From the IMG/VR virus record IMGVR_UViG_3300017528_000567, positions 1 through 64,000 of that record: a stretch of DNA of 64,000 bases; one strand, given 5' to 3'. Numbering within the stretch: position 1 is the first letter of the stretch; each line of letters starts with the position of its first letter. The notes beneath the pieces are model-generated. The model saw only the letters and a list, made by a program, of their open reading frames with translations, made no database searches and had not been told where the DNA came from. Positions 1-64,000 of this stretch are shown piece after piece. Made by a program: the position numbers and the translations under genes.

Positions 1-297
1 ATGGGAACGAAGTTGAAACTGGTTGCACAGAAGATCGACATCAGCACCGCGATCCACCAGATCTCGGAAATGACTGCACGTAACGACCACACGGCCGCCT
101 ATGTAGCCGGCGCCAAGGCTCTCGGGGCGAAGGAGCTCGCAAAGAAGCTCGACCTGGTGCGGCAGCTTGTAGACTTGGAGGGCTGTTTACCCTCAAAGCT
201 GTCCGACTACCGGCACGGGCTATACGAACAGCTCATGGCGTTCGCGAAGCAGGAGCTTAGCGCCAAGGATTTCGACCAGTTCTACCGCGCGTTTTGA
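1..297 (+). CDS. hypothetical phage protein (may be 5'-truncated at the window edge)
   Basis: 98-aa helical ORF starting at base 1; upstream context not visible. Confidence 0.6.
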   Translation: MGTKLKLVAQKIDISTAIHQISEMTARNDHTAAYVAGAKALGAKELAKKLDLVRQLVDLEGCLPSKLSDYRHGLYEQLMAFAKQELSAKDFDQFYRAF

Positions 298-337
298 CCA
301 ACCTGGGAGCATTGGGCGGCGTCTCCCCGCCCAATGT

Positions 338-1039
338 CTACACCGCACCGTGTAGACGCTTCATCTCGTCTTGCTTATCGCCAGATGTTGCCCAGCTCGG
401 GTTGCCAATCCTAGGCCCGTGCTGCCATCTGGCGTCCGTCGTTTTAACGAGCTTGGCTCCGTAGGCCTGACCCGCCCTTTCAATGACTTGCTTCATTTTT
501 GCCGACAAGCTCACCCCAATCTGATACCCGTACTTGCCGTTGGGCAATGCGGCAATCAGGACGTAGTAGGGCTTGGTCTCCGCATCCTGGACGTAGGTCT
601 CATCACTCTTCTGGGTGACGAAATCGCTACCCATCTGCGCGTTGATGATCTTCACGTACCGCAGCCACTCCTCCCCATGCCCATCGCTGCGGCGCAAATC
701 TTGAAGGTACCCGCGCACGTACGGCCCCGCTTCGGAGCCTCTCTCCAGCACAATGGCCTGCATGGCCTTGATGGCGTCTAGAAAGGCCGCGTGATGGGCC
801 ATCTCATGCGCCACTACCCGCTCGAGTGTGGCCAGGTTACCCGTCACAGTCTTCTGAACCTCTATCGTGCTGGTCGGCTGCCCGGGGGTCCACTTGCAGG
901 TGCCCAGGTTCCTCGCACCAATGGCATTCTTCACCTTCACGACTGGCGCGACGTCCAGGCCCAACATCGACATGTACTTCGCTACCAAGCCGTGCAGGTC
1001 GGCAGAGGCGATATGTATGTCGCGGTAGTCGTAGGTCAT
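338..1039 (-). CDS. SprT-like zinc metalloprotease
   Basis: HEMAH (HExxH) motif plus downstream GHGEEW; 'RNLGTC' strand before the active site as in SprT; start set at ATG 1039 (MTYDYR). Confidence 0.75.
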   Translation of the reverse strand: MTYDYRDIHIASADLHGLVAKYMSMLGLDVAPVVKVKNAIGARNLGTCKWTPGQPTSTIEVQKTVTGNLATLERVVAHEMAHHAAFLDAIKAMQAIVLERGSEAGPYVRGYLQDLRRSDGHGEEWLRYVKIINAQMGSDFVTQKSDETYVQDAETKPYYVLIAALPNGKYGYQIGVSLSAKMKQVIERAGQAYGAKLVKTTDARWQHGPRIGNPSWATSGDKQDEMKRLHGAV

Positions 1040-1085
1040 AGGCAAGGCCCTATCCCGGCTTGTTGAGTGGCCTCGGGGAGCTGCC

Positions 1086-1523
1086 TTAGTTCAGCGGGCT
1101 CACGTGAGGGCGGCCCTGCACGGGCTTGAAGTCCTTTTCCAAGACGTCGGCAAGAAGGTCGGCCCCGTTGGCCTTATCGATGAATTTGGCGGCATACTTT
1201 CGCGCCTTTTCAAACGAATCAAACTGCTTCTTGCGCTGGTAGGTGCCGTCAGGGGTGTCGACCTCTACACCGAACTGATCACCGTCCTCGTAGATGCCCC
1301 ACGAGTGTTTGACCCCGCCAGCAAACTGAGCTCGCGCAAGCCAGACGCCGTCTTTGACTTCCTTCCAACCAATCGTCTCGCTAGGTGTGACCTTAGCGAG
1401 CCGAAGACTGAGATCTTCAAGAGCAGACGCAATGCGCCGCCGTGAGGGACGTTCACTCTGCGCGTAAGCAAGGAGGCGGCGCAGTTCGGATTGTAGTTCG
1501 GACGTGTTAGCGATCTTGCGCAT
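1086..1523 (-). CDS. MRKIAN-module protein 1 (tag plus unrelated C-terminal domain)
   Basis: Starts MRKIANTSELQSELRRLLAYAQSERPSR; same module at 8338 and 9294; AAAGG SD-like site upstream. Confidence 0.8.
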   Translation of the reverse strand: MRKIANTSELQSELRRLLAYAQSERPSRRRIASALEDLSLRLAKVTPSETIGWKEVKDGVWLARAQFAGGVKHSWGIYEDGDQFGVEVDTPDGTYQRKKQFDSFEKARKYAAKFIDKANGADLLADVLEKDFKPVQGRPHVSPLN

Positions 1524-1541
1524 GGGGTCGGTGCCTTTCAA

Positions 1542-1567
1542 GAGGCCCGGACTTGTGCGCCGTGCCC
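1542..1567 (-). promoter_or_regulatory. conserved 5'-leader hairpin of an MRKIAN gene
   Basis: GGGCACGGC-GCACAA-GTCCGGGCCTC. Confidence 0.7.
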
Positions 1568-1653
1568 TGTCACAGAGCTCGCCGCACAAGTGGTTTACTG
1601 CCTGCTTGCTCCCGTTAGGAACGTGGCAGAAATCTTTATACATCCGCTGCGAT

Positions 1654-2853
1654 ATGTTTGACCTTTTTGCGGCTCGTTCGACCCTGACCCTTGACGATGC
1701 CAAGCGAGTATTGGGTGTCCCGCCGGGCGGCTACATGTCTCCCGATGATCTCAAGGCGATCTACCGGCAGAAGGCGCAAGCGGCGCACCCTGACAAGGGC
1801 GGGACGATCAAGCAAATCCAAGATGTGAATGAGGCCTACGACATCTTGCGGGGCAAGGCCAAACCCGCGATGGCGCCGTCATATGATTACCGTCCCCCGC
1901 CGCCGCCCCCTCCCACGCCAAAGCGCGCCGGCCCGATCACCCCAGTCCAGCTAGGCGAGATCGTGGCGTACGCCCGGCACTTCGCCATGAATGCCTTGGA
2001 ATGGAGGAAGCTGGGCTTGCATCGGATTGTGCCGTTTGAGACCAACGCATCCGCCTTCTCTCATCTGACCGATGCCGAAGGATACGCAATATTGAGGATT
2101 CTCAGACAGTGGCGAGAGGATGCTCCAAACGAGCCACTGGCGACGCCAGCGCAAGTCGGCGAGATCCTGCGGCTCCTGCGTTCGTACGAGCAGTACATCA
2201 ATGTCAACCCATCCACATGGGACGACCTCGGGCTCTATCGGATCATCCCATATCCGAACCGCGGAGAAATGGATATCAGGCGCTGGACTGAGGACCAAGC
2301 TGAGAAGGTCCTGCGTATTTTGCGCCCCGCCGTCACATGGGCTGAGAAGTCAAAGCAGCATCAACAACCACCGCCGCCGCCGAAGGCGAAACAGCCACCG
2401 GCCACGAAGAAACAGATCGACCAGATCATACGTCTAAAGCTCACACACGACGAGTGGTATGCGTTCGGGTTGAATCGGATCTCACGCTTCCCAGGAGAGC
2501 TTGCGGACTACTACGATTTGACCGAGGACGACGCGAAAGAAATCCTCGCGATTGTGAAGCAGGCGCGTAAGCCAGCGACCAAGAAACGCGCGCCGCGATC
2601 GAGCCCCTCATCCGAACCCACCTCGCGTGCACGTGAACGCATGTATGAGGCCTACGACCGAGCCGACGGAGACCACGAATTCAAGTTCACAAAAATGCTC
2701 GTCGCGTTGCGTAAGCGCATCAAGGCGACCACGGACCCGGCGAAACGCGCCGGTATCGTCGACATGCTTCGAGAAGAGCTCAACAATCATCGCTGGAGCA
2801 TAGCGGACAAGGTCGTGTTCCGGCACATCCTAGACGTAGAGCTGAGGGCCTGA
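1654..2853 (+). CDS. DnaJ (J-domain) protein with three ~60-aa internal repeats
   Basis: AKRVLGV...YRQKAQAAHPDKGG...VNEAYDIL is a J-domain with the HPD motif; repeats begin ITPVQLGEI / ATPAQVGEI / ATKKQIDQI. Confidence 0.85.
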   Translation: MFDLFAARSTLTLDDAKRVLGVPPGGYMSPDDLKAIYRQKAQAAHPDKGGTIKQIQDVNEAYDILRGKAKPAMAPSYDYRPPPPPPPTPKRAGPITPVQLGEIVAYARHFAMNALEWRKLGLHRIVPFETNASAFSHLTDAEGYAILRILRQWREDAPNEPLATPAQVGEILRLLRSYEQYINVNPSTWDDLGLYRIIPYPNRGEMDIRRWTEDQAEKVLRILRPAVTWAEKSKQHQQPPPPPKAKQPPATKKQIDQIIRLKLTHDEWYAFGLNRISRFPGELADYYDLTEDDAKEILAIVKQARKPATKKRAPRSSPSSEPTSRARERMYEAYDRADGDHEFKFTKMLVALRKRIKATTDPAKRAGIVDMLREELNNHRWSIADKVVFRHILDVELRA

Positions 2854-2926
2854 TGGACGCTCAAGGGCACATCGCCGCACGAGTCCTATGGCGATTCTCT
2901 GCGGCTTCGTGAAGACGGCCCGTGTG

Positions 2927-2961
2927 CTTGAAGTTTAGCCCCTGTCGATTGTCTTGAGGGC
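2927..2961 (+). promoter_or_regulatory. class-I promoter-like motif
   Basis: CTTGAAG-N13-GATTGT-N9-ATG. Confidence 0.8.
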
Positions 2962-3429
2962 ATGACCCAACAAATCACAACCAAGTCAGACGTTGCCCCG
3001 GCCCCGCGCACGGCGTATGCCACACCCGCTGAGAACATTGGCAAAGCCATTGACCTCCTGAACTACCTGCCAAACGGAGTGGCGGCGTGGGTCGAGGCAC
3101 ACGACGGCAATCAAGAGTTGGCTGAAGCAAACGGGGAGCAAATCAAGCAGCTCGTGAACCAACTGGGGGCGATTCTGGCCTCTATGCCAAGATCAGCGGT
3201 CTACAACGTGTACGGAGTAGGCGACAAAACCTTGACCTTCTCGAGCTCGGCAGAGTTGATCGCGGCAATGGCCGGCATGGGAATCAAACATGTTGGCTAC
3301 TCATCTAGGACATCACGCCTTCGCCCCGAGCTGAAAGGGCAACCCACATTCACGTCGCTCAACGGCCCCATGTACGACGGCGGAGGCAAGATCAGATATG
3401 AAGGCCGCGGTGTGGGCACCATGTACTAG
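2962..3429 (+). CDS. hypothetical protein (C-terminal GQP...GPM...RYE motif)
   Basis: 155-aa ORF directly after a class-I promoter motif. Confidence 0.75.
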   Translation: MTQQITTKSDVAPAPRTAYATPAENIGKAIDLLNYLPNGVAAWVEAHDGNQELAEANGEQIKQLVNQLGAILASMPRSAVYNVYGVGDKTLTFSSSAELIAAMAGMGIKHVGYSSRTSRLRPELKGQPTFTSLNGPMYDGGGKIRYEGRGVGTMY

Positions 3430-3430
3430 G

Positions 3431-4252
3431 TCACAGTCGCAACGCCTTCAGCGCGGTGAACTTGTCCGGAGCCTTGGCCTTAAGATGGCCGGGCTCCAGT
3501 GCATAGCTCGCGAAGGACTCTGCGAAGTCTTCAATGTTTGGCTTGCTCTCCGCATAGTCAGAGATGAAAGGCGGCTGACCCCACGGCGGCGCGTTGAGGT
3601 CGACGTGGTGCCGCTCCTCAACACCATGCCCCAGCTCGTGAGTGATGTAGGTCGCCAAGACGTCGATACTAGGCACGTGCCCCTCTCGGAGCACTAGGCG
3701 CATTGTGCCTTGACCATCCCAAGAGGCGTCCTCTGAACCGCGGGCCTTGTTCGCCAGCAGTATCTTGCTCACGACGCCCATGGCGCGTTTTGCGGGCGCC
3801 TTGAGCTTTTTGAAGGCTCGGCTCCACAGCGCTATTAGCTCTGGTGCGTCCTTGCGGTGTTCGAGCGAGCCCTCGTAGGTGACGTTCTTCCCGGTGATTT
3901 TCTCGAGCTCGCGGCGGGCGTCGTAGAACGAGGCCTCCGGCTTGCTCTTCGGGGCTCGCGGCATTGCCACGTCTTTCAGCTCGGCGACCTGTGGCGGTTC
4001 GAGGCCCGACCAGCCCTCGAACCATTGGAACAGCTCGCCAACGGTCTTCGGGACGTCATACACGTCATTCGCCGCAATCTGTTTCAACCAGCTTTGCGTA
4101 CGGCGAATCGTCGACGTCCAGCCCCCGCGCCACTCGGACGTTTCGGAGGTGTTCTCCGCCTCCATGAACGCGATGAGCTTTTGCAGATAGGGGGCAGTGA
4201 CGGGCGCCGATTCGACAAACCGCGCCAGCACGGCGTGAGCAACGGAGTACAT
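3431..4252 (-). CDS. zinc-dependent metallopeptidase (HExxH, anthrax-LF/MuF-associated type)
   Basis: THELGH plus downstream SDYA...EDFAESF; N-terminal AVLARFVESA motif; start uncertain. Confidence 0.7.
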   Translation of the reverse strand: MYSVAHAVLARFVESAPVTAPYLQKLIAFMEAENTSETSEWRGGWTSTIRRTQSWLKQIAANDVYDVPKTVGELFQWFEGWSGLEPPQVAELKDVAMPRAPKSKPEASFYDARRELEKITGKNVTYEGSLEHRKDAPELIALWSRAFKKLKAPAKRAMGVVSKILLANKARGSEDASWDGQGTMRLVLREGHVPSIDVLATYITHELGHGVEERHHVDLNAPPWGQPPFISDYAESKPNIEDFAESFASYALEPGHLKAKAPDKFTALKALRL

Positions 4253-4293
4253 GTAGAGGGAGCTTGAAAAGACCTCTACCGACCCCGTTGGCA

Positions 4294-4608
4294 TCATGCT
4301 CCTAGTCGCTCCCTGACCTGCTGCAGAACGCCGGTCTCCTCCCGCATCCACCGATCGAGGCGGCTGGTCTCAAAGCTGTCCACCGGCTCAGCTAAATAGG
4401 TGGTGGCCGGTCTAAACACAAAGGATAGACCTTCGGGAGAGGTGAGCTCCTCGGGCGCTTCGTAGGGGTCGTCACTCCCTACCCCGCGTAACTTCCAACC
4501 AAGCGCGCGTGCAACACTGACCCATGCAGACATGGAGGCAGGAGTTGCCTTGAGCACCTCTTTAAATATACCGACACCCGGAGACTGATTTTTGCGCTTC
4601 TTGGTCAT
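4294..4608 (-). CDS. hypothetical protein
   Basis: 104-aa ORF MTKKRKNQ...; GAGGGA upstream. Confidence 0.6.
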   Translation of the reverse strand: MTKKRKNQSPGVGIFKEVLKATPASMSAWVSVARALGWKLRGVGSDDPYEAPEELTSPEGLSFVFRPATTYLAEPVDSFETSRLDRWMREETGVLQQVRERLGA

Positions 4609-4636
4609 ACCGTGTCCCTCAATGTACGCTGCAATG

Positions 4637-4852
4637 CTAGTCAACGAGAGATTCGCCAACCTCAAGAATGTCGTAGCCGGTGGACTCGATTGCGGCACTC
4701 ATTGCGGCATCTACCGCCGCATCCTCCGAGCTCGCCAGTGCGACGCACCGAAACCTGGAGGGAAGATCCACCGCATGGATGGGACCGGCCTGGTCGCAGG
4801 TGGAGTCGCCCCAAGTGATATTGCGGAGAGTGACGGTATAACGCCGCGGCAT
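4637..4852 (-). CDS. hypothetical protein
   Basis: 71-aa ORF MPRRYTVTLRNITW; ATG sits 9 nt after a class-I promoter motif. Confidence 0.7.
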   Translation of the reverse strand: MPRRYTVTLRNITWGDSTCDQAGPIHAVDLPSRFRCVALASSEDAAVDAAMSAAIESTGYDILEVGESLVD

Positions 4853-4887
4853 GTCCTGAAGACAATCGACACGGGGCAAACTTCAAG
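4853..4887 (-). promoter_or_regulatory. class-I promoter-like motif
   Basis: CTTGAAG-N13-GATTGT-N9-ATG. Confidence 0.8.
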
Positions 4888-5029
4888 GGCACCAGCTGGT
4901 CGTCGAGCTGGCGGAATGGACCCAGCTTACGGGCTCGTCGCAAACCGTTTATGACACATCATGTGAAACGGGTTACGATGTGTGCACGAACGGCACTCCA
5001 ACAATCCTGTGGTAGAAATAGACAGACCC

Positions 5030-5725
5030 ATGACCTACGACTTTCGACGTGAGGCGTCGGACGCCAAGAAGGCACTCAAGGATCTCTACCTGTGGCTCCG
5101 CGGCAAGTACGATCAAGGGTATGGCAACCGTATGAGCCCTCAGCTTGAGGCCGGCCTGCGTGCGTTGGGTGTCGAGCCTGGTGATGAGCTGCCACGGCGT
5201 CCGTCCGGCGCGGTGCCACGTGCTCTGTACGATCTGGTAGTGATGGCTGGAGAGCACCACGTGTATGAGTCCGATCGCGAAGTGCTTCTTGAAGCTGCCA
5301 ACAAGGCGCTCGGCGGCAACGGCCACGAGCTACCGGGGGAAGCAGCGCCAAAGTCCTCATTCACTCGCAACAGCAAGTGTCCGAAATGCGGCAATCCCGG
5401 TCCTCACGAGGACAACGGGAAGAAGGGCCGCGATCAGGTGTTCTACTGCGACGAATGTGGCAAGGCGTTCGGCGGCACCATGATGAACCTGTCAGCTGCC
5501 GGTCGACCGGTCGCGACTTCCGATGGGGAGATCATGTTGGACCTGTACGATTTGACTGGTGACCATGAGCCGGTGTCGCTCGCTCAGTTCATTGCAGACA
5601 ACAGTGCCCCAGATGTGGCACCGCTGGACCTCCAAGACATTGCTGCGTTGCGTCGGCTCCGCGTCGGACAGCACGTTTACCTCGGGATTGGCGGCGGTGG
5701 CGTCAAGATCAAGCGCATCGGGTGA
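5030..5725 (+). CDS. hypothetical protein with zinc ribbon
   Basis: CPKCG...FYCDECGK; starts MTYDFR, similar to the 1039 gene. Confidence 0.7.
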   Translation: MTYDFRREASDAKKALKDLYLWLRGKYDQGYGNRMSPQLEAGLRALGVEPGDELPRRPSGAVPRALYDLVVMAGEHHVYESDREVLLEAANKALGGNGHELPGEAAPKSSFTRNSKCPKCGNPGPHEDNGKKGRDQVFYCDECGKAFGGTMMNLSAAGRPVATSDGEIMLDLYDLTGDHEPVSLAQFIADNSAPDVAPLDLQDIAALRRLRVGQHVYLGIGGGGVKIKRIG

Positions 5726-5866
5726 CCTGATTTCCCAGAAAGCTCGCAGAGGCTGGTCGGGATGGACTGCCTCGTGAATGACGCACTTGGTGTAGCCGTA
5801 GGCATGAGCCTCGCCTACACCAGACCTTGACATTCTTCCTGTCTTGGAAGTATCGAGAGTTATACA

Positions 5867-6079
5867 ATGTACAATTCTCGAGCTAGTACGACCAAGCCGC
5901 TCCTTATCGAGGAAAACGTCCCGCCGAGACGCAAGCCAATCGACTGGGAGGTCTTGACTGCGGATGAGCTCGGCGACCTCGCGCGTCACGGCAAGGATAG
6001 TTCGACCAAGAACACCGCCCTCATGCATCTAGTCAAGCGAGCGAGCATCGTCGATCCGCACGTCCGCAAAACGGCCTAG
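5867..6079 (+). CDS. hypothetical protein
   Basis: 70-aa ORF; TTGACA at 5827 upstream. Confidence 0.45.
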   Translation: MYNSRASTTKPLLIEENVPPRRKPIDWEVLTADELGDLARHGKDSSTKNTALMHLVKRASIVDPHVRKTA

Positions 6080-6104
6080 AGCATGCGCGGAGCTCAGTGC
6101 TTGC

Positions 6105-6139
6105 CTTGAAGTTCGACCGTTGTCGATTGTCTCTCACGG
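6105..6139 (+). promoter_or_regulatory. class-I promoter-like motif
   Basis: CTTGAAG-N13-GATTGT-N9-GTG. Confidence 0.8.
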
Positions 6140-6586
6140 GTGAGCAAGAGCTTGAAGAATCTCAGGGGGCTTCTGCCAGGTGGCTATGTTCGGGGAGAGA
6201 GGCTTAGCCTGGACCGTCTTGGCGACGCCCTGGCCGACGCAATCAACAGGATTGATCGGAGAGCCCGCTGTGTGGCTGAAGACGCCGGCCTGCCGGACCC
6301 CGCGCCGCGCTTCGGGCAAATCCTAGCCGACCTGCATGCGCTCTTGACTGGCGGTACGACCGGGGCGCGCAAGGCGGAAGTAGCAGCCGATCTCCTACAT
6401 GGAGAAGTTACGGGGACCACCCTAACCATCGGCAGCGTCACGCATGACATTGACTGGGTCGTGATGCGTGAAGTGACTGACCCGACAATCATCGTCGAGG
6501 ACGGCACGGTCATCTACCTGCGGAGCTGGGCCGACCACAGGGCCGCGCTGCTCAAGCTCGGCGCTGACCACGTCCCCGGGAGATAG
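6140..6586 (+). CDS. hypothetical protein
   Basis: 148-aa ORF; GTG start 9 nt after a class-I promoter motif. Confidence 0.7.
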   Translation: MSKSLKNLRGLLPGGYVRGERLSLDRLGDALADAINRIDRRARCVAEDAGLPDPAPRFGQILADLHALLTGGTTGARKAEVAADLLHGEVTGTTLTIGSVTHDIDWVVMREVTDPTIIVEDGTVIYLRSWADHRAALLKLGADHVPGR

Positions 6587-6595
6587 TCACCGGCT

Positions 6596-6619
6596 GGTGC
6601 CCGGATAGGCAGGGACTGG
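6596..6619 (+). repeat. half copy of the AATGGA-loop palindrome
   Basis: GGTGC-CCGGATAGGCAGGGACTGG; 3' arm missing. Confidence 0.6.
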
Positions 6620-6679
6620 CGGCTCGTTCGCGAGCGCTGCCTAGCCTAGAATCCTGGAGAAGTCCTACCTGAGAGCAGG

Positions 6680-7072
6680 CTAGGTGCTCAACGTTTTGTA
6701 GATGGTTGACCAGAAATCTGCGACATCGTTGTCGTCGAGGTGGTGCTGGAGCTTGCCTGTGGGCGCAGTGTCCATGATGCGCTCAGACGTTCTACGCGAT
6801 TTGGGAATGCGTGACGCCACCACGGCAATGATCCGCGCCACCACTACAGGTGCACCCGGCACCTGCTCTCCCGCTCCGCGGCAAGCCTTCCGAAACTTCC
6901 GCAACTTCTGCGCGAAGCTCTTCTCATGAAGTTGGGTCTCCAGCGTGAGCCCATTCTTGTGAGCCAGGCGCTGTAGGCAGAACATGCTAAACGCATTTGC
7001 GAGGCTGGACTCTAGTTCGTTTTCCAGCGCGTTCTGTGCTTCTGGCAGTGGCTTCGCAAGTGCAACCCTCAT
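6680..7072 (-). CDS. hypothetical protein, paralogous to the upstream ORF (LDDxDxAxFW motif)
   Basis: In frame with 7076..7510 across one TAG; C-terminus KLQHHLDDNDVADFWS. Confidence 0.6.
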   Translation of the reverse strand: MRVALAKPLPEAQNALENELESSLANAFSMFCLQRLAHKNGLTLETQLHEKSFAQKLRKFRKACRGAGEQVPGAPVVVARIIAVVASRIPKSRRTSERIMDTAPTGKLQHHLDDNDVADFWSTIYKTLST

Positions 7073-7075
7073 GAC

Positions 7076-7510
7076 CTACGGGATAGCACGTTCAGCGGCC
7101 ATGGTCTCATCGACGCGCGTCCAGAAACCTGCGGTGTCTTGGTCGTCCAACGTCACACGTAACTTGTTGATATCCGGGACCTTTTTAATGAACTCGCTGA
7201 CTGCCTTGCGACGAATTCGCTCATCCGCGCTCTTCACATCGGCAATTGTCTCCTGGACGGCCTTACCTCGATCGCTGAATCCTTGGATGGCGTGCTCCAT
7301 CGCGTTAGAGAACGCTGTCAACAGTTTTTTGACCTCGGTGTCCCATGCCGGAACCGAAGCCATGTACCCAGTCTTCCGACCTAGGCAAGCCTTGTAATAC
7401 TCCCGTAGTCCGCCTTTCAGGTGCTTGGCCAGGCCCGCTTTGTAAAGCACCCGATTGTGCGCCATCGCGAATAGGAATCGCCTCGTGATGCGCGTCGCCA
7501 AATCGTCCAT
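7076..7510 (-). CDS. hypothetical protein (N-terminal RITRRFL motif)
   Basis: 144-aa ORF; C-terminus KLRVTLDDQDTAGFWT. Confidence 0.7.
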   Translation of the reverse strand: MDDLATRITRRFLFAMAHNRVLYKAGLAKHLKGGLREYYKACLGRKTGYMASVPAWDTEVKKLLTAFSNAMEHAIQGFSDRGKAVQETIADVKSADERIRRKAVSEFIKKVPDINKLRVTLDDQDTAGFWTRVDETMAAERAIP

Positions 7511-7555
7511 GTATTGCTCGCCGCCAATTCTCGTGTCGGTGCTAGTCTCTCACTG

Positions 7556-7654
7556 TCAGCCTCGCAGCAGGGCACTGGTGCCTTGTGCCGCTGTTCCAAG
7601 TGTTCTGAGCTGCAGCTCGAGCTCCAGTTCACTCGTATTGGCGATCTTGCGCAT
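7556..7654 (-). pseudogene. truncated MRKIAN-module ORF (32 aa)
   Basis: MRKIANTSELELELQL then diverges and stops; keeps the full conserved upstream element. Confidence 0.6.
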
Positions 7655-7675
7655 GGGTCTGGGCGATCCTTTCGA

Positions 7676-7701
7676 GAGGCTCGGACTTGTGCGCCGTGCC
7701 C
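7676..7701 (-). promoter_or_regulatory. conserved 5'-leader hairpin of an MRKIAN gene
   Basis: GGGCACGGC-GCACAA-GTCCGAGCCTC. Confidence 0.7.
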
Positions 7702-7768
7702 TTGTTACAGAGCTCGAACCACAAGTGCTTTACTGCGCAGAAACAACGACGCTAGCGTTGCCCCCAGC

Positions 7769-7775
7769 GGTGTAA
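7769..7775 (+). promoter_or_regulatory. class-II motif GGTGTAA
   Basis: 8 nt before ATG 7784. Confidence 0.7.
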
Positions 7776-7783
7776 CAACCCAC

Positions 7784-8260
7784 ATGGATGACATTCGGCC
7801 GCTCGGGTCCGTAGAAGTTAGATGCGCTTACCCAGGATGCAACTGGAGCTTCTGGGTAGATTGCCTGGACCCAAGGCTGCCCGTCGGGCCGTTTGATTGC
7901 GGGGCCGACCACCAAACGCAAGCGCGAGTCAACGCTGCCCTAGAGAAGCTAGACAATGCCGGCCTGGTCTATCAAACAGCCGCGGGACCTGGCTGTGGTT
8001 GCGGAGGGCCGACCCAAAAATCCGGGTGCGAGCCGCCTCCCGCGCAACCCCCTACGATGACGACCGGGTATCTGATGCTACGGCTGCGCGAACCGGACTT
8101 TGATGGGAGTCAAGAGATGTGGGCCGCGGGTCGATTTGCGTGGGCGACTTGGGCCTCTCTCGGCGATCTTGAGGCGCTTCCGTGCGACGCCGGGGCCTAT
8201 CATTGGATGCCCCTTGATGAGGCGAGTCGTAACCGCCCAGCGGGTTACACAGGCCCTTGA
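7784..8260 (+). CDS. Cys-rich hypothetical protein
   Basis: ATG 8 nt after GGTGTAA; CAYPGC, DC, CGCGG motifs. Confidence 0.7.
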   Translation: MDDIRPLGSVEVRCAYPGCNWSFWVDCLDPRLPVGPFDCGADHQTQARVNAALEKLDNAGLVYQTAAGPGCGCGGPTQKSGCEPPPAQPPTMTTGYLMLRLREPDFDGSQEMWAAGRFAWATWASLGDLEALPCDAGAYHWMPLDEASRNRPAGYTGP

Positions 8261-8293
8261 GCCAAGAAAGCTCTTATCTGCTGCGCTCTGTGA

Positions 8294-8316
8294 AGGCACG
8301 GCTGAGGTCCGGCCTC
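8294..8316 (+). promoter_or_regulatory. conserved 5'-leader hairpin of an MRKIAN gene
   Basis: AGGCACGGC-TGAG-GTCCGGCCTC. Confidence 0.7.
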
Positions 8317-8337
8317 AACCCAAGGGAGCCTTGACCG

Positions 8338-8883
8338 ATGCGTAAGATCGCCAACACCCACGAGCTACAGGACGAGCTGCGGAAGCTCATCGCTTACACA
8401 GGGAGCAATAGGCCCTCTAGAGAACGCATTGCTCTAGAACTGAAGACCCTTTCAACTCGGCTCGCTTCTAGTGGAGGCCCGCTCCTGGACGCCAAGGTCG
8501 AGTGGGCGGTGGAGCTCGGTGAGCTCATGAAAGCACGATTCAGCGGCGTCGGCGGCTGGCGAGACCACCACATCAACATCGACATGCACCGCACAAACTC
8601 TGGATGCACTGTCAATCTAGAGAGCCCCCTTGGATGGACTAGCAACATCTATATCGAGATGGGCGAAGGCGAGCAGGCAGTCCATGTCTATTTCAATGTG
8701 TCAGAGCCCAAGGATACGCCCACGGGTGCAGACGGATTGCCCGACCTCGACGCCATTGACCTGACCGACCTGATCGGGAAACAGAAACGCGAAAGCTTCC
8801 CTATCAAGGACCGCGAGCCTATGGCCAAGGCGATGATGGCCGTGTCACTGTGGATCTCGAAGCAGATTCAAAGCGGCCGTTGA
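8338..8883 (+). CDS. MRKIAN-module protein 2
   Basis: MRKIANTHELQDELRKLIAYTGSNRPSRERIALELKTLSTRLA. Confidence 0.85.
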   Translation: MRKIANTHELQDELRKLIAYTGSNRPSRERIALELKTLSTRLASSGGPLLDAKVEWAVELGELMKARFSGVGGWRDHHINIDMHRTNSGCTVNLESPLGWTSNIYIEMGEGEQAVHVYFNVSEPKDTPTGADGLPDLDAIDLTDLIGKQKRESFPIKDREPMAKAMMAVSLWISKQIQSGR

Positions 8884-8905
8884 CGTCGCTCTGCAGCGCG
8901 ACGCT

Positions 8906-8940
8906 AACCGGATAGGCAGGGAATGGACCCTGCTTATCCG
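8906..8940 (+). repeat. AATGGA-loop palindrome, copy 2
   Basis: AACCGGATAGGCAGGG-AATGGA-CCCTGCTTATCCG. Confidence 0.9.
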
Positions 8941-8946
8941 TCTGTA

Positions 8947-9294
8947 TCAGTTGCCTGTGTCTGCTGTGATCAACCAGATCAATTTTCCGAAGACATCGTC
9001 CAGTTCGGTGACAACAGTTGCGAATTTCCGCACGGCAATTTTTGTGTCAGCGCTGAGTCCGCGACTCCCCATCAGTCCGCGGGCGACCTTCTTCACTTGT
9101 TCTATTGGCCCTTCAATACTGGCGACCAAGCGTCCCTCGTCAGTCAGCTCAGCCGTATGCTCGCCGGCAACGCGGGCACGGAGAGACTCGAGCTCGCTGG
9201 CGAGCCGAGAACGGGATGGTTTATCGGTCTGAGCATAGGCAAGCAGGCGGCGCAGCTCGATCTCAAGTTCATCGGCATCGGCAATCTTACGCAT
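8947..9294 (-). CDS. MRKIAN-module protein 3
   Basis: MRKIADADELEIELRRLLAYAQTDKPSRSRLASELESLRARVA. Confidence 0.8.
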   Translation of the reverse strand: MRKIADADELEIELRRLLAYAQTDKPSRSRLASELESLRARVAGEHTAELTDEGRLVASIEGPIEQVKKVARGLMGSRGLSADTKIAVRKFATVVTELDDVFGKLIWLITADTGN

Positions 9295-9317
9295 TGGTCT
9301 GGCACCTTTCTAGAGTG

Positions 9318-9342
9318 GAGGCCGGACCTCAACGCCGTGCCT
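9318..9342 (-). promoter_or_regulatory. conserved 5'-leader hairpin of an MRKIAN gene
   Basis: AGGCACGGC-GTTGAG-GTCCGGCCTC. Confidence 0.7.
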
Positions 9343-9394
9343 TCAAAAGGCGCGCTCGATAAGTGGTTGCTCGACGGCCTGCCTATCCAAGATG

Positions 9395-9577
9395 TCATCG
9401 CTTGCGCTTCTTCGCTTGCGGCGTAGGCGCAAGCGACTCCATCCGTTCGGCACGCTCCACCAAAGCCTCTGCCACTGCGTCAGGTGGTAACCCGGTCAAT
9501 TCACCGAGCATCGCGAAATATGCCCCGTCAGGGAGGTCGTCGTCGACAATGAGTAGGGCCGTCGCGATGTCCATCAT
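9395..9577 (-). CDS. small hypothetical protein (DDDLPDGAYFAM)
   Basis: 60 aa; ATG 9 nt after GGTGTAG. Confidence 0.7.
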   Translation of the reverse strand: MMDIATALLIVDDDLPDGAYFAMLGELTGLPPDAVAEALVERAERMESLAPTPQAKKRKR

Positions 9578-9586
9578 GGGAAGGCT

Positions 9587-9593
9587 CTACACC
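9587..9593 (-). promoter_or_regulatory. class-II motif GGTGTAG
   Basis: 9 nt before ATG 9577. Confidence 0.7.
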
Positions 9594-9772
9594 GACACGC
9601 AGCCAGGCGTAAAGCCCAGGGGCTCAAGGTCAGCTGCCGATTCGCCACGTGGGCGCGACGCGGCTCATTCGCCGCGGGTTTTGGCCTCCTTTGCGAACGG
9701 CTTGAAGTTTCGCTCTGGCCAAGACGTATTTGCAGGAACCGCCTGATATCAGGAACGAGAGGGTCAGACGTC

Positions 9773-11311
9773 GTGACCAAGAAGAAGCCGCCGAACCCCA
9801 ACCCGCAAAAGGCAGAGCTAGACGGATTGGTTTTCATCCTCCGAAATGGGAGATACGAGGTGGAGTTGCCCCACCCGTTCCGACCAGGTAGACATTGGCA
9901 CACCCAGAAGTTCGAGACTCGAGCCAGCGATTTGCAGGAAGCCCGGCGTATCGCTGGTGTCCGTTGCCAAGCTGACGTCGAGCTCGCCGCGCTCGTCGAT
10001 GATGAGGAGGCCAGCCGCCGTCTGGAAGTGCGGGACAAGGTAATCGGCGCCCTGCTCCGCCATTCCTACGGGAGCCTGCCAGCAGTCGAATCTATTCGTT
10101 CTAAAGTGGTCGAGAAGTGGCTGCGGACCATCGAGTCGTTTTCGATCGACCCCTTCACGGCAGTCCAGACCGTTCCGATCGTATTCCCGCCAGATGTGCC
10201 AGGCTCGTGGAAGCCGCCACGTCCGCTCGCATACTGGATGTCCCGCAAGGGTGCCCAAAGCATGCAAGCGCAGGAGACGTACCTCCACACTCAGCGGAGG
10301 ACGACATACAGCAGCGACGTGTTGGACTTCAGTAGCGTGTTGGCCACGTGCGATGAGGAAACCGGCTGGGGTTACGGTGCGAAACTCAAGGGCGTGTCGG
10401 AGACGGTCCATCTACTGGCCCGAGCCCGCAAGAGTCGTGAACTACTAGCGCGCGTCTTCCTACGTGCCTCCCTCCACAACACGATCGTGCGCTTTCGCCT
10501 CTCTGAGGATCCAAACGCCCCCCAACGTCGTCTAGACAACCGGCGGTATCCTGAGACTCCCTACCATGTCGAGTCGGACGACGGTGAGCTTGTCCTGGCC
10601 CTCGCCGGCCTTTGTGGCGAAGACCCGTGGCATCATGCGAGCAAGCAAACATTGCCCGACGTGATGGTTTCGCACGGCGAAAACTACCTTACCAGTTTCC
10701 GGTCCAACGATCATCGCCTTGACAACAGCCGGCAGCGCGAGATTACGGTCCGCAGCCTCAGCGAGCTGGTTGAACTGCTCGCAGTTGAGCACGCCCGGGT
10801 GATTGCCCAGCACGTTGTGGTCCTCTTCGTGGACGAGCAGAACCCAGACCCAGACCTGGAACTCTCCCCATACGGACACGAGGAAAGGCGGCCAGTCCTC
10901 CCGCCTCGTGAACCGCCTTCACGGGATGAGCGCCTACTAGAGATCAAGGCAGACCTGTTCGACGAGCTGAAGAAGTCACCCGCCCTGCAGGCGCAAGCTC
11001 GGAAGCGGATGAAGGATCGCCCCAAGCCGCAACCGCCGAAAGCTGACCCGACGCCCCCAGCCGAGCCGCCCAGCGGTAGCCCTCAAGAGGATCACGAGCT
11101 CCGTGCGGTCGATGCGACCGCGCAAGCAGTCACCGCCTCGGTTGAACCCCCTGCCGAGCTCAAAGCCACCCCGGCCTCAGTTCAAGCGCCCCGTCAGCCG
11201 CGTCGCCACGCTTCGGTCGAGAAGGTGCAGCCCATGGCCAAGACGTACAGCTATCTCGAGAAGCTCAAGGCCCGGAAGCGCAAGCGAACTAACCCACAGG
11301 AGACGACATGA
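9773..11311 (+). CDS. large hypothetical protein, possible N-terminal Arm/AP2-like DNA-binding fold
   Basis: 512 aa; GTG start with GAGAGGG upstream; Pro/Lys-rich C-terminal tail. Confidence 0.75.
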   Translation: MTKKKPPNPNPQKAELDGLVFILRNGRYEVELPHPFRPGRHWHTQKFETRASDLQEARRIAGVRCQADVELAALVDDEEASRRLEVRDKVIGALLRHSYGSLPAVESIRSKVVEKWLRTIESFSIDPFTAVQTVPIVFPPDVPGSWKPPRPLAYWMSRKGAQSMQAQETYLHTQRRTTYSSDVLDFSSVLATCDEETGWGYGAKLKGVSETVHLLARARKSRELLARVFLRASLHNTIVRFRLSEDPNAPQRRLDNRRYPETPYHVESDDGELVLALAGLCGEDPWHHASKQTLPDVMVSHGENYLTSFRSNDHRLDNSRQREITVRSLSELVELLAVEHARVIAQHVVVLFVDEQNPDPDLELSPYGHEERRPVLPPREPPSRDERLLEIKADLFDELKKSPALQAQARKRMKDRPKPQPPKADPTPPAEPPSGSPQEDHELRAVDATAQAVTASVEPPAELKATPASVQAPRQPRRHASVEKVQPMAKTYSYLEKLKARKRKRTNPQETT

Positions 11312-11386
11312 GTCACCCCGGAGCTCGCATGAGGGGGTGCCCCTCTTGGGATCATCTCGTGTTTCCCTAGACATGCAATTGGCAGG

Positions 11387-11448
11387 TAACCGGATAGGCA
11401 TGGAATGGACCTTGCCTATCCGGTTAGCACCCCCTGAAAGTCTGGAAA
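11387..11448 (+). repeat. AATGGA-loop palindrome, copy 3, plus left inverted-repeat arm
   Basis: TAACCGGATAGGCATGG-AATGGA-CCTTGCCTATCCGGTTA-GCACCCCCTGAAAGTCTGGAAA. Confidence 0.9.
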
Positions 11449-11554
11449 GTCTGTACGGGCGCGACGTGGCCTTGGCTGTGCACGCGGAGTCGCCTACCTA
11501 CGATGAGCTGTACAGCGGGAGTTGGGTGCATGCCGCGTAGTGCCCCCAGATTAG

Positions 11555-11589
11555 CTTGAAGTTTCGGGCCGCTCGTTTGTATCTACGGC
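11555..11589 (+). promoter_or_regulatory. class-I promoter-like motif
   Basis: CTTGAAG-N13-GTTTGT-N9-ATG. Confidence 0.75.
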
Positions 11590-13200
11590 ATGGGCAAGCG
11601 AAAGTATAGGACACGGGAAGAGTGGCATGCGGACTTGCGGCAGGTGTGCGCCAGCAAGAACTGGGAGATAGTTGGCAATCTCCCGGACGCGGCGAAGCAA
11701 AAGTTGACCCTGCGCTGCAAAAACCACGAGAAAGGTGTCGATGCGCCGGAGGGCTACTACGAATGGCATCCGGTGCCGGGGGATATCTTTCAGGGTAAAG
11801 GGTGCCGCCTCTGTTCTGGTGTCGCTCCATTGACGAACGCCCAAGTCGCGTTCTCGGCTAGCCAGGTAGGATTGACACTGTTTCCCCAGTCTCAGCGAGT
11901 GACGAACAATAGGGCTTCCCTCCAGTTTCAGTGCAATGAGTGCAGCGACGTTCGACGGTATATCGTATGTAACGTTCGTAACGGGCAAGGCTGCAAACCG
12001 TGCGCTGATAAGAGGAACGGTCTGTCCCGTCGAATCCCAAGAGCTACGATAGTTGCCCGGCTTGCTGTTCACCGACTCAAGTTCGTCAGCGTGGCGCATC
12101 CCGATGGTGATGATGCGCACGTCACCTATACATGTCGGTTCGGCCACATTCATACACAGGTGCTGCACACACTAAAGAAGAGCAAAGGGTGCGCGATTTG
12201 TAGCGTCTTGCCGCGCCGCGAGACGGTACTGAGACAGATTCTCGAATACCTCACGGGGTTCAAGTGGCCGAAGCAGAGAGTCGCCTGGTTGCTAAGCCCG
12301 AAGCGCCGCAAGCTAGAGCTTGACGGCTACTGTAAGGAGGTTGGGTGCGCTTTCGAGCACCAAGGGGAACAACACTACAAATTTGTGGCTCTCTGGAGCA
12401 AATGCCAAAACTACGACCAGTTGAAAGTCGCGGGCTGTCGCGCCGAGGGGGTCAAACTCCTAGTTACTGATGAGAAAGGCTACGATAAAGCCGAGAAGAT
12501 GGGCGGGACGGCGGGCCTCGTGCGTTGGGTAGCTCGGCTACTTGCGGATTTGAACGTACCGATGCGACCAAACCCAGGCCAGTTTAGACTCGAATTCAAC
12601 AGTACAACGGCGGAAGCGCGCACGAGAGAATGTCATGAGTTTGCCAAAGCCAATGACGGCAAGTTCTTGGACCCGGTATGCATCGCAGCCTTAGCAATGA
12701 ATCGCTGGCTCTGTGCGACTCACGGGAAGTTCGAGAGAAGCTTGACCGACATGAAGACAAACAAGAGCTGGTGCCCGAAATGCGGCCGTGAGCTATCTGG
12801 TGAAGCTAGACGCAAACCATTTGTGACACTCTCCGGCTTTCGTAAAGAGTGCAGGCGCATAGGCGTTCGGAGCAGAGACACGTATACGCAGGCTAAGAAG
12901 TCTGGGGCGTTCCAGGTCTTGGCACCGGTAGACGTGATAGATTACTACAAGCTCCCACTGAGCAAGCTATTCCAAAAATCCAGCATGCATGGCGACCCTT
13001 GGCAGTACACGGATGAGCACGACGATCCCGCCGACCTGAAGGACCACCCGAATGCGAAGATTCGGCGCCTCTCGTCGGGGAGGCTCCGTCGTGCCGTGGC
13101 CCTGCCCAAGAAGCAGCCCAAGGTCCCTGCCAACGACAACGTTGATGCACTGGCCGACCGCTTGAACGCTATCTACAGCGGGCGCGAGATCCCCGACTGA
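11590..13200 (+). CDS. multi-zinc-ribbon PD-(D/E)XK/Vsr-like endonuclease (putative homing-type), copy 1
   Basis: Multiple CxxC pairs; LELDGYCKEVGCAFEHQGEQHY nuclease-like motif. Confidence 0.75.
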   Translation: MGKRKYRTREEWHADLRQVCASKNWEIVGNLPDAAKQKLTLRCKNHEKGVDAPEGYYEWHPVPGDIFQGKGCRLCSGVAPLTNAQVAFSASQVGLTLFPQSQRVTNNRASLQFQCNECSDVRRYIVCNVRNGQGCKPCADKRNGLSRRIPRATIVARLAVHRLKFVSVAHPDGDDAHVTYTCRFGHIHTQVLHTLKKSKGCAICSVLPRRETVLRQILEYLTGFKWPKQRVAWLLSPKRRKLELDGYCKEVGCAFEHQGEQHYKFVALWSKCQNYDQLKVAGCRAEGVKLLVTDEKGYDKAEKMGGTAGLVRWVARLLADLNVPMRPNPGQFRLEFNSTTAEARTRECHEFAKANDGKFLDPVCIAALAMNRWLCATHGKFERSLTDMKTNKSWCPKCGRELSGEARRKPFVTLSGFRKECRRIGVRSRDTYTQAKKSGAFQVLAPVDVIDYYKLPLSKLFQKSSMHGDPWQYTDEHDDPADLKDHPNAKIRRLSSGRLRRAVALPKKQPKVPANDNVDALADRLNAIYSGREIPD

Positions 13201-13212
13201 GGCAGCGTATCC

Positions 13213-13247
13213 CTTGAAGTTTGGCCCCCGCCGATTGTCTTTACGGT
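13213..13247 (+). promoter_or_regulatory. class-I promoter-like motif
   Basis: CTTGAAG-N13-GATTGT-N9-ATG. Confidence 0.8.
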
Positions 13248-13451
13248 ATGACCCAAGTAGCCCTCAAGACGACGCCCACCCTGGAGTTTGTGCTCAAGGT
13301 CGACGGCGAGTACGCCATCGGGATCGAGGCGGCAAGCATCGAGGACGCTCAAGCCTTGGCACTGGCCGATGAGTGGCTGGAGCAGCGCTCTGCGCGCCTC
13401 GTAGAGGTCGGCAACGACAACAACCAGCTCGACTTCGTGGTGGGGCGATGA
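13248..13451 (+). CDS. small hypothetical protein
   Basis: 67 aa; ATG 9 nt after a class-I promoter; ATGA overlap with the next gene. Confidence 0.7.
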   Translation: MTQVALKTTPTLEFVLKVDGEYAIGIEAASIEDAQALALADEWLEQRSARLVEVGNDNNQLDFVVGR

Positions 13452-15013
13452 GTCACGGAAGGACAATCGAAGAATGGCAAGAGGATGTGCGGAAGATCCT
13501 CAAGAAGAACAACTGCAAGCTAGTCAGCGCGCTGCCATCCAGAATCGATCACGAATTGACGGCGCGTTGCTGCAACCACGAGGAAGGGCCGGACGCGCCA
13601 CTCGGTTATTACGAGTGGCCCACGACGCCAGCCCGGCTGTTCAAGGGCAAAGGCTGTCCGCTCTGCAGTAAACGTGCGCCACTGACGCGGGCACGAATAC
13701 TGGCGTCGGCTAGTCAGGTACACTTGACTCTAGATCCCGTGTCCCAGGATATTCCCGACGGTATCTCCAACACGAACTACCTCGACTTCAGGTGTGACAA
13801 CTGCGGCGTGACTAAACCGCACAGAATAGGAAATATCCGCACCGGCCACGGCTGCAAGAACTGCGCATCCGTTACCATTGGCGAGGCCCGTCGAATCACA
13901 GATGAAGAACTGATTGATTGGCTTGCGTGCGACGACCTCACGCTGATAAGCCGGGAATTTCGCAAGGGGATCGCCTATGTCAAGTTCGGCTGCCGACGCG
14001 GGCACACGCCTACGCAGCCCTGGGGTGTCGTGAGCCGCGGCAATGGCTGCCCGGATTGCGCGATGATGCCGCACGGTGAGACGGTGACGCGACAGCTCTT
14101 CGAGTACCTCACCGGCTTCACGTGGACGAAGGACAGGGTCAGTTGGATGCGGAGCGACTTGGGCAATCCGCTAGAGCTTGACGGATACAATGAGGAGCGT
14201 CGGTGCGGTTTCGAGTTCCAAGGGGAGCAGCATGATGTAGACAACGGCTATTTCCCACGCGCCAAGTACGACCACCTAAAGGTCGAGGGGTGCCGCAAGC
14301 AAGGCGTCACGCTAGTCATCGTGCTCAAGAAAGACTATGACGCGGCGAAGAAGAGTGGTGGCCAAGAAGGGTTATTGCTGTGGGCAATCGGCCTACTCAA
14401 GGCGGCTGGCATACCAATGCTGGCAAACCCAGGCCGGCTGGTGCTCAAACTCAATACGCCCCGAAGTGACGCACTGACCATCGAAGCCAATGCGCTCGCC
14501 GAAGCCAAGGGCGGTGAGTTCGTGGATGATGTCTGCACCGAGGCTGAAGCCGAGCACAACTGGCGCTGCAAGGATCACGGGACGTTCAAGAGAAGCCTGA
14601 GTGTGATGAAGCAACGGGAGTTCTTCTGTCCGTACTGCGGTGGAGAGCAACGCGCTGAAAACCGACGGTTGGAGTATGCGACCATCTCCGTGATCCGCAG
14701 GGAATTTCGCCGGCTAGGTCTTCAGAATGAACGTGAAGTTGCGAAGGCTCGGGACGCAGGAGATTTCGGTGAGATTGTGGTGCCATCGGCCTTGCAGATC
14801 TACCTCGACCTTACGCCCAACCAGGTGTTCCAAAAAACCACCAAGCTGGGCGAGCCCTGGCAATATATCGACGAGCACGATAACCCCGCCGATCTCGCAC
14901 TCCACCCGAGGCGTTACAGCACCCCGATCCACTTGGGGAAGGGCCGAGAAGCCAAGAAGCCGAACAAGCGGTCGCCGGGCGCGGTCTCAAGGCCTGAGCC
15001 GACGGTAGGCTAG
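13448..15013 (+). CDS. multi-zinc-ribbon PD-(D/E)XK/Vsr-like endonuclease, copy 2
   Basis: Colinear paralogue of 11590..13200; LELDGYNEERRCGFEFQGEQHD. Confidence 0.75.
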   Translation: MSHGRTIEEWQEDVRKILKKNNCKLVSALPSRIDHELTARCCNHEEGPDAPLGYYEWPTTPARLFKGKGCPLCSKRAPLTRARILASASQVHLTLDPVSQDIPDGISNTNYLDFRCDNCGVTKPHRIGNIRTGHGCKNCASVTIGEARRITDEELIDWLACDDLTLISREFRKGIAYVKFGCRRGHTPTQPWGVVSRGNGCPDCAMMPHGETVTRQLFEYLTGFTWTKDRVSWMRSDLGNPLELDGYNEERRCGFEFQGEQHDVDNGYFPRAKYDHLKVEGCRKQGVTLVIVLKKDYDAAKKSGGQEGLLLWAIGLLKAAGIPMLANPGRLVLKLNTPRSDALTIEANALAEAKGGEFVDDVCTEAEAEHNWRCKDHGTFKRSLSVMKQREFFCPYCGGEQRAENRRLEYATISVIRREFRRLGLQNEREVAKARDAGDFGEIVVPSALQIYLDLTPNQVFQKTTKLGEPWQYIDEHDNPADLALHPRRYSTPIHLGKGREAKKPNKRSPGAVSRPEPTVG

Positions 15014-15052
15014 TAGGCGGGGCGTATCGATGCGCTAAAGTCTCGGCTAATT

Positions 15053-15059
15053 GGTGTAC
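15053..15059 (+). promoter_or_regulatory. class-II motif GGTGTAC
   Basis: 9 nt before ATG 15069. Confidence 0.65.
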
Positions 15060-15068
15060 TTACTAGGC

Positions 15069-15296
15069 ATGCAATTGACCGAACCAGAGACCGAAATTCT
15101 GCAGGCGTTCGCTGGGAAACCGTACGCTATCGCAGGCTTCCCCGAGGATTGTAAGGGTCCTATCGATGGCCTGATGGCCTACGGCTTGATCACCTGGAGT
15201 GGTCTCCAGAGACCGATCCCAGGCCAGGACGAGTCTTGGTGGCGTGTTCGCCTGACAGACCAGGGGCGTCGCTACGTTTTGGACGCGGGTTGGTAA
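15069..15296 (+). CDS. small hypothetical protein (winged-helix-like)
   Basis: 75 aa; LTEPETEIL...LMAYGLI...VRLTDQGR; ATG 9 nt after GGTGTAC. Confidence 0.65.
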   Translation: MQLTEPETEILQAFAGKPYAIAGFPEDCKGPIDGLMAYGLITWSGLQRPIPGQDESWWRVRLTDQGRRYVLDAGW

Positions 15297-15312
15297 GCGA
15301 GTAGAGGCAATT

Positions 15313-15355
15313 GGAAAAAGGCGGGGCGTGCGGTGTCGCCGTCCCGCCTTTTTCC
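15313..15355. terminator. intrinsic terminator (bidirectional-looking)
   Basis: GGAAAAAGGCGGG / CCCGCCTTTTTCC 13-bp stem with A/T tracts at both ends. Confidence 0.8.
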
Positions 15356-15413
15356 ATACTTTCAGGGGGTGCAAACCGGATAGGCATGGAATGGACCATG
15401 CCTATCACGCCGG
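15351..15413 (+). repeat. right inverted-repeat arm plus AATGGA-loop palindrome, copy 4
   Basis: TTTCCATACTTTCAGGGGGTGC-A-AACCGGATAGGCATGG-AATGGA-CCATGCCTATC. Confidence 0.9.
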
Positions 15414-15447
15414 ATACCGCAGAGCTCGCTCAAGGGGTCTGGCCGCT

Positions 15448-15454
15448 GGTGTAT
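15448..15454 (+). promoter_or_regulatory. class-II motif GGTGTAT
   Basis: 8 nt before ATG 15463. Confidence 0.7.
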
Positions 15455-15462
15455 GATCCGGC

Positions 15463-16116
15463 ATGCTCTACACCCAATTAGAAACCGACTTGGCCTTGGG
15501 GACGTTGGACGGAATCGTACGCCCAGAATCCCTAGAAAACGTACGTCAACACTACGAGGGGGATGGTCGCTATTATCACGACTTCGATCACGCGGTCGAG
15601 GTCGTGAGCTGGATCAACCGGGCTTGTGAGGACTATACAGAAGAAGCCCTCCACCCGTTCACGCATCAAGAGCTCCGCCTCGCGGCGCTCTTCCATGATG
15701 TGGTCTACACAGCCGCGGGGAGCCCTAGCAACGAACAGCAGAGCTGCGAGCTCATGCGCAACGAGTTGAAGGGGGTAGTTTCCGAGGATTCGTTGGCCCA
15801 GATTGGCCAGCTCATCATGCTCACCGCGCAGCACGGCAAACTTGGCGCCGGTGACGCGCCACTGGCAGGCTGCGTCCTTCTCGACGCCGACATCGCGAGC
15901 CTTGGGCAATATCACTGGGAAACGGTCGTGTACAACAACATGAATGTGGTCGCCGAGCTGCGTCTCAAGTACACGCCCGAGCAAGTGGCGCTGGGACGCA
16001 AAGCTTTCCTTGGTGGCTTGCTAGCAAAAAAGTCGATCTTCCTGTCGGAGTTCTTCCGAACCAGGCTCGAAGATCAGGCCCGCAGAAACATCACGAAGAT
16101 CTTGGCGAGCTCGTAG
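15463..16116 (+). CDS. HD-superfamily metal-dependent phosphohydrolase (COG4339-like)
   Basis: RYYHDFDH...ALFHDVVY...NEQQS...LLDADIASLG. Confidence 0.85.
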   Translation: MLYTQLETDLALGTLDGIVRPESLENVRQHYEGDGRYYHDFDHAVEVVSWINRACEDYTEEALHPFTHQELRLAALFHDVVYTAAGSPSNEQQSCELMRNELKGVVSEDSLAQIGQLIMLTAQHGKLGAGDAPLAGCVLLDADIASLGQYHWETVVYNNMNVVAELRLKYTPEQVALGRKAFLGGLLAKKSIFLSEFFRTRLEDQARRNITKILASS

Positions 16117-16126
16117 CCGACCCCAT

Positions 16127-16133
16127 GGTGTAG
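16127..16133 (+). promoter_or_regulatory. class-II motif GGTGTAG
   Basis: 8 nt before GTG 16142. Confidence 0.7.
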
Positions 16134-16141
16134 CCCCGTGA

Positions 16142-17239
16142 GTGAATTTCGATTGGAATCAATACACGGGGCAACTCAAGTGGCTCCCGGAGCGGACCAT
16201 CTATCTGACGCGGCACGGGTCGCACGCTTACGGCACCTCTTTGCCAACAAGCGACCTGGACCTCCGGGGGATCACCGTCGCTCCGATTCACTATTACCTC
16301 GGGATCAGCGAGACGTTCGAGCAGGCGGTACAAAACGAGCCGGTAGACCTCACTATTTTCGACCTACGAAAGTTCGTCAAGCTCGCGGCCGACGCCAATC
16401 CCAACGCCCTCGAGATCCTTTTCACCGACCCGAGCGACCATCTCGTGGTGCACCCGGTGATGCAGGTTCTGCTCGAAAATCGCGATGCGTTCCTTAGCCA
16501 GAAAGCCAAGCACACCTTCAGCGGTTACGCGAGGGCGCAGCTGCGCCGGATACAAGGCCACCACAGATGGCTGAAGTCCCCGCCAAAGGCGGCGCCAACG
16601 CGGCAGGAGTTTGGGCTCCCTGAACGCACCGTGATCCCCGCCGATCAACTCGCGGCAGCTCAAGCCGCTGTTACCAAGCAAGTCGATCAGTGGAGCTGGC
16701 ATGAGATGGAGCACCTGGACCCCGCCACACGGCAGGCGGTCCAGGACGAGTTCTTGCGCCGCCTTACCGAGATCACCCAGTGGAGCTGGGATCAAGTGGA
16801 CGCCAAGGTTTGGCTAGCCGCGAGTCGCGCGATCGGGCTCGATGATAATTTCATCCGGCTGCTAGACCTCGAGCGCCAGTACACAGGCCGTCTGAAGGAG
16901 TGGCAGCAGTACCAGGACTGGAAAAAGAACCGGAACCCGGCCCGCGCCGCCCTCGAAGAGAAGTACGGGTACGACTCGAAACACGCCATGCATCTGGTTC
17001 GGCTAACCAAGATGTGCCGGGAGCTCTTGACCGAAGGAGTGGTCCGGGTGCGTCGCCCCGATGCCGGGGAGCTACTCGAGATTCGCAATGGCGGTTGGAC
17101 ATACGAGCAACTACTGGAATACTCCGACCTCCAGGACGCCGCGCTCGGCGAGCTCGTGAAGGCTTCCACGCTCCCCAAGCAGCCTGACCGAAAGAAGCTC
17201 GACGAACTGTGCCTGACCATCATAGAGCGAATGGGGTAG
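16142..17239 (+). CDS. Pol-beta superfamily nucleotidyltransferase (RlaP/Nuc-transf-like)
   Basis: HGSHAYGTSLPTSDLDLRGI (GS..DxD); ANPNALEILF; GYDSKHAMHLVRL. Confidence 0.85.
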   Translation: MNFDWNQYTGQLKWLPERTIYLTRHGSHAYGTSLPTSDLDLRGITVAPIHYYLGISETFEQAVQNEPVDLTIFDLRKFVKLAADANPNALEILFTDPSDHLVVHPVMQVLLENRDAFLSQKAKHTFSGYARAQLRRIQGHHRWLKSPPKAAPTRQEFGLPERTVIPADQLAAAQAAVTKQVDQWSWHEMEHLDPATRQAVQDEFLRRLTEITQWSWDQVDAKVWLAASRAIGLDDNFIRLLDLERQYTGRLKEWQQYQDWKKNRNPARAALEEKYGYDSKHAMHLVRLTKMCRELLTEGVVRVRRPDAGELLEIRNGGWTYEQLLEYSDLQDAALGELVKASTLPKQPDRKKLDELCLTIIERMG

Positions 17240-17291
17240 ACGAGCCCAGAGAAACAGCGATCGCAACGCTGATCTCTGGGCTGGCCGATCC

Positions 17292-17639
17292 CTAATACCA
17301 GATCTCGAGAACCTTGTGCATGGCGGCCCCATCGCAGCCGTCTGTGCACTGAGAGTCGTAGGGTATGAGAGCCCTAGCTTCTAAGAGGCTTGTCGCGGCG
17401 AGGCGTGGAAAGATGGCCTTACGGATTTTCCCGCGGGGTGACACTTGCCAGTGCCGGACCAAGTACATCCCGGGGCACTCCTTGGTTGAGTCGGTGTGGA
17501 TGACCCAGATGTTGTGGTTGCCCGCCTGGTCACGCCGCTCGAGCCAGCGTCGAGGGATTCGGCCGCCCAAAGGTCCGCCAAGAGCTCGGACCCATTGCGG
17601 CCGATATGGACGAACATTAAACCCCTGTCGCGGCTTCAT
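17292..17639 (-). CDS. hypothetical protein
   Basis: IWVIHTD...PGMYLVRHW...TSLLEARALIP...VLEIWY looks like a real small phage protein; start uncertain. Confidence 0.55.
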   Translation of the reverse strand: MKPRQGFNVRPYRPQWVRALGGPLGGRIPRRWLERRDQAGNHNIWVIHTDSTKECPGMYLVRHWQVSPRGKIRKAIFPRLAATSLLEARALIPYDSQCTDGCDGAAMHKVLEIWY

Positions 17640-18585
17640 ACTTGCTGACTTTGCTTTGAAAAAGTGAGTACGGATCGCTAGCCCCAAGTGCTGGATCGAA
17701 ACGCACGGAAAACCCAGCAGCCTTGGTATGACCTCCTCCACCCATGCTCTTACAGAAGGCCGCGCAGTCGAACGCGGAGTGGTTGGATCTGAGAGAGTAC
17801 CCAAGGGGGGCTTGTCCATCCACTATGGCAAAATAATCAAACCCTACAACGAGATCGGCTCCATCCTTCACTACTTCACAGGCATCGCTAGTAAGTTTCG
17901 TCCCCTGGAACATGACTACCCGTTTTCCGCCGGGGCTCGTGAAGTGGTAGGCGCCATCGAGAGCCTTGAGAATGGTCCCATGGTGCTGTTCTACCAGCCG
18001 CTGGCCCACCGACCGCCGAGCATCCCACCAAGGTTTGCGAGCCGCTGAGAACGGGGCGTAAACTAACCAGCTCTCCTGTGAGAAGAACCGGATACCTTCC
18101 GCTAGCTCGCATGCTTTGGGCCAGTCCGGGTCGTGCTTCTGCCAGGTGTCTCGAATCCCACTCAACCGGGCAATCTCTGCAGCGAACCGGACTTCATCGT
18201 CATGCGTGGATTTTAGATTCGTCATTGGAAGCCAGACGTGGCGGAAAGCCAGAACCGCTCCGCACACCCCTGGTTCAGTCACTTCATCCCCGAACACACC
18301 ACGCTCTCCGAATGCCTCAACAATGGGCTTAGCGCTCTTATGGTGGTCGAGGATGATGGCCCCCGCATCCACGAACTCCTGATAGCGCGATTCATGCGGA
18401 GAGAAGTCACAGAACAGCGTGTTCGGTTTGACCTCAAGTTTCTCTTGAGCAGCTCCGTACTGGCAAAACTGTATATTCGCGAGCGGTAATGCATCGTGCA
18501 GCAGCATCGCCGAGACAGTGCCGTCAGCACAGTTGTCGTGACATACGATATCAGTGACTTGAGTCAGGGCATCTAGATCTAACAC
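17617..18585 (-). CDS. DHH/DHHA1 phosphoesterase (NrnB-like oligoribonuclease)
   Basis: HDNCADG, FCDFS, ILDHHKS, GGGGHTKAAGF; GTG start after AAAGGAGG. Confidence 0.85.
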   Translation of the reverse strand: MLDLDALTQVTDIVCHDNCADGTVSAMLLHDALPLANIQFCQYGAAQEKLEVKPNTLFCDFSPHESRYQEFVDAGAIILDHHKSAKPIVEAFGERGVFGDEVTEPGVCGAVLAFRHVWLPMTNLKSTHDDEVRFAAEIARLSGIRDTWQKHDPDWPKACELAEGIRFFSQESWLVYAPFSAARKPWWDARRSVGQRLVEQHHGTILKALDGAYHFTSPGGKRVVMFQGTKLTSDACEVVKDGADLVVGFDYFAIVDGQAPLGYSLRSNHSAFDCAAFCKSMGGGGHTKAAGFSVRFDPALGASDPYSLFQSKVSKYEAATGV

Positions 18586-18617
18586 GTAGAGGCCTCCTTT
18601 CGGAGCCCCTACACCGA

Positions 18618-19091
18618 TCAGGCAAAGTCGTAGACGGTCACTGGAAGTTCCTGGAGCTGCCGAGCCACGATCGGCTCCACAGCTTCCCAAAATGCTCCCC
18701 CTAACCCAGTGCCGATACGCGGCATGTGAACAGAGGCTTTCAACTCCAGCGCTAGTTGCGCGACCTTCTCGAGACAATGTTCGAGCGCTTCGAGCCGGAG
18801 CGGGCGCCTGATCGTACCGTAGCCGGCCTGCGCAATCATATTGACCACGTAGATGCTGGGCTCGACCCGCACATACTGGATGTTGCCGAGCTCGAACGGC
18901 TCCATCTGCTCGTTGCTGTTCGTGCGATGCCAGCGCCGGTATTGTGCCTCGGGTTGAGGCCAACGCTTGGAGATAGCTAGGACGAAGCCGCGGCCCCAGC
19001 CGCCGCGGTCGTTGCAGACATGAACGATCATCCCGGTCTCGTATCGAGCCAGCCGCGGGACGGTTGCGTCGCCCTGGGCGTAGTTGATCAT
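18618..19091 (-). CDS. macro domain protein (ADP-ribose processing, Poa1-like)
   Basis: GDAT...VHVCNDRGGWGRGF...MPRIGTGLGG. Confidence 0.9.
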   Translation of the reverse strand: MINYAQGDATVPRLARYETGMIVHVCNDRGGWGRGFVLAISKRWPQPEAQYRRWHRTNSNEQMEPFELGNIQYVRVEPSIYVVNMIAQAGYGTIRRPLRLEALEHCLEKVAQLALELKASVHMPRIGTGLGGAFWEAVEPIVARQLQELPVTVYDFA

Positions 19092-19570
19092 GACCAATCA
19101 CCGATCCGGTGAACCACGCGCCCGACCTTTTGAGCGTACCTGACGCACGCCGCGGTGCCGCCGGCCCTACTCCCATCCCAGCCGGCGACCAGAACGTCAG
19201 AGTTATCGACCATCCAATGGTTGCGGGCGTGAAGTTTCTTTATGGCCTCCCAACGCGCTTCCGGAGCCACCTGATCGACCACATGAACCCGCGCCGCCTT
19301 CTTGATAAGCGTGTAATAGAGCTGTTGCGCGGGCCATGGCCACTCGAGCTCCTGCCCCGGAAAGGGCACCGCAGCAGTGAACGGGATCCCGAGCTCTAGA
19401 CATACCTCCGTGGCCCATTGGTCAAAACCAAGAGCCATCCCCGAAACAGCTTCTGTGGGCTTGAGATCCAAGAGCTTTTCACGCACGCGAGCTCGGACCC
19501 GATCATGCGTGGCACATGGCTTGAAGCCGCCAAACTTTTGGGGGCGATGGCCCGTGAATGAGACGATCAT
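19088..19570 (-). CDS. YspA/SLOG family protein (DUF1273-like)
   Basis: FTGHRP...SGMALGFDQWA...RNHWMVDNSD...WDG...GGTAACVRYA. Confidence 0.9.
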   Translation of the reverse strand: MIVSFTGHRPQKFGGFKPCATHDRVRARVREKLLDLKPTEAVSGMALGFDQWATEVCLELGIPFTAAVPFPGQELEWPWPAQQLYYTLIKKAARVHVVDQVAPEARWEAIKKLHARNHWMVDNSDVLVAGWDGSRAGGTAACVRYAQKVGRVVHRIGDWS

Positions 19571-20229
19571 CAGCCTGCCAAAGCGTTGCGCTTCGCCCGA
19601 ATCGCGTCAAGCAATTCGTTCCGCATGCTCTGGGTCACGATTTTGTCGCGCCGGTCCCTGGTCGAGGCATACCAATCGTTGAGCGCGCCGACCGATCGGA
19701 TCAACTGCAGCTCTAGCGTAAGCTGACTATGAATCTCGACTTCCTGGTACTGCGCCGGAGCGTCCTTGAATTGCTTCGCGGCGTCGCTGGTTGCAGCCTC
19801 TGGTGCCTCTTCAAGCTTGCGCGTCAGCTCGGTCGCCTTACGCACCGCATCGAAAGCGAGCTCAAGCGCCCGCTGGGCATCGAGCTCGCCTCTCCGGTCG
19901 ACATTCAAGAGGGAGTTGATCACGAGCCGCGTGGCTTCAAGAGCTCCGACCGCTGCGTCGTACTGCGCCTGTGATTTGATCCCAGGCATCTGTGATTTGA
20001 ACGCCTCCGCGACCAACTGCTCGGTCCGGGGTGCTGTGGGCTGGGCTTGCTGCTTGAGCAGGTCCCAATCCAACCAATCGAAGTCCTTGGTGAAGTCTCG
20101 CCAGAATGCCTCGTGCTTAGCAGAGCCAGTGCGAAGAGCGTCGACAATGAGGCGTTGCACCTCTCCCCGCCAATGCTCTTCCCCATACTCCACGAATGCC
20201 GCCAGATGTTCTTCTACTGTGATGGTCAT
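19570..20229 (-). CDS. hypothetical helical protein
   Basis: 219-aa ORF, translationally coupled to its neighbours. Confidence 0.75.
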   Translation of the reverse strand: MTITVEEHLAAFVEYGEEHWRGEVQRLIVDALRTGSAKHEAFWRDFTKDFDWLDWDLLKQQAQPTAPRTEQLVAEAFKSQMPGIKSQAQYDAAVGALEATRLVINSLLNVDRRGELDAQRALELAFDAVRKATELTRKLEEAPEAATSDAAKQFKDAPAQYQEVEIHSQLTLELQLIRSVGALNDWYASTRDRRDKIVTQSMRNELLDAIRAKRNALAG

Positions 20230-20510
20230 TGGAGCTTTCGTGTGGCCGCCGCCACAAGCCTCTCTTTGAATTTGTCGGCTACCGCGTCCGCTCCAATTAC
20301 ACCAGCAGCTCTCAGCTTGCGCTCGAAAACGCCGGCCAAGATGTTGGCCCCTTGATGAAGGTTGCGCATAGACTTTAGACAGTCTCGACAGTAGGGAACC
20401 TCTCGCTGGGTATCGTGGCCAATCGTTGCCACCTCTTCATTGGTAAGGTAGAGCACCTCGCCAAAAATGAACATCTCTCCGCACATGCAGCAGTTACTGG
20501 GGCTGGCCAT
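20226..20510 (-). CDS. small Zn-finger hypothetical protein
   Basis: CCMCGE...YCRDC. Confidence 0.7.
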   Translation of the reverse strand: MASPSNCCMCGEMFIFGEVLYLTNEEVATIGHDTQREVPYCRDCLKSMRNLHQGANILAGVFERKLRAAGVIGADAVADKFKERLVAAATRKLQ

Positions 20511-21120
20511 CCATCAGGTCCTTTACGTGCTGTAATTCAGTGTCTCTAATGTCCAGCTTGCCCGTCTCGATCGCTTCAGCCAGAAGCACTGCTTCCGCGA
20601 GAGGCATAAGACTGCTTCTCGCGTTGGCTTTCTGCAAAATCTCGAGACTCGCGCGAGTGAACGCAACCATGGTGTCTGCGTACGGGACAATCGGCGTCTG
20701 AGCTCCGAGCTCATTTGGGCGACATTGCCGCGGGTCGCCCGTTGAGAACGTGAGACGACACCTCAAGGGTCTCGCTTCGTAAGCAGAGCAAGCCCCCTCC
20801 GCATCTAAGATCGGGCAACGGATGTTACTTAGAAGCCAGATCTCAAATGGGAGCCCAAGCGTCTGGCCTCTCGCTTCCTCTACTTCACGGCGCACACGAG
20901 GTGTCCACTTTTTGTTCTCGTGTAGCCAACGGTACAAGATGAGCCCTTCGGCGATCGTTATCAAAAACGGGTGGCTGCAACACGATGCGCAACCTTTCCG
21001 GCATGACGTGAACGGCTCATTGAGGCGCATCTGCAGCTCGTGCTCATGGCCGGTCTTTATCTGGAGGGCCTTGATGTGCCCAACCGCCCGCTCCGCAAGA
21101 ATAGGAAGATGCCGCTTCAT
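20494..21120 (-). CDS. YkgJ family cysteine-cluster (CxxCxxCC) protein
   Basis: CRKGCASCC...CPILD...CSAYEARPLRCR. Confidence 0.9.
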   Translation of the reverse strand: MKRHLPILAERAVGHIKALQIKTGHEHELQMRLNEPFTSCRKGCASCCSHPFLITIAEGLILYRWLHENKKWTPRVRREVEEARGQTLGLPFEIWLLSNIRCPILDAEGACSAYEARPLRCRLTFSTGDPRQCRPNELGAQTPIVPYADTMVAFTRASLEILQKANARSSLMPLAEAVLLAEAIETGKLDIRDTELQHVKDLMDGQPQ

Positions 21121-21641
21121 TCAGGATCCTTGAGCAATCGAAACAAGGTCGAGCTCTTTGGTGCGGCAAGTGCAGCACCGCTCGGCGCCCCAGCGGTCGG
21201 CGCCCCAGCGGTCGGGTGCCTTGTCGGCAGCGGGCTAAAGTGCCGTGGGATCTCCACAGAGCGAGCGGTCCGCCTATCTCGCGAGCCCAGATACACGACC
21301 GTGAGGCGGTCCCCGTACCCCAGACGCAGCTCGGGGTTGAGGTAGAGCGCGCCACCGATCTGAAAATCGTCCAGCTTCACCCAGTCTTGCAGCCGCGTCA
21401 GTTCCGTTCTGGCTCGCCAGACGTGGCCAAGACGCGTGAGACTACAAAATGGCAATGCAGCCGACGGCCACTCTCGCGGGGGGCTGCACCAGACCTCACA
21501 GGCGCCGGTCTGGTCAGCGTCCGACGGCAGTACCTCGGTGCGGCGATCCGCCGACTCGACAACGGCGGTCACGAGCTCGCGGTCTACCTTGCGGACCAGC
21601 CAGAGTAGCCCGCGCCACTGAATGAGGTCTCCTGCATCCAC
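21117..21641 (-). CDS. hypothetical protein
   Basis: GTG start 8 nt after GGTGTAT; ATGA overlap with the YkgJ gene. Confidence 0.7.
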   Translation of the reverse strand: MDAGDLIQWRGLLWLVRKVDRELVTAVVESADRRTEVLPSDADQTGACEVWCSPPREWPSAALPFCSLTRLGHVWRARTELTRLQDWVKLDDFQIGGALYLNPELRLGYGDRLTVVYLGSRDRRTARSVEIPRHFSPLPTRHPTAGAPTAGAPSGAALAAPKSSTLFRLLKDPE

Positions 21642-21649
21642 GGTCCCCA

Positions 21650-21656
21650 ATACACC
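21650..21656 (-). promoter_or_regulatory. class-II motif GGTGTAT
   Basis: 8 nt before GTG 21641. Confidence 0.65.
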
Positions 21657-21734
21657 GCGGCCACAAAAACAGAACGAGGGGGCCGATAACTACCGGTCCC
21701 CTCCAAAACCTCTCAAACCCCTCGTTCTTCGCTC

Positions 21735-22490
21735 TCAGTGGTTCGCGGCCATAGCCCCACGAACATCGATGCCCCTCTTGGCGAACAATTCGTCAGCCGG
21801 AGTCTCGCCTTCATCGTCGCCGGCCGCTTCACGCACGCGAATCTCCGCCACCTCGATCTGGGTATCCTCTGCCGTCGCCACACGGTAGTGCCCGCGATCT
21901 ACGTTCTTGAACACGTGGACCTTGATGGGCTTCCCATTGGTACCCTTGAGCTCGGTGCCATCCGGCCCCTTTGCGTTCTTCATGCTGGAATTCAGCGTGG
22001 TCGAAATGTAGCTCTTCACGTTGCCGGACTTCAGATGGACACCGGCTGTCTCTAAGGCTGCCTCCAGCTCCGGAGCTGTCCAGATCCGCCGGCCCATGAC
22101 ATACGCGAGGCGCTCAGGAACGGTTCCAGCAATGGATCCACCAGCCGCCTGCTTCGGGCGACCTGGCGCACCTTTCGGCTTGTTCTGAACGACAACCTTT
22201 GCAGCCTTTGCAGGCGTCGCATTAGCTACGGACTTGCCGACGGGGCCGGGCTTGGCGTTGCCCTTCGCGGCAGCCGCGGGCTGCTTTTGAAACAGAACGT
22301 TGTAATCCGCGAACTGCTTTTCAGCCATGTCCGCGTCAACGGTAGCCGCCTCCAGCTCCGTTTGCGCTGCGGACAATCCTGCCTGAGCCACACTGAGACG
22401 CGCCTTGGCGTCATTCAGCTGTTTCGATAGCAGGGTTCGAAGACGAGTGATCTCCTCAGAGATGTTCGGTGACGGGACACTTTCTGACAT
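21735..22490 (-). CDS. hypothetical coiled-coil, Lys/Ala-rich protein, possible C-terminal winged helix (nucleoid-like)
   Basis: N-terminal coiled coil, basic linker, then WTAPELEAAL...VKSYISTTL...RGHYRV. Confidence 0.7.
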   Translation of the reverse strand: MSESVPSPNISEEITRLRTLLSKQLNDAKARLSVAQAGLSAAQTELEAATVDADMAEKQFADYNVLFQKQPAAAAKGNAKPGPVGKSVANATPAKAAKVVVQNKPKGAPGRPKQAAGGSIAGTVPERLAYVMGRRIWTAPELEAALETAGVHLKSGNVKSYISTTLNSSMKNAKGPDGTELKGTNGKPIKVHVFKNVDRGHYRVATAEDTQIEVAEIRVREAAGDDEGETPADELFAKRGIDVRGAMAANH

Positions 22491-22697
22491 TGGTACGCAT
22501 CTCCATTTGCGTGTTTTCCAGACGAAGACCTTCAACGGTAGGGCACTGGATAAGCACGAGTGACAAGGTGGGGTTTGGTCCTACTTATTTACTCGACTTA
22601 TCCTAGCCGAGATTAACACGATCAATGTAACCCAGCAACGTGCACGGGTTGTTGTTGAGGAATGACTTCTACGAAGATCGACTCACTATTGACGTGA

Positions 22698-22871
22698 TCA
22701 GGCTCGGCTTGACGGACCTGTGGAAAGGGGGAACTCACGCTCAATGTCCCCTACATGAATTATGCCGAGCCGGCGTAGGGCTTGTTCGGCCTTCCCCTCC
22801 GCAAGCGCCCTGCGAAGACCGGGCAACTGCCGATCTTGGAGTTCTTCAGCGCGCCGAATCACCAACTGCAT
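22698..22871 (-). CDS. small hypothetical protein
   Basis: 57-aa ORF MQLVIRRAEEL..., 14 nt after the upstream stop. Confidence 0.45.
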   Translation of the reverse strand: MQLVIRRAEELQDRQLPGLRRALAEGKAEQALRRLGIIHVGDIEREFPLSTGPSSRA

Positions 22872-22884
22872 GAGTCGATACCAA

Positions 22885-23286
22885 TCAAGGTTGCGTACGG
22901 GCGCCTGAATCTTCCGTTGAGCCTTCGGGGGCGGATTGAACGGTCTTGAGGGCATTATGAATTTCGGTCTCCATTGAAACGATCGTGTCCAGGGGCACAT
23001 CCATCCCGCGGGCAAACATTCGCCTGAACACTGCCGCATGGAATTTGAGCTCGCCCCGCAGAGCTCGGTTCTCGTCTTGAAGCGCGCGCAAATCTTGCGG
23101 GATGTTTTCCAGTTCACGCAGGATTTGCGTGGCACTCTCGAGTTGAGCCTGCAGTGCACCGATCTGGGCAAGGTAGGGCTTGAACTCTTCCGCGATGCTG
23201 GCGAACTCGCGAATCCCTTCAAGCGTCTTTGAGACTTCGGCGTGTGGCGTTTTGCTTTTCGCGGCACGCCGCGCGTGACGATTCAT
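22885..23286 (-). CDS. coiled-coil hypothetical protein
   Basis: MNRHARRAAK start; GAGAG upstream. Confidence 0.7.
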   Translation of the reverse strand: MNRHARRAAKSKTPHAEVSKTLEGIREFASIAEEFKPYLAQIGALQAQLESATQILRELENIPQDLRALQDENRALRGELKFHAAVFRRMFARGMDVPLDTIVSMETEIHNALKTVQSAPEGSTEDSGARTQP

Positions 23287-23302
23287 TGAGCTCTCCAGAG
23301 GG

Positions 23303-23722
23303 TCATTGAGCAAACGGCGGCTGTCCGCGAAAGAGCGAGTAGAACGGGATGGAGCCGGAGTTGTTTGGCTGATTGAGCAAGGCTTGCTCAACGTCCGCCT
23401 CCTCGACAGTCGGCAGACGAGGGACTGTCCTTGCCAGTTCCAACAAAGCGGGGTCAGAGGTGACCGTTAAGAGGTCCTCCCTAGCTTGATCATCTCTCTC
23501 CAACGAGTGGATGATCTGCGCATCGCTCATCGTATCCAGCAGGCAGACCCCGGGTGCTGTGACATCGTTGGGCGTACAGCCGCGCTCAACCCACACATTC
23601 CTCAGCCCCGGCTGGTAACGATCGCAACGGGTCCCGGTACCAAGCCCGGTCCCCGGAGGAAACCCCGCGTTAGGACCACAAGGACCACAAGCACAGGGTG
23701 TATTTTGGCATCCGCAAGACAT
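23303..23722 (-). CDS. hypothetical protein with Cys-rich N-terminus
   Basis: MSCGCQNTPCACGPCG. Confidence 0.65.
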   Translation of the reverse strand: MSCGCQNTPCACGPCGPNAGFPPGTGLGTGTRCDRYQPGLRNVWVERGCTPNDVTAPGVCLLDTMSDAQIIHSLERDDQAREDLLTVTSDPALLELARTVPRLPTVEEADVEQALLNQPNNSGSIPFYSLFRGQPPFAQ

Positions 23723-23745
23723 ACCTACGTCAAAACTCAAGAGGA

Positions 23746-24027
23746 TTACTCAACAGCCTTGTTCTGGAGGTCCGAGACCAGAAAGACGATCCGGGTCTCG
23801 TGCATACCTTCACAGGCAAGGCGCATTCGGCAATACAGGACCCCTGCAAGTCGGCGCTGCTCGTGGGAAGCCGGAAAGATGGCATCCCCACACTCGCGAC
23901 AACGCAGAGTCTTAAGATGGTCAATCATGGCAGAGGCAGATTTGACAGAGATAGCTTCTTCTGCCTCTGCTTGGGTAAAATCTATGGAGTCACTCCGGAG
24001 ATTGTCAAGGTCAAGGTCTAGTTTCAT
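23746..24027 (-). CDS. small Zn-ribbon hypothetical protein
   Basis: CRECG...YCRMRLACEGMH; GGAG upstream. Confidence 0.65.
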   Translation of the reverse strand: MKLDLDLDNLRSDSIDFTQAEAEEAISVKSASAMIDHLKTLRCRECGDAIFPASHEQRRLAGVLYCRMRLACEGMHETRIVFLVSDLQNKAVE

Positions 24028-24238
24028 AGCAACACTACTCCAAGAACGCCAGTGTCTTTGCACGCGGCATCAAGCAAGGCAACAGCGTTGCCAGTGATCC
24101 CAACGGCGCCACTATGGCTACGTTATTGTTTGGCTAGTCATCGTCATCGCCAATCGGCCCCCGTCTGGGTTCCGAAATACTGGCCAAGATTCGATCACTG
24201 CCTTCTACTGCCGCACGGCCATAAAACAAAGTGAGCGG

Positions 24239-25072
24239 TCAATGTCCCCGAATCACGGTCAACCCGCGATTTGTGTTCCGCTTCTTAGGTGCCAGAGACT
24301 TGTCGCCGGCATAGCAGTACTGGCAACCATAGAGGCAGGACTCGTTCAACGTGAAGGGGTCGACCATCGCGACACACTCGCACGACTCAAGCGCTAGCCC
24401 GCCACGTGAGAAATCAGAAGCCGGCACGCATGGGGCAAGGAGAAACTTCGCCCCTTGCCAATCATCAAAAGATCGGTCGTCCTTGCACAACATCACCTGA
24501 ATGCCAGCCGGCGCCGCAATCTCTGCCAGACGATTAAGGATCCCGAAGCGCTCGGAGCAACTGCGCGTCTCTGGGGTTGAATCGTTCGGCTGAAGAAATG
24601 AGACAAAGACCTCGCGGCGACCGGCCCGGTGGGCGTACTCCAGTAGGTACCTGAACCGCTCGAGAACCATCTGGGTAGACAGCAGCGGGATCGGGCTGAA
24701 TCGCCAGTGGACGTTACCGAAGGCCTTCACGGCCTCAACCAGCAGCCGCCCAGCTTCATTGATCGTGGGCGTCCCCTTTTCGACCTCGCGCCAACCAGTC
24801 GCTGTCATGTGAATCACAACGTTGTATCCCTTCAGCCTGAGTTGACTAGCGATCAGGTTGGTCGGGTTTTTCGTCCAGAAGACAAGCGCCAGGGTTTCCT
24901 CGGGGGCAAGGGACCAGACGCTAGGGGCGCCAGTCTTCGAATCGAACGCTATCATCTGCTCAGCGGCTAGGCAGCTCTCAAACCAACTCCACTTCGCCGC
25001 AGGAAGATCCGTATAACGAGAGAGGCTGTAAGGGACCGTCTCTACAACGCCGCTCCTAGGAGGTTTCGACAT
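24239..25072 (-). CDS. DUF1848 family protein (radical-SAM/spore-photoproduct-lyase-like)
   Basis: SLSRYTDLPA...WF...VFWTKNP...WRFSPI...CLYGCQYCYA. Confidence 0.8.
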   Translation of the reverse strand: MSKPPRSGVVETVPYSLSRYTDLPAAKWSWFESCLAAEQMIAFDSKTGAPSVWSLAPEETLALVFWTKNPTNLIASQLRLKGYNVVIHMTATGWREVEKGTPTINEAGRLLVEAVKAFGNVHWRFSPIPLLSTQMVLERFRYLLEYAHRAGRREVFVSFLQPNDSTPETRSCSERFGILNRLAEIAAPAGIQVMLCKDDRSFDDWQGAKFLLAPCVPASDFSRGGLALESCECVAMVDPFTLNESCLYGCQYCYAGDKSLAPKKRNTNRGLTVIRGH

Positions 25073-25080
25073 GGGACCTT

Positions 25081-25087
25081 CTACACC
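25081..25087 (-). promoter_or_regulatory. class-II motif GGTGTAG
   Basis: 8 nt before ATG 25072. Confidence 0.7.
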
Positions 25088-25104
25088 GGAAGCAATGACC
25101 GGAG

Positions 25105-25683
25105 CTACTTGGCCAAACGTGGTCTCGGATGGTAGCTAGACGCACATGGCTCCACTCTAATGCCATGCTTGCGAGCAACATTGTCCAGCGCTAGACGCAC
25201 TAGGCTAGCCACATCGGCGGGAGAATCCCCATTGCCGACGGGATACTCAAGATCGAGCCGCGTTTCACTCATCTCGCCTTCCGCCGGTGCGTGACTCTCC
25301 GTACCCAAGATCTTCAGAGGGATGTCAGCCTCTTCATAGGGGGCCAGATTCTGAATCGTGATATGCTCGCGAGCAATCTCACGGTTGACCGCCATCGGCA
25401 GCGGGCCGTCGGACACCAAGAGCAAACTCATGCGTTTCTTGTCATACGCGGGGCTGGCCTTCTTGGATCGACCCTCTAAGTAATCATCCTGGTGGCACGA
25501 TGGGTCGCTTGGTTTCTTGTGCTTGCAGTAGATGGACCAGGCCGTCGCCCACGCTTGAGAGTCAGAATAGTCAGGGTTCTGCTTCTTCACTTTCTTGAAA
25601 TACGGCTCCACTTTCGCGGGAGCCGACTTCGCACGCCCGGCTTCAAGAAATCGACGCAGCACTCGGTCGGACAGCACGCTCAT
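25105..25683 (-). CDS. hypothetical protein (N-terminal RVLRRFL motif)
   Basis: 192 aa; QAWATAWSIYC motif. Confidence 0.75.
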   Translation of the reverse strand: MSVLSDRVLRRFLEAGRAKSAPAKVEPYFKKVKKQNPDYSDSQAWATAWSIYCKHKKPSDPSCHQDDYLEGRSKKASPAYDKKRMSLLLVSDGPLPMAVNREIAREHITIQNLAPYEEADIPLKILGTESHAPAEGEMSETRLDLEYPVGNGDSPADVASLVRLALDNVARKHGIRVEPCASSYHPRPRLAK

Positions 25684-25713
25684 ACCCAGAGCAGCAGATA
25701 AAAGGGCTAGGCG

Positions 25714-26970
25714 TCATACCGTCGCGATGGGACTGCGCACTACGATACCACTGCCGGGCGTTTGAACCGCTTCCGCTGTGATGTGGATCTCCATGATATC
25801 CGAGTCATTGGGGGCTTCGTATGAATAGGGCTTAAGTACCCGTTTGAGGATGGTCCGCAGCGCCCGTGCACCCGTGGATTGCAACTTTGCAAGACGGGCG
25901 AGCTCGCGTAGCGCATCAGGCTCGAATCTGAGATCAATGCCATCCAAGAGGTACAGCGCTCGGAACTGCTTACAGAACGAGCTCCGCGGGGTCGTGAGGA
26001 TCTCGATCAGCTCTTCCTCCGTGAGCTCTAGCGTAGATGTCAACACCGGAAGCCGCCCAACTAGCTCTGGGATGAGTCCGAACTCTTGGACATCCTCGAC
26101 CGTCACCTCACGGTAGAGCTCGGTCTTGCTGTATTCGGCCCGCAGCTCGTTGCAGAACCCAAGACGGGCGCCCTTGTTGAGTCGCTGCGCAATCACATCC
26201 TCGATCCCTGCAAAAGAGCCGGCGCAGATGAAGAGGATGTTCGTGGTGTCGATCATATCCCTCTCGCGGGCGCCGGAATTGGGAGCGCGCCCTCGCGGAA
26301 TCGGGACCACCGAGCCCTCGATCAGCTTCAAGAGGGACTGCTGCACCCCTTCGCCGGAGACATCACGATAGCCAGAAGCGTTGCGCCCCGATTTGCGAGC
26401 CAGCTTGTCAATTTCGTCGATGAAGATGATCCCCCACTGAGCGCGCTCAACGTCATTGCCCGCAGCCGCCATCAACCCCTGGAGCAAGGACTCGACATCA
26501 TCCCCGACGTAGCCCGCCTGGGTTAGCCGGGTCGCATCGCCGACGTAGAACGGGACGTCAATCATCTTGGCGACCGCGCGTGCGATCGCTGTCTTTCCCG
26601 AGCCCGATGGACCCAGCATCAGAATGTTGCTTTTCTCTACCTCTACGGGCTCACCGTCAATCATGAGAGAGCCGCCCGCCCGTAGGATCTCTCGCCGCCG
26701 ATAGTGCTCATAGACGGCAATCGCCACTTCCTGCTTGGCAGCGTCCTGGCTGATCACGGTCTCTGAGATGCAGGCCGCTATCTCGCGGGGCTTCTTGAGA
26801 GGCTTGTCGTCAACTTTGTCGGCCGCGATGGACTTCGATAAGACATCGCCGATATTGGCGACGCACCGATCGCAAATGCAGGCGCTGTCAGCGTCCGCAG
26901 AGATGAGCTTCTTAACCTCGTTGCGCGGGCGATTGCAGAAATTGCAGCGTTTCTCTGAACGAGCCGGCAT
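25714..26970 (-). CDS. clpX: ATP-dependent Clp protease ATP-binding subunit ClpX homologue
   Basis: N-terminal C4 Zn finger (CNFC...CDRC), KSNILMLGPSGSGKT, GYVGDDVE, IFIDEIDK, RDVSGEGVQQ, LGF loop, GARALR. Confidence 0.95.
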   Translation of the reverse strand: MPARSEKRCNFCNRPRNEVKKLISADADSACICDRCVANIGDVLSKSIAADKVDDKPLKKPREIAACISETVISQDAAKQEVAIAVYEHYRRREILRAGGSLMIDGEPVEVEKSNILMLGPSGSGKTAIARAVAKMIDVPFYVGDATRLTQAGYVGDDVESLLQGLMAAAGNDVERAQWGIIFIDEIDKLARKSGRNASGYRDVSGEGVQQSLLKLIEGSVVPIPRGRAPNSGARERDMIDTTNILFICAGSFAGIEDVIAQRLNKGARLGFCNELRAEYSKTELYREVTVEDVQEFGLIPELVGRLPVLTSTLELTEEELIEILTTPRSSFCKQFRALYLLDGIDLRFEPDALRELARLAKLQSTGARALRTILKRVLKPYSYEAPNDSDIMEIHITAEAVQTPGSGIVVRSPIATV

Positions 26971-26978
26971 AGCCCTAG

Positions 26979-26985
26979 CTACACC
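26979..26985 (-). promoter_or_regulatory. class-II motif GGTGTAG
   Basis: 8 nt before the clpX ATG 26970. Confidence 0.7.
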
Positions 26986-26989
26986 GAGC

Positions 26990-28150
26990 TCACTTGCTTT
27001 CCGCAGCGATGATCGCGGCGAGCTCGGGCGGCATGTCCATGCCCAAGACAAAGTGTGCGAAGCCTTCCGCGTAATTCTCCCTCGGATGCGTCGCTCCATA
27101 TGGAGTGACCGCCAAAGGTCCGTGCAGGACCTGACCGGTCGAAAGACTGACGTCTTCCTTACCCTTGATGGCCGCGTGCAGCTCCTTCTCATCAAGCTTA
27201 CCCTGTAAATATGACGTCGTGAGAGCGCGCACGTCCCCCTTATGATGAGGGTGCGGACTCTTGAGCCACATCACAAGATTGGCAGACATCGGAGGCATAG
27301 GCTGGCCCAAAGCCTTCTTCTTGACCATCTCTACACACTCATCGGCCAGCTGTTCACGTAGCTTGGCGTCAAAGGGCACGGTCTCGTAGACCTTCTGTGT
27401 AGAGAGCCTAAAATACTCTCGCTTGCCCTCTACGCTCGCGAACTTGGCGTCGTGCCGATGCCCCAATTCATGGACGATCGTATAGACGTCGTCGAACCGC
27501 TTCTTGGCAAGGACGTTTAGCGCCAGGGTGTCGGTACCCGCCTCGTACCAAGCGGCCGTGCCCTTCTTCAGGTGCTTGCTGAGGAAAACCTTGCCGTAGA
27601 GAACCTTGGGGAACTTTTGCCGGACCTTGTCCGCGGCGGCGTCAAAAGCCGCCAGCGCCTCCTCGACTTGCTTTTTCGTGAGTCCCGGAATGGGGATAAC
27701 CGTGAATGGGCCATGCGGGATCTCGCTCTCCGCATCACCAAGCGCCGACGCGATCTCAAGCGTGCGGACGTCCTTCGCCCACTTGGCCATGTTAAAGGCC
27801 ATGTACTTCATCCACTCCAGCCGCTTCTCATCGTCCCCTTTGCGCTGCGCCAGGATGGCAACGTCCTGGTCGAGCAGCCGGCTCGCATCTTTATAGAGCG
27901 AGTTGACCGCGTTCATTTTCTGAACGCTGAGGCCCGCCAACCAGGGCGCGCGATCGCCACCGGGCAGAATGAGGTCCACTACCCGCCTTGCGAAGCTCAC
28001 TGCCGGATCAGCATCACCTTGCCCTAACTTCTCCAGCGCCTCCTTGTACTCGGGGACCAGCGAGACCCCTTTCGCTTTTGCGTGGAGGTAACGAGCCAGC
28101 ACTCGACCGGCCACCGAAACATCAGAGGTCACCCTAGATTCACCTATCAT
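26990..28150 (-). CDS. zinc metallopeptidase-domain protein (HExxH)
   Basis: VHELGHRH plus C-terminal TPYG...RENYAEGF; N-terminal RVLARYL motif. Confidence 0.75.
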   Translation of the reverse strand: MIGESRVTSDVSVAGRVLARYLHAKAKGVSLVPEYKEALEKLGQGDADPAVSFARRVVDLILPGGDRAPWLAGLSVQKMNAVNSLYKDASRLLDQDVAILAQRKGDDEKRLEWMKYMAFNMAKWAKDVRTLEIASALGDAESEIPHGPFTVIPIPGLTKKQVEEALAAFDAAADKVRQKFPKVLYGKVFLSKHLKKGTAAWYEAGTDTLALNVLAKKRFDDVYTIVHELGHRHDAKFASVEGKREYFRLSTQKVYETVPFDAKLREQLADECVEMVKKKALGQPMPPMSANLVMWLKSPHPHHKGDVRALTTSYLQGKLDEKELHAAIKGKEDVSLSTGQVLHGPLAVTPYGATHPRENYAEGFAHFVLGMDMPPELAAIIAAESK

Positions 28151-28902
28151 TAGACATCCCCGTAAACGATGCAGTCCTCGCTCCAGACCAGCCCCTCACA
28201 CGTCACAGATCGGTCGGGACGGATGATGCAGATCCCGCCCTCCCCGAAGTTGTTGTTGGCTTCATGGCCGTACCGATTCGAGACCACGAGCGACGTACGG
28301 TTGTTCTTGGCGAAGTTGATCCATGCCGTTGCTGGGAAGCCGCCGTCGCCCCAGTTCGCCGAATACACAACCACGTCAGCGTCCCCCGGCTCATAGAGAT
28401 TGTCGCGGTTATCGGCCTTGTCCCGCACGTCACGGCAGATCAGCAGCCCAACTTTATAGGCCTTGCCGTCGACCACGATTCGGCGCACGGGGGGATTGCT
28501 TCGCCCCTCGCTCGCCCATAGCCAGTCATTGCCAAATAGGTTGCACTTCTGATACGACTCAAAACCGCCGTCGGGGCACATGAGAACTTGGCTGTTGAAT
28601 AGGTTGCCAGTGCCCGCCGACTTTTCGACCAAGCCCCATGCGATGTAGACATTGTGCTTGCGCGCCAGAGCTCGGAACACGCTGAAACTGCTGTGCGGAG
28701 CCTCCGACGGGTACTGCAGGATCTCGGCGTTGAGCTCCGCGTCAGCCCGGCTCATAAACGAGTAGCCAGTGGTCGCCAGTTCTGGCAGCACGACAAGCTT
28801 CGCGCCGTTTGTGGCGGCACGGACCACCAGCTCTCTCAAACGTTTGATGTTGCCGGCCCGGTCCATGAACACAGGGCAGGTCTGCACAGTCGCGACACGC
28901 AT
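28150..28902 (-). CDS. carbon-nitrogen hydrolase (nitrilase superfamily)
   Basis: Catalytic E-K-C: VVLPELATTGY, YQKCNLF, LLICRD. Confidence 0.9.
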   Translation of the reverse strand: MRVATVQTCPVFMDRAGNIKRLRELVVRAATNGAKLVVLPELATTGYSFMSRADAELNAEILQYPSEAPHSSFSVFRALARKHNVYIAWGLVEKSAGTGNLFNSQVLMCPDGGFESYQKCNLFGNDWLWASEGRSNPPVRRIVVDGKAYKVGLLICRDVRDKADNRDNLYEPGDADVVVYSANWGDGGFPATAWINFAKNNRTSLVVSNRYGHEANNNFGEGGICIIRPDRSVTCEGLVWSEDCIVYGDV

Positions 28903-28925
28903 ATCTCAGCGCGAGCAAAGGAGGA

Positions 28926-29603
28926 TTAGCTGGCGCTAGCGAACTGCTGTGCCCAGCGCTTGATCTTGGGGCCAGCGAAGGTCTGCCCGAACCCGACCTT
29001 CTGGACCGAGCACATGATCGTGGTTGGGAACTTCACCCCTTGCCGCCCGTCCGCGAACGTGATCCGGTAGTTGCCATCCAAGAAGGAGATAAACCCACGG
29101 TTTAGGTTCGTGAGTACCGCGCCGGGATTGGCCAGATCAGAACGAAACCGAACGAAGGTCACCGTTCCGACAGACACGAGGTCCATCACCTGCAGCTTAC
29201 GGAACAGAGCCCCGCGCGTCTCTGCCGCTTGCATAACGGCATTGGCGACCTCTTTGATGTGCTCGCACCGCAGGAGCTGCACGGCGAAATAGGTGCCCAG
29301 AACGCTCGGCTCAGCGTCAACCTTCGGTGTTGGGTCTACCGCTGCTGGCTTTGCCTCGACGGGCGCCACTGGTGCTACTGGCATCGGCACAGGAGCTCGA
29401 ACCGTCTTCACCGCTGGCTTGATCTTTTCTTTGGCTTTCATGCGTGCCTTTGCTCTCTTTAGCTTTACCTGCTTCGCTGTCTCTTCTTGCCGGAGTCGCC
29501 AAACGGTCGTACGGCTAGTCCCGAACTTGTCCGCGAGCTTAGAGTCAGATGGCTCCGAGGCCAGCTTGTCGACGATCTTCTGCCGTTGCTTGTCTGTTAA
29601 CAC
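28926..29603 (-). CDS. HTH-containing hypothetical protein
   Basis: N-terminal LTDKQR...KLADKFGTSRTTVWRLR helix-turn-helix. Confidence 0.75.
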   Translation of the reverse strand: MLTDKQRQKIVDKLASEPSDSKLADKFGTSRTTVWRLRQEETAKQVKLKRAKARMKAKEKIKPAVKTVRAPVPMPVAPVAPVEAKPAAVDPTPKVDAEPSVLGTYFAVQLLRCEHIKEVANAVMQAAETRGALFRKLQVMDLVSVGTVTFVRFRSDLANPGAVLTNLNRGFISFLDGNYRITFADGRQGVKFPTTIMCSVQKVGFGQTFAGPKIKRWAQQFASAS

Positions 29604-29642
29604 AATCGATCCAATCCTAGTTGAGCGTGGTGACTGTGATCT

Positions 29643-30200
29643 CTACAAAGCTTTAACGCGCCCTAGGACCTGATCCCAGGTTCGCACACGGAAGCCCTCA
29701 CACTCTGTAAGGTGTTCTGTATTCGGCAAAGCCCACAAGAGACCAACGCCTTGAGGGTGATGCTGTTGCCACTTGATCACATTGATTGGCGAATCGTCGA
29801 CCAGCATGTCCCCAACAATCATGTGCTTGGCCCTAGTGTGAATAATCGAGTTGTGGTCGAACCCTAGCCTAGAGCTCAACCACTCCGTGCGTTCGTGGAC
29901 CCAGTGGCGGCTGTAACGAGGCGGACTCGTGACCGCTACGACCTCTGCGTGCCTACGGATGGCCTCGACGGCCTCCACTACGCCGGGGTACAGCTCGAGC
30001 GAAGCACAGCGGCCTTCTACAAAGAAATCCTCTTCAAATGCCCGGAACTGTTCTGCCGACAGCGTCAGGAACATGTCCCAATGCCTCAGCCTAGATAGTT
30101 CCAGGTCCACTCCGAACTGCTCCCGCACATACTGAATTGCGGGGGTGGCGAAATCACAGAGTACCTGGTCTACATCAACCAATACGCGTTTGGCTTTCAC
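29643..30200 (-). CDS. 5'(3')-deoxyribonucleotidase (NT5C, HAD superfamily)
   Basis: VLVDVDQVL (DxD), VTSP, EWL, LVDDSP. Confidence 0.85.
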   Translation of the reverse strand: MKAKRVLVDVDQVLCDFATPAIQYVREQFGVDLELSRLRHWDMFLTLSAEQFRAFEEDFFVEGRCASLELYPGVVEAVEAIRRHAEVVAVTSPPRYSRHWVHERTEWLSSRLGFDHNSIIHTRAKHMIVGDMLVDDSPINVIKWQQHHPQGVGLLWALPNTEHLTECEGFRVRTWDQVLGRVKAL

Positions 30201-30209
30201 GCGCCGGCT

Positions 30210-30216
30210 CTACACC
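30210..30216 (-). promoter_or_regulatory. class-II motif GGTGTAG
   Basis: 9 nt before GTG 30200. Confidence 0.7.
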
Positions 30217-30217
30217 G

Positions 30218-30511
30218 CTAGGTAGCCCCGTAGGATCGATCCTCAGCTGGCAAGGCAACCAGCCCCTCGGGGGTCACGAAGTACCCATGACGACAATCGT
30301 GCTCTGCCAGCTCTTGCGGCGTAGCTGGGCGCAGTATCTTGGCTAGCACGAGGTCTTCCATCAACTTCTCGACCCAATGAATCGGATAGCCCCCACACAG
30401 CCACAAAGAGATGGGTCCAACGCAATGCATCTTGGCAGGTTCCTGCCGTAGGTACTGGAGTAAGGACCGTAGAGCCCGCTCCTCGGAGGTTGCATCTCTC
30501 GAATCTGCCAA
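30218..30511 (-). CDS. small hypothetical protein
   Basis: 97-aa ORF within the minus-strand gene run. Confidence 0.6.
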   Translation of the reverse strand: MADSRDATSEERALRSLLQYLRQEPAKMHCVGPISLWLCGGYPIHWVEKLMEDLVLAKILRPATPQELAEHDCRHGYFVTPEGLVALPAEDRSYGAT

Positions 30512-30545
30512 CGAGTGCCTCTATTGCGCCCAACCACAAGGGAAT

Positions 30546-31670
30546 TCACGGAAGAACCTCAATAGAAACGCCAGATTCCACCACGTCTGTAAAAATGACA
30601 GCACTGACGGCTTCCGGGTCAAGATGCATACACACGTCAATCGATGCATCTAGGTTCCAGCGCGCCTGGGATTCGTAGGCGTCTAGTCGGTAGTCGGATC
30701 TGAAAGTAAGGTAAACATCGCTGTTGAGAAGCACCGACGGGGCCTCCACGGTAAACAAGGACTTCGCATGTAAGCCCATCGCAACCGCATTGGGCTCGGC
30801 GATCAGTAGCCCCTCCGGCCCCAACTCACGGGTCCTCACGTGGACTTTCGCGCACTTGAGATGCGCCAAAGTCGCGATAGCCTTCGCTAGGCTTCTGGTC
30901 CACCCAGCGCGAATCCGGCCCCGGGCCGACCCGTACGAGTCATGCCGGAGATTGTTGGCGAGCCCATCCGCGACTAGCATTGAGACCTGGCTGAACAGGG
31001 TCCACTCGAGCGTCAGGCTGTGCGAGCTCGGAACCGGCTCATTCAGCCTGCACAGCCGCAATAGGCGACCGCTCGCGCCGCGATGATCACTGAGCAGCGT
31101 GGGGAGCTCGCCGCGTAGCTGCTCCGCGAGACTTGTGCGACCGCTCCGAGTTGCGATCCGAAATCTGGCGTCACCCTCTGCTTTTTGAAGCTCACTGCTG
31201 CGCGCCCGTTGCTGTAGCTTGGCGGTCAGGCTCCGATCTTCGGCTCGCCGAAAGTGGTGCTGCACAATGGCGGCTTCTACCTCTGGCTTCAGCCGCATGA
31301 GCGGGGTCGCCAGCTGGTCCGTTCCTTCACGAGCAACCGGGTCTGGTTGATAGAGAGCGTCCGGAGGGACTTGGGCAACAGCAAGCCCTGTGTCCGCGGA
31401 CACCAATAGGGTCTGCTGTTTGTCGCGGGCCTCGAACTCTTCCGCCAAGAATAACGCGGTCGCAGCCCCGATCGATGTGCCCAAGGCCCGCCGCAGCCCC
31501 TCATCTAGGGCGCTCGCCAAGCGATCAACCTCCCATCCTTGAGTAGCAGCATCATCGAACAGCTGCTGGAGCTCCGGACTTGCGTGAATCGCACGGCGAG
31601 CCAAAAGGAGGTCAGCCCTTGGCGGGGCCGTCAAGGCCTCAAGACTTTCAAGCTTCACTAGATTAGACAC
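30546..31670 (-). CDS. hypothetical protein
   Basis: Long ORF; start placed at GTG after GAGG; function unknown. Confidence 0.7.
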   Translation of the reverse strand: MSNLVKLESLEALTAPPRADLLLARRAIHASPELQQLFDDAATQGWEVDRLASALDEGLRRALGTSIGAATALFLAEEFEARDKQQTLLVSADTGLAVAQVPPDALYQPDPVAREGTDQLATPLMRLKPEVEAAIVQHHFRRAEDRSLTAKLQQRARSSELQKAEGDARFRIATRSGRTSLAEQLRGELPTLLSDHRGASGRLLRLCRLNEPVPSSHSLTLEWTLFSQVSMLVADGLANNLRHDSYGSARGRIRAGWTRSLAKAIATLAHLKCAKVHVRTRELGPEGLLIAEPNAVAMGLHAKSLFTVEAPSVLLNSDVYLTFRSDYRLDAYESQARWNLDASIDVCMHLDPEAVSAVIFTDVVESGVSIEVLP

Positions 31671-31677
31671 ATGCACC

Positions 31678-33228
31678 TCACGTGACTGAGAATTTGCGAT
31701 CATTGCCACTGGGGTCTGCTGCGAAGCGAGCTCTAATGCCGTCATCTATCTCGGGGTCGAAGCCGATCCAGTCGAGCGTCTCGTTGATCTCCGTAACCAT
31801 GGTCTTCACAATGCGCGGCTTACGGCCGAGCTCCCTAAGCAAGATGCCTTCATCCAAGCCGCGCTTCCTAGCGTCAAAGCTCGCCGTCAAAGCTGACTTG
31901 ATGGCTTGCTCGATCTCTCGACCGACCATCAGCTTGGCTTTGTCCGCCAGTGCCGCGAGGTCGAACCCCCTCGTATCTTGGCCCCGCTTAGCGAGATGAA
32001 TCTTGAGAATATCGACGCGGTCCTCGCACGATGGGAGGTCAAAAAACCACCTGTCATCGGTGCGGTTCACAAATTCAACCGGCAAGGTCTTGAGCGAGTT
32101 GGCAGTCATCGCCAAGCACACGGGAGCCTTGGTCTCCTGCAACCATGTCGACAGGATACCAATCGATCGACTCGTAGTGCCAGCGTCGGTCTGCGAAGAA
32201 GAGTGACTGCCGGCGAAACTCTTCTCGGCTTCATCCACCCAGACGATGCAAGGGGCCATAGACTCAATGATGCGAAGCGCACGATACATGTTGGCTTCCG
32301 AGCCCCCGACTTCGGCGGTCCGTAGCTTCCCCATCTCGAGCTGAATCACAGGCAGCCCCCACGCGTTGCCCAACGCCTTTATGCTCAGAGACTTGCCAGT
32401 GCCCCAGACACCAACGGCCAGAACACCCTTGGGCGGCTCAAGTCCAAAGGCTTGCCCTTCTGGGGTCCAGGTCGCTTTCGCCATCTGCACCCACTTCTTG
32501 AAGCGGGAGACTCCCCCTACTTGCTCGAACGAGTACTTGGAGGTGTCGACGTAGTGAACCAGGTCAGTCTTGCGCAGCTGCCGAAACTTGTACCGTGCGA
32601 GCTCGTCCCGGTCCCTGAGCGAGTCACGCTTGTATCCTTGGATGAGCGCTGACTGCACCTCGAAGGATGTCAGGCCTCGAAATATCCCCTCGGGATTCTC
32701 TGGCAACGGCACCTCGAGCTCGCCGCACGTATCGGAGACGACCTTGAGGATCTCATCTGCCGTGAGCCCCGTGTCATGCACCACTTCTGTGTACCGCTGT
32801 AGCTTCTCCGGGATGTAGCGGCGGCTACCAACACAAATGATGATCTTCGCCGTGCCGCTGTCGTTGTGCACTTGGTGCAAGATGTTCAGAAGCCGACGCT
32901 GCACGTGCTGATCCTGTAGCCAGCGCTCTGGGTCGGTGATCACGTAGTACTTGCGCTGTGGGCTCGCCTCGTCCTTGTAGATTGCAGTCAGCGCGTCCTG
33001 GATGTTGATGGTGTCCTTGTCGATCTTGTGTTCCTTGCGCTTCCAATCGTCGATCAGATCGAGCAGCGGGATGAGACCGAAAGCAGCGTTGTAGACGCGG
33101 ACATTAGCGACCTTGTTGTCTCGACGCAGCCCTTCCTTGAGTTGATTGAGAAACCTGTCCTCTTCATCGGTGACGACGTAAATCAACCGTGTGATGCAGT
33201 GGAGATAGAAGCTGAACTCCGGGAGCAT
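31678..33228 (-). CDS. Ycf46-type AAA+ ATPase
   Basis: Degenerate N-terminal AAA domain, then GVWGTGKS (Walker A), IVWVDEAEK (Walker B), VGGSEAN, TAN; ATG 9 nt after GGTGTAA. Confidence 0.9.
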   Translation of the reverse strand: MLPEFSFYLHCITRLIYVVTDEEDRFLNQLKEGLRRDNKVANVRVYNAAFGLIPLLDLIDDWKRKEHKIDKDTINIQDALTAIYKDEASPQRKYYVITDPERWLQDQHVQRRLLNILHQVHNDSGTAKIIICVGSRRYIPEKLQRYTEVVHDTGLTADEILKVVSDTCGELEVPLPENPEGIFRGLTSFEVQSALIQGYKRDSLRDRDELARYKFRQLRKTDLVHYVDTSKYSFEQVGGVSRFKKWVQMAKATWTPEGQAFGLEPPKGVLAVGVWGTGKSLSIKALGNAWGLPVIQLEMGKLRTAEVGGSEANMYRALRIIESMAPCIVWVDEAEKSFAGSHSSSQTDAGTTSRSIGILSTWLQETKAPVCLAMTANSLKTLPVEFVNRTDDRWFFDLPSCEDRVDILKIHLAKRGQDTRGFDLAALADKAKLMVGREIEQAIKSALTASFDARKRGLDEGILLRELGRKPRIVKTMVTEINETLDWIGFDPEIDDGIRARFAADPSGNDRKFSVT

Positions 33229-33237
33229 GCCGGCCAA

Positions 33238-33244
33238 TTACACC
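33238..33244 (-). promoter_or_regulatory. class-II motif GGTGTAA
   Basis: 9 nt before ATG 33228, just after a terminator. Confidence 0.7.
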
Positions 33245-33250
33245 AGAAAC

Positions 33251-33290
33251 ACCAAAGGCCCTGCTGGGGGTCGCCAGCAGAGCCTTTGGT
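33251..33290 (-). terminator. intrinsic terminator-like hairpin
   Basis: ACCAAAGGC-C-CTGCTGG / CCAGCAG-A-GCCTTTGGT, followed by GTTTCT on the minus strand. Confidence 0.6.
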
Positions 33291-33308
33291 AAATCAGCCA
33301 GCCAGAGC

Positions 33309-33635
33309 TCAGGCCATGTGCCACATGAGCACGATGTTGCCGTCTAGATCGCTCTGTCTTTCGTCGACCGTAGTGCCGTTTTTCGCGTACTCTTGGCGCA
33401 GTTGCGCCTCAGCGTAGTATTGGCGGAGCATGCCAAACTTAGCGGCTGAGTGCCCATGATCAGAGTCCCCAGAGATGATCCCAGTCTCTAGGTCGAGCCT
33501 CGCATGATGAAGCTCGCCCGACGTGATCAACAGCGTCTTACCATGCTCTTGGAAATCTAGGCCAGCCAGGTGCAGACAGTCCTTCGCAAGGTCCGCGTCC
33601 GTGATGTTGAGTTTGTTCGTGATCTTTCTCGACAT
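33309..33635 (-). CDS. DUF1257 (Ycf35-like) protein
   Basis: MS...ITDADLAKDCLHLAG...QYYAEA...G....E...DGNIVL pattern; adjacent to the Ycf46 ATPase. Confidence 0.7.
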   Translation of the reverse strand: MSRKITNKLNITDADLAKDCLHLAGLDFQEHGKTLLITSGELHHARLDLETGIISGDSDHGHSAAKFGMLRQYYAEAQLRQEYAKNGTTVDERQSDLDGNIVLMWHMA

Positions 33636-33673
33636 GAAAATACCTCTTCTTCTTGGTTCCGGTGTTCTTGGGC

Positions 33674-33850
33674 TCAAGCGTCGGAGGTAGTCTCGATGGT
33701 CGTGTCGCAGTCCGGGCCTGTGACTTCCTCTCCGGTCGTCTGACCGAGACGCTCTGTCAACTTGTAGACTTCCTTGCAGTCACTGCCCTCGCGGTCGAGG
33801 ACCTCTGTGACTATCGTGCCGTCTCTCATAATAGTGGTCTTACCCTTCAT
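33674..33850 (-). CDS. DUF2997-like small protein (missing from the ORF track)
   Basis: Translated by hand: MKGKTTIMRDGTIVTEVLDREGSDCKEVYKLTERLGQTTGEEVTGPDCDTTIETTSDA; AAGGA SD. Confidence 0.7.
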   Translation of the reverse strand: MKGKTTIMRDGTIVTEVLDREGSDCKEVYKLTERLGQTTGEEVTGPDCDTTIETTSDA

Positions 33851-33906
33851 GAGGCGCTTCCTTAGGTGATGGATCTGGTGCGGACGGCATCAGCTACACC
33901 AACGGC

Positions 33907-34542
33907 TCACGCGCCTATCCTCACTTTCGCTCCGGTCTTCACGATCAGAGCATCTGGCGGTGCCTCAACTGGCGGCGATGCGGGCCACTCTGACGGTGTG
34001 GGCTTCTGTCTATTCCCAATCATCTGACCGGGTTTCGCTGGCGTATTCGTAAACGCCAGGTCGGGTCTCGCGGGAGCCGTGGGAGTCTTGGGCTCCGTGG
34101 GCAATGGGGTCGCCTCAGCCACAGGCGGCGGCTCCACGGTAGGAGCTGGCTCAGGCTCGGGCTCGGGGGTTACTATCGGTTCAGGAGTGACCGGCGCCTT
34201 GGCAACAGGTGCTGGTGAGGGGACAGTGACTCTCGTGACTTCCAGGTCTCTCGGGTCAACCCAGTTCGCCGGCTGTGCCGGTCGCGCGGGGTCGATCAAC
34301 AGAAACTTCTGACCAGCGATTGACCCAAATCGCTCATCGTTGGGAAGCATTCTAGGCACTTCAGAGAACAGCCTCTCGTACCAGTTAGAAACCCTGTCCT
34401 CGAACTTTGAGTCGCCGAAACGGCTGCGGCTGCAATCAGGGTTGACGCAACGCACGCAACACTCCGCTGTGAACACATCCAGTGGAGCTCGCGGCTCTAT
34501 GTTGCACTCCGCATACAGGTCAACTCGCTTCTTGGGCGCCAT
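33907..34542 (-). CDS. hypothetical protein, Cys-rich N-terminus and Pro-rich linker
   Basis: ECN...ECCVRCVNPDC. Confidence 0.75.
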   Translation of the reverse strand: MAPKKRVDLYAECNIEPRAPLDVFTAECCVRCVNPDCSRSRFGDSKFEDRVSNWYERLFSEVPRMLPNDERFGSIAGQKFLLIDPARPAQPANWVDPRDLEVTRVTVPSPAPVAKAPVTPEPIVTPEPEPEPAPTVEPPPVAEATPLPTEPKTPTAPARPDLAFTNTPAKPGQMIGNRQKPTPSEWPASPPVEAPPDALIVKTGAKVRIGA

Positions 34543-37474
34543 ATTCGTTCTCCGCCTCGCACAGAAGATTCAGCCTCCCAAGGCAATCCATGAAGCGTTT
34601 CTTGTTGACGGGGCAGATCCAGGGGCCGAAGAGACTGACGGTCCCGCTCACGTCGGTGAGATGAAGGTCTAGCCCGTCATCTCTGTCAGTCGTGCTGACG
34701 ATGACATCGCAAACTTGGTCAGCCGTCTGCAGGGTGAGCTTTTCGATCCGCAGCTTGAGCTCCCCGCGTTTGAGCCATGGCGGCGGGGCTCCAATCGGCG
34801 AGACCGCTCGAACTGGCTGGGCCGCCGCCCGAATAGGCACCGGCTCTGCGTAGACAGCTTTTGGAGCTTCCGGCTTCGGCTCGGGCGGTGCCCCGCCAGA
34901 GCCTGGACCCGGCGTCGGCGGCAACGCCTTGCCAACGAGCCATGGTGCATCGATGATCCTGAATACATCCCCTTCGAGCACCTCTTGCTGGTCAGGGGCC
35001 TCGGTCACCTGTTTCGTGGCCTTGTCCTTTTCAGCCTTGCGGGTCGTGCTGTACACAAACCCGTTCATCAAGACCTCATGCTTGCGGAGTGGGATCTCGT
35101 TCTCGCAACGGTCGATCTCGCTCTCCTTGATGTCTCGCTCCTTCTTGGCTCGCTCGACGGCAAAGCCCGACTTCCAGTTGAACCCGACGAGTGGCTCAAC
35201 GATCAAAGGTACGACCCACCGCGGATTGTTAGGCAACCGCCAAGGGGACTCCATCAGATCTACAATGATGGGGAGCACCTCCGCGACGCGGTCATACCTC
35301 ACCTCGAAAACAATTTCATCGTGCACGGTTAGAAGCATTCGCACAGAGTCATCACCCCCGTTCTTGAGCCAGCCCTCCTTGTGGAACTTCTTGGTGAGCA
35401 GGATGAGACTAATCTTCATGATGTCGGCGCCGGCACCCTGGATCTGATAGTTGACCGCATGCCGCTCTACTGCCGCCTGCACCGCACGGTCTTCGTGCCT
35501 CGCGTCCGGCAAAGAGAGCCAGCGCCCGAACGCCGTCGTCACCCCGAGCTGGTCCTTCACCTTCTGGTGTTGCTTTTTCACCCAGGCGGCGAAATTCGGC
35601 AGAGCCTTGTCGAACGCATGCTTGCGCCGCTTGGCCTCCATTTCATCGCAGCCCGTGGCAGCCATGAGCGCCTTGGTCCCGCCACCATAGAGAAGCGCGA
35701 AGTTCGCCGCTTTCCCCATGCCTCGTTCCTCTTTACTAACATCCTCCTTACCGAAGAACGCTCGAGCCGTGAGCGTGTGAAGATCACCGGATCCCTTCAA
35801 AAACTCCTCGATCCAGGCCTTCTCGACCGCCACGTTAGTTCCGATGCGTAGCTCTTGACCGGCATAATCTGCCTTGAGTACTGCGAACCCCAGGCGCCCG
35901 ACGAAATCACGTCGGAGGTCCGAGTCCTTCGGGATCCCGTGAACGGGTATCCCGGAGTACCCCTGGTCGGCTTCACCCGCCGGTGCGCTAAATCGTCCTG
36001 AGGCGGCGCCGGTCTGCTTGAATGAGACACGGATCTCATCGTTCTCGTCAGGGTTGTTGGTGAGCCCTAATAGGTAGGTCCCGATGAACTTATCGACTTC
36101 TCGATACCTAACAATGTCCTTCAGAATGGTGGGTGCTTTCGGCGCCTTGGCCAACAGCTCGAGCGTCTCGCCGTCTGTCTTGTACTGGCCGCTCGCGGCG
36201 TTCTTCTCTGGCTTCGGCGTGATGTCGAGCCCACCGGGCTTTTCCCCAAACAAGAACTCAGACAGCTGCTTCGGGGAGTTTGGGTCGACCTCCATGCCAC
36301 GTGCTTCGATGGAGAATCGGCGGATCTTCTCTACGAGCTCCGCCTTAATGGCCTCCTGCTCCAGAAGGAGCCCGCGAACATGCTCCCGGTTGATGCGGAT
36401 GCGAGCTCGCTCCATGGGACGAAGCGCGCATGAGGTTTGCTTTTCGATGCGGTAGATGTTCCCGTGCCGCTCATGGCATAGCGGCACGATCCGCGGCAGC
36501 TTGCAGAGCAGGTAAGTGCAGATTGCATCCGAGCCGGCGTACCTCAAGACACCCGGCTCATCCGGCGCTAAGAGCGCGAAGCGAATGTCCTTCGCTCGAC
36601 CGAAGAACAGGTCCTTCAGCTTGATCATCGTGTACGGATTGCCATCGGGGTCCCGAAGGAACTCTTTAGCCTTGGGCTTGAGGCCCAGCTGCTTATCGCC
36701 CGCGTAGATGCAAAAGGACGCGAGCATGCCATCCTCAAACGATGATGGATGCCACCAATCGATCCCGGTCACTGGATACAGAAACTCTTGATCGAACTGC
36801 GCATTCCAAAAATAGATGACCAGCTTGGGCGGCGAGCACTTGTAAGACAGCGGGTCCGCCGCCTTGTCCTCTGGCGTGCCCTCCGGGATGGCCGCGTGGC
36901 ACAGCCGCGAAATAGCAGCCTCAACCTGCTCGATGGGTCTAACATTCAGATCCGGCCCACCGTCAGTAGGGGTGTGCCTAACAGGAATGTAAAACCCCTC
37001 CTTGCCATCGTGCGAGATGCAGAACCCCACGATCTTGTGCACGGTCTCAGGTGAGTTGTCGGCTCGATACTGAATCCGGTTGTCCAGCCCCTCAGTCTCG
37101 AGGTCCAGCGAACACGAACCGGCCCGGATGCACTCATCCACGATCTGATTCACCTGCTCAACCGAAGTCACCAGGGTGAACTTGTGGTGATTCATCCACG
37201 GTTCTTTTAGGTCGGGCACCGTGCGATCAGGTTTGATCCCGGAGCTCGAAAGGAAATCGAGCGGGTCATCGCCCTCCACCTCTACGAGAAGCTTCCGTTG
37301 AAGGGGTGCCGCTTTCTCAATGGTGGCTAGTTCATCAGCCATCCAGTCTGGTTGATCCTCCTCCTCCTCTGCAGGGGCCGCGACGGGTGCTGCTTCTTTC
37401 ACCGTCGGCGGGGCCTCTTGTTGTTTGTCCACGAGCAACGCTTCGAAGTCTAGATCATCATCGATTTGGCTCAT
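34520..37474 (-). CDS. polA: family A DNA polymerase with 3'-5' exonuclease
   Basis: Exo I DLETEG, Exo II NAQFD, Exo III YAGSD; motif A DYAGQELR, motif B R..GKAANFALLYG, motif C VHDEIV. Confidence 0.95.
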   Translation of the reverse strand: MSQIDDDLDFEALLVDKQQEAPPTVKEAAPVAAPAEEEEDQPDWMADELATIEKAAPLQRKLLVEVEGDDPLDFLSSSGIKPDRTVPDLKEPWMNHHKFTLVTSVEQVNQIVDECIRAGSCSLDLETEGLDNRIQYRADNSPETVHKIVGFCISHDGKEGFYIPVRHTPTDGGPDLNVRPIEQVEAAISRLCHAAIPEGTPEDKAADPLSYKCSPPKLVIYFWNAQFDQEFLYPVTGIDWWHPSSFEDGMLASFCIYAGDKQLGLKPKAKEFLRDPDGNPYTMIKLKDLFFGRAKDIRFALLAPDEPGVLRYAGSDAICTYLLCKLPRIVPLCHERHGNIYRIEKQTSCALRPMERARIRINREHVRGLLLEQEAIKAELVEKIRRFSIEARGMEVDPNSPKQLSEFLFGEKPGGLDITPKPEKNAASGQYKTDGETLELLAKAPKAPTILKDIVRYREVDKFIGTYLLGLTNNPDENDEIRVSFKQTGAASGRFSAPAGEADQGYSGIPVHGIPKDSDLRRDFVGRLGFAVLKADYAGQELRIGTNVAVEKAWIEEFLKGSGDLHTLTARAFFGKEDVSKEERGMGKAANFALLYGGGTKALMAATGCDEMEAKRRKHAFDKALPNFAAWVKKQHQKVKDQLGVTTAFGRWLSLPDARHEDRAVQAAVERHAVNYQIQGAGADIMKISLILLTKKFHKEGWLKNGGDDSVRMLLTVHDEIVFEVRYDRVAEVLPIIVDLMESPWRLPNNPRWVVPLIVEPLVGFNWKSGFAVERAKKERDIKESEIDRCENEIPLRKHEVLMNGFVYSTTRKAEKDKATKQVTEAPDQQEVLEGDVFRIIDAPWLVGKALPPTPGPGSGGAPPEPKPEAPKAVYAEPVPIRAAAQPVRAVSPIGAPPPWLKRGELKLRIEKLTLQTADQVCDVIVSTTDRDDGLDLHLTDVSGTVSLFGPWICPVNKKRFMDCLGRLNLLCEAENEYGAQEAS

Positions 37475-37884
37475 GCATCCTCCCTAACGACCACCACGTA
37501 CACCTCCTCTCTCCAAAGCTTGATGACCTCAGCGACTAAAAGCCGCGGTTCCAGCCCCTCCGACTCGAAACACCACGGCATTTTTTTTAGCAGGAGTCCG
37601 CACTGTTTTGCATCGAACGAAGGGCACGTCCCCTTGTTCGCGCAAGTGCGGGCAGAACGAGGCAGCAGCAAGAGCTTGCCCTTCGGCGGCGGACCAAGCG
37701 AATCCACCAAAGGCCTAGTCCAACCACGCAGAGCGTGATCCATCACATCTTTGCTCACGCTAGGAAGGTCGAGCACCCCTTGCATAGGCAGCCACTCTTC
37801 TTCCCACGCGTCCCCGTAGCAGTAGATGAGATACAGCTGTAAGGTGCCCATCTCTGGGCTAGGTAGCTGCAGACGCCTTGGCAC
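37471..37884 (-). CDS. hypothetical Cys-containing protein in the replication operon
   Basis: CANKGTC...QC...WC; overlaps its neighbours. Confidence 0.7.
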   Translation of the reverse strand: MPRRLQLPSPEMGTLQLYLIYCYGDAWEEEWLPMQGVLDLPSVSKDVMDHALRGWTRPLVDSLGPPPKGKLLLLPRSARTCANKGTCPSFDAKQCGLLLKKMPWCFESEGLEPRLLVAEVIKLWREEVYVVVVREDA

Positions 37885-38494
37885 GGCTTGCCTCTGATAG
37901 AATGCGGTTCGCGATCTGACTCAACCGTTGTTTTCCGGTCTGCATATCGATCCGGCCACGCTCCAAGTGATGGCGCGTGAGGTCAAGGATTGACCCCAGC
38001 TTGAGATGGCGCGTCAACTCAAAGGAGTCACGGTGTTCCCGCAGTAGCCGCTCGCAGCTGTCAAGCAAGCGTTCCACCTCCACGGCCAAGGGGTCCTCAA
38101 CGCGTCTTTCGTCCTCGCCTCTAGTGAGTGGGGGGTCCGGGACGGTCAACCCGAAGTCGCGCTCTATCTGACGTAAGACATCCGTGAAGCGCTCAGTCCC
38201 CGTGAACTTTTTCCACAGACCGATAGCATCCCAGTTTTCGTGGCACACGAAGCACCAGACATGGGATTGGCTATCGCCTTCCTCTGGAAAATACTTTGCG
38301 CTCGGGTGACTGTCCGTGCCGTGGAAAGGGCATGAGATCTGTTCGGCAGCGGAGCCATGTCTCCGCAGCGTGACCCCGTTACGACTCAGGACATCAGCTG
38401 CGGAGACATGGCTGCGGATGTTGGCAGCCCTCAGCTTATACCAGTCGCGGAAGCGAGACTCGTAGCTGTCGAGCTCGTGACTTTGCCTGGGCAT
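37859..38494 (-). CDS. stand-alone CHC2 zinc finger (primase Zn-binding domain)
   Basis: ISCPFHG...PSA...WCFVC...DAIG; no TOPRIM domain. Confidence 0.85.
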   Translation of the reverse strand: MPRQSHELDSYESRFRDWYKLRAANIRSHVSAADVLSRNGVTLRRHGSAAEQISCPFHGTDSHPSAKYFPEEGDSQSHVWCFVCHENWDAIGLWKKFTGTERFTDVLRQIERDFGLTVPDPPLTRGEDERRVEDPLAVEVERLLDSCERLLREHRDSFELTRHLKLGSILDLTRHHLERGRIDMQTGKQRLSQIANRILSEASRAKASAAT

Positions 38495-38502
38495 TGTCCC
38501 CC

Positions 38503-39984
38503 CTAGAGCTGCACGTCAATACCGCCGGTCATCATCGCGTCGTGATCGTCGACCACGAACCCCTCACCGCCCTCCCTTGCCGCCGACGTGATCCTGCGAC
38601 AGGCGAACTGCACACGGGCCGTGAACGGGTCAAAGAGCCGGTTGTCCCGGTTCTTTAGATTCGTGAACTTAGTCGCGCCCATTTTGCGCAGCTCTTCATT
38701 GAGGTACGAGGTCGTGATGACGTCCGCGGTCTTCTCGCAGTTGTTTGCGTACGTAAGGGCATTCATCTTGTAAATGCCGTCGTTCTTGTCAGCCTCGGTC
38801 TTGCCGTTGCGATTGATCTGAAACAGCATGATGACGGGGATTCCGGCATTGTTGTCGAACGTCAGAGCCAGCCGCTTGCAGTCATTGATCACCGAGTTGA
38901 TCTCGATCGTGTAGTCCTTGTTCTTGCGTGCTTTGCGTGCCTCGATCCACTGCCCGTGATCGAATATCACCAGCCCCACCTCGAACTCCCGGTGCAACAT
39001 CTCGAGCTCGGTCTTGATGTCCGCCGTGGTCCACTCACGGTCCGGGGTGACAACCTCGAACGTCGTGTACGTCGGGTTGCTCTCAAAGTCCGTTACGACA
39101 TGGTTGAGGTAGAAGTCTCTCTCCTCGGGCGTGAGCTCGCCGTCCCTGATCTTGCCGTAGTCGAGCGGCTGAAAACCCATTTGCCGAAAACGGGCGTTGG
39201 CCGAGTGTTGGACCAAGATGTTTCTGCGGATCTGCTCGCGCGGCATCTCGAACGAGACGTAGACAACGTTCTTCTTGAAGCGGGTCACCGTGTTGTAAGC
39301 CCAGTTGCAGGCGAGCATTGTCTTGAGCTCACCCGGAAACGCGGCGTGTATCCAGAGCTCGCCCTTCTTGGCGCCCTTGCACGCCTCGTCCATTTCACGG
39401 AGCCCTGAGATGGCCCCAAGGGCCTTGCCGCGGTCGTTCTCTGCTCGCTGGTACTCCTCGCGAATCACGGCACCGTCGGTCCGAATATCACCGTGAATCT
39501 GCGCATTGTTCTCAGTGACACGGAGCTCCTGCAGGTTGGAACTGAGATACACGAACGCCGGCTCCAGCCCCTTCGTGATCTCCCCTGTCTTTTCGTCGGT
39601 CTTGCCTTTCATCAGGATCTCGTTGGCCTCCTTGATGATGTTGTGGGCCTTTCCCCTGACCACCTCGTCCTGCAACGCGCGCAGCAACGCTATGTAGTTA
39701 GTGCGTGCATAGGCACGCTCAATCCCGATCTCGGCGACCCGCAGTGCGAAGTCAGAACGCTCCACACTATTGAAATAGTCTGAGACCGTGGTCGAGGCTG
39801 GCATCTCAAAGTATTGGGCAAAGAAGCCCTGGATGAAGCGGTAGATGCTCTCATCATCAGGCCGACCCCAAGTGATCGTCCCCGAGTCGACAGCCTTGCG
39901 CAGATGCTGAAAGTTGCGAACCAGATTGGCCGACGACACTTCTTGATCGTACTCAATGACAGACCGCAGTAGACGCTTAGTCAT
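38503..39984 (-). CDS. dnaB: DnaB-like replicative helicase
   Basis: GLREMDEACKG...GELWIHAAFPGELKT, YVSFEM, IFDHGQWI, FQINR, EKTADVI, KNRD. Confidence 0.85.
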   Translation of the reverse strand: MTKRLLRSVIEYDQEVSSANLVRNFQHLRKAVDSGTITWGRPDDESIYRFIQGFFAQYFEMPASTTVSDYFNSVERSDFALRVAEIGIERAYARTNYIALLRALQDEVVRGKAHNIIKEANEILMKGKTDEKTGEITKGLEPAFVYLSSNLQELRVTENNAQIHGDIRTDGAVIREEYQRAENDRGKALGAISGLREMDEACKGAKKGELWIHAAFPGELKTMLACNWAYNTVTRFKKNVVYVSFEMPREQIRRNILVQHSANARFRQMGFQPLDYGKIRDGELTPEERDFYLNHVVTDFESNPTYTTFEVVTPDREWTTADIKTELEMLHREFEVGLVIFDHGQWIEARKARKNKDYTIEINSVINDCKRLALTFDNNAGIPVIMLFQINRNGKTEADKNDGIYKMNALTYANNCEKTADVITTSYLNEELRKMGATKFTNLKNRDNRLFDPFTARVQFACRRITSAAREGGEGFVVDDHDAMMTGGIDVQL

Positions 39985-40856
39985 AGTCCTGGAAGCCCCC
40001 CACCTGAATTGTTACGTCCCCCGCGACCCCACTTCTTTAACTTGGAGCGACCCCTGTTCTGCAGAGCGCCGGGCTCCGCCGTGAAGGCCTCCTTGGTCTC
40101 GATTGAACCAACCACGGGCTCGATATCGAGGCCCATCGCCACGGTCTCCCCGAGGGCCTGCATGCTAGCGCGGAGCTCACGGGCCGCCTTGACGTCGCCT
40201 CCTACATCGACGACTTCAAAGTTGTTCGTGATGTATGTCCCTACCGTATCGTTGTAAAACTTGTGCCCATCGCCAAAGTACTCCTCGCCCTCGATGAGCC
40301 AGGTTGGCTTGGATTCGGTCGCCCTGATATTGAGAGCCTCTTGAAGAACGTCGCCCGCCGCCACGTTCTTGTAGCCAAGTTGCCCTAGTCTGACGATCAG
40401 CAGAGAGCAATCGGAGATCAGGTCGCTGAGGTTGTTGAACGTGGCAAGGTCATCCCGGACCTTCTTCGACCGGTTACTGTACGAGAATTGGCCCAACCAC
40501 ACGCGCAAGAGCTTTTCATCGTTCACCATCCGAAAGGAGAAGCCCGGCAACACCGACTTTTTCCCGGACAGTGCCCACCTAAGATGGGCCGCAGCTTCAG
40601 ACCACACGCCCTTGATGAAAAGGTTGTCTAGAGTGCGGTCCCCGATGACCTGATTGGTCTCGGGGTCGAGCTCCGGCATGAAGAGCTCGCTCTTGTGGTG
40701 CTTGGCTCTCGCGAGCTCCGACCCCAGGAACTGGAGCATCATCTCGCGCCGAAGGCAGAGACAGGGCCAGGATGCGATCTCACCATCCCGAACCTCTTCA
40801 CGCCACTGCTCACCGTTGCAGAGACGGCATACCGGAGGACTATTGACTTGAGTCAT
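39981..40856 (-). CDS. DnaC/IstB-like helicase-loader homologue (degenerate P-loop)
   Basis: N-terminal CRLC...PCLC Zn site; LLIVRLG at the Walker-B position; directly upstream of dnaB. Confidence 0.55.
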   Translation of the reverse strand: MTQVNSPPVCRLCNGEQWREEVRDGEIASWPCLCLRREMMLQFLGSELARAKHHKSELFMPELDPETNQVIGDRTLDNLFIKGVWSEAAAHLRWALSGKKSVLPGFSFRMVNDEKLLRVWLGQFSYSNRSKKVRDDLATFNNLSDLISDCSLLIVRLGQLGYKNVAAGDVLQEALNIRATESKPTWLIEGEEYFGDGHKFYNDTVGTYITNNFEVVDVGGDVKAARELRASMQALGETVAMGLDIEPVVGSIETKEAFTAEPGALQNRGRSKLKKWGRGGRNNSGGGLPGL

Positions 40857-42612
40857 TGGCTCGGCTCCTAAGGCTGTTGGCTAGGTCAACCGTGAAGTTC
40901 GAGCTGCGGTCAAAGTCCAAGGCTCCGACCGCAGACTCACCAAGGACCTTGTCTATGAGGTCCTTTTTCTTCTGAAGAATCTCGAGCGTGTAGTGGTCGA
41001 TGGTTTTGCGCTGCTTCTCCGTGCTGCGTGGGCGCTCGGCTACAAGGTGCAGCGCGATCACGTGTTGGTGCGGCGAGCCGATACGAATTGGCCGGCCAAG
41101 CAGCTGCACGTAGTTGCCCCAACTCCACGGGGCGTTGTAGAAGATCATGGCTGACGCCGCCTGGAGGTTGATCGCCTCCGAGCCTGCGTCGGAGATGAAG
41201 ATCACCCGTACACTGGATTTCAGGTCCTGAAACGCATCCTGTGCTTTTTTGCGCGCCGGGTTGCTCTTCGTATCCGTGACCTTGCCGCTCACCTCTACAC
41301 TCTCGATCCCGGCCCTTTTGCAGATGTCGCGCAGGCGAGTGATCAGAGACGTGAAGCGGCAGTAGACGATGACTTTCTCATCGCTGAACTCTTCAGTCAG
41401 CAGATCGAGCAAGGCTTGCTCCTTGGCGCCCAAGGCGCGGACTTCCGTTTCCTCGCCGCTGACAACGTCGAGCTCGATCAAGTCTCCCGCGTCGTACTTG
41501 AGCAGAGACATCGAATCGACGGTCTTTTGACAGTAAATCAGCGCGACAAGGGTCTTGTTGTCAGAGTAGTCCTTGAGATTGCCGTCGCCCAAGGCGAGCA
41601 TGCCGGACAAGGCCTCGCTGTACTTTGCGTCCTCAGCGGCCGAGAGCTCGCACGCGACCTCCCGAGTGATGAGCGTCGGCAGCTCGCTCGAGATCTCGTG
41701 CTTGGGTCGGCCCAAGAAGAATGGATCAATCCGGTCGCGGAAGGCCTGCAGGTTCTTGTAGCCTACGACGATCGGGATCTTCCGTGACCCGGCTACGCTC
41801 TGCAGTCTCGTGACGCAGTACTCGCGAAGGAAGGCCGACTTGGTCGTGAAGACCTGCGAGTAGATCACCTTGTAGATCGAGAACCCTTCGATCAGGTTGT
41901 TCTTCAGCAGCGTGGCGGTTAGCCCATAACAACGACTCGCTCGGTCGGACAGCTCTTTGCAGACCTGCCATGTCTTGGTGCGGTCGCTCTTGAATGCCGT
42001 CGCTTCATCGAAGGCAATGGTGAGGTGCGGGATGCGAGCCGTGATCCCGTCGAGGGTCCCACGGACAGGTGGCACCTTCGGGTCTGGCTTGCCTTTGATC
42101 AAAGGTGAGGGCTTTGCCCCTTGATGCCAGTCTCGCACAAGGGGCGCGTACCCCATCAGCATCACCGGCTTCGTGGGTCCCTTGTGCAGGGCGAACTCTA
42201 GATACGTTTGCTTGCGCTCGTTTGGCGTCCCGTCGACAACGTATGTGGTGATGCCCGTGGTGAACTTCTCGATCTCGGAACACCATTGGCGAAGTGCCGA
42301 CTTCGGGCACACCACAATGACCTTGTTGTCGGGCTCTTTTTCCCACGTGTAACAAAGGGATGCGATCAAGACGAGAGTCTTGCCTGTGCCCGTGGCATCG
42401 CCGAGCACCATCCGCTTCATACTCAGCAGGTGGAAGATTGCCTGGACCTGGTAATACCTGATCGAGAGTGGCTGCAGCGTGCCATCCAGGACTTGGATCT
42501 CCTGGCGCAGCATCCCGATTGGCTTGAGCGTTACGTCTTTGCTAGCGCGGACCTTTTTGAGGGTTTCATAGACCTTGGCGTGCTTGGAGGTGGTGTCTTC
42601 AGAGGCTGCCAT
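40840..42612 (-). CDS. SNF2-family (SF2) helicase/ATPase
   Basis: DATGTGKT, VVCPKS, DEAT, LTATLLKN, KVIVY, GSEAINLQAA, QLLGRPIRIG. Confidence 0.92.
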   Translation of the reverse strand: MAASEDTTSKHAKVYETLKKVRASKDVTLKPIGMLRQEIQVLDGTLQPLSIRYYQVQAIFHLLSMKRMVLGDATGTGKTLVLIASLCYTWEKEPDNKVIVVCPKSALRQWCSEIEKFTTGITTYVVDGTPNERKQTYLEFALHKGPTKPVMLMGYAPLVRDWHQGAKPSPLIKGKPDPKVPPVRGTLDGITARIPHLTIAFDEATAFKSDRTKTWQVCKELSDRASRCYGLTATLLKNNLIEGFSIYKVIYSQVFTTKSAFLREYCVTRLQSVAGSRKIPIVVGYKNLQAFRDRIDPFFLGRPKHEISSELPTLITREVACELSAAEDAKYSEALSGMLALGDGNLKDYSDNKTLVALIYCQKTVDSMSLLKYDAGDLIELDVVSGEETEVRALGAKEQALLDLLTEEFSDEKVIVYCRFTSLITRLRDICKRAGIESVEVSGKVTDTKSNPARKKAQDAFQDLKSSVRVIFISDAGSEAINLQAASAMIFYNAPWSWGNYVQLLGRPIRIGSPHQHVIALHLVAERPRSTEKQRKTIDHYTLEILQKKKDLIDKVLGESAVGALDFDRSSNFTVDLANSLRSRANDSSQ

Positions 42613-42621
42613 CGTGGGCAG

Positions 42622-42628
42622 CTACACC
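42622..42628 (-). promoter_or_regulatory. class-II motif GGTGTAG heading the replication operon
   Basis: 9 nt before ATG 42612. Confidence 0.7.
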
Positions 42629-42637
42629 ACCAACCCA

Positions 42638-45600
42638 TCAGCCCCCTCGCGCCAATACGATCGACGCTGGGTCCACTTGCATATGAACGTTGTTCCGCAC
42701 AAGCGGGTGCCCCTCGATACGATAGAGGTCAGCCGCTGAATATCCTTCACCCGTGCCGTTCGTACCGATGGTGATGTTGGACGGGGCCAGATTGAGTTGG
42801 GGCGGGCGGTGCTGGACGCTGGTTACGATGAGCATCATGAGCTCATCACCCGCCGAAACCTCGTTGAGCCCGACATTAGTGACGGCATTTCGCACCAACA
42901 TCGCGCGCCCATGCACTGCGTTCACATGATTGGTCTGGGGAAATGCCGATATGTTTTGCATGGAGAGCGCGCCGCCCAGACATGTCCCACTGGCCGTGAA
43001 CACGGACCCGCCGCGAGTAACGCGATAGTTCGTCAGGAGCGAGTAGTTTGCCTGCTCCCCGTCCACATGCACCAAAATGTCTCCAGGTGAACCCACGCCA
43101 GAAGTGGCAGTGTTGAGCGGGATCTCCTGTTGCTCGAGACTGTTCGGTGGCGCCAAGCCGGCGGCGGGGCCGTTGCCTACGACATCCGCATAGAAGAATG
43201 GGGCCATCGACTGAGTAGCAAATGCCTGACCTCGAAAGTCCTTGTCGCGAAACAAGGCACCAAGCGGCAACCGCTCCGTGCACCCAAGATATTCTGAGCC
43301 AATGTTCGTTACGTCGAGTGCAATGAAGTTGCCCGGGAGGACCTTCGGACGATCGGACGTCGCACCGCTCGGGGGGTAGAAACTCGCGCTCTGGTCTTCA
43401 AAACCAACATTCTTGAAGTCCAGCGGGTCTACAACAGCGTCGCCCGAGTAGCGCCCCGTGCCCAGATCGGTTGAGAAGCTGGTTGCCGCCAGTACCTCCA
43501 GGACTTTTTGGTTAGGACGCGTAAGCGCGGACGTGTTGAGCTTCGTGTTGCTCAGTTGGTAGGCTGAACCAGATGTCAACGGCCCTGGGGAGTAAGGGAT
43601 ATCAGTGTTGTTGGCCTGTGACCCCCATGCGTCACCCTGATAGGGTGTCCGCGAGTAGTTTATCAGGATCTGGTCGCTCTGCTGTGCAGGGCCTGGTAAC
43701 AGCCCGGCAAGCCCAGCAACGGCCTTGTTGATGTTGTTCGCGCGACCTGTCGGCGATTCATCTACATCACCAGTGCCGACCTTCTTCCAGCCATTGGTGT
43801 TGCGCGGCCGTGTCAGGACAAGACGGAACTCCTTGGTCAAATCGAATGACCCGCGATCAAAACCAAACACCACAGCCTCAACCACGTATGACCCATCTGC
43901 GAAGGTTGCCAAGGGAACTGGTGCCTTCGAGATATCGATGGCTTTGGCGTTCAGGATGAACGTCGAGTCGCCGTCCGCATCGGTCTCAATCCACATCGGA
44001 GGGCCGTCTTGTGGCCCCATCGATTGCCGTAGCAAATTGACCGCAGTACCAGTGTCGCCACTCTGGCGCGCGTTCGTGAACGGACTGCTGTTCACGCTGT
44101 AGTCATCAACTTGATAGACGCCAAAGATCCGCGCTATGCCATAGAATGGAGGGAACTCCAGCCCTTGACGACCGAGCCCACGAGGGTCATTGAAGAAGCG
44201 AATACCGGCCCATAGACTACCTTCATTGCCGAGTTCTGCCTTGTTATAGGTGATCGGGGTCGACGTCGACGAAGTTGTCGCGGGCGTCTTCTGACTAAAC
44301 ACCGAGTATTCGTTTGAACCACCACTGCCATGATAGGCTACATAGTTGGCTTCCCCCTCTGGGGGAGTGTCCAGAGTGCTGGTCCGGACCATGTAGTTGA
44401 TCCCCGTCGGAAAGGTGGCAGTCTCGATCGCCAACATCGGCACATGAATTTCACCCCATGCCGGAACAAGATGCCGCGGCAACGAAACGTAGATGCTTTC
44501 GTAGGCATCACTGTCGGGTCCGGTGACGTTGCCCACTCTGGTGCTGCAGAACAATTTGAGGGGGTCCGTCTGAGCCCACTTAGGAATGGGGTTTACGTCC
44601 TTATCGAAGAGCGGCATCAACCCTTGAGAAGCATGAATCGTGAAGCTGACAGCTCCAGCCGGAGCGCCAATGGGCCGATCTACTGTGATCGTCGTACCAA
44701 TGGCCGCAGTAACCGTATACCGACCAGCGCCAGCGCCGGGCTCAGGAATCAGGAGTGCATCCCCCGCAACCACATTGGTCGCGCTCGCGGTGATCGTGGG
44801 GCTATTAACTCCGGGAAGCGTACCCGTTGATACGGTGCCGGCTTTTGGGTCTTGGTTTGGGTTCGCTGATCGACCATCGAGCGTCAAGAGCTTCGGAAAA
44901 TCGATACGGCGAAACGGCGTGACCACCATGGTCTTGCTCCCGAGGTCCGCATACGTCTCTGCAGTGACTGGGAGTGTTCCGTTGAAACCCGTGTTCCGAT
45001 ATTTGCTCCACATCGGAGCCCAGCCTACCCGAGCTCCCTTGTTGCTCGCTGGGACGCCAGCCGATTGCGTTAGGAGGTCCGCATGTGGAGTGATGTAGGA
45101 AACCGAGTGGATAGCGTCGGGCCGACGGGCGAGGCCGCGCCCCGCGCCATAGACGATGTGAGCTCGGATATGTAGCAGGCGAGGCGACGCATCGGATGTG
45201 ATCTGAGGCGGGAAGTTCCCGGCTAACGTAATGACCAGGTCCTGATCCGGGGCTGGGGACGTCGGCGTGACGGTGTACAGACTCGGGGACACATCACCAT
45301 TCTCGCCTTCAAAACGGAGACGTACGGCACCAGAGACCCCATCATTCAACCAACGCACCTGATCGGTAGCGCCCGCTTGAAGCCCGTTTTTCAGCTGATT
45401 CACAGGGAGGACGATGACGTTGTTCGGCCCGAACTGACCTCCTGGCGATTGATGGGTCGTGTTGACCGTGAGCTGCAACGACCAGTTCTCGCCAATCGAC
45501 GCGGCACCAGTCGTAACGGCGATCCCACTCGGTTTACAGATGAGCTCGACCGGCTGAATGGTCGCCGCATCGCTGAACACCATTCGGATGTTGTCCGGAG

Positions 45601-47029
45601 CATCAAGCTTCGTGACTCCCAAGGAAATGGCCGCCGATGTCAGAGCATCTTGATAAGACACGTAGGCACCGCGGGGACCTGTGCCGGTGAGCTTCCAATT
45701 GGCGCGCAGCTGTCCACGTAGGAGCTTGTCTAAGCTGCCTTTGAGCAGGGCCTCGTAGTCGAAGCCGTTCGGATTTACCGCGTGCCGCAGGTCCAGGATG
45801 TCTGTACTGGCGATCTGATCCGAGAATAGGCCGTCAGGGCGACCGGAGACCACACGAACGGGCGCGCCGGCCTTGTGCGCCTCTGCGACCGTGCCGTTGG
45901 AGCCCCGTGTGCCCGGAGCGATGTTGATCGTGGTGCCCGTGATCGACTGATAGAACATGAGCTCATCGTCGACTTGGATGAGCACCGGAGTCGCGGGATT
46001 CGCAGGCAGGGGCAGGAGCGCAACGTTAGTGGAGCCCGCTAAAGGCAACGACGTAGCCGCAGCCGTGACATTACTGAGCAGCGCGGGCGCCGGCAGAAAT
46101 GTCTTGATCCCTGTGCGATTGACCGCGGTGGGATTGCGATTGAAGCCACCATTAAGATTCTGCGAAGGGTTGCCGCTCCAGGCAACGCTGTTGCGTCGAA
46201 AGACAACGGATATGGGGACGGCATAGGAGTAGCCGTCCACCGAACCTAGGAGATTCTGGGTCCCGTCACCAGCACGCCACAAGCCCGGGTCCCCGAGCGC
46301 TTGGCGCATGTTCGTGAACGTGTAACTCGTCGGGGTAGCTGCTGCGCCCTGTGCCTTGACAACCACGGGGTCGAATCCGTCCGGGTTGCCGGTGAGCCCG
46401 ACGAGTCCCTTCACGACACGCACGCGGTACTGAATCTGGACGCGCTGGTTGGTCTCAAAGCCGATCGCCGGATCAACCAAGTCGTCAGGCAAGTAGCTGA
46501 AGCCACCCTCGACGTTACCGAACCGGTAGACGGCACTCGCCGATGGCTTATTGGTCGCGGAAGGATTCGGCTGAATGCGCGCCTTCCACACCTCGAGAAA
46601 GACGAAATCGATGCGGAAGTCGCCAGCCGCCCCAGGCGGTGGATCCAGAGCGATGACGTTCGAGTAGTCGACCTCATTCGGAGAGCCTGGAGGGGAGCCT
46701 GTCCCGGTGCCCGCCACAGGGATCAGCCAGCCATTGACGTTGGCCCACATGATCGGGGCCGTTTCGCCGGTGCGCTGAGGGCCGAATTTGAAGTAGTTGG
46801 ACCACGCAGGATTGGTCAGGAAGGCCTTCTGCTGGTTTGTGTCATTTCCCAAGAACCCGCTCGGCGTACCGCGGAGGACTGCTGACTGCACAGTCTCCAA
46901 CGCCAAGGTCTGCATCAGATTTAGTTCGCCATCACATGGCGGCTTACCTTGTTGCCAGATCGTTTCAGCGTATTGGGTCCCGGCCGATTGTAGAACTCGA
47001 GACACCCCTGGACCAAGGTTCGTTGTCAT
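42638..47029 (-). CDS. large virion tail/baseplate-associated protein (paralogue of 50711..53332)
   Basis: 1463 aa, beta-rich; shares GLWRAGDG, VFRRN and RPDGLF..DLRH motifs with the 873-aa gene. Confidence 0.7.
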   Translation of the reverse strand: MTTNLGPGVSRVLQSAGTQYAETIWQQGKPPCDGELNLMQTLALETVQSAVLRGTPSGFLGNDTNQQKAFLTNPAWSNYFKFGPQRTGETAPIMWANVNGWLIPVAGTGTGSPPGSPNEVDYSNVIALDPPPGAAGDFRIDFVFLEVWKARIQPNPSATNKPSASAVYRFGNVEGGFSYLPDDLVDPAIGFETNQRVQIQYRVRVVKGLVGLTGNPDGFDPVVVKAQGAAATPTSYTFTNMRQALGDPGLWRAGDGTQNLLGSVDGYSYAVPISVVFRRNSVAWSGNPSQNLNGGFNRNPTAVNRTGIKTFLPAPALLSNVTAAATSLPLAGSTNVALLPLPANPATPVLIQVDDELMFYQSITGTTINIAPGTRGSNGTVAEAHKAGAPVRVVSGRPDGLFSDQIASTDILDLRHAVNPNGFDYEALLKGSLDKLLRGQLRANWKLTGTGPRGAYVSYQDALTSAAISLGVTKLDAPDNIRMVFSDAATIQPVELICKPSGIAVTTGAASIGENWSLQLTVNTTHQSPGGQFGPNNVIVLPVNQLKNGLQAGATDQVRWLNDGVSGAVRLRFEGENGDVSPSLYTVTPTSPAPDQDLVITLAGNFPPQITSDASPRLLHIRAHIVYGAGRGLARRPDAIHSVSYITPHADLLTQSAGVPASNKGARVGWAPMWSKYRNTGFNGTLPVTAETYADLGSKTMVVTPFRRIDFPKLLTLDGRSANPNQDPKAGTVSTGTLPGVNSPTITASATNVVAGDALLIPEPGAGAGRYTVTAAIGTTITVDRPIGAPAGAVSFTIHASQGLMPLFDKDVNPIPKWAQTDPLKLFCSTRVGNVTGPDSDAYESIYVSLPRHLVPAWGEIHVPMLAIETATFPTGINYMVRTSTLDTPPEGEANYVAYHGSGGSNEYSVFSQKTPATTSSTSTPITYNKAELGNEGSLWAGIRFFNDPRGLGRQGLEFPPFYGIARIFGVYQVDDYSVNSSPFTNARQSGDTGTAVNLLRQSMGPQDGPPMWIETDADGDSTFILNAKAIDISKAPVPLATFADGSYVVEAVVFGFDRGSFDLTKEFRLVLTRPRNTNGWKKVGTGDVDESPTGRANNINKAVAGLAGLLPGPAQQSDQILINYSRTPYQGDAWGSQANNTDIPYSPGPLTSGSAYQLSNTKLNTSALTRPNQKVLEVLAATSFSTDLGTGRYSGDAVVDPLDFKNVGFEDQSASFYPPSGATSDRPKVLPGNFIALDVTNIGSEYLGCTERLPLGALFRDKDFRGQAFATQSMAPFFYADVVGNGPAAGLAPPNSLEQQEIPLNTATSGVGSPGDILVHVDGEQANYSLLTNYRVTRGGSVFTASGTCLGGALSMQNISAFPQTNHVNAVHGRAMLVRNAVTNVGLNEVSAGDELMMLIVTSVQHRPPQLNLAPSNITIGTNGTGEGYSAADLYRIEGHPLVRNNVHMQVDPASIVLARGG

Positions 47030-47085
47030 TTGATGTAATCCTTCATGTCACTTAACTTGAAACTTGATAGGGAGTTTCTAAGAAA

Positions 47086-47115
47086 ACGGGCCAGGGTCCG
47101 GAAACCCTGGCCCGT
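47086..47115 (-). terminator. intrinsic terminator
   Basis: Perfect 12-bp stem ACGGGCCAGGGT/ACCCTGGCCCGT followed by TTTCTT on the minus strand. Confidence 0.85.
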
Positions 47116-47155
47116 CATCAACATCCCTCTACACCGATGGCGCTACCGCACTCGC

Positions 47156-49474
47156 TTACTTCGAAGGGCCTGAATCATCAGGCTTCTTCACGAAGAGTGC
47201 CTTGAGCAGCTCGTATATCCATACCGAGACAACGCCCGCCAATGCGAAGTACACCAGGCCCTCAATAAGCATGGTCATCCATGGCTCTGGGTAGAGCCAG
47301 AATAGACCGATGAGGAGGCCCGCCAAGATTGGCTGCAGCGCCAGTGTTTTGTAGCCCAACCGGAAGAACCACGAAGGCTTGCCCGTCTCGTAGTTCTGCT
47401 GAGTGAAAATGTGGTTTCTCAAGATGTAGCTCAAGAGCAATAGGATCAGCACCACCACGATGAACGGTATGCCGGAGAACTGCACCGCCGTCGGCGTACG
47501 AACACCGGTGATCCAGTCTTTGGTGCCGCGAGCCTTCGGCGCTGCCGCTAGACTCTGAGCCACGTGATCGTATACACCCCACGCTCCGCCCGACGCCCAT
47601 GTCCCGTGCAACGTGTACAAGTTGCAGGGCGCGTTCATCTTCGTCGCGAACTTGGTCAGCATGTAGACGTAGGCATCAGCCGATGACTGGTTGGACGCCC
47701 AGACATCCGCGTTCTGCAGGTGATGCATCCCCGCTTCGTAACAACCGAGCATCGGAATGCCGTAATTCGCTGTCTGAGTGACACCGACCGCGATCGGCTC
47801 GCCGCTCACTTTTTCGTCGACCTCACTCTTCCAGCGAGCCAACGTTTCAGTGGCGCCGTTCGTGCCGTTGCCGATGTATGGCGCCAAAGCCATCATGTCG
47901 ATCTTCTGGGCCTTCGGATTCCACTTGGTCGACCTGTAGACGGTGACTAGTGCCTGACTCGTCAGGTCGAGGTTGCCGGACTCCGAGAACACGCGGATGA
48001 CCCGTTTGCCCATCTCACTGGCCCCGAAGACGTCCTGATAGATCTGGTACATCTGCAGAGCTCGGTACATCTCGTGAGAGATACCCTGGTACCACTCGTT
48101 GTCGCCTGGGAGACCGCCAGCCTTACCGGCAGCAATCGCTTGGGCGAACTGCGCAAACGATCCATTCCAGACCTCGTTCGACAGCTCAATATAGGCGCGA
48201 AGATTCGGCTTGAGCTTGCTCTTGATGAGCGTCGCTTCCTGCTTGATATAGTTGTCATCCGCCAGATACGGATGCGTGAACCAGCAATCGACGTTGCCCT
48301 TGTTGCAAAGATCAATCTGCCACTCGATGGCCATACCCGTGGTTGAATCCGGGCTCGAACCATCGATGTAGATCTCAGCGTTCCGAGGATCCGTTGGCAG
48401 CTTCCGCTGATCCCAGCTCGTGATCTTGCTCCAGTTGACAGCGTTGGTATCCATGTGCCGGAACGTCGAATACCCGCTCAGGTCAGTGAGAAAATCCGGG
48501 TTCCAGATGTCGGCGCCAGATGAGTATGCGGTCGCCCAGTTGACGCCACTCTTGTAAATGGACGTGCCGGCCCAGTCCGCGATGAACCACTCTTGCGTAC
48601 CAACCGTCATCTTACCTGGGAGCGGTCCAACGGAGCCGCCAGAGCCGCCACCACCACCGCCGACGGCACCGCTACCACCGGTTGCGATCCCTCCACTGCC
48701 ACCGCGGCCACCACTACCACCACGGCCACCGCTACCACCGACCGCACTACCGCCGCTGCCTCCACGGCCACCGCCGCCACTGCCACCAGAACCGGCCGCG
48801 ACCACATCAAAATAGACGCTCGGAGTGGCGTCATGCCAGCCAGTCTCATCTCGATAGCTCGAGTAAGACTCCCAGCGCCCGACGGGGTCATCTGCCGTGA
48901 AAGTACGCGACGCCTTAACTGTCACGCTACCGTTCGCCGGAATTGTCACATCGGTCACATATGGGAGCAGATCTTCGTAGGGACCGTCAGCGTGCGTGCC
49001 ACCAGGTGGACGCCCCGCGATCGCGATCTCAAGCAGTGTAATCGGAGCACTCGACGTGTTGCCGTAAACGACCGTTCCATTCAGGGTCTGTCCACTCTGC
49101 ACACGCGTCTTGTCGAGCTTCAACGGCGTCTTCACCGTGACCCCACCGGTCACCCCGCCACCTCCGCCACCACGCCCGCCACGTCCAGCAGTGGCAACGC
49201 CACCTACGCCGCCGCGTCCACCGACACCTCCGACACCAGCACGTCCGGCTCCCCCGGTCGCGCCAACACCTCCGGCTCCAGCACCGCCAGACCCCGCAAA
49301 GGATGGGCACATCCACGCCGGGGCACAGCATACTATCGGAGGGCTGCTGCTGCCTGCAGCACCGGTCGGATTACCACCCGTAGTTGGACTTGGCGCGGCG
49401 CCACAGTACACGCCGATTCCCCCGCCAATAATTAGGGCTAGCGCGATTAGAAACCACCACTTGATATTGGACAT
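47156..49474 (-). CDS. membrane-anchored clan GH-A-like glycoside hydrolase with Gly-rich linkers and C-terminal TM segments
   Basis: N-terminal hydrophobic anchor; Ig-like domain; WFTHP..ADD.Y, YIELSNEVWN, CYEAG; three C-terminal hydrophobic helices. Confidence 0.75.
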   Translation of the reverse strand: MSNIKWWFLIALALIIGGGIGVYCGAAPSPTTGGNPTGAAGSSSPPIVCCAPAWMCPSFAGSGGAGAGGVGATGGAGRAGVGGVGGRGGVGGVATAGRGGRGGGGGGVTGGVTVKTPLKLDKTRVQSGQTLNGTVVYGNTSSAPITLLEIAIAGRPPGGTHADGPYEDLLPYVTDVTIPANGSVTVKASRTFTADDPVGRWESYSSYRDETGWHDATPSVYFDVVAAGSGGSGGGGRGGSGGSAVGGSGGRGGSGGRGGSGGIATGGSGAVGGGGGGSGGSVGPLPGKMTVGTQEWFIADWAGTSIYKSGVNWATAYSSGADIWNPDFLTDLSGYSTFRHMDTNAVNWSKITSWDQRKLPTDPRNAEIYIDGSSPDSTTGMAIEWQIDLCNKGNVDCWFTHPYLADDNYIKQEATLIKSKLKPNLRAYIELSNEVWNGSFAQFAQAIAAGKAGGLPGDNEWYQGISHEMYRALQMYQIYQDVFGASEMGKRVIRVFSESGNLDLTSQALVTVYRSTKWNPKAQKIDMMALAPYIGNGTNGATETLARWKSEVDEKVSGEPIAVGVTQTANYGIPMLGCYEAGMHHLQNADVWASNQSSADAYVYMLTKFATKMNAPCNLYTLHGTWASGGAWGVYDHVAQSLAAAPKARGTKDWITGVRTPTAVQFSGIPFIVVVLILLLLSYILRNHIFTQQNYETGKPSWFFRLGYKTLALQPILAGLLIGLFWLYPEPWMTMLIEGLVYFALAGVVSVWIYELLKALFVKKPDDSGPSK

Positions 49475-49538
49475 GTTTGTCTCCCACAGGGCACCTTCCA
49501 TAAGAAAAAGCTTATGGTGATCTCGCGTAACCGAAGTA

Positions 49539-49964
49539 TCACGCCGTCAGATCGTCACCTTGAGCTCCACAGGTTCCGGTCGAGTAGTATCGCAACCGCA
49601 TACTGCTCCCGAGCCCCCGAGGACTAAGACCCCGCTCAATGTCCAACACCTGGAAACTCTGCGCTTGGAGCCCCTCTTCCAGCACCTCACGAGCCTTACC
49701 CGGCTCGCCGTCGCCACATGTGTAGAAGTCCACCGCCGCGTAGCCAATCTCCGGCCACGTGTGAATCGACAGGTGAGACTCTTCCAACACAACTACGCCG
49801 GTAACGCCTTGCGGCTTGAACGCATGAAACACCGAGGTGACAATGGTCATTTGAGCCGCCCTAGCCGCTCGCTCCATCAGATCTCGAATCCGGTCCACGT
49901 TATTGAGGGCACCGAATTCGCATCCGATGAACTCGACCACTAGGTGCCTACCGCAGGTATCCAA
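49539..49964 (-). CDS. speD: S-adenosylmethionine decarboxylase proenzyme
   Basis: GRHLVVE...FKPQGVTGVVVLEESHLSIHTWPEIGYAAVDFYTCG (E|S self-cleavage site); TTG start after GGAGG. Confidence 0.93.
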   Translation of the reverse strand: MDTCGRHLVVEFIGCEFGALNNVDRIRDLMERAARAAQMTIVTSVFHAFKPQGVTGVVVLEESHLSIHTWPEIGYAAVDFYTCGDGEPGKAREVLEEGLQAQSFQVLDIERGLSPRGLGSSMRLRYYSTGTCGAQGDDLTA

Positions 49965-50040
49965 TTCACGGGCCTCCGCTTTTTCAGTAGCAACAGGATT
50001 CTACAAGGACATTCGGGAGGCCGGATTTAACCCAACCGCC

Positions 50041-50676
50041 CTAGTAGATCAGCGCCCAGCCGCCCAGATAGAGACGACGTCCGGGAGCTGGTGTCGTCAT
50101 GTTGGTGAAGGTCAGCTGCACCGCGTTGCCTTGATTAGGCACTGGCACGTTCAATACCGAGCCGTTCGTGATTGGCATACTTGGATTGCCGCTGAAGGCG
50201 ATGTTGCAAAGCAGCAAGTCAGAGTCTTCTTCGACGTATGTCCGAGAGAAGCGCCCCGTGCTTGGATCGTTGTTCGTGAACGAGTATGCCTCCCAAACGA
50301 CAACACACGTTGACGGCGTGTTGTCGAGACCAACACTCGCGGTGATAAGATTGCCCTGGCCGAATATGCAGTGTTGAGCCATGTCTGCACCGACCGAGAC
50401 GTGCAGACTGGATGGCGACACCACACTGGGTGTATCGTCAACCGTCATACAATGGTCAACAAGAATCTTAGGAAACCCAACGTAAGAGGCCTGTATTCCA
50501 GCTTCCTTAGCGAGAAGAAGTTCCGACAGATTCTTCGGTTTGCCACGAATCTGGACCCCGTCAGGAACCCGAATCAGCAGGGCGCCAGTCGAATCGGTCT
50601 GCCCACTCTCTGACGTGGTAACATCGATAATCTGAGAATCCGGCGTGAATGGGTCTACTAGGTAGTGAATGCTCAT
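50041..50676 (-). CDS. putative structural protein
   Basis: 211-aa beta-rich ORF in the tail gene run. Confidence 0.65.
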   Translation of the reverse strand: MSIHYLVDPFTPDSQIIDVTTSESGQTDSTGALLIRVPDGVQIRGKPKNLSELLLAKEAGIQASYVGFPKILVDHCMTVDDTPSVVSPSSLHVSVGADMAQHCIFGQGNLITASVGLDNTPSTCVVVWEAYSFTNNDPSTGRFSRTYVEEDSDLLLCNIAFSGNPSMPITNGSVLNVPVPNQGNAVQLTFTNMTTPAPGRRLYLGGWALIY

Positions 50677-50710
50677 ATATCAACGGCTCCAGGCTATTGC
50701 CGGGCTAGCG

Positions 50711-53332
50711 CTAGTTGGCTCGCTTGTTCAAAAGAAGTCCCTTGACCCTAAACACACTCGCAGTCGTGCTACTCGTAGTGGCGCTCTCACTGTCGAAAAA
50801 GACACCGTTTGTTTCGTCAAACAGGGCGTATCGAATGAGTAGGATGATCACTAGCTGTCCGCGACGTCCCAAGGGCTCAGTGTCACTCGTCAGCTCCGCC
50901 AAAATGGCGAGCACATTCTTGTGCCGATCCGAGTTGCTCAAGTCTTGAGCATAGGCGTTGGGCACATACGCCCCCAATGGCACTGAGGTGAAGTAGCTTC
51001 GGCCCTCGACGTCGATATCCCCAAGGCCTCGTTGGAACGTCAACGATTCTGGACTAGCGACCATTGAAATATACGTGGGCAGGCAGAGCATGCCCGTAGA
51101 GGCATCGAAATTGGCGACGCTGATCTCAGGGCTCGCGGCGAGCTCTGCCTCACCGTCAAAGTCACCGACCACGGGCGGAAAGATGCCGCCGGTCTGCAGG
51201 TACGCAGTTGGGAAAGGATATGCCTCACCCTGCGAGCCGGAACCAGCTGTTAGGCTTATCAGTTTGCCGGAGACCAGCTTCGGAACAACAGTCAGGCTGA
51301 TGCCAGCGATAGCGCCCCGGGCCATCTGAGGCGCGGCGGCACGGAAGTAAATTGACAGCTGCGGGGTGACCGCAGGGGTGGTCAGCCGCGGTATCGGCCG
51401 CCTCGCCTTATACTTCACAGTGATCTGGACGGGAGTGGCTGGAGTGTTGACGTTGAACGTAACGATTCGCCCGCTGGGGTCCAAGGCTCCGGCTGTTGCC
51501 GACGCGACCGGAGCTGTCGAGACCGAGATGAGCTCGATCGCTCGCTCAGGCAGTGTCATTTTGTTAGTGACTATCGCGTTCCCCTGCGTATAGGTCAGTT
51601 CAAGCGTCTGATACTCGACCTGCACTTCACGGTGGGGCTCATCGAAGCTTTTGAGCCCAGGATTATCGAAGACAGCGTTATCGCAGAAGATCGGTGTTGT
51701 AGAAGGCAGCGGCGCGGTAGTGAGCTCGAAGCTGTCTACCCCATAGGTCTCAACAGGGGTATGGGTCAACCCCACTCCACGCGGGTACGCTACCAGCAGC
51801 GTCACGTACAAACTCTCGTCGGTAAGACCAAGAGGGGCAACGGTGCCGGCGATTGTGATGACCACAGGAGCAACAGGCGCCGACCCAAGCCCCGTAATAG
51901 AGATATGCGGCTCTGCATTCGCTGCCTTGTGTGACTCCGAAGGACCCGCCCAGTGAGCCTCGACCACATCCAAGAACAAAGAACCGTCTGGCGCTAAGCT
52001 GCTCCAGTCGAATGCCGCGTACGGATACACAAGCAGAGACGTTGGACCAATCGTCACCACGCTACCAGCGACCCAACCTCCACCGGGAGCCGGGTATCTT
52101 AGCGTGACCGTCTCATAGATAGAGCGATCGGAGAATCGGCGCCTCACCGCATCGAATTGCTGAATCTCAGCAGCGGGAACCGCCGGTGTCTGAGTGCCCC
52201 CTATCTCATTCGCAACGAATACCGTTGTGCCGTGAGATCCGCCCCCTGCCAAATTGTCAGTGATCTCGGTGCGCAACGAATTGTCGAGGATCGCGTTCGT
52301 GTTCTTCTCAAGAACCTCTTCCAATGACCAACCAGTCGGCGACACACCGTGTCTCAGATCTAGTAGGTCTGCGGCTGCAATGATGTTGTTGAACAGACCA
52401 TCGGGGCGATCAGATGTGCCTGGACTTGCCGCGCCGCCGTTCTGATTGGTTGCACGGTTGAAGGGCGCGGTATTACGGCGGAAGACCGCCAATAGCGGGA
52501 TCGCGTACATGTAGCCATCAACGGTCCCCAGACCGTTGGTCGGGACGCCATCTCCAGCTCTCCAGAGTCCGGTATCACCGTTTGCCCATTGATTCGTGTA
52601 GTTGGGTTCGAGCCCAGGATAGGCGCTGCCATCCGGGGTCGTCGGGTTAGGAGGCACCGTGCGGGCCACCACGTTGAAGTCGTCGATACCGGATGGGTAA
52701 GTGAACACGTCCACATCGGCAATCGCTCGCAACCGATATTGGATCTGCACCCGTTTCGTGGTTTCAACTCCGACGTTGACGTTCAGAATATCGTCATCGA
52801 AGTTGTAGGTTGCGTCGTCAGCTCCAGGAGCGATCTTGACGTTACCATTGAACCAAATCCTGCCTGTTGGGCTCTTGCCAGTCATGTTGGCAGGAGCTGG
52901 CGACGCCGGTGACGCCGGGATCAGTCTCCGCCACACCTCAAGAATCACTAGGTTAGTTTGCTGTCCTCCCCCGGGGCCAGCGCTGAGATTGACACGGTTG
53001 GCAGTAGTCGCGCTATTGGTGCGTTGGATGGGGATAAACCAGCCGTTCACGTGCGCCAACAACGGCGGGATCTCGATCGTGTTGGCCACATTGATCGGAG
53101 CAAAGATGGCGCCGGTCGAGCTCGACGTGGTCAGGAAGTCATCAGATAACCAACCGGACGGCATCAAGCGCCGCACAGCGGCTTGTGCCGCCCCGCCGTC
53201 AATGTCCTGACTGAGGTTTAGCTCGATGTCCAGGAGGGGCTTGCCAGCCTGAGTGACAACAGTTTCCCATGCGTGCTGATCCGGAACCAGATACCCAGAG
53301 ACGGCAGGCCCGTAGTTCTTATCCGCGGTCAT
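50711..53332 (-). CDS. virion tail/baseplate-associated protein
   Basis: 873 aa; N-terminal QAGKPLLDIELNLSQ resembles tail-fibre attachment (DUF4815-like) starts. Confidence 0.7.
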   Translation of the reverse strand: MTADKNYGPAVSGYLVPDQHAWETVVTQAGKPLLDIELNLSQDIDGGAAQAAVRRLMPSGWLSDDFLTTSSSTGAIFAPINVANTIEIPPLLAHVNGWFIPIQRTNSATTANRVNLSAGPGGGQQTNLVILEVWRRLIPASPASPAPANMTGKSPTGRIWFNGNVKIAPGADDATYNFDDDILNVNVGVETTKRVQIQYRLRAIADVDVFTYPSGIDDFNVVARTVPPNPTTPDGSAYPGLEPNYTNQWANGDTGLWRAGDGVPTNGLGTVDGYMYAIPLLAVFRRNTAPFNRATNQNGGAASPGTSDRPDGLFNNIIAAADLLDLRHGVSPTGWSLEEVLEKNTNAILDNSLRTEITDNLAGGGSHGTTVFVANEIGGTQTPAVPAAEIQQFDAVRRRFSDRSIYETVTLRYPAPGGGWVAGSVVTIGPTSLLVYPYAAFDWSSLAPDGSLFLDVVEAHWAGPSESHKAANAEPHISITGLGSAPVAPVVITIAGTVAPLGLTDESLYVTLLVAYPRGVGLTHTPVETYGVDSFELTTAPLPSTTPIFCDNAVFDNPGLKSFDEPHREVQVEYQTLELTYTQGNAIVTNKMTLPERAIELISVSTAPVASATAGALDPSGRIVTFNVNTPATPVQITVKYKARRPIPRLTTPAVTPQLSIYFRAAAPQMARGAIAGISLTVVPKLVSGKLISLTAGSGSQGEAYPFPTAYLQTGGIFPPVVGDFDGEAELAASPEISVANFDASTGMLCLPTYISMVASPESLTFQRGLGDIDVEGRSYFTSVPLGAYVPNAYAQDLSNSDRHKNVLAILAELTSDTEPLGRRGQLVIILLIRYALFDETNGVFFDSESATTSSTTASVFRVKGLLLNKRAN

Positions 53333-53368
53333 GATATCCTTTGATGTAAGTCTTCATCATCCCATCCA

Positions 53369-54016
53369 TCAGAAGGTCAACCGCCACACGATACTAAGGG
53401 TGCTTGTAGCCGGCTTGTTGATGACTGCGAACGTCAAATAGTTTATCAGCGTGTCATGCAGGGTCAGATCAACGGTGGGGTCGTACTGCCCATTGGAGGG
53501 ACTGACTGGCTTACGAACGGCTAGGTTTGTGTCGATGTTGCCGCCCAAGAGCCCCATCTCAACCAGAGGGCCGACCGCCTCGGACTCTGCAAAAGTCGTC
53601 GTGAAATCGACCACGTTTGTTGGGATGGCACTCGGGACACCGTCGCCATCGATGAACTTGGTATCCGCAAAAGTCTTGCGAGCGATCTCCGAGTACAGCG
53701 AGCGCTGTGTATTGGTCGCCGCTGGAGGGCTCTGAAGGGACCAGCCAGTGTCGCCTGTGCCAACGGCAAGAGCATAAATCCCATGCGGCGGCTCAAGACT
53801 GTCCTTCATGAGCCGAGCGATGAGAATCGATGCGTCCAAGACAACCAGGTTCCGCAGCTCGCGCTCCAGCTGGATCACCCCGGTCTCGCCATCTCTCATC
53901 GTGAAGAAGACATCACCGCGGATATAGTTTTTGCCAAAGGTCTCTTGGCAGGCAGCTCTTACGGCAAAGCCCGGAGCTCGCTCTTGGGCTCTGGGTAAGG
54001 TCTCGACACTTCGCAT
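53369..54016 (-). CDS. tail-collar/fibre attachment-like protein
   Basis: RNLVV...LAVGTG...SLYSEIARK...TTTFAESEAVGPLVEMGLLGG...INKPATSTLSIVWRLTF. Confidence 0.75.
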   Translation of the reverse strand: MRSVETLPRAQERAPGFAVRAACQETFGKNYIRGDVFFTMRDGETGVIQLERELRNLVVLDASILIARLMKDSLEPPHGIYALAVGTGDTGWSLQSPPAATNTQRSLYSEIARKTFADTKFIDGDGVPSAIPTNVVDFTTTFAESEAVGPLVEMGLLGGNIDTNLAVRKPVSPSNGQYDPTVDLTLHDTLINYLTFAVINKPATSTLSIVWRLTF

Positions 54017-54068
54017 CTGATCTCCCTCTTGTGCAGACAGCTACACCAGCAGCCATCGCATAAGAGGG

Positions 54069-56567
54069 TTAGATGACTAGAGCGTCTGCCTCCACAGTGG
54101 CTTCACCCGCTAGCTCGAAGTCCGGGGTATGGAGCTCAGCTTCACCTGCTAGCAAGAGGCCCACAACTGTAGTGTTCGAAGGCCCTGGGGGTGGGAATGG
54201 AGTCAGGTTGTCCGCGACAATAAAAGCCCCGGGCTTCGTCCAGACTAGGTTCCCGTTGTTCGCATCGGAGCCCACAGCGGTAGCACTCTCTACTTGGACG
54301 CTGCTCGATGAAGGGACCGTCACAATCAAGAAGTTTCCGTTGTTCGCAGGATTGGCGGCTTTCGTGATGGTCAAGATCTGACCCCTGTCAAGATTGCTCA
54401 TCCCCGAAAGCCCTGTGACCGTCATCAACCCACCCGCGACAGCGCCGAGACTGGCGGATGTCCCATCCACCTCGAAGAGTTTCCAGGGCATGCCGTTCAA
54501 CAGAGACACTCGGCCAGGGGGCCATATTCGTGTAACCGTGAGCGATGCCCAATCGTCTGTCGGCCGGGGCACGGTGTCTTCGAGCGGGAACTCGCTCGAG
54601 CCCATGCCAAGATCAAACCGGGCCTCCACAAGACGAGGGAAGGCCGCCCATAGGACCCAGTCAGCCGAGTTGATAACGCTGACTATGGGCGTCGGAACCA
54701 GGTTGAGCCCATGGGTAAGCAATGCACGCGGATCGAGCGGCTGCGGCGGGTGATATTCATCATAGGCCCGCGTACAGACGTCGACTTGGTCAACTTCAAT
54801 GATCGAATTCGCCGCGGAGTTTTCCAGAGCGGGTGAGAAAAAGACGAGCCCGTTATGGATGCCGTACAGACCATACAAAACCTCACCGGAGAATTCCGGC
54901 ACTGGGATCTGAGTCTGTAGAAGGTTCCCCACATACTGAAAGCTATCGGTGTTCGGGACCACGGGGGCATGGGTCAGAGAGACGACCCCGCTAAGGACGG
55001 TGAGCCGATAGTGGCGCGCATGTACCAGTTCTTCGCCCAAGACAAGGGCAATGGACCTAGCCGGATCGGGGTCGGACTGCTCAATAGTGATGGACGTGAT
55101 CGCAACCGGGGTCCCGTTGGAGTCCGTTAAGATGTACTCCGCGAGGTCAGCGAACGAATCAGGGAGCATTGGCTCGGAGAAGACCGCTCGAACACGAGTC
55201 GGCCCAGTGGCCACGGCGTAGAAAGAGGGCTCCACCAAGACGCCGGTGAACTGCGCACTGTTGAGCGCCGGGTCGAGTGGCTGACCAAGAAACCCGCGAG
55301 CCGCAGAAATCGTAACCGTGTAAAGAATGGCCGCCAGAGGCTCGGTGTGGAGGACGACCGACTGCGCAGTCTCCAGCACTATGAAGTCAACGACCAGGGG
55401 CGGCGTAATCGAGTAATTCGCTATCGACAGCAGCAGCGGAAACCCAGGATCGAACATCGCTGTGTAGCGGATGCGAACCTGAGTGGAAGACAAAACCGTA
55501 GCCGATTCGATACCGTAGCTCTGAAGAGAGCTGCCGTATGGGCTTCCCCCGTAGCTATCGACACCGTACGCGCCAACAAATGTTCCGTCTGCGGCGAGCT
55601 CAGAGCTACCAACGATGTCAACCGAGGCTTGTACTCTTGCGTAGTTCGAGACTGCCCCGAGGGTCGAGTCGCCGTGGATCGCAGCAGCCGAACTCGCAGC
55701 GACGGTAGCGGTCGCTCCCATCGTGGCCAGACCGTCGGCCAATACAATGTTGCCTAGCCCCGCGGCAGCCGTCGCAGTTAGCGCAGATGAACCAGCAAGG
55801 CTCGCTACTGCATTGACCCTTGGAGTCGCCGTCAAAGTAGACGAGCCCGCGAGCCCCGCGGTGTTCACCTGACGCAGGCCCGCCACAGCGGTCAGTGACG
55901 ACGCGCCCGCCAGATCTGCATCGATGGCCCCATTGAGGGCGGTCATTGACGACTCGCCAGCCAAGTCTGCTTCTGCCGTAAGCGCACCGGTAACGGTGAC
56001 CGTCAACGTGGAGTCGCCGGGTAGCTCAAGGCCGGCGCTGCCCTGCTGGTTACCTAAAGCCGTCATCGAGGACTGGCCAGCTAAGTCCGCAGTAACGGCC
56101 AAATTGAGGGCGGTCATTGATGACTCGCCCGCCAGGTTCGCTACTCCCTGGACATCAACAATAACCGTCAAACTAGCTTCGCCTGTCAGCTCCGCAGTGG
56201 CATCACGCTGCCTGACAGGCGGCAAGACGACCGACACCATCGAAGACGCAGTGAGGGCCGACTGACGTGGGTATGTGGCGGTTGCATCGGCGGTCTGAAC
56301 CGCCGCCCCAGCAACAGTCACAGTCGTTGTGAAAGAGACGCCGGGCTCACCGGTCAGCGTCGAAGCGCCATCAAGATACGCCTCGGGGAGGCTTCCTGTG
56401 GCATCCAGGGTCGACTCTCCAGCGAGAGTCGCTATGGGACCAATAATGGCCTCAGCGGCTAGAATCGCTGCGCCGGCTTGAGTCGAGCTCACAGCGTAGG
56501 TCGCGCTCGCATCTGCGCCTAATGTCGCCTCTCCATCCAGATTTGCTGAAATGTCTACGATCGCCAT
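54069..56567 (-). CDS. structural protein with LAGxSxLxA repeats and Ig-like domains
   Basis: About 17 imperfect AxLxGxSxLxA repeats in the N-terminal ~330 aa, then Big-like domains. Confidence 0.75.
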   Translation of the reverse strand: MAIVDISANLDGEATLGADASATYAVSSTQAGAAILAAEAIIGPIATLAGESTLDATGSLPEAYLDGASTLTGEPGVSFTTTVTVAGAAVQTADATATYPRQSALTASSMVSVVLPPVRQRDATAELTGEASLTVIVDVQGVANLAGESSMTALNLAVTADLAGQSSMTALGNQQGSAGLELPGDSTLTVTVTGALTAEADLAGESSMTALNGAIDADLAGASSLTAVAGLRQVNTAGLAGSSTLTATPRVNAVASLAGSSALTATAAAGLGNIVLADGLATMGATATVAASSAAAIHGDSTLGAVSNYARVQASVDIVGSSELAADGTFVGAYGVDSYGGSPYGSSLQSYGIESATVLSSTQVRIRYTAMFDPGFPLLLSIANYSITPPLVVDFIVLETAQSVVLHTEPLAAILYTVTISAARGFLGQPLDPALNSAQFTGVLVEPSFYAVATGPTRVRAVFSEPMLPDSFADLAEYILTDSNGTPVAITSITIEQSDPDPARSIALVLGEELVHARHYRLTVLSGVVSLTHAPVVPNTDSFQYVGNLLQTQIPVPEFSGEVLYGLYGIHNGLVFFSPALENSAANSIIEVDQVDVCTRAYDEYHPPQPLDPRALLTHGLNLVPTPIVSVINSADWVLWAAFPRLVEARFDLGMGSSEFPLEDTVPRPTDDWASLTVTRIWPPGRVSLLNGMPWKLFEVDGTSASLGAVAGGLMTVTGLSGMSNLDRGQILTITKAANPANNGNFLIVTVPSSSSVQVESATAVGSDANNGNLVWTKPGAFIVADNLTPFPPPGPSNTTVVGLLLAGEAELHTPDFELAGEATVEADALVI

Positions 56568-56580
56568 GGGCTCACTCTAG

Positions 56581-59500
56581 CTAAACATCGATGAAGATTT
56601 GAATCGAGTTAGTCCCTGGGTCTCGCACAAGTATGTAGTCGTGATAGGCGCCGTCGTAGAAATCGAACCGGATGCCCCCGACGGTTTGCCCATTGTTGAG
56701 ATCTACGGCGAGCACATACCGCTCGCCTATAGGCGTGGTCACGAAGGCCAGGCCGACCGTCACACCCGGCGATGAGAAGCCCACCCTCACCTGGCTGTCT
56801 CCCAGGCCAAGACTTGAGTCCTGCACCAAACGTAAGCGAAACTTTACTTCTGTGCGTAGTGAGATCGCGTCTGGAAGCGGGGTGTTGTTGCGGAAGAGAG
56901 TACGTGTGCCAACAGCGTCGGTGCCGTAGGTAAGGATGCCACCAGAGGTTGTGGCAAATTGGTGCGGCGCTGTGCTCTGCTTGGTAGTAACGGAATAGAC
57001 CGCTGCCAAAGTGGTCGGCGGGGCGGGCGTTAGAATCAGTTGCGTTGCCGCCACGGAAACCACGCGGTAGTTCCCCTTCGCCGCGGTGTTCTCGATCTCG
57101 ACTAGGTCTCCAGCTTGCACCCCGTCCGATATAAAGCTGGCGCTGAGATCAATCAGCGACGCCGCGCTACTAGAGAGGGCCGCTATGCCTGTTGCGATCT
57201 CCGTGGAGCGCGACCATGGAGTAGACGCTGTTGCGTCGTTCTCAGGAATGACCGAGCCGTCGTACGAAAGGCAAATCTCCTTCTGAAAGGTTATGTCGCC
57301 AAAAGTGGGCTGGGACTCATCGTCAAACGGGGCGATGAGATCTGGTGCCCCCGTCGAGGTCTCAATGACCTGCAGGCTGTTGTACAGCACATCATCCGGC
57401 ACGAGGATCTCGACCCGCTGCGCCGCCGAATTCAGCGCGAAGTTATGAGCATTGAGAACCATGGCTGGGCTACCAATCCCTGCCAGCGGGACCAAAACCG
57501 GCATGGGGGAACGGACCTCGTACGTCTGCGTCGACGGCACCAACGGAGTGCGATCGTTCAGCAGGGTAAACGCGATGAGGTTCGGGTCCCGCAGAAGGTC
57601 GGGCTCCGTCTGTGGAGGGATACCCTCTGACTCCGACCAAAAATTCGTGTGGTGATGGGGGATGTTCGTTCGATGGTGCTCGAACGAGGCCATGATGTTC
57701 CGCTGATTCAGGACTTGGTGATGCGGAACAATGCCGAGCTCGGAGATCGAGCGCACGGCGCCCAATTTCACGAAGTTCCAAGACGTCTGCGACAGGTTTG
57801 TCGGGTCAAATGCTCCCCAAGTCACCGATGGCAAGCCACTCGAGATAGCGCGTGGGATCCCCGCCGAGCTCGGGGGCAAAGCCGTATTGCTGTAGTCCGC
57901 ATGGATCAGGACCTCGGGAGTGTCGTCGAGAAGAACCGAGACACCGCCGCTCGGGTCCTTAACGATCCTATAGCGGTGAGGTAGCGACCAATTGGTCTCC
58001 GTCACCGTTCGATAGGTCACCTCTGCCGGCTGCTCCGGAAAGATGCCCGTGACCGTTAGTTTCGTATTATCAAACCCGGGGGCCACACTTTGAACCGTGT
58101 AGACTCCCTTGTTAGCCCCATCGTCGATAATCAGCTGGTCGCCGATCACGACACCGCTCGCCACAAAGTTGGCAGTCATGTCCGTGAGCACGTTGCCGTT
58201 TACCGCCGCATCACGGCCAGCTGCAGACACAGGAAGGTGATAGCCAGTGAGCGAGCTCGGATCGTAGCCCTTCCAAATCCCACAGTACTTGCGAGCTGGG
58301 TCACCCGTCCGCCAGTAATTCGAGTACGCCCACACCGCCACGGACCTCGCCTGCATGCTCAGGGGCGTGGATGAGCCAAACGAAGCCATGCCTGTCAACG
58401 ATGAAGGCGCGACCGTGTGAAAAGCACTGTATGGAATCGAGCCTACGAAGGCCCCATCAACGAACAACGACACAAGATTACCGCTCGTAGACTTCGCGAG
58501 TCGATACGTGTGAAAGTCGCCAAACCAATTGAACGCAAACCGTCCGCCGACAACCGGCGCACCATCAGAGTGGAGCTCCACATACCGCAGGCTCGAAACC
58601 TCGATGAGCTGGACACCGACGGCCTTGAGGCTATCGTACACAGAAGACATCACGCCAACGAACCCGACCACATCCGGCGTATAGCTCAGGACATTGACCC
58701 GGAACTCCAGCATGTAGTCGTTCAGGTTGCCGATGACGCGACCCGGATTCGAGACCAGCAGGTTGTCGGGAAGTGAATAGACCAGGCCATCCGTGGTGCT
58801 GGCGTCAGAGATTTGGAGGTGCTGCCCAACCATCACCGCGCTCTGCGTCCCCGTGGCAGCCCACGCATACGGAGCGAAGGCTGGAGGCAGCGAGCGTCCA
58901 CCGTAACTGAACTTCGGGTAGGCCGTGTCGGAGAGGAAACTGAGCTGAATTAGGCGGTCGCCGTCGTCAATCGCCGCCATCACGGCATTTGGCGTGATCC
59001 CGTGCGTGTGGGTACGGATCGCAACGTCGATATCTAGAATGGTATCGTACGACTCCGACAGAAGCGGTTCGATGCGCGCGAAGCCTCGGAAGTCTCCGCT
59101 GACTAACCCCGCAGCACTCGCGGAAGGGAGGTCTGTGGCACTTGTGGAGTCGAGCAGCAGGTGCGTCCCGCCGATGATCGTCTCAGTCCCGTGGAACCCG
59201 ACGGGGGTCCAGGGCTGGGGGTCTGATTCTGGCGGGGTGCTGCCCTCATACGTCACATAGACAGACGGCGCGGCTTGCAGCGGATTCGTCGGGATCGCCG
59301 TATACCGCACGAAGCTCCACACGGAGGAGTTCTCTGCCTCGCGCGACAGGGAACCCCAAAACGGCCCTTGCAACCCGGTAAAGGGTGCGTTCAGTTCCGA
59401 CAGATACGGCAACTGATCCGATGGAACGCGCAGAGTCGCCACGATCGATCCATCCACATAGACGCTGACTATGCCGGCGCGGTCTCTGAAAATCCGATAG

Positions 59501-61674
59501 CCACGCAAGATGGCCCAATCCAGATCGGCGGCCTCACCAGTGGCGTCGCCCATGGTGTCGAGCCCACCGGTCCATGCGTCCGGAGAAGACGGGTCGTTGC
59601 CAAATCCTCGCCGAAGAATACCGAACTGCGGGCCGCTGCCGGAATTCAGGAAGCCGACGACCACCGCCGTTTCTTGGTCGGCGTATCCAGCCGCCACACC
59701 GGTGAACACGCCCTCCTGTGTGGGCACCGCGTCGATTCGCATGCGCCACGCGATCGCAAAAACGTGCTCAAAGGTGAGGTCGACCGTCCTGGTCCAGAAT
59801 AGCCCCTGGCCGGTTGGCGATGGCCCCGTAGTGTTATCCGTAACCACAAGGTCCGTGCCGGACACAACAGCCTGTCCGGCGCCGTGACGTACCCACGGGT
59901 CTGGGGCGAGCTCGGGCAGCGTCGTGCCCTGGTAGTTGATGAAGATCGTCTCGAGCGTACGCGAGAGCGGCGGAAAGGCGATGCGATGGTTCGGCGAGTT
60001 CAGGAGCAGCAGGTTTGGATCGTTCAGCGCTACGGAATAGGCCCGCTCGTACGCGCGATACTTGAGGTCCCTCTGCTGCGGCTGGTCGACCATTGCCAGG
60101 AGATCAACCGGGTCGATCCGGTAAGTGCCGCCAGTCAGGCTCAAAACCGGCGCGTCCAAGATCAACATCGTGTCGCTGAAAACCGTGTCGATCTGCCGGC
60201 GCAGCCCCGCATTTGGTCCGCTCGTGATGGTAACGTACGACGCGGTGTTGATCGTCGTCAGGAATAGAGCGGACGCATCGCTAAGCGTAACGTTCGTGGG
60301 GAATGTGGCCGTCCCGGTCAGTTCGGAGCTCAACACCACGAAGTTCTCAGGCCGAATCAACGTGTTGTTGTAACGGTACTTGTGCCCCGAAGAATCCGTC
60401 GGCCTACCGAGGTCCCGGTTCCAATTGTTGAGCCGGAACTCCTTCGAGTTCAGACGCCGGATATCCACCACGGGGTTTTGAATCCACGAATAATCGACCA
60501 ACACAGTGTCAGACGGGTCAGGCACCGTGGAGAGCACCACCTGACCCAGCAGACCGATCACCGCCTCGGGCGTGACCTCCACGTCGTTGATCGTAACCGC
60601 AACGTCACGAGGGTCATCCGCGATCATCCCCGCACGAGGGTCGACCAGCTCCCACACAATGCTTCCGTTGGCTGCATCCGGGATCGTGAAACTGGCCCGC
60701 ACTTTCGCCACGGTCGCCGACACAATCGACGTGATCCGGTAGGTGCCAGCATTAGCAGTACCGCTCAACCGGAGGTATAGCCCAATCACGCTCGCGGACA
60801 GCGACGCCCCCGGCACAGTGATCTGAACCGCTGTGTTGATCGAACCGGTAGCGCCACTCTGAAGCACGAGCTCTGGTTTGCTGATTGGCCCGTGGTCCGT
60901 GAAGATCGAGCGTGAAGCTAGCGCCGGGCTGCCAGAGAAAAGGGCCTGGTTGAAGACCGGGTCAATGGGGTTGCCAGCGAGGTCATGCGGCGTGCCAACG
61001 GCATTGACCGCGACAATGTAGGAGCCCGTCGACAGCCCAACCGTGTTGAGCAAAACCTGGTTCGCCGCAACGGTCAGAACGCTCGTCACCCGAACCGCAC
61101 TCGGCCCCGTGATCGAGTACTCTGCCGGGGACAGTAGCGCTGCGTCGATCCGCATCGCCTCCGAAAAAGTCACCAAAACCTGGCCCTCGTCGAACTGCTC
61201 GACAGTGGTCACCTTGGGTTTCGAGGAGGAAGCCGTGAAGGTCCACGCTGCTGCGTATGGCGCCCCGCCAAGGAACTCGCTCAAGCCACTGACACGAAGG
61301 GCGTACAAACTGCCATCGGTCGGCTTATTGATCTCGAGTCGGACCTGGATGACCGAAGAGCGGACACTAGCCTCTAACGCTCGCTTCGGGCCGCCGAGCC
61401 CACTCAACTCAGAGCCACCCTCCATGTGCGCGGGCGGGGCAATCAACATCCCATCGGCACCGAGCGAAGACGAGCCAAACATGAAGCTCGTGCTCGGCGA
61501 AACCGCTGCCAGCATCACTGTCACGGGCGGCAAAACTGTGACTGCCCGCACCATAACAGGCACCCCGCCATCAAGGGGCCGCAGCACATAGTTCGCCGCA
61601 TCCAGCACCCCCTGTGGATCCAGAAGGGTCTCGAACGTCACGACGACATAGTTCTCTTGGCTGATTGCCGACAT
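56581..61674 (-). CDS. large baseplate/tail structural protein with Ig-like and lectin-like beta domains
   Basis: 1697 aa; VTFSEAM..D.A...AEYSI Ig-like repeats. Confidence 0.75.
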   Translation of the reverse strand: MSAISQENYVVVTFETLLDPQGVLDAANYVLRPLDGGVPVMVRAVTVLPPVTVMLAAVSPSTSFMFGSSSLGADGMLIAPPAHMEGGSELSGLGGPKRALEASVRSSVIQVRLEINKPTDGSLYALRVSGLSEFLGGAPYAAAWTFTASSSKPKVTTVEQFDEGQVLVTFSEAMRIDAALLSPAEYSITGPSAVRVTSVLTVAANQVLLNTVGLSTGSYIVAVNAVGTPHDLAGNPIDPVFNQALFSGSPALASRSIFTDHGPISKPELVLQSGATGSINTAVQITVPGASLSASVIGLYLRLSGTANAGTYRITSIVSATVAKVRASFTIPDAANGSIVWELVDPRAGMIADDPRDVAVTINDVEVTPEAVIGLLGQVVLSTVPDPSDTVLVDYSWIQNPVVDIRRLNSKEFRLNNWNRDLGRPTDSSGHKYRYNNTLIRPENFVVLSSELTGTATFPTNVTLSDASALFLTTINTASYVTITSGPNAGLRRQIDTVFSDTMLILDAPVLSLTGGTYRIDPVDLLAMVDQPQQRDLKYRAYERAYSVALNDPNLLLLNSPNHRIAFPPLSRTLETIFINYQGTTLPELAPDPWVRHGAGQAVVSGTDLVVTDNTTGPSPTGQGLFWTRTVDLTFEHVFAIAWRMRIDAVPTQEGVFTGVAAGYADQETAVVVGFLNSGSGPQFGILRRGFGNDPSSPDAWTGGLDTMGDATGEAADLDWAILRGYRIFRDRAGIVSVYVDGSIVATLRVPSDQLPYLSELNAPFTGLQGPFWGSLSREAENSSVWSFVRYTAIPTNPLQAAPSVYVTYEGSTPPESDPQPWTPVGFHGTETIIGGTHLLLDSTSATDLPSASAAGLVSGDFRGFARIEPLLSESYDTILDIDVAIRTHTHGITPNAVMAAIDDGDRLIQLSFLSDTAYPKFSYGGRSLPPAFAPYAWAATGTQSAVMVGQHLQISDASTTDGLVYSLPDNLLVSNPGRVIGNLNDYMLEFRVNVLSYTPDVVGFVGVMSSVYDSLKAVGVQLIEVSSLRYVELHSDGAPVVGGRFAFNWFGDFHTYRLAKSTSGNLVSLFVDGAFVGSIPYSAFHTVAPSSLTGMASFGSSTPLSMQARSVAVWAYSNYWRTGDPARKYCGIWKGYDPSSLTGYHLPVSAAGRDAAVNGNVLTDMTANFVASGVVIGDQLIIDDGANKGVYTVQSVAPGFDNTKLTVTGIFPEQPAEVTYRTVTETNWSLPHRYRIVKDPSGGVSVLLDDTPEVLIHADYSNTALPPSSAGIPRAISSGLPSVTWGAFDPTNLSQTSWNFVKLGAVRSISELGIVPHHQVLNQRNIMASFEHHRTNIPHHHTNFWSESEGIPPQTEPDLLRDPNLIAFTLLNDRTPLVPSTQTYEVRSPMPVLVPLAGIGSPAMVLNAHNFALNSAAQRVEILVPDDVLYNSLQVIETSTGAPDLIAPFDDESQPTFGDITFQKEICLSYDGSVIPENDATASTPWSRSTEIATGIAALSSSAASLIDLSASFISDGVQAGDLVEIENTAAKGNYRVVSVAATQLILTPAPPTTLAAVYSVTTKQSTAPHQFATTSGGILTYGTDAVGTRTLFRNNTPLPDAISLRTEVKFRLRLVQDSSLGLGDSQVRVGFSSPGVTVGLAFVTTPIGERYVLAVDLNNGQTVGGIRFDFYDGAYHDYILVRDPGTNSIQIFIDV

Positions 61675-61699
61675 TGGTTCTCGCTACAGCTCAGACCCC

Positions 61700-62536
61700 T
61701 TAGAAGTCGTCGCTATGATCCTCTCCGACCACCCGACGGTTGACCTTCCGCCCCAACCGATCCCTGTCCTTGATGCCAGCCCAGTATGACCTGAAGTCAT
61801 CATAGTGATAGATGCCCAGCCTCCACCGCATGGTGTCGAGAATCTGATGGAACGGGTCCTCCGGATGATTCGGGTCCGGCGGAGGGAACACCTCATCCGT
61901 GAAAATGTAGCGGAGCCTGTACAGCGTGTGGGCGGGCCGAACCAAGTCGAGCAGCTGCCGGATAGCTGTGTCCGCCGCAAAGACGTCAGGAGGAAAGCCG
62001 CCCCCCGGAACCGCGAGGTGATCGATGTTGAAACCAAACTGATCCGAGATGTCTAGGCCGCTGGCGCCCTGCCGCACCAGCAAGAACATCTCTGTCACCG
62101 TAACATCACCACTAACGAACAGCTCAACCACGTCCGACATGGACTCCGGGACAGAGCCCTGGAAGTAGATGCGTATCAGGTTGAGAAAAAAGTCCCGGAA
62201 CTCTCGGTCACTGAAACCGAGGTCGGGTATCTTGCTGTTGACCAACACCAGGTAGCCGATCACCGACCACAGAAAGTCCGAGCGGGTCCGGTTGAAATCG
62301 AAGTCGAACGAGACATCCTCCAAGCCGAGCTCGAGCCGAGCCAACTCGACGGCGACCGCTTTCAGGGCCTGCGTATAGTTTGGCCCCTGCACGGCTGACA
62401 CATAGTTCGACGGCAGCAGGTTGAGCAATGTTGTGAAGATCGTCTGGGATCGCTGCATCAAGCGCAGCGAGTATTCCTTGCCCTTCTGCTCGATGGTGCT
62501 GTTTAGGCGACCTGGGTCGTAGACAAATCTAGCCAT
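61700..62536 (-). CDS. baseplate wedge protein (P2 gpI/DUF2313-like)
   Basis: LLNLLPSNY...LVRPAHTLY; directly downstream of the baseplate J-like gene. Confidence 0.7.
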   Translation of the reverse strand: MARFVYDPGRLNSTIEQKGKEYSLRLMQRSQTIFTTLLNLLPSNYVSAVQGPNYTQALKAVAVELARLELGLEDVSFDFDFNRTRSDFLWSVIGYLVLVNSKIPDLGFSDREFRDFFLNLIRIYFQGSVPESMSDVVELFVSGDVTVTEMFLLVRQGASGLDISDQFGFNIDHLAVPGGGFPPDVFAADTAIRQLLDLVRPAHTLYRLRYIFTDEVFPPPDPNHPEDPFHQILDTMRWRLGIYHYDDFRSYWAGIKDRDRLGRKVNRRVVGEDHSDDF

Positions 62537-63999
62537 CAGCCCTCCGTAAATTCTCGGTAGGTGACGGTTAGGACGCCTAGGTCGATGACCTCCATCGCAG
62601 ACACCGAAATATCGTGAGATCCCTTGTCACCACGGATGATGTAGCTCACCGCGTATGCGTGATTCGTGGGGCTGTCAGGCGGGACCCCCGACCCGAGCAA
62701 GGACACCACCACGTGATTGGCAGTCAGCCGCAGTCGCTCCGCTTCGTATTGGTTGGGCAGAAACCCCTGGCCAGCCAAAGTTGCATCATCCGAATACCCA
62801 GCGATGATGGCGCCACCTGCCCCAATGATAAATGCCTGCCTCGCAGCCGTGCAGACGGAGGTCAAGTCAAGGGACATGAGCATCACAATGTCGTCCTGGA
62901 ACACGCCCTTGTGCTCCGTGTCGAGCCCCCCACCATCAGTCGTCGGAAACTCAAGCGGATTGGTCAGGATGTACCCGAGGTTCCCGCCATTATCCAACGA
63001 GTCAACACGCCTGTAGGTCGACAGCACGTCTTCCCGCAGCTTCTGGCTTCCATCCGCGTAGGCCATCTTTGCCATGGGCAGAACGTTGAACTGCACTCCG
63101 CTGCTATTATCGATGGCCGAATCCACATTGGACTGCGCCACTCCTTGCCCGATGAGCTTCTTGTTCAGGTCAAGCGAGACGTTGTTCCGCAGGATGGGAT
63201 CCGTCGAATCCTTCGACGCACCACGGGCAAGCTGGACGGTCGTTTCGATATCGATGTCATTCAGGATCGCCTGCTTTGCGAGCACGTCCGCGGTCACATG
63301 CCGCTTGTTGTCGAGGATGATCTGCAGCTGCTGCAGCAGATCGTTGATCACGTAGGTGACCGTGAAGTTCTCGTCATGGAAGTAGTCGACCGACACCTCC
63401 TGGCCGCTCGCAATAGCTGACGCCGCCGTGCGAACGATTTTAGCCGGAGTAGTCGGGGTCCCCGCGACAATGTCAAAGTCCGGCGCCGCCGTTCCCGGAG
63501 GCTGATACTCGAAGGTGCGCTGCTCATTGAACACCCGGATCGTGGTCGTATTGGCCCCGATCGAATCCAGCGGCTCTTGCTCAAAACCGATCAAGACGTG
63601 GAGCTCATCGTTCACCGTGATCGACTCGCCACTCGGAACGTTCCCCGACGGCGTAATGGCTACGTAGTTCTTGGCGATCGTGCTTTCACCATCAAGCAAC
63701 GGATCATCTGTCTTGTAGAGCTTGTAGTGGACACCTTCCGTCAAGGATCCGCTCACCTCACCGACAACCGACACTACGCGTCGCACGGGCTGCAACGTCA
63801 TGTAGAGCTTGTTCTGCGCTTGGAAACGATAGTCCGCGATGACGTTGTCATCCAAGGTCGTGATGGGCTGCGGCACAGCGTTGTCGATCTGAAATGTATT
63901 GTAAGTCAGAATGGTCACGCCATTGAGGTCGTAGTCAGCGCCCAGCGTGACATTGCGCACCCCCAAGCCCTGGGGCGCGTTGTTCAAGATCTCGATCAG
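62536..63999 (-). CDS. baseplate J-like protein (C-terminal part; starts beyond the window)
   Basis: RHVTADVLAKQA...DIETTVQL...GVAQSNVDSAIDNSSGV; frame open to the window end. Confidence 0.75.
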   Translation of the reverse strand: MIEILNNAPQGLGVRNVTLGADYDLNGVTILTYNTFQIDNAVPQPITTLDDNVIADYRFQAQNKLYMTLQPVRRVVSVVGEVSGSLTEGVHYKLYKTDDPLLDGESTIAKNYVAITPSGNVPSGESITVNDELHVLIGFEQEPLDSIGANTTTIRVFNEQRTFEYQPPGTAAPDFDIVAGTPTTPAKIVRTAASAIASGQEVSVDYFHDENFTVTYVINDLLQQLQIILDNKRHVTADVLAKQAILNDIDIETTVQLARGASKDSTDPILRNNVSLDLNKKLIGQGVAQSNVDSAIDNSSGVQFNVLPMAKMAYADGSQKLREDVLSTYRRVDSLDNGGNLGYILTNPLEFPTTDGGGLDTEHKGVFQDDIVMLMSLDLTSVCTAARQAFIIGAGGAIIAGYSDDATLAGQGFLPNQYEAERLRLTANHVVVSLLGSGVPPDSPTNHAYAVSYIIRGDKGSHDISVSAMEVIDLGVLTVTYREFTEG

Positions 64000-64000
64000 C

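Follow-up and report, generated by a model that had tools for sequence, protein, structure and literature searches.

In a clade of huge soil phages, one short N-terminal module has repeatedly been fused to complete small accessory proteins that are unrelated to one another. We propose that this module, or tag, is a portable docking or targeting domain whose most likely destination is the assembling phage head, a reading to which we give a probability of about 40%. The window in which it was found is the first 64 kb of a 255-kb (255,478-bp) huge-phage record with a completeness rating of ~54%.

Copies of the module in the phage genome

A profile built from the three intact copies of the window was used to search all 5,911 six-frame ORFs of the record. 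These three copies score E values of 1e-28 to 2e-30, and a remnant at 7654 (-) scores 2e-5. A fifth copy lies beyond the window at 209076 (-); it starts with MQKIAN, is 244 residues long and scores 2e-21. The record holds four intact copies and one remnant, and the best match after these five has an E value of 0.04. A chance origin of a module shared by five genomic places is excluded. An earlier note on this DNA had placed the module at 1523 (-), 8338 (+) and 9294 (-), with a truncated version at 7654 (-), and it is indeed present at all four positions.

Tagged gene 1 (1086..1523, minus strand) codes for 145 residues, with an ATG at 1523, a stop codon at 1086-1088 and tag codons 1-45 at nt 1389-1523. 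The mechanical ORF extends further, to a TTG at 1703, but ATG 1523 is the true start, because an in-frame stop is found just 5' in three of the five paralogues and an AAGG/GGAG-type ribosome-binding site in all five. The cargo of gene 1 (~100 residues) forms a small family together with P0013, P0033, P0087 and P0117. Tagged gene 2 (8338..8883, plus strand; 181 residues, tag at nt 8338-8472) has a cargo of 135 residues without a match to any known family. For tagged gene 3 (8947..9294, minus strand; 115 residues, tag at nt 9160-9294), a structure model predicts a cargo of two long helices, and strain variants of this gene carry a 9-nt (3-codon) insertion directly after the tag. The decayed copy (7556..7654, minus strand) matches the module over approximately the first 15 residues only (MRKIANTSELELELQ), ends at a stop after 32 codons and constitutes a short upstream ORF ahead of an untagged 144-residue gene (7076-7510). 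The C-terminal parts of the tagged proteins of this genome have no mutual BLASTP similarity (all E > 1) and give no alignment, in line with the earlier claim that the sequences following the module are unrelated.

Between the convergent genes 2 and 3, a hairpin (8906..8940) with a 13-bp stem, CGGATAGGCAGGG-AATGGA-CCCTGCTTATCCG, is probably a bidirectional terminator. Further copies of it are found at 11391 and 15377, and other soil strains have an additional 555-nt segment flanked by two hairpin copies.

The consensus of the module is M-x-K-I-A-[NSD]-[TP]-x-E-L-Q-x-E-L-R-R-L-L-A-Y-A-x-S-x-x-P-S-R-x-[RK]-[LI]-A-x-E-L-x-x-L-[SA]-x-R-[VL]-A. Conservation drops sharply at position 44-45; a shared N-terminal module was thus rightly recognized in the earlier note, but its length, given there as ~43 residues, is 44-45, with a sharp end after R-[VL]-A. 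The next residue is G, A or S in about two thirds of the sequences, and G in about one third. Conservation is very strong on all faces of the predicted hairpin, the first five residues included, and extends to nearly all surface residues. The AlphaFold2 model of the tag comprises a coil (residues 1-6), a helix (7-21), a loop (22-27) and a second helix (28-47), with pLDDT values of ~98 within the tag and a dip just after it. The same hairpin is modelled ahead of a separate, confident beta-rich cargo domain. The module is therefore modelled as a two-helix hairpin followed by a flexible linker.

Pfam and PHROGs contain no model for the module, and a profile search of the tag against the PDB found no relative. 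Pfam DUF1843 and PDB entry 8t0b, a DUF1842 protein, were considered as relatives and rejected, their best E values of 0.12 (Pfam, for one of four tags) and 0.16 (PDB) being non-significant; the DUF1843 and DUF1842 families have no known function. The best Foldseek look-alikes, also non-significant, are dimerising helical hairpins of histidine kinases. No recognisable protease cleavage motif is present in the module.

Spread of the tag and diversity of its cargo

Among 1.84 billion representatives from public metagenomes, the tag profile matches 556 protein clusters, 182 of them at E <= 1e-10. The tag begins at residue 1 in 143 of 150 representatives among the matches listed, in proteins of 45-280 residues. 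Some clusters barely exceed the tag itself (45-77 residues). The 144 C-termini examined fall into ~105 unrelated BLAST groups, and the median cargo length is ~89 residues. Almost none of the cargoes of the 150 representatives belongs to a Pfam or PHROG family, the Pfam matches being sporadic and single, one of them PIN-like. The earlier note had called for a profile count in the genome and its relatives: in addition to the four intact copies and the remnant described above, there are 13-14 copies, grouped in islands, in a 407-kb related phage, and one copy in a 529-kb relative. The GenBank phage collection contains no cultured phage with the tag.

Cargo proteins also occur without the tag. The 209076 (-) copy carries a cargo that matches phrog_37844 (E 7e-29), and 111 of 120 homologues of this cargo lack the tag. 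P0286 consists of the tag followed by 'MPRFTMPR...', whereas its untagged homologue P0292 starts with 'MPRSFYLP...'. The tagged members require six label changes on the cargo tree, at least four of them forced by well-supported branches, and the tag has been gained or lost at least four times within one cargo family. For two tagged proteins of the related phage G002, this genome encodes homologues without the tag, and the similarity begins exactly at residue 46. Judging from these sequence comparisons, the tag has been added to proteins that are complete without it.

The earlier description of a modular tag on unrelated cargo is well supported by the number of clusters, the diversity of C-termini, the existence of both tagged and untagged cargo homologues and the repeated gain or loss. 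The opposing case that it had envisaged, that of a single family with homologous C-termini, is removed, since the cargo groups are unrelated and the tag was gained or lost on one and the same cargo tree.

Upstream element and promoter-like motif

The conserved block does not begin at the ATG. Some 80 nt of non-coding DNA 5' of the ATG are conserved in all five copies and absent elsewhere in the genome. The upstream element of gene 1 (1524..1606, minus strand) comprises, in this order, a core motif, AGTAAACCACTTGT, located ~76 nt 5' of the ATG, a GGCACGGCG...GTCCGG block and the ribosome-binding site. The element of the remnant (7655..7741, minus strand) is 82% identical to it. That of gene 2 (8257..8337, plus strand) harbours the core motif AAGAAAGCTCTTAT at 8264, which scores highest in the whole genome against the tag-promoter matrix, and that of gene 3 (9295..9379, minus strand) is likewise conserved and non-coding. 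At third codon positions the tags share only 27-45% identity, which is close to saturation, compared with 53-82% for the upstream 80 nt. The upstream ~80 nt are thus under selection in this phage, as they are conserved although synonymous sites are saturated. Selection also acts on the tag peptide, whose amino acids are 52-73% identical despite the saturated third positions.

In three phages, all tag genes are preceded by a 14-nt core motif; the GGCACGGCG block, present in G000, is missing in G002 and G003. The best genome-wide match to the motif in G003 lies upstream of the scaffold gene (17.7 bits), and the second best belongs to the tag gene. In G002, the motif lies ahead of 15 of the 125 genes in the structural blocks, as against none of 44 in the replication block and 7 of 254 in other places (Fisher p = 0.012 and 0.0006). 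The motif-bearing genes of G002 include the scaffold gene and a gene whose Tunturi_5 homologue is annotated as 'minor tail protein'. In this genome the sequence upstream of the scaffold gene reaches only 7.7 bits, and no significant enrichment of the motif was found. A promoter motif common to tag genes and head or tail genes is thus present in G002 and G003 and weak in this genome.

Possible destinations of the tagged proteins

According to the reading that we favour, a single conserved partner would recruit all tagged proteins, most likely at the assembling head, either on the scaffold core or on the inner capsid surface. A changing set of small effectors would be made alongside the structural proteins and then packaged, and these effectors would enter the next host with the DNA, like T4 internal proteins and P1 DarB. 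The head protease of the phage might subsequently remove the tag. The cargo would plausibly be directed into the virion in the manner of the T4 and P1 packaging signals. A broader and more tentative proposal sees in the module a folded cargo adaptor that would serve as universal packaging domain throughout a widespread clade of huge soil phages, loading several hundred families of small effectors into the capsid for injection.

The phage encodes the head proteins that a T4-like route would need, namely a portal, a head maturation protease (phrog_18299), a scaffold of acidic character and a capsid protein of the HK97 type. Targeting to the capsid is also favoured by the size of the cargo, whose median is within the range of T4 internal proteins, and by the promoter-like motif common to tag and head or tail genes in G002 and G003. 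In contrast, it is disfavoured by the nature of the module, a predicted 45-residue folded hairpin rather than a 10-residue peptide. The location of the tag genes in accessory islands, outside the head module, also counts against packaging, as does LR745208.1, whose capsid protein is 85% identical and which has no tag; the tag is therefore dispensable for such a capsid type. Finally, if the tag were purely an address label, clusters of 45-77 residues would be difficult to account for, except as remnants such as that at 7654 (-).

The internal proteins of T4 are diverse defence proteins with only a capsid targeting sequence in common (PMC3012670, PMC9026906). Like the tag, this sequence is an N-terminal address on otherwise unrelated, small (~8-20 kDa), fast-evolving accessory proteins. 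Their loci vary among related phages, and a scaffold core and a head protease are encoded, in T4 as in this phage. However, the T4 sequence has 10 residues and is removed after Glu by gp21, whereas the tag is confidently predicted to be a two-helix domain of 45 residues and, in this phage, is accompanied by a conserved promoter/5' UTR. The scale is also two orders of magnitude larger here, with hundreds of cargo families. In P1, the first 30 residues of DarB, a protein of the Dar anti-restriction system, are sufficient to target it to the capsid, and an N-terminal segment sends the protein or a heterologous reporter into the capsid, from which it is delivered to the next host (PMC9024508), as the tag would do if it serves packaging. 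The P1 signal, however, consists of 9-30 residues of one very large protein and is not a family-wide module. Other short helical elements dock to the inside of an HK97-fold shell, i.e. the helix-turn-helix coat-binding domain of the P22 scaffolding protein and the cargo-loading peptides of encapsulins. The tag is a charged helix-loop-helix of similar size, which is a lead only: those elements are C-terminal, whereas the tag is N-terminal, and no sequence similarity was found between the tag and the scaffold of this phage.

Alternatively, the hairpin might bind a conserved hub in the infected cell, outside the virion, and thereby concentrate or co-assemble small proteins as a generic docking or oligomerisation module, in keeping with the alternative of an adaptor or oligomerisation tag put forward in the earlier note. 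The candidate hubs are a phage or host chaperone (J-protein/Hsp70), a phage-built compartment, or other tagged proteins through four-helix bundles. We regard this as a serious competitor, though a less probable one. When a two-helix hairpin carries one hydrophobic stripe on each helix, it usually requires a partner surface, and the conservation of nearly all surface residues, the occurrence of tag-only proteins and the dimerising, albeit non-significant, structural look-alikes are consistent with it. J-domain proteins adjoin tag genes here (1504-2853), in G002 and on the P0003 contig, and Hsp20 and a chaperonin are also encoded by tag-carrying phages. However, the J-domain similarity is generic, and the tag-free LR745208.1 has a J-domain protein too. 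Approximately 50 genes match the presence/absence profile of the tag, so that phylogenetic profiling picks no single partner, and docking alone leaves unexplained the motif common to head and tail genes in G002 and G003.

It is unlikely that the module itself is the active part, for instance by inhibiting or binding a single conserved target in the host, with C-termini that modulate, localise or regulate it. Such a role would fit the very strong conservation, which covers every face of the hairpin and also residues 1-5, and the proteins of 45-77 residues that are essentially the tag alone. Yet the cargoes are independent, well-folded families, mostly tag-free, and 13-14 copies of one warhead per genome would be redundant.

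Polymorphic toxins and Nif11/NHLP-type RiPP leaders also combine one conserved N-terminal module with many unrelated C-terminal modules and, like the tag, show several paralogues per genome and signs of module shuffling. By analogy with the conserved leaders of hypervariable RiPP or bacteriocin precursors, the tag could be a leader-like pro-sequence that keeps the cargo in an inactive state or designates it for a dedicated peptidase that would process or export it. This would agree with a conserved leader followed by a variable remainder in many paralogues, and with an R-[VL]-A end that mostly precedes G, A or S. In addition, a Zn-metallopeptidase-like gene (window 3431-4351, HExxH) is found near tag genes here and in G002, and is present in all three tag-positive and neither of the two tag-negative phages. 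We nevertheless consider a leader function rather improbable: the cargoes are folded domains of 50-230 residues and not short modified cores, a double-glycine motif is lacking and a transporter was not seen. The profile of the peptidase is common to ~50 other genes, and its gene does not adjoin the tag gene in G003. As a further difference from those systems, the module is carried by phages and not by bacterial secretion loci, and among the 150 representatives there are no toxin/immunity pairs and no known or recurrent toxin domains.

The layout of the module, with a short extended N-terminus, a helix, a P-S-R turn and a second helix in ~45 residues, is reminiscent of Arc/CopG-type ribbon-helix-helix domains, and the conserved upstream DNA would offer a site for autoregulation. 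That the tag is such a DNA-binding domain is very unlikely, as no Pfam family of this type matched even at E <= 10 and no ribbon-helix-helix protein was found in the PDB profile search or with Foldseek. In the presumed strand, I4 is the sole hydrophobic residue, so that an alternating core pattern would be missing; in the monomer model, residues 1-6 are coil. Moreover, the tag is conserved across phages and the upstream DNA is not, except for the promoter-like core common to untagged genes. Lastly, a feature mainly at the DNA level, i.e. a copied promoter and translation-initiation cassette dragging a few codons along, is hardly credible: the upstream 80 nt move with the tag, the 7654 remnant has retained its promoter but lost the tag, and a second motif of this genome, MTYDFR, shows conservation only in its nucleotides, but this idea is contradicted by the saturated third positions of a tag with conserved amino acids and by a protein profile that retrieves hundreds of clusters.

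Huge phages are abundant in soil, and most of their genes are unannotated. An address label on more than 500 clusters would gather much unannotated sequence into a single functional class, and a shared label would point to a conserved receptor. If the capsid is the destination, the T4 and P1 strategy of injecting protective proteins would be enormously scaled up in roomy heads. To list the tagged proteins would in that case be to catalogue the host-takeover and anti-defence proteins that are injected, and the tag would be a tool for putting foreign proteins into very large capsids. Even with another hub as its destination, a 45-residue domain fused to hundreds of unrelated proteins would be a portable interaction tag.

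Occurrence, sequence and fold of the tag

The earlier note described a shared N-terminal module of ~43 residues ('MRKIAN', here the tag, which is 44-45 residues long) at four positions of the window, and the motif was confirmed at all of them. The genes starting at ATG 1523 (-), 8338 (+) and 9294 (-) code for intact tagged proteins of 145, 181 and 115 residues, respectively. A tag profile built from these three copies was searched against the 5,911 six-frame ORFs of the whole record. It recovered the three copies at E-values of 1e-28 to 2e-30 and, at 7654 (-), the copy proposed to be truncated (E 2e-5). The genome-wide count that the earlier note had called for yielded a fifth intact copy, outside the window at genome position 209076 (-) (244 residues, E 2e-21); the best chance match in this genome had an E-value of 0.04. 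Past residue 46, the sequences (here the cargoes) show no pairwise similarity (E > 1), as had been claimed. ATG 1523 is the true start of the first gene, since there is an in-frame stop directly upstream in three of the five paralogues and a ribosome-binding site in all five.

When a profile of four tags was run against the representatives of 1.84 billion clusters, it matched 556 of them at E <= 1e-3, of which 182 reached E <= 1e-10. The tag starts at residue 1 in 143 of the 150 listed representatives, and in the others the gene call seems to have been extended too far, as happened in the window with the gene at 1523. These 150 proteins are 45-280 residues long, and their 144 C-termini of at least 30 residues fall into 105 BLAST groups. 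The tag logo reads M-x-K-I-A-[NSD]-[TP]-x-E-L-Q-x-E-L-R-R-L-L-A-Y-A-x-S-x-x-P-S-R-x-[RK]-[LI]-A-x-E-L-x-x-L-[SA]-x-R-[VL]-A, with P and R of the P-S-R turn invariant and a collapse of information content at position 45. A word-based homologue search restricted to the tag returned only two proteins. Pfam and PHROGs gave no family for the four tagged proteins, the isolated tags or the 150 representatives, except for phrog_37844 (one cargo) and sporadic cargo matches; the tag itself has no entry in either database, and we found no description of it in the literature that was searched. The look-alikes in the ESM Atlas were only unnamed clusters with scores below the informative level.

The AlphaFold2 model of the 115-residue protein (150 sequences) consists of a coil (1-6), a helix (7-21), a loop (22-27) and a second helix (28-47), with pLDDT values of ~98 within the tag and a dip just past it. 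In the 244-residue protein, the same hairpin precedes a distinct domain that is rich in beta structure (pLDDT > 93). Natural variants harbour a 9-nt insertion directly after the tag, which fits the expectation for a linker. Foldseek found nothing below E 0.7 in the PDB for the 115-residue model; for the 244-residue model there was no PDB match, and the AlphaFold DB held only unnamed relatives of its cargo domain. Profile searches of the PDB gave chance-level matches only.

The window makes up the first 64 kb of one contig of 255,478 bp, whose genes are nearly all encoded by the same strand and in many cases very large. It codes for a large terminase, a ribonucleotide reductase, an NAD-dependent ligase, a RecD-like helicase, a clamp loader, a portal and a head maturation protease. 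Since IMG/VR rates the record as ~54% complete and identical proteins are found on contigs of up to 434 kb, the contig belongs to the genome of a huge phage. Several studies of soil and rhizosphere metagenomes contain near-identical sequence, and the phage is abundant in the soils of runs X1-X4; the closest relatives are metagenomic, and none were found among GTDB genome contigs. Terminase identity is 45% with LR745208.1 (485 kb) and 27% with Tunturi_5, a cultured jumbo phage of the acidobacterium Tunturiibacter; the Tunturi phages were isolated on hosts from the Terriglobia (PMC11924767). No tag was detected in these two phages or, by tblastn, in the GenBank phage collection. Two larger relatives from IMG/VR carry it: G002 (407 kb) has 13-14 copies concentrated in two islands, and G003 (529 kb) has one; two further tag-containing IMG/VR records are near-identical fragments of the present phage. 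All three genomic contexts looked up for metagenomic representatives are phage-like and of the same clade, with genes for a RecD-like helicase, ribonucleotide reductase, clamp loader, chaperonin, Hsp20 and a scaffold-like protein, and the tagged gene is often a single insert on the opposite strand. One 307-residue protein of G002 (157402-158322 (+); L049:17402-18322) carries a degenerate tag at each end, one at the N terminus and the other at the very C terminus.

Untagged homologues and gene neighbourhoods

The cargo of the 209076 copy, which matches phrog_37844, has 590 homologous clusters; among the best 120, the tag is absent in 111 and present in 9. When the cargo domains of all 120 are placed in a maximum-likelihood tree, the tagged members imply six label changes, at least four of them forced by well-supported branches, and one or two apparent tag losses may be truncated gene calls. 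In the representative P0286, the tag is followed by 'MPRFTMPR...', and its untagged homologue P0292 starts with 'MPRSFYLP...'. Two tagged proteins of G002 have untagged homologues in this genome, and in both cases homology starts exactly at residue 46 of the tagged partner. The tag is an addition to otherwise complete proteins. The isoelectric points of the cargoes are broadly spread and not diagnostic.

At 7076-7654 (-), the decayed copy has kept the conserved upstream element of the tag genes and is now a 32-codon upstream ORF ahead of an untagged 144-residue gene, which has a homologue in G002. This arrangement suggests a former tag cassette that lost its tag and whose promoter was then put to new use. 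Directly downstream of the first tagged gene, at the left end of the record, is a gene for a SprT-like metalloprotease (338-1045 (-); HEMAHH, PF10263 above cut-off). The divergent gene at 1504-2853 (+), which overlaps the upstream element of that tagged gene, codes for a J-domain protein with three internal repeats of ~60 residues weakly resembling phage Mu GemA; G002 and the contig of the cluster representative P0003 likewise have J-domain genes next to tag genes. A gene for a Zn-metallopeptidase-like protein (3431-4351 (-); HELGH, weak Peptidase_Mx match) adjoins tag genes here and in G002, where a tag-type promoter motif precedes it. It is present in the three tag-carrying phages and missing from the two tag-free relatives, as are ~50 other genes, and phylogenetic profiling thus did not single out a partner gene. 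That the tag serves as a leader for this neighbouring peptidase is among the less likely readings.

Another shared N-terminal sequence, MTYD[FY]R, is far shorter than the tag and starts five otherwise unrelated proteins, encoded at window positions 5030 (+) and 1039 (-) and genome positions 142376 (-), 222098 (-) and 224220 (-). They comprise a Lar-like zinc-ribbon protein, a SprT-like protease, a 257-residue protein adjoining the capsid gene, a J-domain protein and a 361-residue protein. Only 18 nt (ATGACCTACGACTTTCG) are conserved, synonymous sites included; these genes have no upstream conservation and no obvious ribosome-binding site, and a pattern search found no MTYD[FY]R in G002 or G003.

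The upstream element and its putative promoter class

About 80 nt 5' of the ATG are conserved in all five copies of the tag, and nhmmer found this element nowhere else in the genome. In this phage, a conserved regulatory region of its own thus precedes the module. At third codon positions, the tags are 27-45% identical, close to saturation, whereas amino acid identity is 52-73%, and it follows that the peptide is selected as a protein; the upstream 80 nt, 53-82% identical despite those near-saturated positions, are selected in their own right. The repeated unit thus comprises a promoter/5' UTR and the tag, and a purely DNA-level cassette is less likely.

A 14-nt core motif (e.g. AGTAAAGCACTTGT or GAGAATCCGTTGAT) precedes every tag gene in the three phages; its distance from the ATG is 74-80 nt here and, in most cases, 22-47 nt in G002 and G003. 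We trained a matrix on the tag genes only. In G003, its highest-scoring site in the genome (17.7 bits) is 47 nt 5' of the scaffold gene, and the second is that of the tag gene itself. In G002, the top match lies before the gene that immediately follows the capsid gene, and the motif precedes 15 of the 125 genes of the structural blocks, as against none of the 44 genes in the replication block (p = 0.012) and 7 of 254 genes in other regions (p = 0.0006). Among the G002 genes that it precedes are the scaffold gene and one whose Tunturi_5 homologue is annotated as 'minor tail protein'. In this genome, the signal is weak (7.7 bits upstream of the scaffold gene) and the enrichment not significant. 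Overall, there is moderate evidence that tag genes share a promoter class with virion genes, and this class may be a 'late' one.

Outside the core motif, the upstream block (GGCACGGCG...GTCCGG) is confined to this phage. Since the tag is highly conserved but this part of the block is not shared, the tag is unlikely to act as a DNA-binding domain on the promoter of its own gene, and a ribbon-helix-helix repressor is likewise a less likely reading. No sigma-70-type promoter was found at the tag genes, and a bipartite CTTGTG...TGTAG motif failed genome-wide. For a structured RNA in the 5' UTR, consensus folding was weak, with little covariation and no Rfam family.

A hairpin with a 13-bp stem (AACCGGATAGGCAKGG-AATGGA-CCWTGCCTATCCGG) is repeated at 8906-8940, 11391-11425 and 15377-15410, at the 3' ends of accessory genes, and probably represents a family of bidirectional terminators. 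Contigs from the soil sequencing runs X2 and X3 have an extra segment of 555 nt between two hairpin copies at 8906-8940; a cassette is therefore present in some strains and absent in others.

Head genes and the putative destination of tagged proteins

In the order in which they lie, the head genes code for the portal (151543-153318), a 1,114-residue protein, the head maturation protease (145818-147383), a scaffold-like protein of low complexity that is highly acidic (144447-145769), a 208-residue protein and the HK97-type major capsid protein of 293 residues (142814-143695 (-)), which lies outside the window. The Tunturi_5 homologue of the latter is annotated as 'major head protein'. Capsid identity is 88-92% in G002 and G003 and 85% in LR745208.1, with terminase identities of 45-55%. 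More than 2,000 clusters match the capsid protein at E <= 1e-10, the best 120 being 85-99% identical and on contigs of up to 620 kb. The capsid protein of this abundant soil clade is unusually frozen.

We infer that the tag has one conserved binding partner, because the whole surface of a 45-residue hairpin is strongly conserved across hundreds of different proteins. Its destination is possibly the assembling head, a reading to which we give a probability of about 0.4. It is preferred because of the promoter sharing, the size of the cargoes, their multi-copy and rapidly changing repertoire, the presence of a scaffold and a protease, and the precedents of T4 (PMC3012670, PMC9026906) and P1 (PMC9024508). 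The main rival, that the hairpin serves for oligomerisation or for docking to a hub in the cytoplasm, we consider less probable; that the tag is itself an active warhead is less likely still.

Irrespective of its destination, the tag is a portable folded N-terminal module that, within a single clade of huge soil phages, has repeatedly been fused to small proteins unrelated to one another. T4 and P1 already provide precedents for diverse phage proteins with an N-terminal address in common; the tag differs from those addresses in size, fold, sequence and scale.

Follow-up and report, generated by a model that had tools for sequence, protein, structure and literature searches.

A short, GC-rich, bulged stem-loop lying between a 13-nt upstream box and the ribosome site is a real, new and lineage-restricted leader element of a soil megaphage lineage, and its conservation suggests that it most likely acts as an RNA signal recognized by a protein. 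Within the genome, it is linked exclusively to the leaders of genes encoding an N-terminal tag. A hairpin is in itself an ordinary kind of element; to our knowledge, nothing is known of gene expression signals in soil phages of 230–530 kb, and the stem-loop would mark a co-regulated subset of genes in one lineage.

An earlier note on this DNA had placed a conserved two-armed motif ahead of every start encoding MRKIAN. Defined as the left arm GGCACGGC, a gap of 3–8 nt and the right arm GTCCG, an optional N and GCCTC, the motif was matched exactly four times in the window (the whole 64-kb stretch of DNA that was analyzed) versus zero times in 100 dinucleotide shuffles, and the four copies stand 18, 21, 21 and 23 nt before ATGs that all begin MRKIA(N/D) (Table 1). 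The Shine-Dalgarno-like site and the GACC(N) described next to the ATG were likewise recovered, with a purine-rich block and GACC(N) in all four copies. Two further copies occur elsewhere in the phage; the copy at 209 kb has a 10-nt loop, a degenerate copy sits 110 nt to the left of window position 1, and every motif copy in the 255-kb record lies upstream of a tag start. The reported similarity of the copies at 1523 and 7654 was reproduced (84.6% in a 104-nt alignment that spans −78 to +21). All four starts carry the motif, but the one at 7654 does not open a tag gene, as had been supposed: its similarity to 1523 ends after codon 7, and the gene at 7076–7510 starts 46 nt downstream of the stub ORF. 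By this comparison, the box, leader and first seven codons at 7654 arose by recent duplication and now stand before an unrelated gene, the one instance seen of the grafting of a cassette onto new genes that had been proposed from the window. The other paralogs are old, with saturated synonymous sites.

Table 1. Boxes, stem-loops, Shine-Dalgarno-like blocks and genes at the four motif-bearing starts (window coordinates)
Feature	Position	Strand	Basis
Tag gene 1 (145 aa: N-terminal tag of 44 aa joined to unrelated cargo)	1086..1523	-	
Shine-Dalgarno-like block, copy 1	1534..1539	-	
Stem-loop copy 1 (4-bp outer and 3-bp inner stem, A bulge, loop of 9 nt)	1543..1567 (pattern match, 1542–1566)	-	pattern match and pair count
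Upstream box copy 1	1584..1596	-	PWM score 9.6
32-codon stub ORF (only first 7 codons tag-derived)	7556..7654	-	
Stem-loop copy 2	7677..7701 (pattern match, 7676–7700)	-	pattern match and pair count
Upstream box copy 2	7719..7731	-	PWM score 9.8
Upstream box copy 3	8267..8279	+	PWM score 10.1
Stem-loop copy 3 (loop of 7 nt; lacks a 3′ bulge)	8294..8315 (pattern match, 8295–8316)	+	pattern match and pair count
Shine-Dalgarno-like block, copy 3	8322..8328	+	
Tag gene 3 (181 aa)	8338..8883	+	
Tag gene 4 (115 aa)	8947..9294	-	
Shine-Dalgarno-like block, copy 4	9305..9310	-	
Stem-loop copy 4	9319..9342 (pattern match, 9318–9341)	-	pattern match and pair count
Upstream box copy 4	9357..9369	-	PWM score 9.3

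The hairpin recurs in 19 leaders from about a dozen contigs with a common architecture, namely, a 4-bp outer stem, a 5′ bulge, a 3-bp inner stem and a loop of 5–13 nt, for an element length of 20–29 nt. On the 5′ side, one or two bases bulge out (in nearly every case a lone purine; the variants are G, A, C, AG and CT), and on the 3′ side there is either no bulge or one of G, A or GA. That the stem is kept while the loop varies had been read from the window, where the arms are indeed kept but only two loop types exist (the same 6-mer between the arms at 1523 and 7654, and related 4- and 6-mers at 8338 and 9294); the true variability of the loop becomes visible only with the addition of copies from outside the window and from relatives. 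The closing C-G pair with a bulged T, formerly counted as part of the stem, is dispensable and cannot form in leaders L186 and L189, in which the arms are just 2 nt apart.

Pairs were counted from numeric coordinates because the MAFFT alignments (A4 and A9) misplace the 3′ bulge. With the alignment anchored on the hairpin, 124 of the 133 pair cells in the 19 leaders are paired, whereas 2000 rounds of column shuffling gave 113.5 on average and never more than 120. Covariation is thin, since most paired positions are invariant: double changes are confined to L195, with four pairs changed on both sides, and L197, with one inner pair flipped from G-C to C-G. On the sense strand, there are 8 G·U cells versus 2 A·C cells, with one-sided G·U changes at two pairs, and these wobbles probably stem from three or four events. 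Uncompensated broken pairs number two in the copy to the left of the window and one in L158. RNAalifold returned the hairpin as the sole consensus helix (−19.6 kcal/mol) of the anchored alignment, which was itself fitted to the hairpin. Single-sequence folding did not favor the hairpin (z-scores near 0); its mean pair probability in the leader context is about 0.25 whatever 5′ end is assumed, and shuffled GC-rich leaders often fold into a like architecture (mean −7.2 vs −9.2 kcal/mol observed).

Identity at third codon (synonymous) positions among the tag paralogs is 0.39 versus 0.27 expected, that is, near saturation, and the arms are identical in five copies of these old paralogs, 15–16 arm nucleotides remaining unchanged with loops and flanks randomized. 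The orthologous leaders c5 and L161 differ in loop length (10 versus 5 nt, with arms of 8 nt) and in the bulged base (A versus G) but share an identical 27-nt stretch running from right arm to ATG. Among four soil runs, none of the 54 substitutions in 2.6 kb falls inside the three hairpins, and some directly flank them. Because the arms are identical despite near-saturated synonymous sites, the hairpin is not hitch-hiking DNA, and the arms are, as these comparisons indicate, under strong purifying selection. The earlier proposal of a cis-regulatory RNA or DNA site stands insofar as a selected cis-element is concerned; a single-stranded hairpin, most likely of RNA, fits better than a double-stranded DNA site.

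The 13-nt box, roughly AAWSCWYTTRTSG in IUPAC code, precedes 56 of the 58 tag genes examined and some non-tag genes as well. No separate conserved promoter motif was found upstream of it, and the box itself is the candidate element that most likely marks the promoter of the tag genes; a search of the 54% of the phage genome covered by the record found no RNA polymerase or sigma factor of its own, an uninformative negative at that coverage. In the 19 leaders, the hairpin begins 12–21 nt 3′ of the box, at a distance that varies less (15.2 ± 2.0 nt) than that from hairpin to ATG (21.2 ± 3.5 nt); in hairpin-less relatives, the box often lies 12–16 nt before the ATG. The claim that the hairpin travels with the tag fails on this distribution: six related megaphage records and several metagenome contigs together contain about 35 tag genes that possess the box but lack the hairpin, and the operon-internal tag genes L189:1501 and L197:1518 have neither. 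Comparison of these leaders indicates that the hairpin is a lineage-specific insert after a family-wide box and no fixed companion of the tag. A covariance model (R1), whose alignment was too noisy for pair counting, found only near-identical copies and none in the six related megaphage records, and a broad DNA pattern scan of viral contigs gave chance matches only. Rfam 15 yielded zero matches at gathering thresholds across the 64 kb and, at E up to 5 within 1400–9500, two chance matches only, both away from the leaders. The tag family comprises 652 cluster representatives; the tag was absent from 185,579 species genomes searched and had no match in the ESM Atlas, a word-based protein search gave 2 matches, and neighboring genes matched nothing in Pfam or PHROG.

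The reading that we prefer, and to which we give an even chance, is that tag-gene transcripts carry the motif as a stem-loop in their 5′ leader and that an RNA-binding protein probably docks there. The stem-loop would form in the leader RNA 12–21 nt after the promoter-marking box, with the ribosome site and start codon following at a looser distance, and would serve as a putative docking site for a sequence-specific RNA-binding protein, of the phage or the host, that would co-regulate the lifetime or translation of a small set of mRNAs. We infer transcription, action at the RNA level, protein binding and the direction of any effect; among the listed sequencing runs that contain this DNA, none is an RNA run. 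A protein docking site is probable because selection keeps the stem sequence itself, beyond mere stability, and RNA is favored over double-stranded DNA because of the variable arm spacing, fixed orientation and wobbles. In a more ambitious and unlikely version, the hairpin would be the operator of a dedicated post-transcriptional regulon, in which the synthesis of a whole set of small proteins of uncultured soil megaphages, alike in their two-helix N-terminal module of 44 residues but carrying hundreds of different cargo domains, would be timed by one RNA-binding protein. Should this module be a sorting signal, for example one that, like the capsid-targeting sequence of T4, directs proteins into the virion for injection, the leader would provide a first handle on the scheduling of the injected or sorted arsenal.

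An element acting as DNA, whether as an operator that overlaps the start of transcription and serves a DNA-binding regulator or as a hairpin promoter that is extruded from supercoiled DNA in the style of the phage N4 virion RNA polymerase, would account for stems whose conservation lies in their sequence and not in covariation, for arms that form an imperfect dyad, and for a location shortly after the sole conserved upstream box, the typical place of an operator; a start just after the hairpin would leave an ordinary leader of 15–25 nt with a ribosome site. Nevertheless, we regard such an element as rather improbable: the arm spacing of 5–13 nt would be intolerable for a rigid dimer on B-DNA, orientation to the gene is constant, G·U exceeds A·C on the sense strand, and the box is already present in every hairpin leader and stands alone before the tag genes that lack a hairpin. 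N4-type hairpin promoters have a 5–7-bp stem, a conserved 3-nt loop and a start about 11 nt downstream. The early promoters of N4 resemble the leaders analyzed here in placing a small GC-rich inverted repeat directly before an ordinary leader, but they require a 3-nt loop with conserved bases that make base-specific contacts, unlike the 5–13-nt loops and wobbles found here downstream of a box. A reading of the arms as a sigma-54 or ECF-type promoter was rejected, as the spacings misfit.

Alternatively, the hairpin might be a generic 5′-proximal stabilizer or a conformational switch that needs no dedicated protein, which we consider improbable. Like ompA-type 5′ stabilizers, it lies near the presumed 5′ end and is tied to the transcription unit, being absent from operon-internal tag genes, but those stabilizers are sequence-independent and require stability, not a fixed stem sequence, whereas the stem here is conserved in sequence and in its bulge. 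In a switch, the left arm would pair in turn with the nucleotides that directly follow the box and with the right arm, and such a switch could respond to temperature or co-transcriptional folding. In keeping with this, the 10–19-nt spacer between box and hairpin pairs with the left arm above shuffles (mean z −1.0; z below −1.1 in 11 of 19 leaders), although these z-scores use mononucleotide shuffles and may reflect GCGC-rich composition; in addition, the loops at 1523 and 7654 are exact reverse complements of the box (over 9 and 7 nt), allowing a long alternative hairpin (z −3.7). Against a switch, RNAalifold gives no second consensus helix, and the right arm pairs with the ribosome site no better than shuffled sequence does (mean z −0.14), a result on which an anti-Shine-Dalgarno role of that arm was rejected.

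That the motif is functionless flanking DNA copied along with the genes is highly improbable: 1523 and 7654 do represent a recent duplication that includes the leader, but the selection pattern among the remaining, old paralogs, along with the recurrence of the architecture with changed sequence in other phages, already contradicts it.

Three further candidates were discarded. An N-terminal coding extension through the hairpin was rejected because the loop lengths differ by non-multiples of three and, in copy 3, a stop codon lies in frame upstream; a Rho-independent terminator or attenuator would call for a U tract, and none follows the hairpin; and an integron attC-like site is inconsistent with the size and position of the element and with the mixed gene orientation.

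An RNA docking site, the reading preferred here, has precedents in the coat protein sites of MS2, PP7 and Q-beta and in the targets of T4 gene 32, gene 43 and RegA, which likewise are short hairpins in leaders, set in one orientation ahead of the regulated start, with a purine bulging from a stem of conserved sequence; a RegA-like regulon, with one common site in several mRNAs, would apply here. In classical operators, however, the loop sequence is defined and the hairpin overlaps either the ribosome site or the start codon, whereas the present hairpin overlaps neither, ending 14–28 nt ahead of the ATG and as much as about 10 nt ahead of the purine block, and its loop is free in length and sequence.

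The 13-nt box, found ahead of almost every gene in a very large family of tagged proteins, offers a usable handle on expression in these phages, and 7654 is a natural case of box and leader copied before an unrelated gene. Box, stem-loop and the 7654 case can all be tested in reporters, and could seed a covariance model for annotation of megaphage metagenomes.

The succession of linear box and short hairpin close to the presumed 5′ end also recalls lambda nut (boxA and boxB) and the rrn antitermination leaders. In lambda nut, boxA lies about 8 nt upstream of the hairpin; the spacing here is 12–21 nt. BoxB, however, has a 5-bp stem and a conserved, purine-rich, GNRA-like pentaloop instead of a bulge-interrupted stem and a free loop of 5–13 nt. 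A boxA-like heptamer, GCTCTTA, is present in two of the six box copies (at 8267 and 209 kb), but the family-wide box consensus differs from boxA, and the likeness to nut is one of resemblance only.

The window covers the opening 64 kb of a 255,478-bp source record (59% GC, CheckV completeness 54%). Relatives from soil and sediment with tag genes of the same family are 229–529 kb in length, and the record is thus part of an uncultured megaphage genome; the protein of gene 8338 is also encoded at full length on a 434-kb contig. The bipartite motif, the two arms of a predicted GC-rich leader stem-loop, gave four matches and none in shuffles, each 18–23 nt 5′ of an ATG opening MRKIA(N/D), which bears out the observation in the earlier note that it precedes all four MRKIAN starts. 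The description of these as four MRKIAN genes holds for the starts but not for copy 7654, a 32-codon stub rather than a tag gene. Beyond the window, tblastn against the whole record identified another tag gene, the fifth, at 209,076(-), with the same arms in its leader separated by 10 nt. A sixth copy belongs to a further tag gene of this phage, divergent from ORF 1–297 and located 110 nt outside the left end of the record, at 832–880 of L164, a metagenome contig overlapping window positions 1–768 at 98.8%; this copy retains an intact right arm, with two changes in the left arm, both pair-breaking.

Comparison of 19 hairpin leaders (six of them in this phage, the remaining 13 on eleven further contigs found via the protein family), each described numerically only, by distance to the ATG and lengths of the parts, provides moderate evidence for the structure. 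All 19 fit a single plan, in which an outer stem of 4 bp and an inner stem of 3 bp are separated on the 5′ side by a bulge of 1–2 nt; the loop measures 5–13 nt and the 3′ bulge 0–2 nt, with most of the variation in unpaired positions. Of the 133 pair cells, 124 hold Watson-Crick or G.U pairs, against a mean of 113.5 and a maximum of 120 in 2000 within-column shuffles of the 3′ partners. Pair-keeping changes are few, and pairs are broken in the leaders of L164 (two), L158, L186b, and L196. The outermost pair is G.U, A-U, or G-C across leaders, the pair next to it is G.U in five, one inner pair is flipped in L197, and four pairs in L195 differ in sequence within the same architecture and place. 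RNAalifold returned the hairpin as the sole consensus helix from an alignment anchored on the hairpin. Because single-sequence folding does not choose it (short-leader z-scores of about 0; mean pair probability of about 0.25 in the leader context, whatever 5′ end is assumed; comparable hairpins often found in shuffled leaders of like composition), the structural case rests on the comparative evidence.

The five full tag paralogues are old, given a third-codon identity of 0.39 at identical residues versus 0.27 expected from composition, and five copies agree at 15–16 arm nucleotides, with loops and flanks randomized. The 209-kb copy and its orthologue L161 differ in loop length (10 vs 5 nt, measured from one 8-nt arm to the other) and in the bulged base (A vs G), whereas the 27-nt stretch that links right arm and ATG is unchanged. 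In contigs from four independent soil runs, 54 substitutions were found over positions 7000–9600, none of them in the three hairpins versus 1.5 expected, which alone is not significant; substitutions directly beside hairpins lie at 8331, 8337, 9316, and 9346. As selection keeps the stem sequence and the bulged purine, beyond mere stability, we favor, with about even confidence, recognition by a protein, which would co-regulate the tag-gene mRNAs through the leader stem-loop. Such an element would work like the small phage mRNA operator hairpins but, unlike the named families, does not overlap the ribosome site; in boxB and N4 promoters, the loop is conserved, which is not the case here. The hairpin has no match in Rfam and is restricted to one lineage of a megaphage clade.

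The earlier note left open whether the element acts as RNA or DNA. The arm spacing varies between leaders, the bulge always falls in the 5′ arm, the element keeps one orientation with respect to the gene, and sense-strand G.U cells outnumber A.C cells 8 to 2, all of which favors a hairpin in single-stranded form, read as the sense strand, over a dimeric protein on double-stranded DNA. A DNA operator or hairpin promoter is an unlikely alternative. With its selected arms, the proposed cis-element stands, more probably as a sense hairpin, but it does not accompany every tag: two tag genes directly after another gene (L189:1501 and L197:1518) have neither the hairpin nor the box described next.

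Alignment of 58 leaders by a small expectation-maximization script revealed a 13-nt box, roughly AAWSCWYTTRTSG, preceding 56 of the 58 tag genes, with no conservation upstream of it (information content of about 0 over 45 nt). Box-to-ATG distances form three classes, 12–16 nt (without an obvious ribosome site), 20–41 nt, and 54–67 nt, and the hairpin is confined to the last. The box also occurs at most 13 nt before several non-tag starts in this genome, e.g., near 121,874, 142,727, 148,953, and 206,989; total PWM matches in this genome are not above the Markov control. We infer that the box is a candidate promoter element serving one transcript class, probably with no need of a -35 element. 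Two box copies resemble lambda boxA; the family consensus, the placement of the box immediately ahead of start codons, and the absence of further signals upstream argue against a nut-type reading. The hairpin lies 15.2 ± 2.0 nt from the box, a tighter distance than the 21.2 ± 3.5 nt to the ATG, and, being box-anchored and absent from operon-internal tag genes, probably belongs with the start of the transcription unit and not with the ribosome site.

The similarity of copies 1523 and 7654, previously put at about 80 nt, is confined to positions -78 to +21 (84.6% over 104 nt). The stub ORF at 7654, also present in the sister strain G001, is followed 46 nt downstream by an unrelated gene, before which the box, leader, and initial 7 codons of copy 1523 have been duplicated, a natural promoter/leader capture. 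The loop is exactly reverse-complementary to the box 5′ of it, over 9 nt in copy 1523 and 7 nt in copy 7654, which yields a long alternative hairpin (z -3.7 in copy 1523). Such complementarity, which would be relevant only if the box is transcribed, hints at a conformational switch, as do the nucleotides directly 3′ of the box, which pair with the left arm above chance (mean z -1.0); but the former is a single evolutionary event and the latter may be a composition effect. A protein-free stabilizer or conformational switch is slightly less probable than a DNA site. Absence of any function is highly improbable for an element with selected arms.

The first 44 residues of the tag proteins constitute a separate family. 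A profile of 13 tags matched 652 cluster representatives at E <= 0.001 (361 at 1e-10 or better); among the best 150 of the 652, the match covers residues 1–44 in nearly all, lengths are 45–354 residues, and the C-terminal parts are unrelated. Pfam gave no match; the tag also has none in PHROG, the sole PHROG match being to the cargo part of the 209-kb gene, and was not found in 185,579 species genomes; it was seen only in megaphage-sized records and metagenome contigs, with 13 tag genes in one related record. AlphaFold2 (40-sequence alignment) predicts two helices, residues 7–21 and 28–49 (mean pLDDT 88), joined by an invariant Pro-Ser-Arg. The module may be a signal for sorting or assembly. 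The neighbor of the first tag gene encodes a DnaJ-domain protein that has three internal repeats; a DnaJ-like gene (L189:2242–3231) also lies 3′ of tag genes in contig WUUC01121968, and the cargo of one tag protein (L136) of the related record G003 is J-domain-like by eye. Several tag genes are directly 3′ of tRNA-like sequence, with a T-loop motif upstream of the 209-kb copy (L005, ~4180–4280) and tRNA-like stretches upstream of L170 and L175.

A second upstream signal (8-nt block, 7-nt spacer, 12-nt block) has four copies in the 255-kb record, none of them beyond the first 14 kb, and ends 7–8 nt before start codons at 2962, 4852, and 6140, a candidate second promoter class for leaderless or nearly leaderless mRNAs. 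A repeated 13–14-nt palindrome arm (6 matches vs 0.6 expected) forms a long hairpin immediately 3′ of stop codons, as in the gap separating convergent genes 8338–8883 and 8947–9294, and looks like a terminator or REP-type repeat; contigs from four soil runs end or branch at 8906–8940.

Coordinates of features in the window
Feature	Position	Strand
Loop-box complementarity, copy 1523	1558–1596	-
DnaJ-domain gene	1654–2853	+
Second upstream signal	2928–2954	+
Second upstream signal	4860–4886	-
Second upstream signal	6106–6132	+
Second upstream signal	13214–13240	+
Palindrome-arm repeat	6601–6614	
Palindrome-arm repeat	8908–8941	
Palindrome-arm repeat	11390–11423	
Palindrome-arm repeat	15376–15389	
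Gene downstream of stub	7076–7510	-
Stub ORF, copy 7654	7556–7654	-
Loop-box complementarity, copy 7654	7692–7731	-

Follow-up and report, generated by a model that had tools for sequence, protein, structure and literature searches.

A probable family of bipartite promoters for an alternative sigma factor, set on start codons in the accessory region of an uncultured soil phage

The bipartite motif that recurs in the accessory region of an uncultured soil phage of roughly 434 kb is rather likely to represent a family of phage promoters (class I) recognised by an alternative sigma factor, probably phage-encoded and ECF-like, with the transcription start placed on the start codon. The DNA under study is the first 64,000 nt of the IMG/VR record IMGVR_UViG_3300017528_000567 (the window). 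According to the proposed mechanism, the core RNA polymerase of the host, equipped with an alternative sigma of the ECF (group 4) type, would bind two elements, the -35 box C(T/G)TGAAG(T/A)(T/A)T and the -10 block TCG(A/T)TTGT(A/C)T, and start transcription at the purine in position 10 after GWTTGT. At two thirds of the sites this purine would be the first base (A or G) of the start codon itself, yielding a leaderless mRNA that the ribosome would read without a Shine-Dalgarno sequence. Each promoter would drive a different small gene or short operon of a hypervariable accessory region, on either strand, and the responsible sigma would most likely be one of two sigma-like proteins encoded by the phage (Table 1). 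The exact start site, the responsible sigma and the timing of expression at class I sites are what we infer from features of the DNA.

A pattern scan of the window for CTTGAAG-N13-GWTTGT returns exactly five matches, on both strands, against a chance expectation of zero (no match in any of 100 dinucleotide shuffles), which bears out the earlier note that had drawn attention to these copies; scanning the window with a longer pattern and 3 mismatches adds no further site. All five precede an ORF (67-536 aa) whose start codon, ATG in four cases and GTG in one, lies exactly 9 nt 3' of GWTTGT, and none of the 9-nt gaps holds a usably spaced Shine-Dalgarno sequence, as had been claimed for most of them (GAGG or AGGA is present in two, ending 1-2 nt from the ATG). 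The minus-strand copy had been placed at 4853, which is its promoter-proximal end, the motif proper reading from 4887 to 4862, and it is divergent to a plus-strand gene starting at ~4982-5030. The assignment to an accessory region also stands, window positions 1-15 kb having no counterpart in a syntenic relative of 416 kb that is collinear from 15 to 125 kb.

Table 1. Putative promoter elements and associated genes (window positions unless marked as positions of the record)
Feature	Position	Strand	Layout	Start codon and product
Class I promoter of the 98-aa ORF	-34..-1, just outside the window (database-trimmed part of the contig)	+	CGTGAAGTTT-N9-CGTTTGT-atctggagc	
98-aa ORF	1..297	+		ATG = window base 1
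Class I promoter	2927..2961 (motif 2927-2952)	+	CTTGAAGTTT-N9-CGATTGT-cttgagggc	ATG 2962; 155-aa ORF, no family match
Class I promoter	4853..4887, read 4887 -> 4853 (motif 4862-4887)	minus		ATG 4852-4850; 71-aa ORF, 4637-4852
Class I promoter	6105..6139 (motif 6105-6130)	+	CTTGAAGTTC-N9-CGATTGT-ctctcacgg	GTG 6140; 148-aa ORF
Class I promoter, TGTATC subtype	11555..11589 (motif 11555-11580)	+	CTTGAAGTTT-N9-CGTTTGT-atctacggc	ATG 11590; 536-aa ORF
Class I promoter	13213..13247 (motif 13213-13238)	+		ATG 13248; 67-aa ORF, 13248-13451
Class II element	7769..7786	+	GGTGTA, 9 nt, ATG	158-aa ORF
Class II, other window copies	start 15053, 15448, 16127	+		
Class II, other window copies	start 9593, 21656, 25087, 26985, 30216, 33244, 42628, 47578	minus		
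Class II element	42613..42628	minus	GGTGTA-N10-ATG	SNF2 helicase gene, 40840-42612 (minus)
Two tandem sigma-like genes	239.3-241.1 kb of record			321-aa and 277-aa products
Protein with two tandem sigma-70 region 4 HTH domains	163,955-164,581 of record			208 aa

The count of five, correct for the window, understates the family. When all 255 kb of the record are scanned with a PWM, a sixth copy appears on the minus strand (228540-228515); these six sites score 38-48 bits, and the runner-up reaches 14 bits. Six more are found in the 63 kb of parent contig that lie 5' of window base 1 and that the virus database had removed as 'host'; the 178 kb trimmed in this way belong to the phage. The twelve sites of the record and of these 63 kb are all located in short intergenic gaps and oriented toward the downstream ORF, and since the proteins encoded after them are mutually unrelated, the copies are not gene duplicates. 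The claim that the start codon is always 9 nt away holds for the window, but in the whole family the arrangement is frequent and not obligatory (8/12), the other four sites having leaders of 16, 23, 32 and 33 nt, three of which carry a Shine-Dalgarno sequence (GGAAGG, GAGGAG or AAAGG) before the ATG.

Because four sites have leaders, three of them with a Shine-Dalgarno sequence of their own, the motif is best understood as a transcription (DNA-level) signal and not as a translation or ribosome signal. A reading in which it acts on the RNA, by recruiting ribosomes or directing processing 9 nt before start codons, could draw on the fixed distance at eight sites and on the gap devoid of Shine-Dalgarno sequence, but it is made extremely improbable by the four leaders of 16-33 nt, by the lack of a conserved secondary structure (a hairpin is possible in only 2 spacers), by the absence of any Rfam match in window positions 1-17 kb and by the sister motif GGTGTA, which is also found 10 nt ahead of a tRNA gene. 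A spacer hairpin as part of the motif was rejected as well, the only 2 sites concerned having been flagged by a terminator scan.

The transcription start can be placed from a pattern that includes the leadered sites: position 10 after GWTTGT holds a purine in 12/12 and the preceding position (+9) a pyrimidine in 11/12. Bacterial RNA polymerase prefers Y(-1)R(+1) at the start of transcription, so this signature leads us to take the purine as +1. With this numbering, TGAAG occupies -33 to -29, a T-tract -28 to -26 (T at each of these positions in 8-9/12 sites) and TGT -12 to -10, and both TGAAG (GAAG at -32 to -29) and T-12 G-11 T-10 are invariant in all twelve sites. The base after T-10 is A in 6 sites, C in 5 and T in 1, C is commoner than T at -7, and the conserved -10 block spans -17 to -5. 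The functional -10 element would thus probably be TGT(A/C)T at -12 to -8, the GWTTGT box being displaced and the 13-nt spacing a by-product. Leaderless mRNAs gain indirect support from the constant register and from the occurrence of Y-1/R+1 where the start codon lies. An alternative-sigma promoter starting at or near the ATG, as originally proposed, appears to be the best-supported core of the interpretation, with the -10 box shifted and the coupling to the codon made optional.

Among known promoters, ECF (group 4) promoters offer the closest match to the AAG-N17-GT(A/C) layout seen in all 12 sites. Sigma-W promoters are spaced TGAAAC-N16-CGTA. More generally, B. subtilis ECF promoters (sigma-W, -X, -M and -V) consist of tGAAACnTTTt, with a T-tract at -26 to -29, and a CGTA or CGTC -10 element (PMC5758882). 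Class I resembles them in being bipartite, with a GAA-containing -35 core followed by a T-tract at -26 to -29, in the ~17 nt that separate the -35 core from the GT(A/C) -10 core and in the A/C alternation at the last -10 position, and the sigma-like proteins of the phage resemble ECF sigmas most. It differs in its -35 core, which is AAG and not AAC in 12/12, in the T that replaces the first C of the -10 element, in its much longer -10 block (-17 to -5), in a sigma that is probably viral and in a start that coincides with the start codon. G-11 and the unconserved T-7 are also unlike most sigma-70-family -10 elements, which, like the AAG and TGT cores, counts against the proposed mechanism.

Other systems fit less well. 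E. coli sigma-32 (RpoH) promoters read CTTGAAA-N13-15-CCCCATnT, and the likeness to sigma-32 pointed out in the earlier note is confined to the CTTGAA(G) box of 8/12 sites, the remaining four having CGTGAAG and the -10 region, TCGATTGT(A/C)T, being without CCCCAT. The housekeeping sigma-70 promoter (TTGACA-N16-18-TATAAT) needs A-11 and T-7, the sigma-28 promoter (TAAAGTTT-N11-GCCGATAA) has similar boxes but was rejected, its spacer being 4 nt longer than that of class I, and so was sigma-54 (GG-N10-GC), GG being missing at the required place. Middle promoters of T4 combine a sigma-70 -10 element with a MotA box that lies 11-13 bp further upstream and has its centre at -30; the upstream box of class I would likewise centre around -30 when the start codon counts as +1, but there is no TAnnnT element. 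Leaderless genes of Actinobacteria and Deinococcus-Thermus reportedly have a -10 element (TANNNT, housekeeping sigma) at a fixed distance before an A/GTG that is also the start. Class I likewise places a -10 type element at a short, constant distance before the start codon, without Shine-Dalgarno sequence, and differs from these genes by its TGT(A/C)T with G-11 and by a dedicated -35 box.

These comparisons bear on whether class I sites could be promoters for a host sigma (ECF, heat-shock-type or unusual housekeeping) and hence true immediate-early promoters. CTTGAA is the sigma-32 -35 box, TTGAAG shares 4/6 bases with TTGACA, the sites lie among small accessory genes encoded on both strands, a typical setting for early host-takeover genes, and canonical sigma-70 sites that might serve early transcription instead show no enrichment in the genome (40 found vs 50.6 +/- 6.3 in shuffles), a result that counts in favour of the phage-sigma mechanism as well. 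We nevertheless consider a host sigma unlikely, given that the -10 part fits neither CCCCATnT nor TATAAT and has an invariant G-11, that the phage has sigma-like proteins of its own, and that a relative uses another -35 box (TTTAGATT) in the same register.

In that relative, the syntenic one of 416 kb, the accessory region contains a family of its own, cTTTAGATT...GGGTAG...ATG (written with its box as TTTAGATT...GGGTAG), in which the box starts at position 1-2, GTA is at 25-27 and ATG at 36, a register identical to that of class I. Conservation of class I is one of register, seen in one relative; the exact motif is absent from five clade relatives, where matches with <=1 mismatch stay at control level. 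A changed -35 box at an unchanged register speaks more for a rapidly evolving factor of the phage than for host sigmas, which are conserved. The two tandem sigma-like genes, of the kind that the earlier note had suggested looking for, are fast-evolving, most ECF-like, and present and kept across the clade; their alignment has no relative among 185,579 species genomes, and an HMM search of the PDB gave no match. In the relative's orthologue of the 321-aa protein the sigma-2 part is 57-71% identical and the C-terminal domain 32-39%, which fits a conserved -10 core with an altered -35 box. Assigning these sigmas to class I rather than to class II (see below) is a step that we infer. If a phage-made sigma is required, class I would consist of middle-class promoters and not, as proposed in the earlier note, of early ones, and the accessory genes would not be immediate-early. 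Such timing would be unusual for accessory genes that resemble host-takeover genes.

A divergent phage RNA polymerase (multisubunit, single-subunit or crAss-like), possibly virion-borne, could also be imagined to read these sites, since the window has very large ORFs without Pfam or PHROG match (1697, 1463, 873, 832 and 781 aa), and a long precise block (-17 to -5) with a fixed start is typical of phage polymerase promoters. This is distinctly improbable: no Rpb2_6 or T7-type family was detected in the record or in five relatives (one of them 87% complete), the T7-type search having been run without a positive control, the bipartite structure, with its variable spacer of 9 nt and the canonical distance between -35 and -10, suits a sigma holoenzyme, and sigma-like genes are there and kept across the clade. 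Very improbable, too, is that the boxes form an operator overlapping separate core promoters. A pair of unlike boxes separated by about two helical turns would suit one, and the 208-aa protein with two region-4 helix-turn-helix domains would be a candidate regulator; yet no other promoter-like signal lies beside the sites, and strict orientation, a fixed start-codon distance and Y-1/R+1 are properties of promoters. Moreover, the first HTH of this protein is 90-98% identical in relatives with a differing box, which argues against its reading the variable box.

An exact-pattern scan of IMG/VR picked up nothing beyond a twin of 98% identity, which has three sites, and an unrelated 11.9-kb contig, the latter without similarity to the phage and at about the chance expectation. 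Window positions 2-14 kb had no megablast match among GenBank phages, relatives of the 536-aa class I gene are found in low-GC phages in which the motif is absent, and the 155-aa class I gene has no relatives except in the twin. The 19 runs found to contain the phage are all DNA metagenomes. Over 5,901 letters in four of the runs, from soil or rhizosphere, its strains are >=99% identical; the three motifs covered by reads have no listed variant, which is uninformative, only about one being expected.

A second motif, GGTGTA-N9/10-start codon (class II), is more abundant than class I and clade-wide, preceding dozens of genes without conservation further upstream; position-specific k-mer scans gave nothing convincing as a third class. 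The copy before the SNF2 helicase gene is kept at orthologues in relatives, at 61-76% protein identity. Both classes have experimentally supported counterparts in phiEco32 and 7-11, 77-kb podoviruses of enterobacteria with phage promoters before middle and late genes. There, sigma gp36 of phiEco32 recognises tAATGTAtA and transcription starts 6-8 bp downstream of it, while gp47 of 7-11 recognises a bipartite GTAAtg-N16-aCTA (PMC8948821). Class II, a TGTA-containing single element 9-10 nt from the start codon, fits the gp36 type, which class I with its strong -35 box does not; the bipartite type with ~16 nt is the one resembling class I. Here too, an ECF-like phage sigma would redirect host core polymerase to phage promoters, and motifs diverge between related phages along with their sigmas. 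The differences are that both types coexist in a ~434-kb phage with two sigma genes in tandem, and that the bipartite class serves the accessory region, with most sites set for leaderless mRNAs.

It is conceivable, and we put it forward tentatively, that a clade of >400-kb soil phages uses a two-tier promoter code for leaderless mRNAs. The first tier would be the clade-wide, -10-only GGTGTA, 9-10 nt before the start codons of dozens of core genes and also ahead of a tRNA gene, and the second a lineage-specific bipartite class for hypervariable accessory genes, whose -35 box (TGAAG here, TTAGA in the relative) would co-evolve with the C-terminal domain of a phage ECF-like sigma while the -10 core and start-codon register stay fixed. 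If so, a large share of genes would need no Shine-Dalgarno sequence for their expression and would not depend on which promoters the host recognises. Phage-encoded sigmas that serve promoters specific to the phage are already well known; what is new is a clean computational promoter code in uncultured >400-kb soil phages, with two classes at a fixed start-codon register. For annotation, this code yields exact start codons and operon heads, and it shows the 178 kb discarded as 'host' to be phage. If a huge phage expressed its genes systematically without leaders, this would have implications for the translation of early genes and for usable hosts. The code also directs attention to two divergent sigma-like genes whose specificity is testable in vitro without the host, and offers a natural case of co-divergence between a -35 box and a sigma domain.

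The CTTGAAG-N13-GWTTGT element (class I), which an earlier note had proposed to be an early promoter for leaderless transcripts, occurs five times in the window, exactly as claimed, and not once in 100 dinucleotide shuffles. A start codon follows after 9 nt in all five copies (ATG in four and GTG in one, at 6140), opening ORFs of 67-536 aa, and in the alignment of these sites cCTTGAAGTTT is followed by nine variable bases rich in G+C, CG(A/T)TTGT, a further nine bases and the start codon. The minus-strand copy is real, although the position first assigned to it, 4853, is its end nearest the start codon. Allowing three mismatches in a longer pattern adds no site in the window, and a position weight matrix (PWM) run over the whole record finds six sites scoring 38-48 bits, the next best position reaching 14. 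Six more lie in the part of the parent contig trimmed off upstream of the window, four of them with CGTGAAG in place of CTTGAAG and TGTATC in place of TGTCTT. The resulting 12 good sites, counted over the record and 63 kb of the trimmed part, exclude a hybrid at -1477, in which the class II-like GCGTGTAG sits 3 nt further than usual and which has a 33-nt leader with AAAGGAA. Every copy occupies a short intergenic gap and is oriented toward the next ORF, and four copies are distributed over a run of five small genes between -15 and -13.5 kb. Since the proteins downstream are mutually unrelated (they also match no known family), the motif is an independent cassette that did not spread by gene duplication. 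The strict pattern is also matched perfectly, with ATG 6 nt downstream, on IMGVR_UViG_3300027760_000441 (L010 7730-7757), an 11.9-kb contig in which neither blastn nor tblastx reveals similarity to the phage; this match is probably due to chance.

Coordinates of the elements and genes discussed (record numbering, which coincides with that of the window; negative values lie upstream of window base 1)
Feature	Position	Strand	Remarks
Class I, window	2927, 6105, 11555, 13213	plus	exact pattern
Class I, window	4887-4862	minus	exact pattern
Class I, sixth site in record	228540-228515	minus	PWM; ATG 23 nt downstream, GGAAGG ahead
Class I, trimmed part (six sites)	-56373, -14910, -14583, -14227, -13570, -34		63 kb covered
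Thirteenth, hybrid site	-1477 (L062:12517-12575)	minus	perfect CTTGAAGTTT box, second half GCGTGTAG
Class II, window	7769, 15053, 15448, 16127	plus	
Class II, window	9593, 21656, 25087, 26985, 30216, 33244, 42628, 47578	minus	
TTTTAT-N10-GGGTATG	25703, 141598, 233386	minus	before three ORFs
ORF with DnaJ (J-domain) match and weak Mu GemA-like match	1504-2853		directly upstream of first class I site
208-aa protein, two tandem sigma-70 region 4 domains, no region 2	163955-164581 (L007:1174-1800)	minus	region 4 search
38 tRNA genes, clustered	200265-230988	minus	small ORFs and GGTGTA elements interspersed
277-aa sigma-like gene	239284-240117	minus	
321-aa sigma-like gene	240147-241112	minus	
Span of sigma-like pair	239284-241112 (L060:1285-3113)	minus	

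The start codon lies exactly 9 nt after GWTTGT in eight of the 12 sites, the other four having leaders of 16, 23, 32 and 33 nt (with a Shine-Dalgarno sequence in three). Because these four are uncoupled from the start codon, class I would work at the level of transcription rather than of ribosome recruitment, and neither an Rfam family nor a conserved hairpin is present at the sites. That class I is a promoter is very probable, and in outline the interpretation of the earlier note was right. Across the 12 sites C1, T3, G4, A5, A6 and G7 are invariant, positions 8-10 are T in 8-9 sites and a second conserved block reads T-C-G-A/T-T-T-G-T-(A/C)-T. Past GWTTGT, the ninth base is a pyrimidine in 11/12 sites, which no start codon demands, and the tenth a purine in 12/12, including the four leadered sites where no start codon forces it. 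Bacterial transcription starts are typically marked by such a Y(-1)R(+1) pair, and the predicted +1 thereby coincides with the first base (A or G) of the start codon; initiation there, or within a few nt, appears likely. Numbered from this predicted +1, TGAAG falls at -33 to -29, the T-tract at -28 to -26 and the invariant TGT, followed by A/C, at -12 to -10, so that GWTTGT, earlier taken for the -10 half, is displaced. The short 13-nt gap, which fits no sigma-70-family promoter, vanishes once the boxes are reread as AAG-N17-GT(A/C).

Among the promoter types compared, those of ECF sigma factors fit class I best. The proposed likeness to sigma-32 holds for the shared CTTGAA, which is the sole common part, but class I lacks the -10 element CCCCATnT. 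Against the housekeeping sigma-70 consensus stands the G found at -11 in every class I site, sigma-28 has boxes that look alike but requires a spacer 4 nt longer, and sigma-54 does not fit. Canonical sigma-70 sites are not enriched over 318 kb (40 found vs 50.6 +/- 6.3 in shuffles). The consensus of ECF promoters in B. subtilis is tGAAACnTTTt, its T-tract lying at -26 to -29, together with CGTA or CGTC as the -10 element (PMC5758882); geometry, T-tract and GT(A/C) core are common to class I, whereas the cores are AAC and CGT there vs AAG and TGT here.

A phage-encoded sigma factor, which the earlier note had suggested seeking elsewhere in the genome, has two tandem candidates, of 321 and 277 aa, located through weak region 2 matches in two relatives that led to two adjacent genes in the record. 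Both proteins have sub-threshold ECF-family matches, their language-model and structure look-alikes suggest sigma factors and some homologues carry the JGI annotation sigma-24. AlphaFold models, which resemble ECF sigma factors, reach pLDDT 88 and 77 (from 38 and 16 homologues); Foldseek returned nothing significant. They are probable, not proven, sigma factors. The pair is kept in relatives at only 37-47% identity and hence evolves faster than core genes. A 208-aa protein with two region 4 domains is the other candidate reader, but its first HTH is 90-98% identical in relatives (the 416-kb relative, a syntenic phage genome, has a second, diverged copy), which disfavours its reading the variable box. 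Searches for RNA polymerase families, multisubunit and T7-type, gave no match in the record or in five relatives; for the T7 type there was no positive control, and a number of very large ORFs are without assignment. Upstream of the sigma pair, ~1 kb of lower G+C carries no ORF (241113-242160, L060:3114-4160, read on the minus strand) and includes TTGACA-N17-TAGAGA ~80 nt before the ATG; this stretch may hold a promoter of host type or encode a non-coding RNA, or do neither.

Five relatives lack the exact class I motif. The accessory region of the 416-kb relative has a family of its own, consisting of an A/T-rich stretch, cTTTAGATT, ~14 bases, GGGTAG and ATG, with box, GTA and ATG at positions 1-9, 25-27 and 36, which is exactly the class I register, and its -35 box is TTTAGATT. 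When the two phages are compared, the 321-aa protein is 57-71% identical in its sigma-2 part and 32-39% in its C-terminal domain, as would be expected if that domain reads the diverged -35 box. A phage-encoded sigma is a somewhat favoured candidate for reading class I. Many members of the relative's class I-like family share the GGGTATG ending of the three TTTTAT-N10-GGGTATG sites in the record.

Sequence pattern, register and comparative conservation are observed, and every further step is inferred. The mechanism best supported is that a holoenzyme of ECF type, whose sigma is probably phage-made, would recognise class I and initiate on the start codon, yielding leaderless mRNAs of accessory genes. 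The label "early" finds no support; if the sigma is phage-made, class I would be a middle class, as in phiEco32. Phage sigma factors with phage-specific promoters, and leaderless genes, are known kinds. What is new is the class I family, and the most interesting part is the fixed-register, two-class design across a clade of huge soil phages.

The second, promoter-like class, GGTGTA, is found clade-wide. Of its 91 occurrences, 20 have a start codon at a distance of exactly 9 nt and eight at 10 nt, the reverse complement giving a flat profile, and 32 class II sites were found in the whole record. The consensus is yGGTGTA(g), with no -35 element and only a pyrimidine conserved upstream. The 416-kb relative (9 nt in 38 cases, 10 nt in 18) and a 323-kb relative show the same register, making three clade genomes in all, and GGTGTA is kept before the SNF2 helicase orthologue and the next gene, where the relatives' proteins are 61-76% identical and flanking bases differ. 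One copy (208107, minus strand) separates a pair of tRNA genes and stands 10 nt ahead of the 5' end of the second. GGTGTA resembles the single-element promoter tAATGTAtA of the phiEco32 sigma gp36, from which transcription starts 6-8 bp downstream (PMC8948821).

The 255,478-bp IMG/VR record (G+C 58.6%), whose first 64 kb form the window, is classed "provirus" and corresponds to bases 178,366-433,843 of the 433,843-bp JGI contig Ga0187305_1079523. The trimmed-off bases 1-178,365 match it in G+C and both promoter motifs (63 kb covered), and are thus phage and not host; the trim point is exactly window base 1, the ATG of the first ORF. The relative, 416,539 bp long and rated 87% complete by CheckV, is collinear with the record at 15-125, 130-205 and 230-248 kb and has no counterpart of its two ends, which puts class I sites in a hypervariable accessory region, cut through by both contig break and trim. 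No close cultured phage was found; metagenomes of soil and rhizosphere from 19 studies, none of them RNA, contain near-identical DNA. Under genetic code 11, the sole code used, the record encodes a family A DNA polymerase, DnaB-like and SNF2 helicases and baseplate- and tail-like proteins. Genes of the trimmed part include a type IB topoisomerase-like protein (1192 aa), RNase HII, D12 methyltransferase, adenylosuccinate synthetase, a poly(A) polymerase-family protein, an Eco29kI-like nuclease, TerC and a 2',5' RNA ligase-family protein. The most repeated words in the record are 10- to 12-mers around GAGCTC, such as CGAGCTCG, in up to 18 copies, which may reflect Glu-Leu codon pairs.
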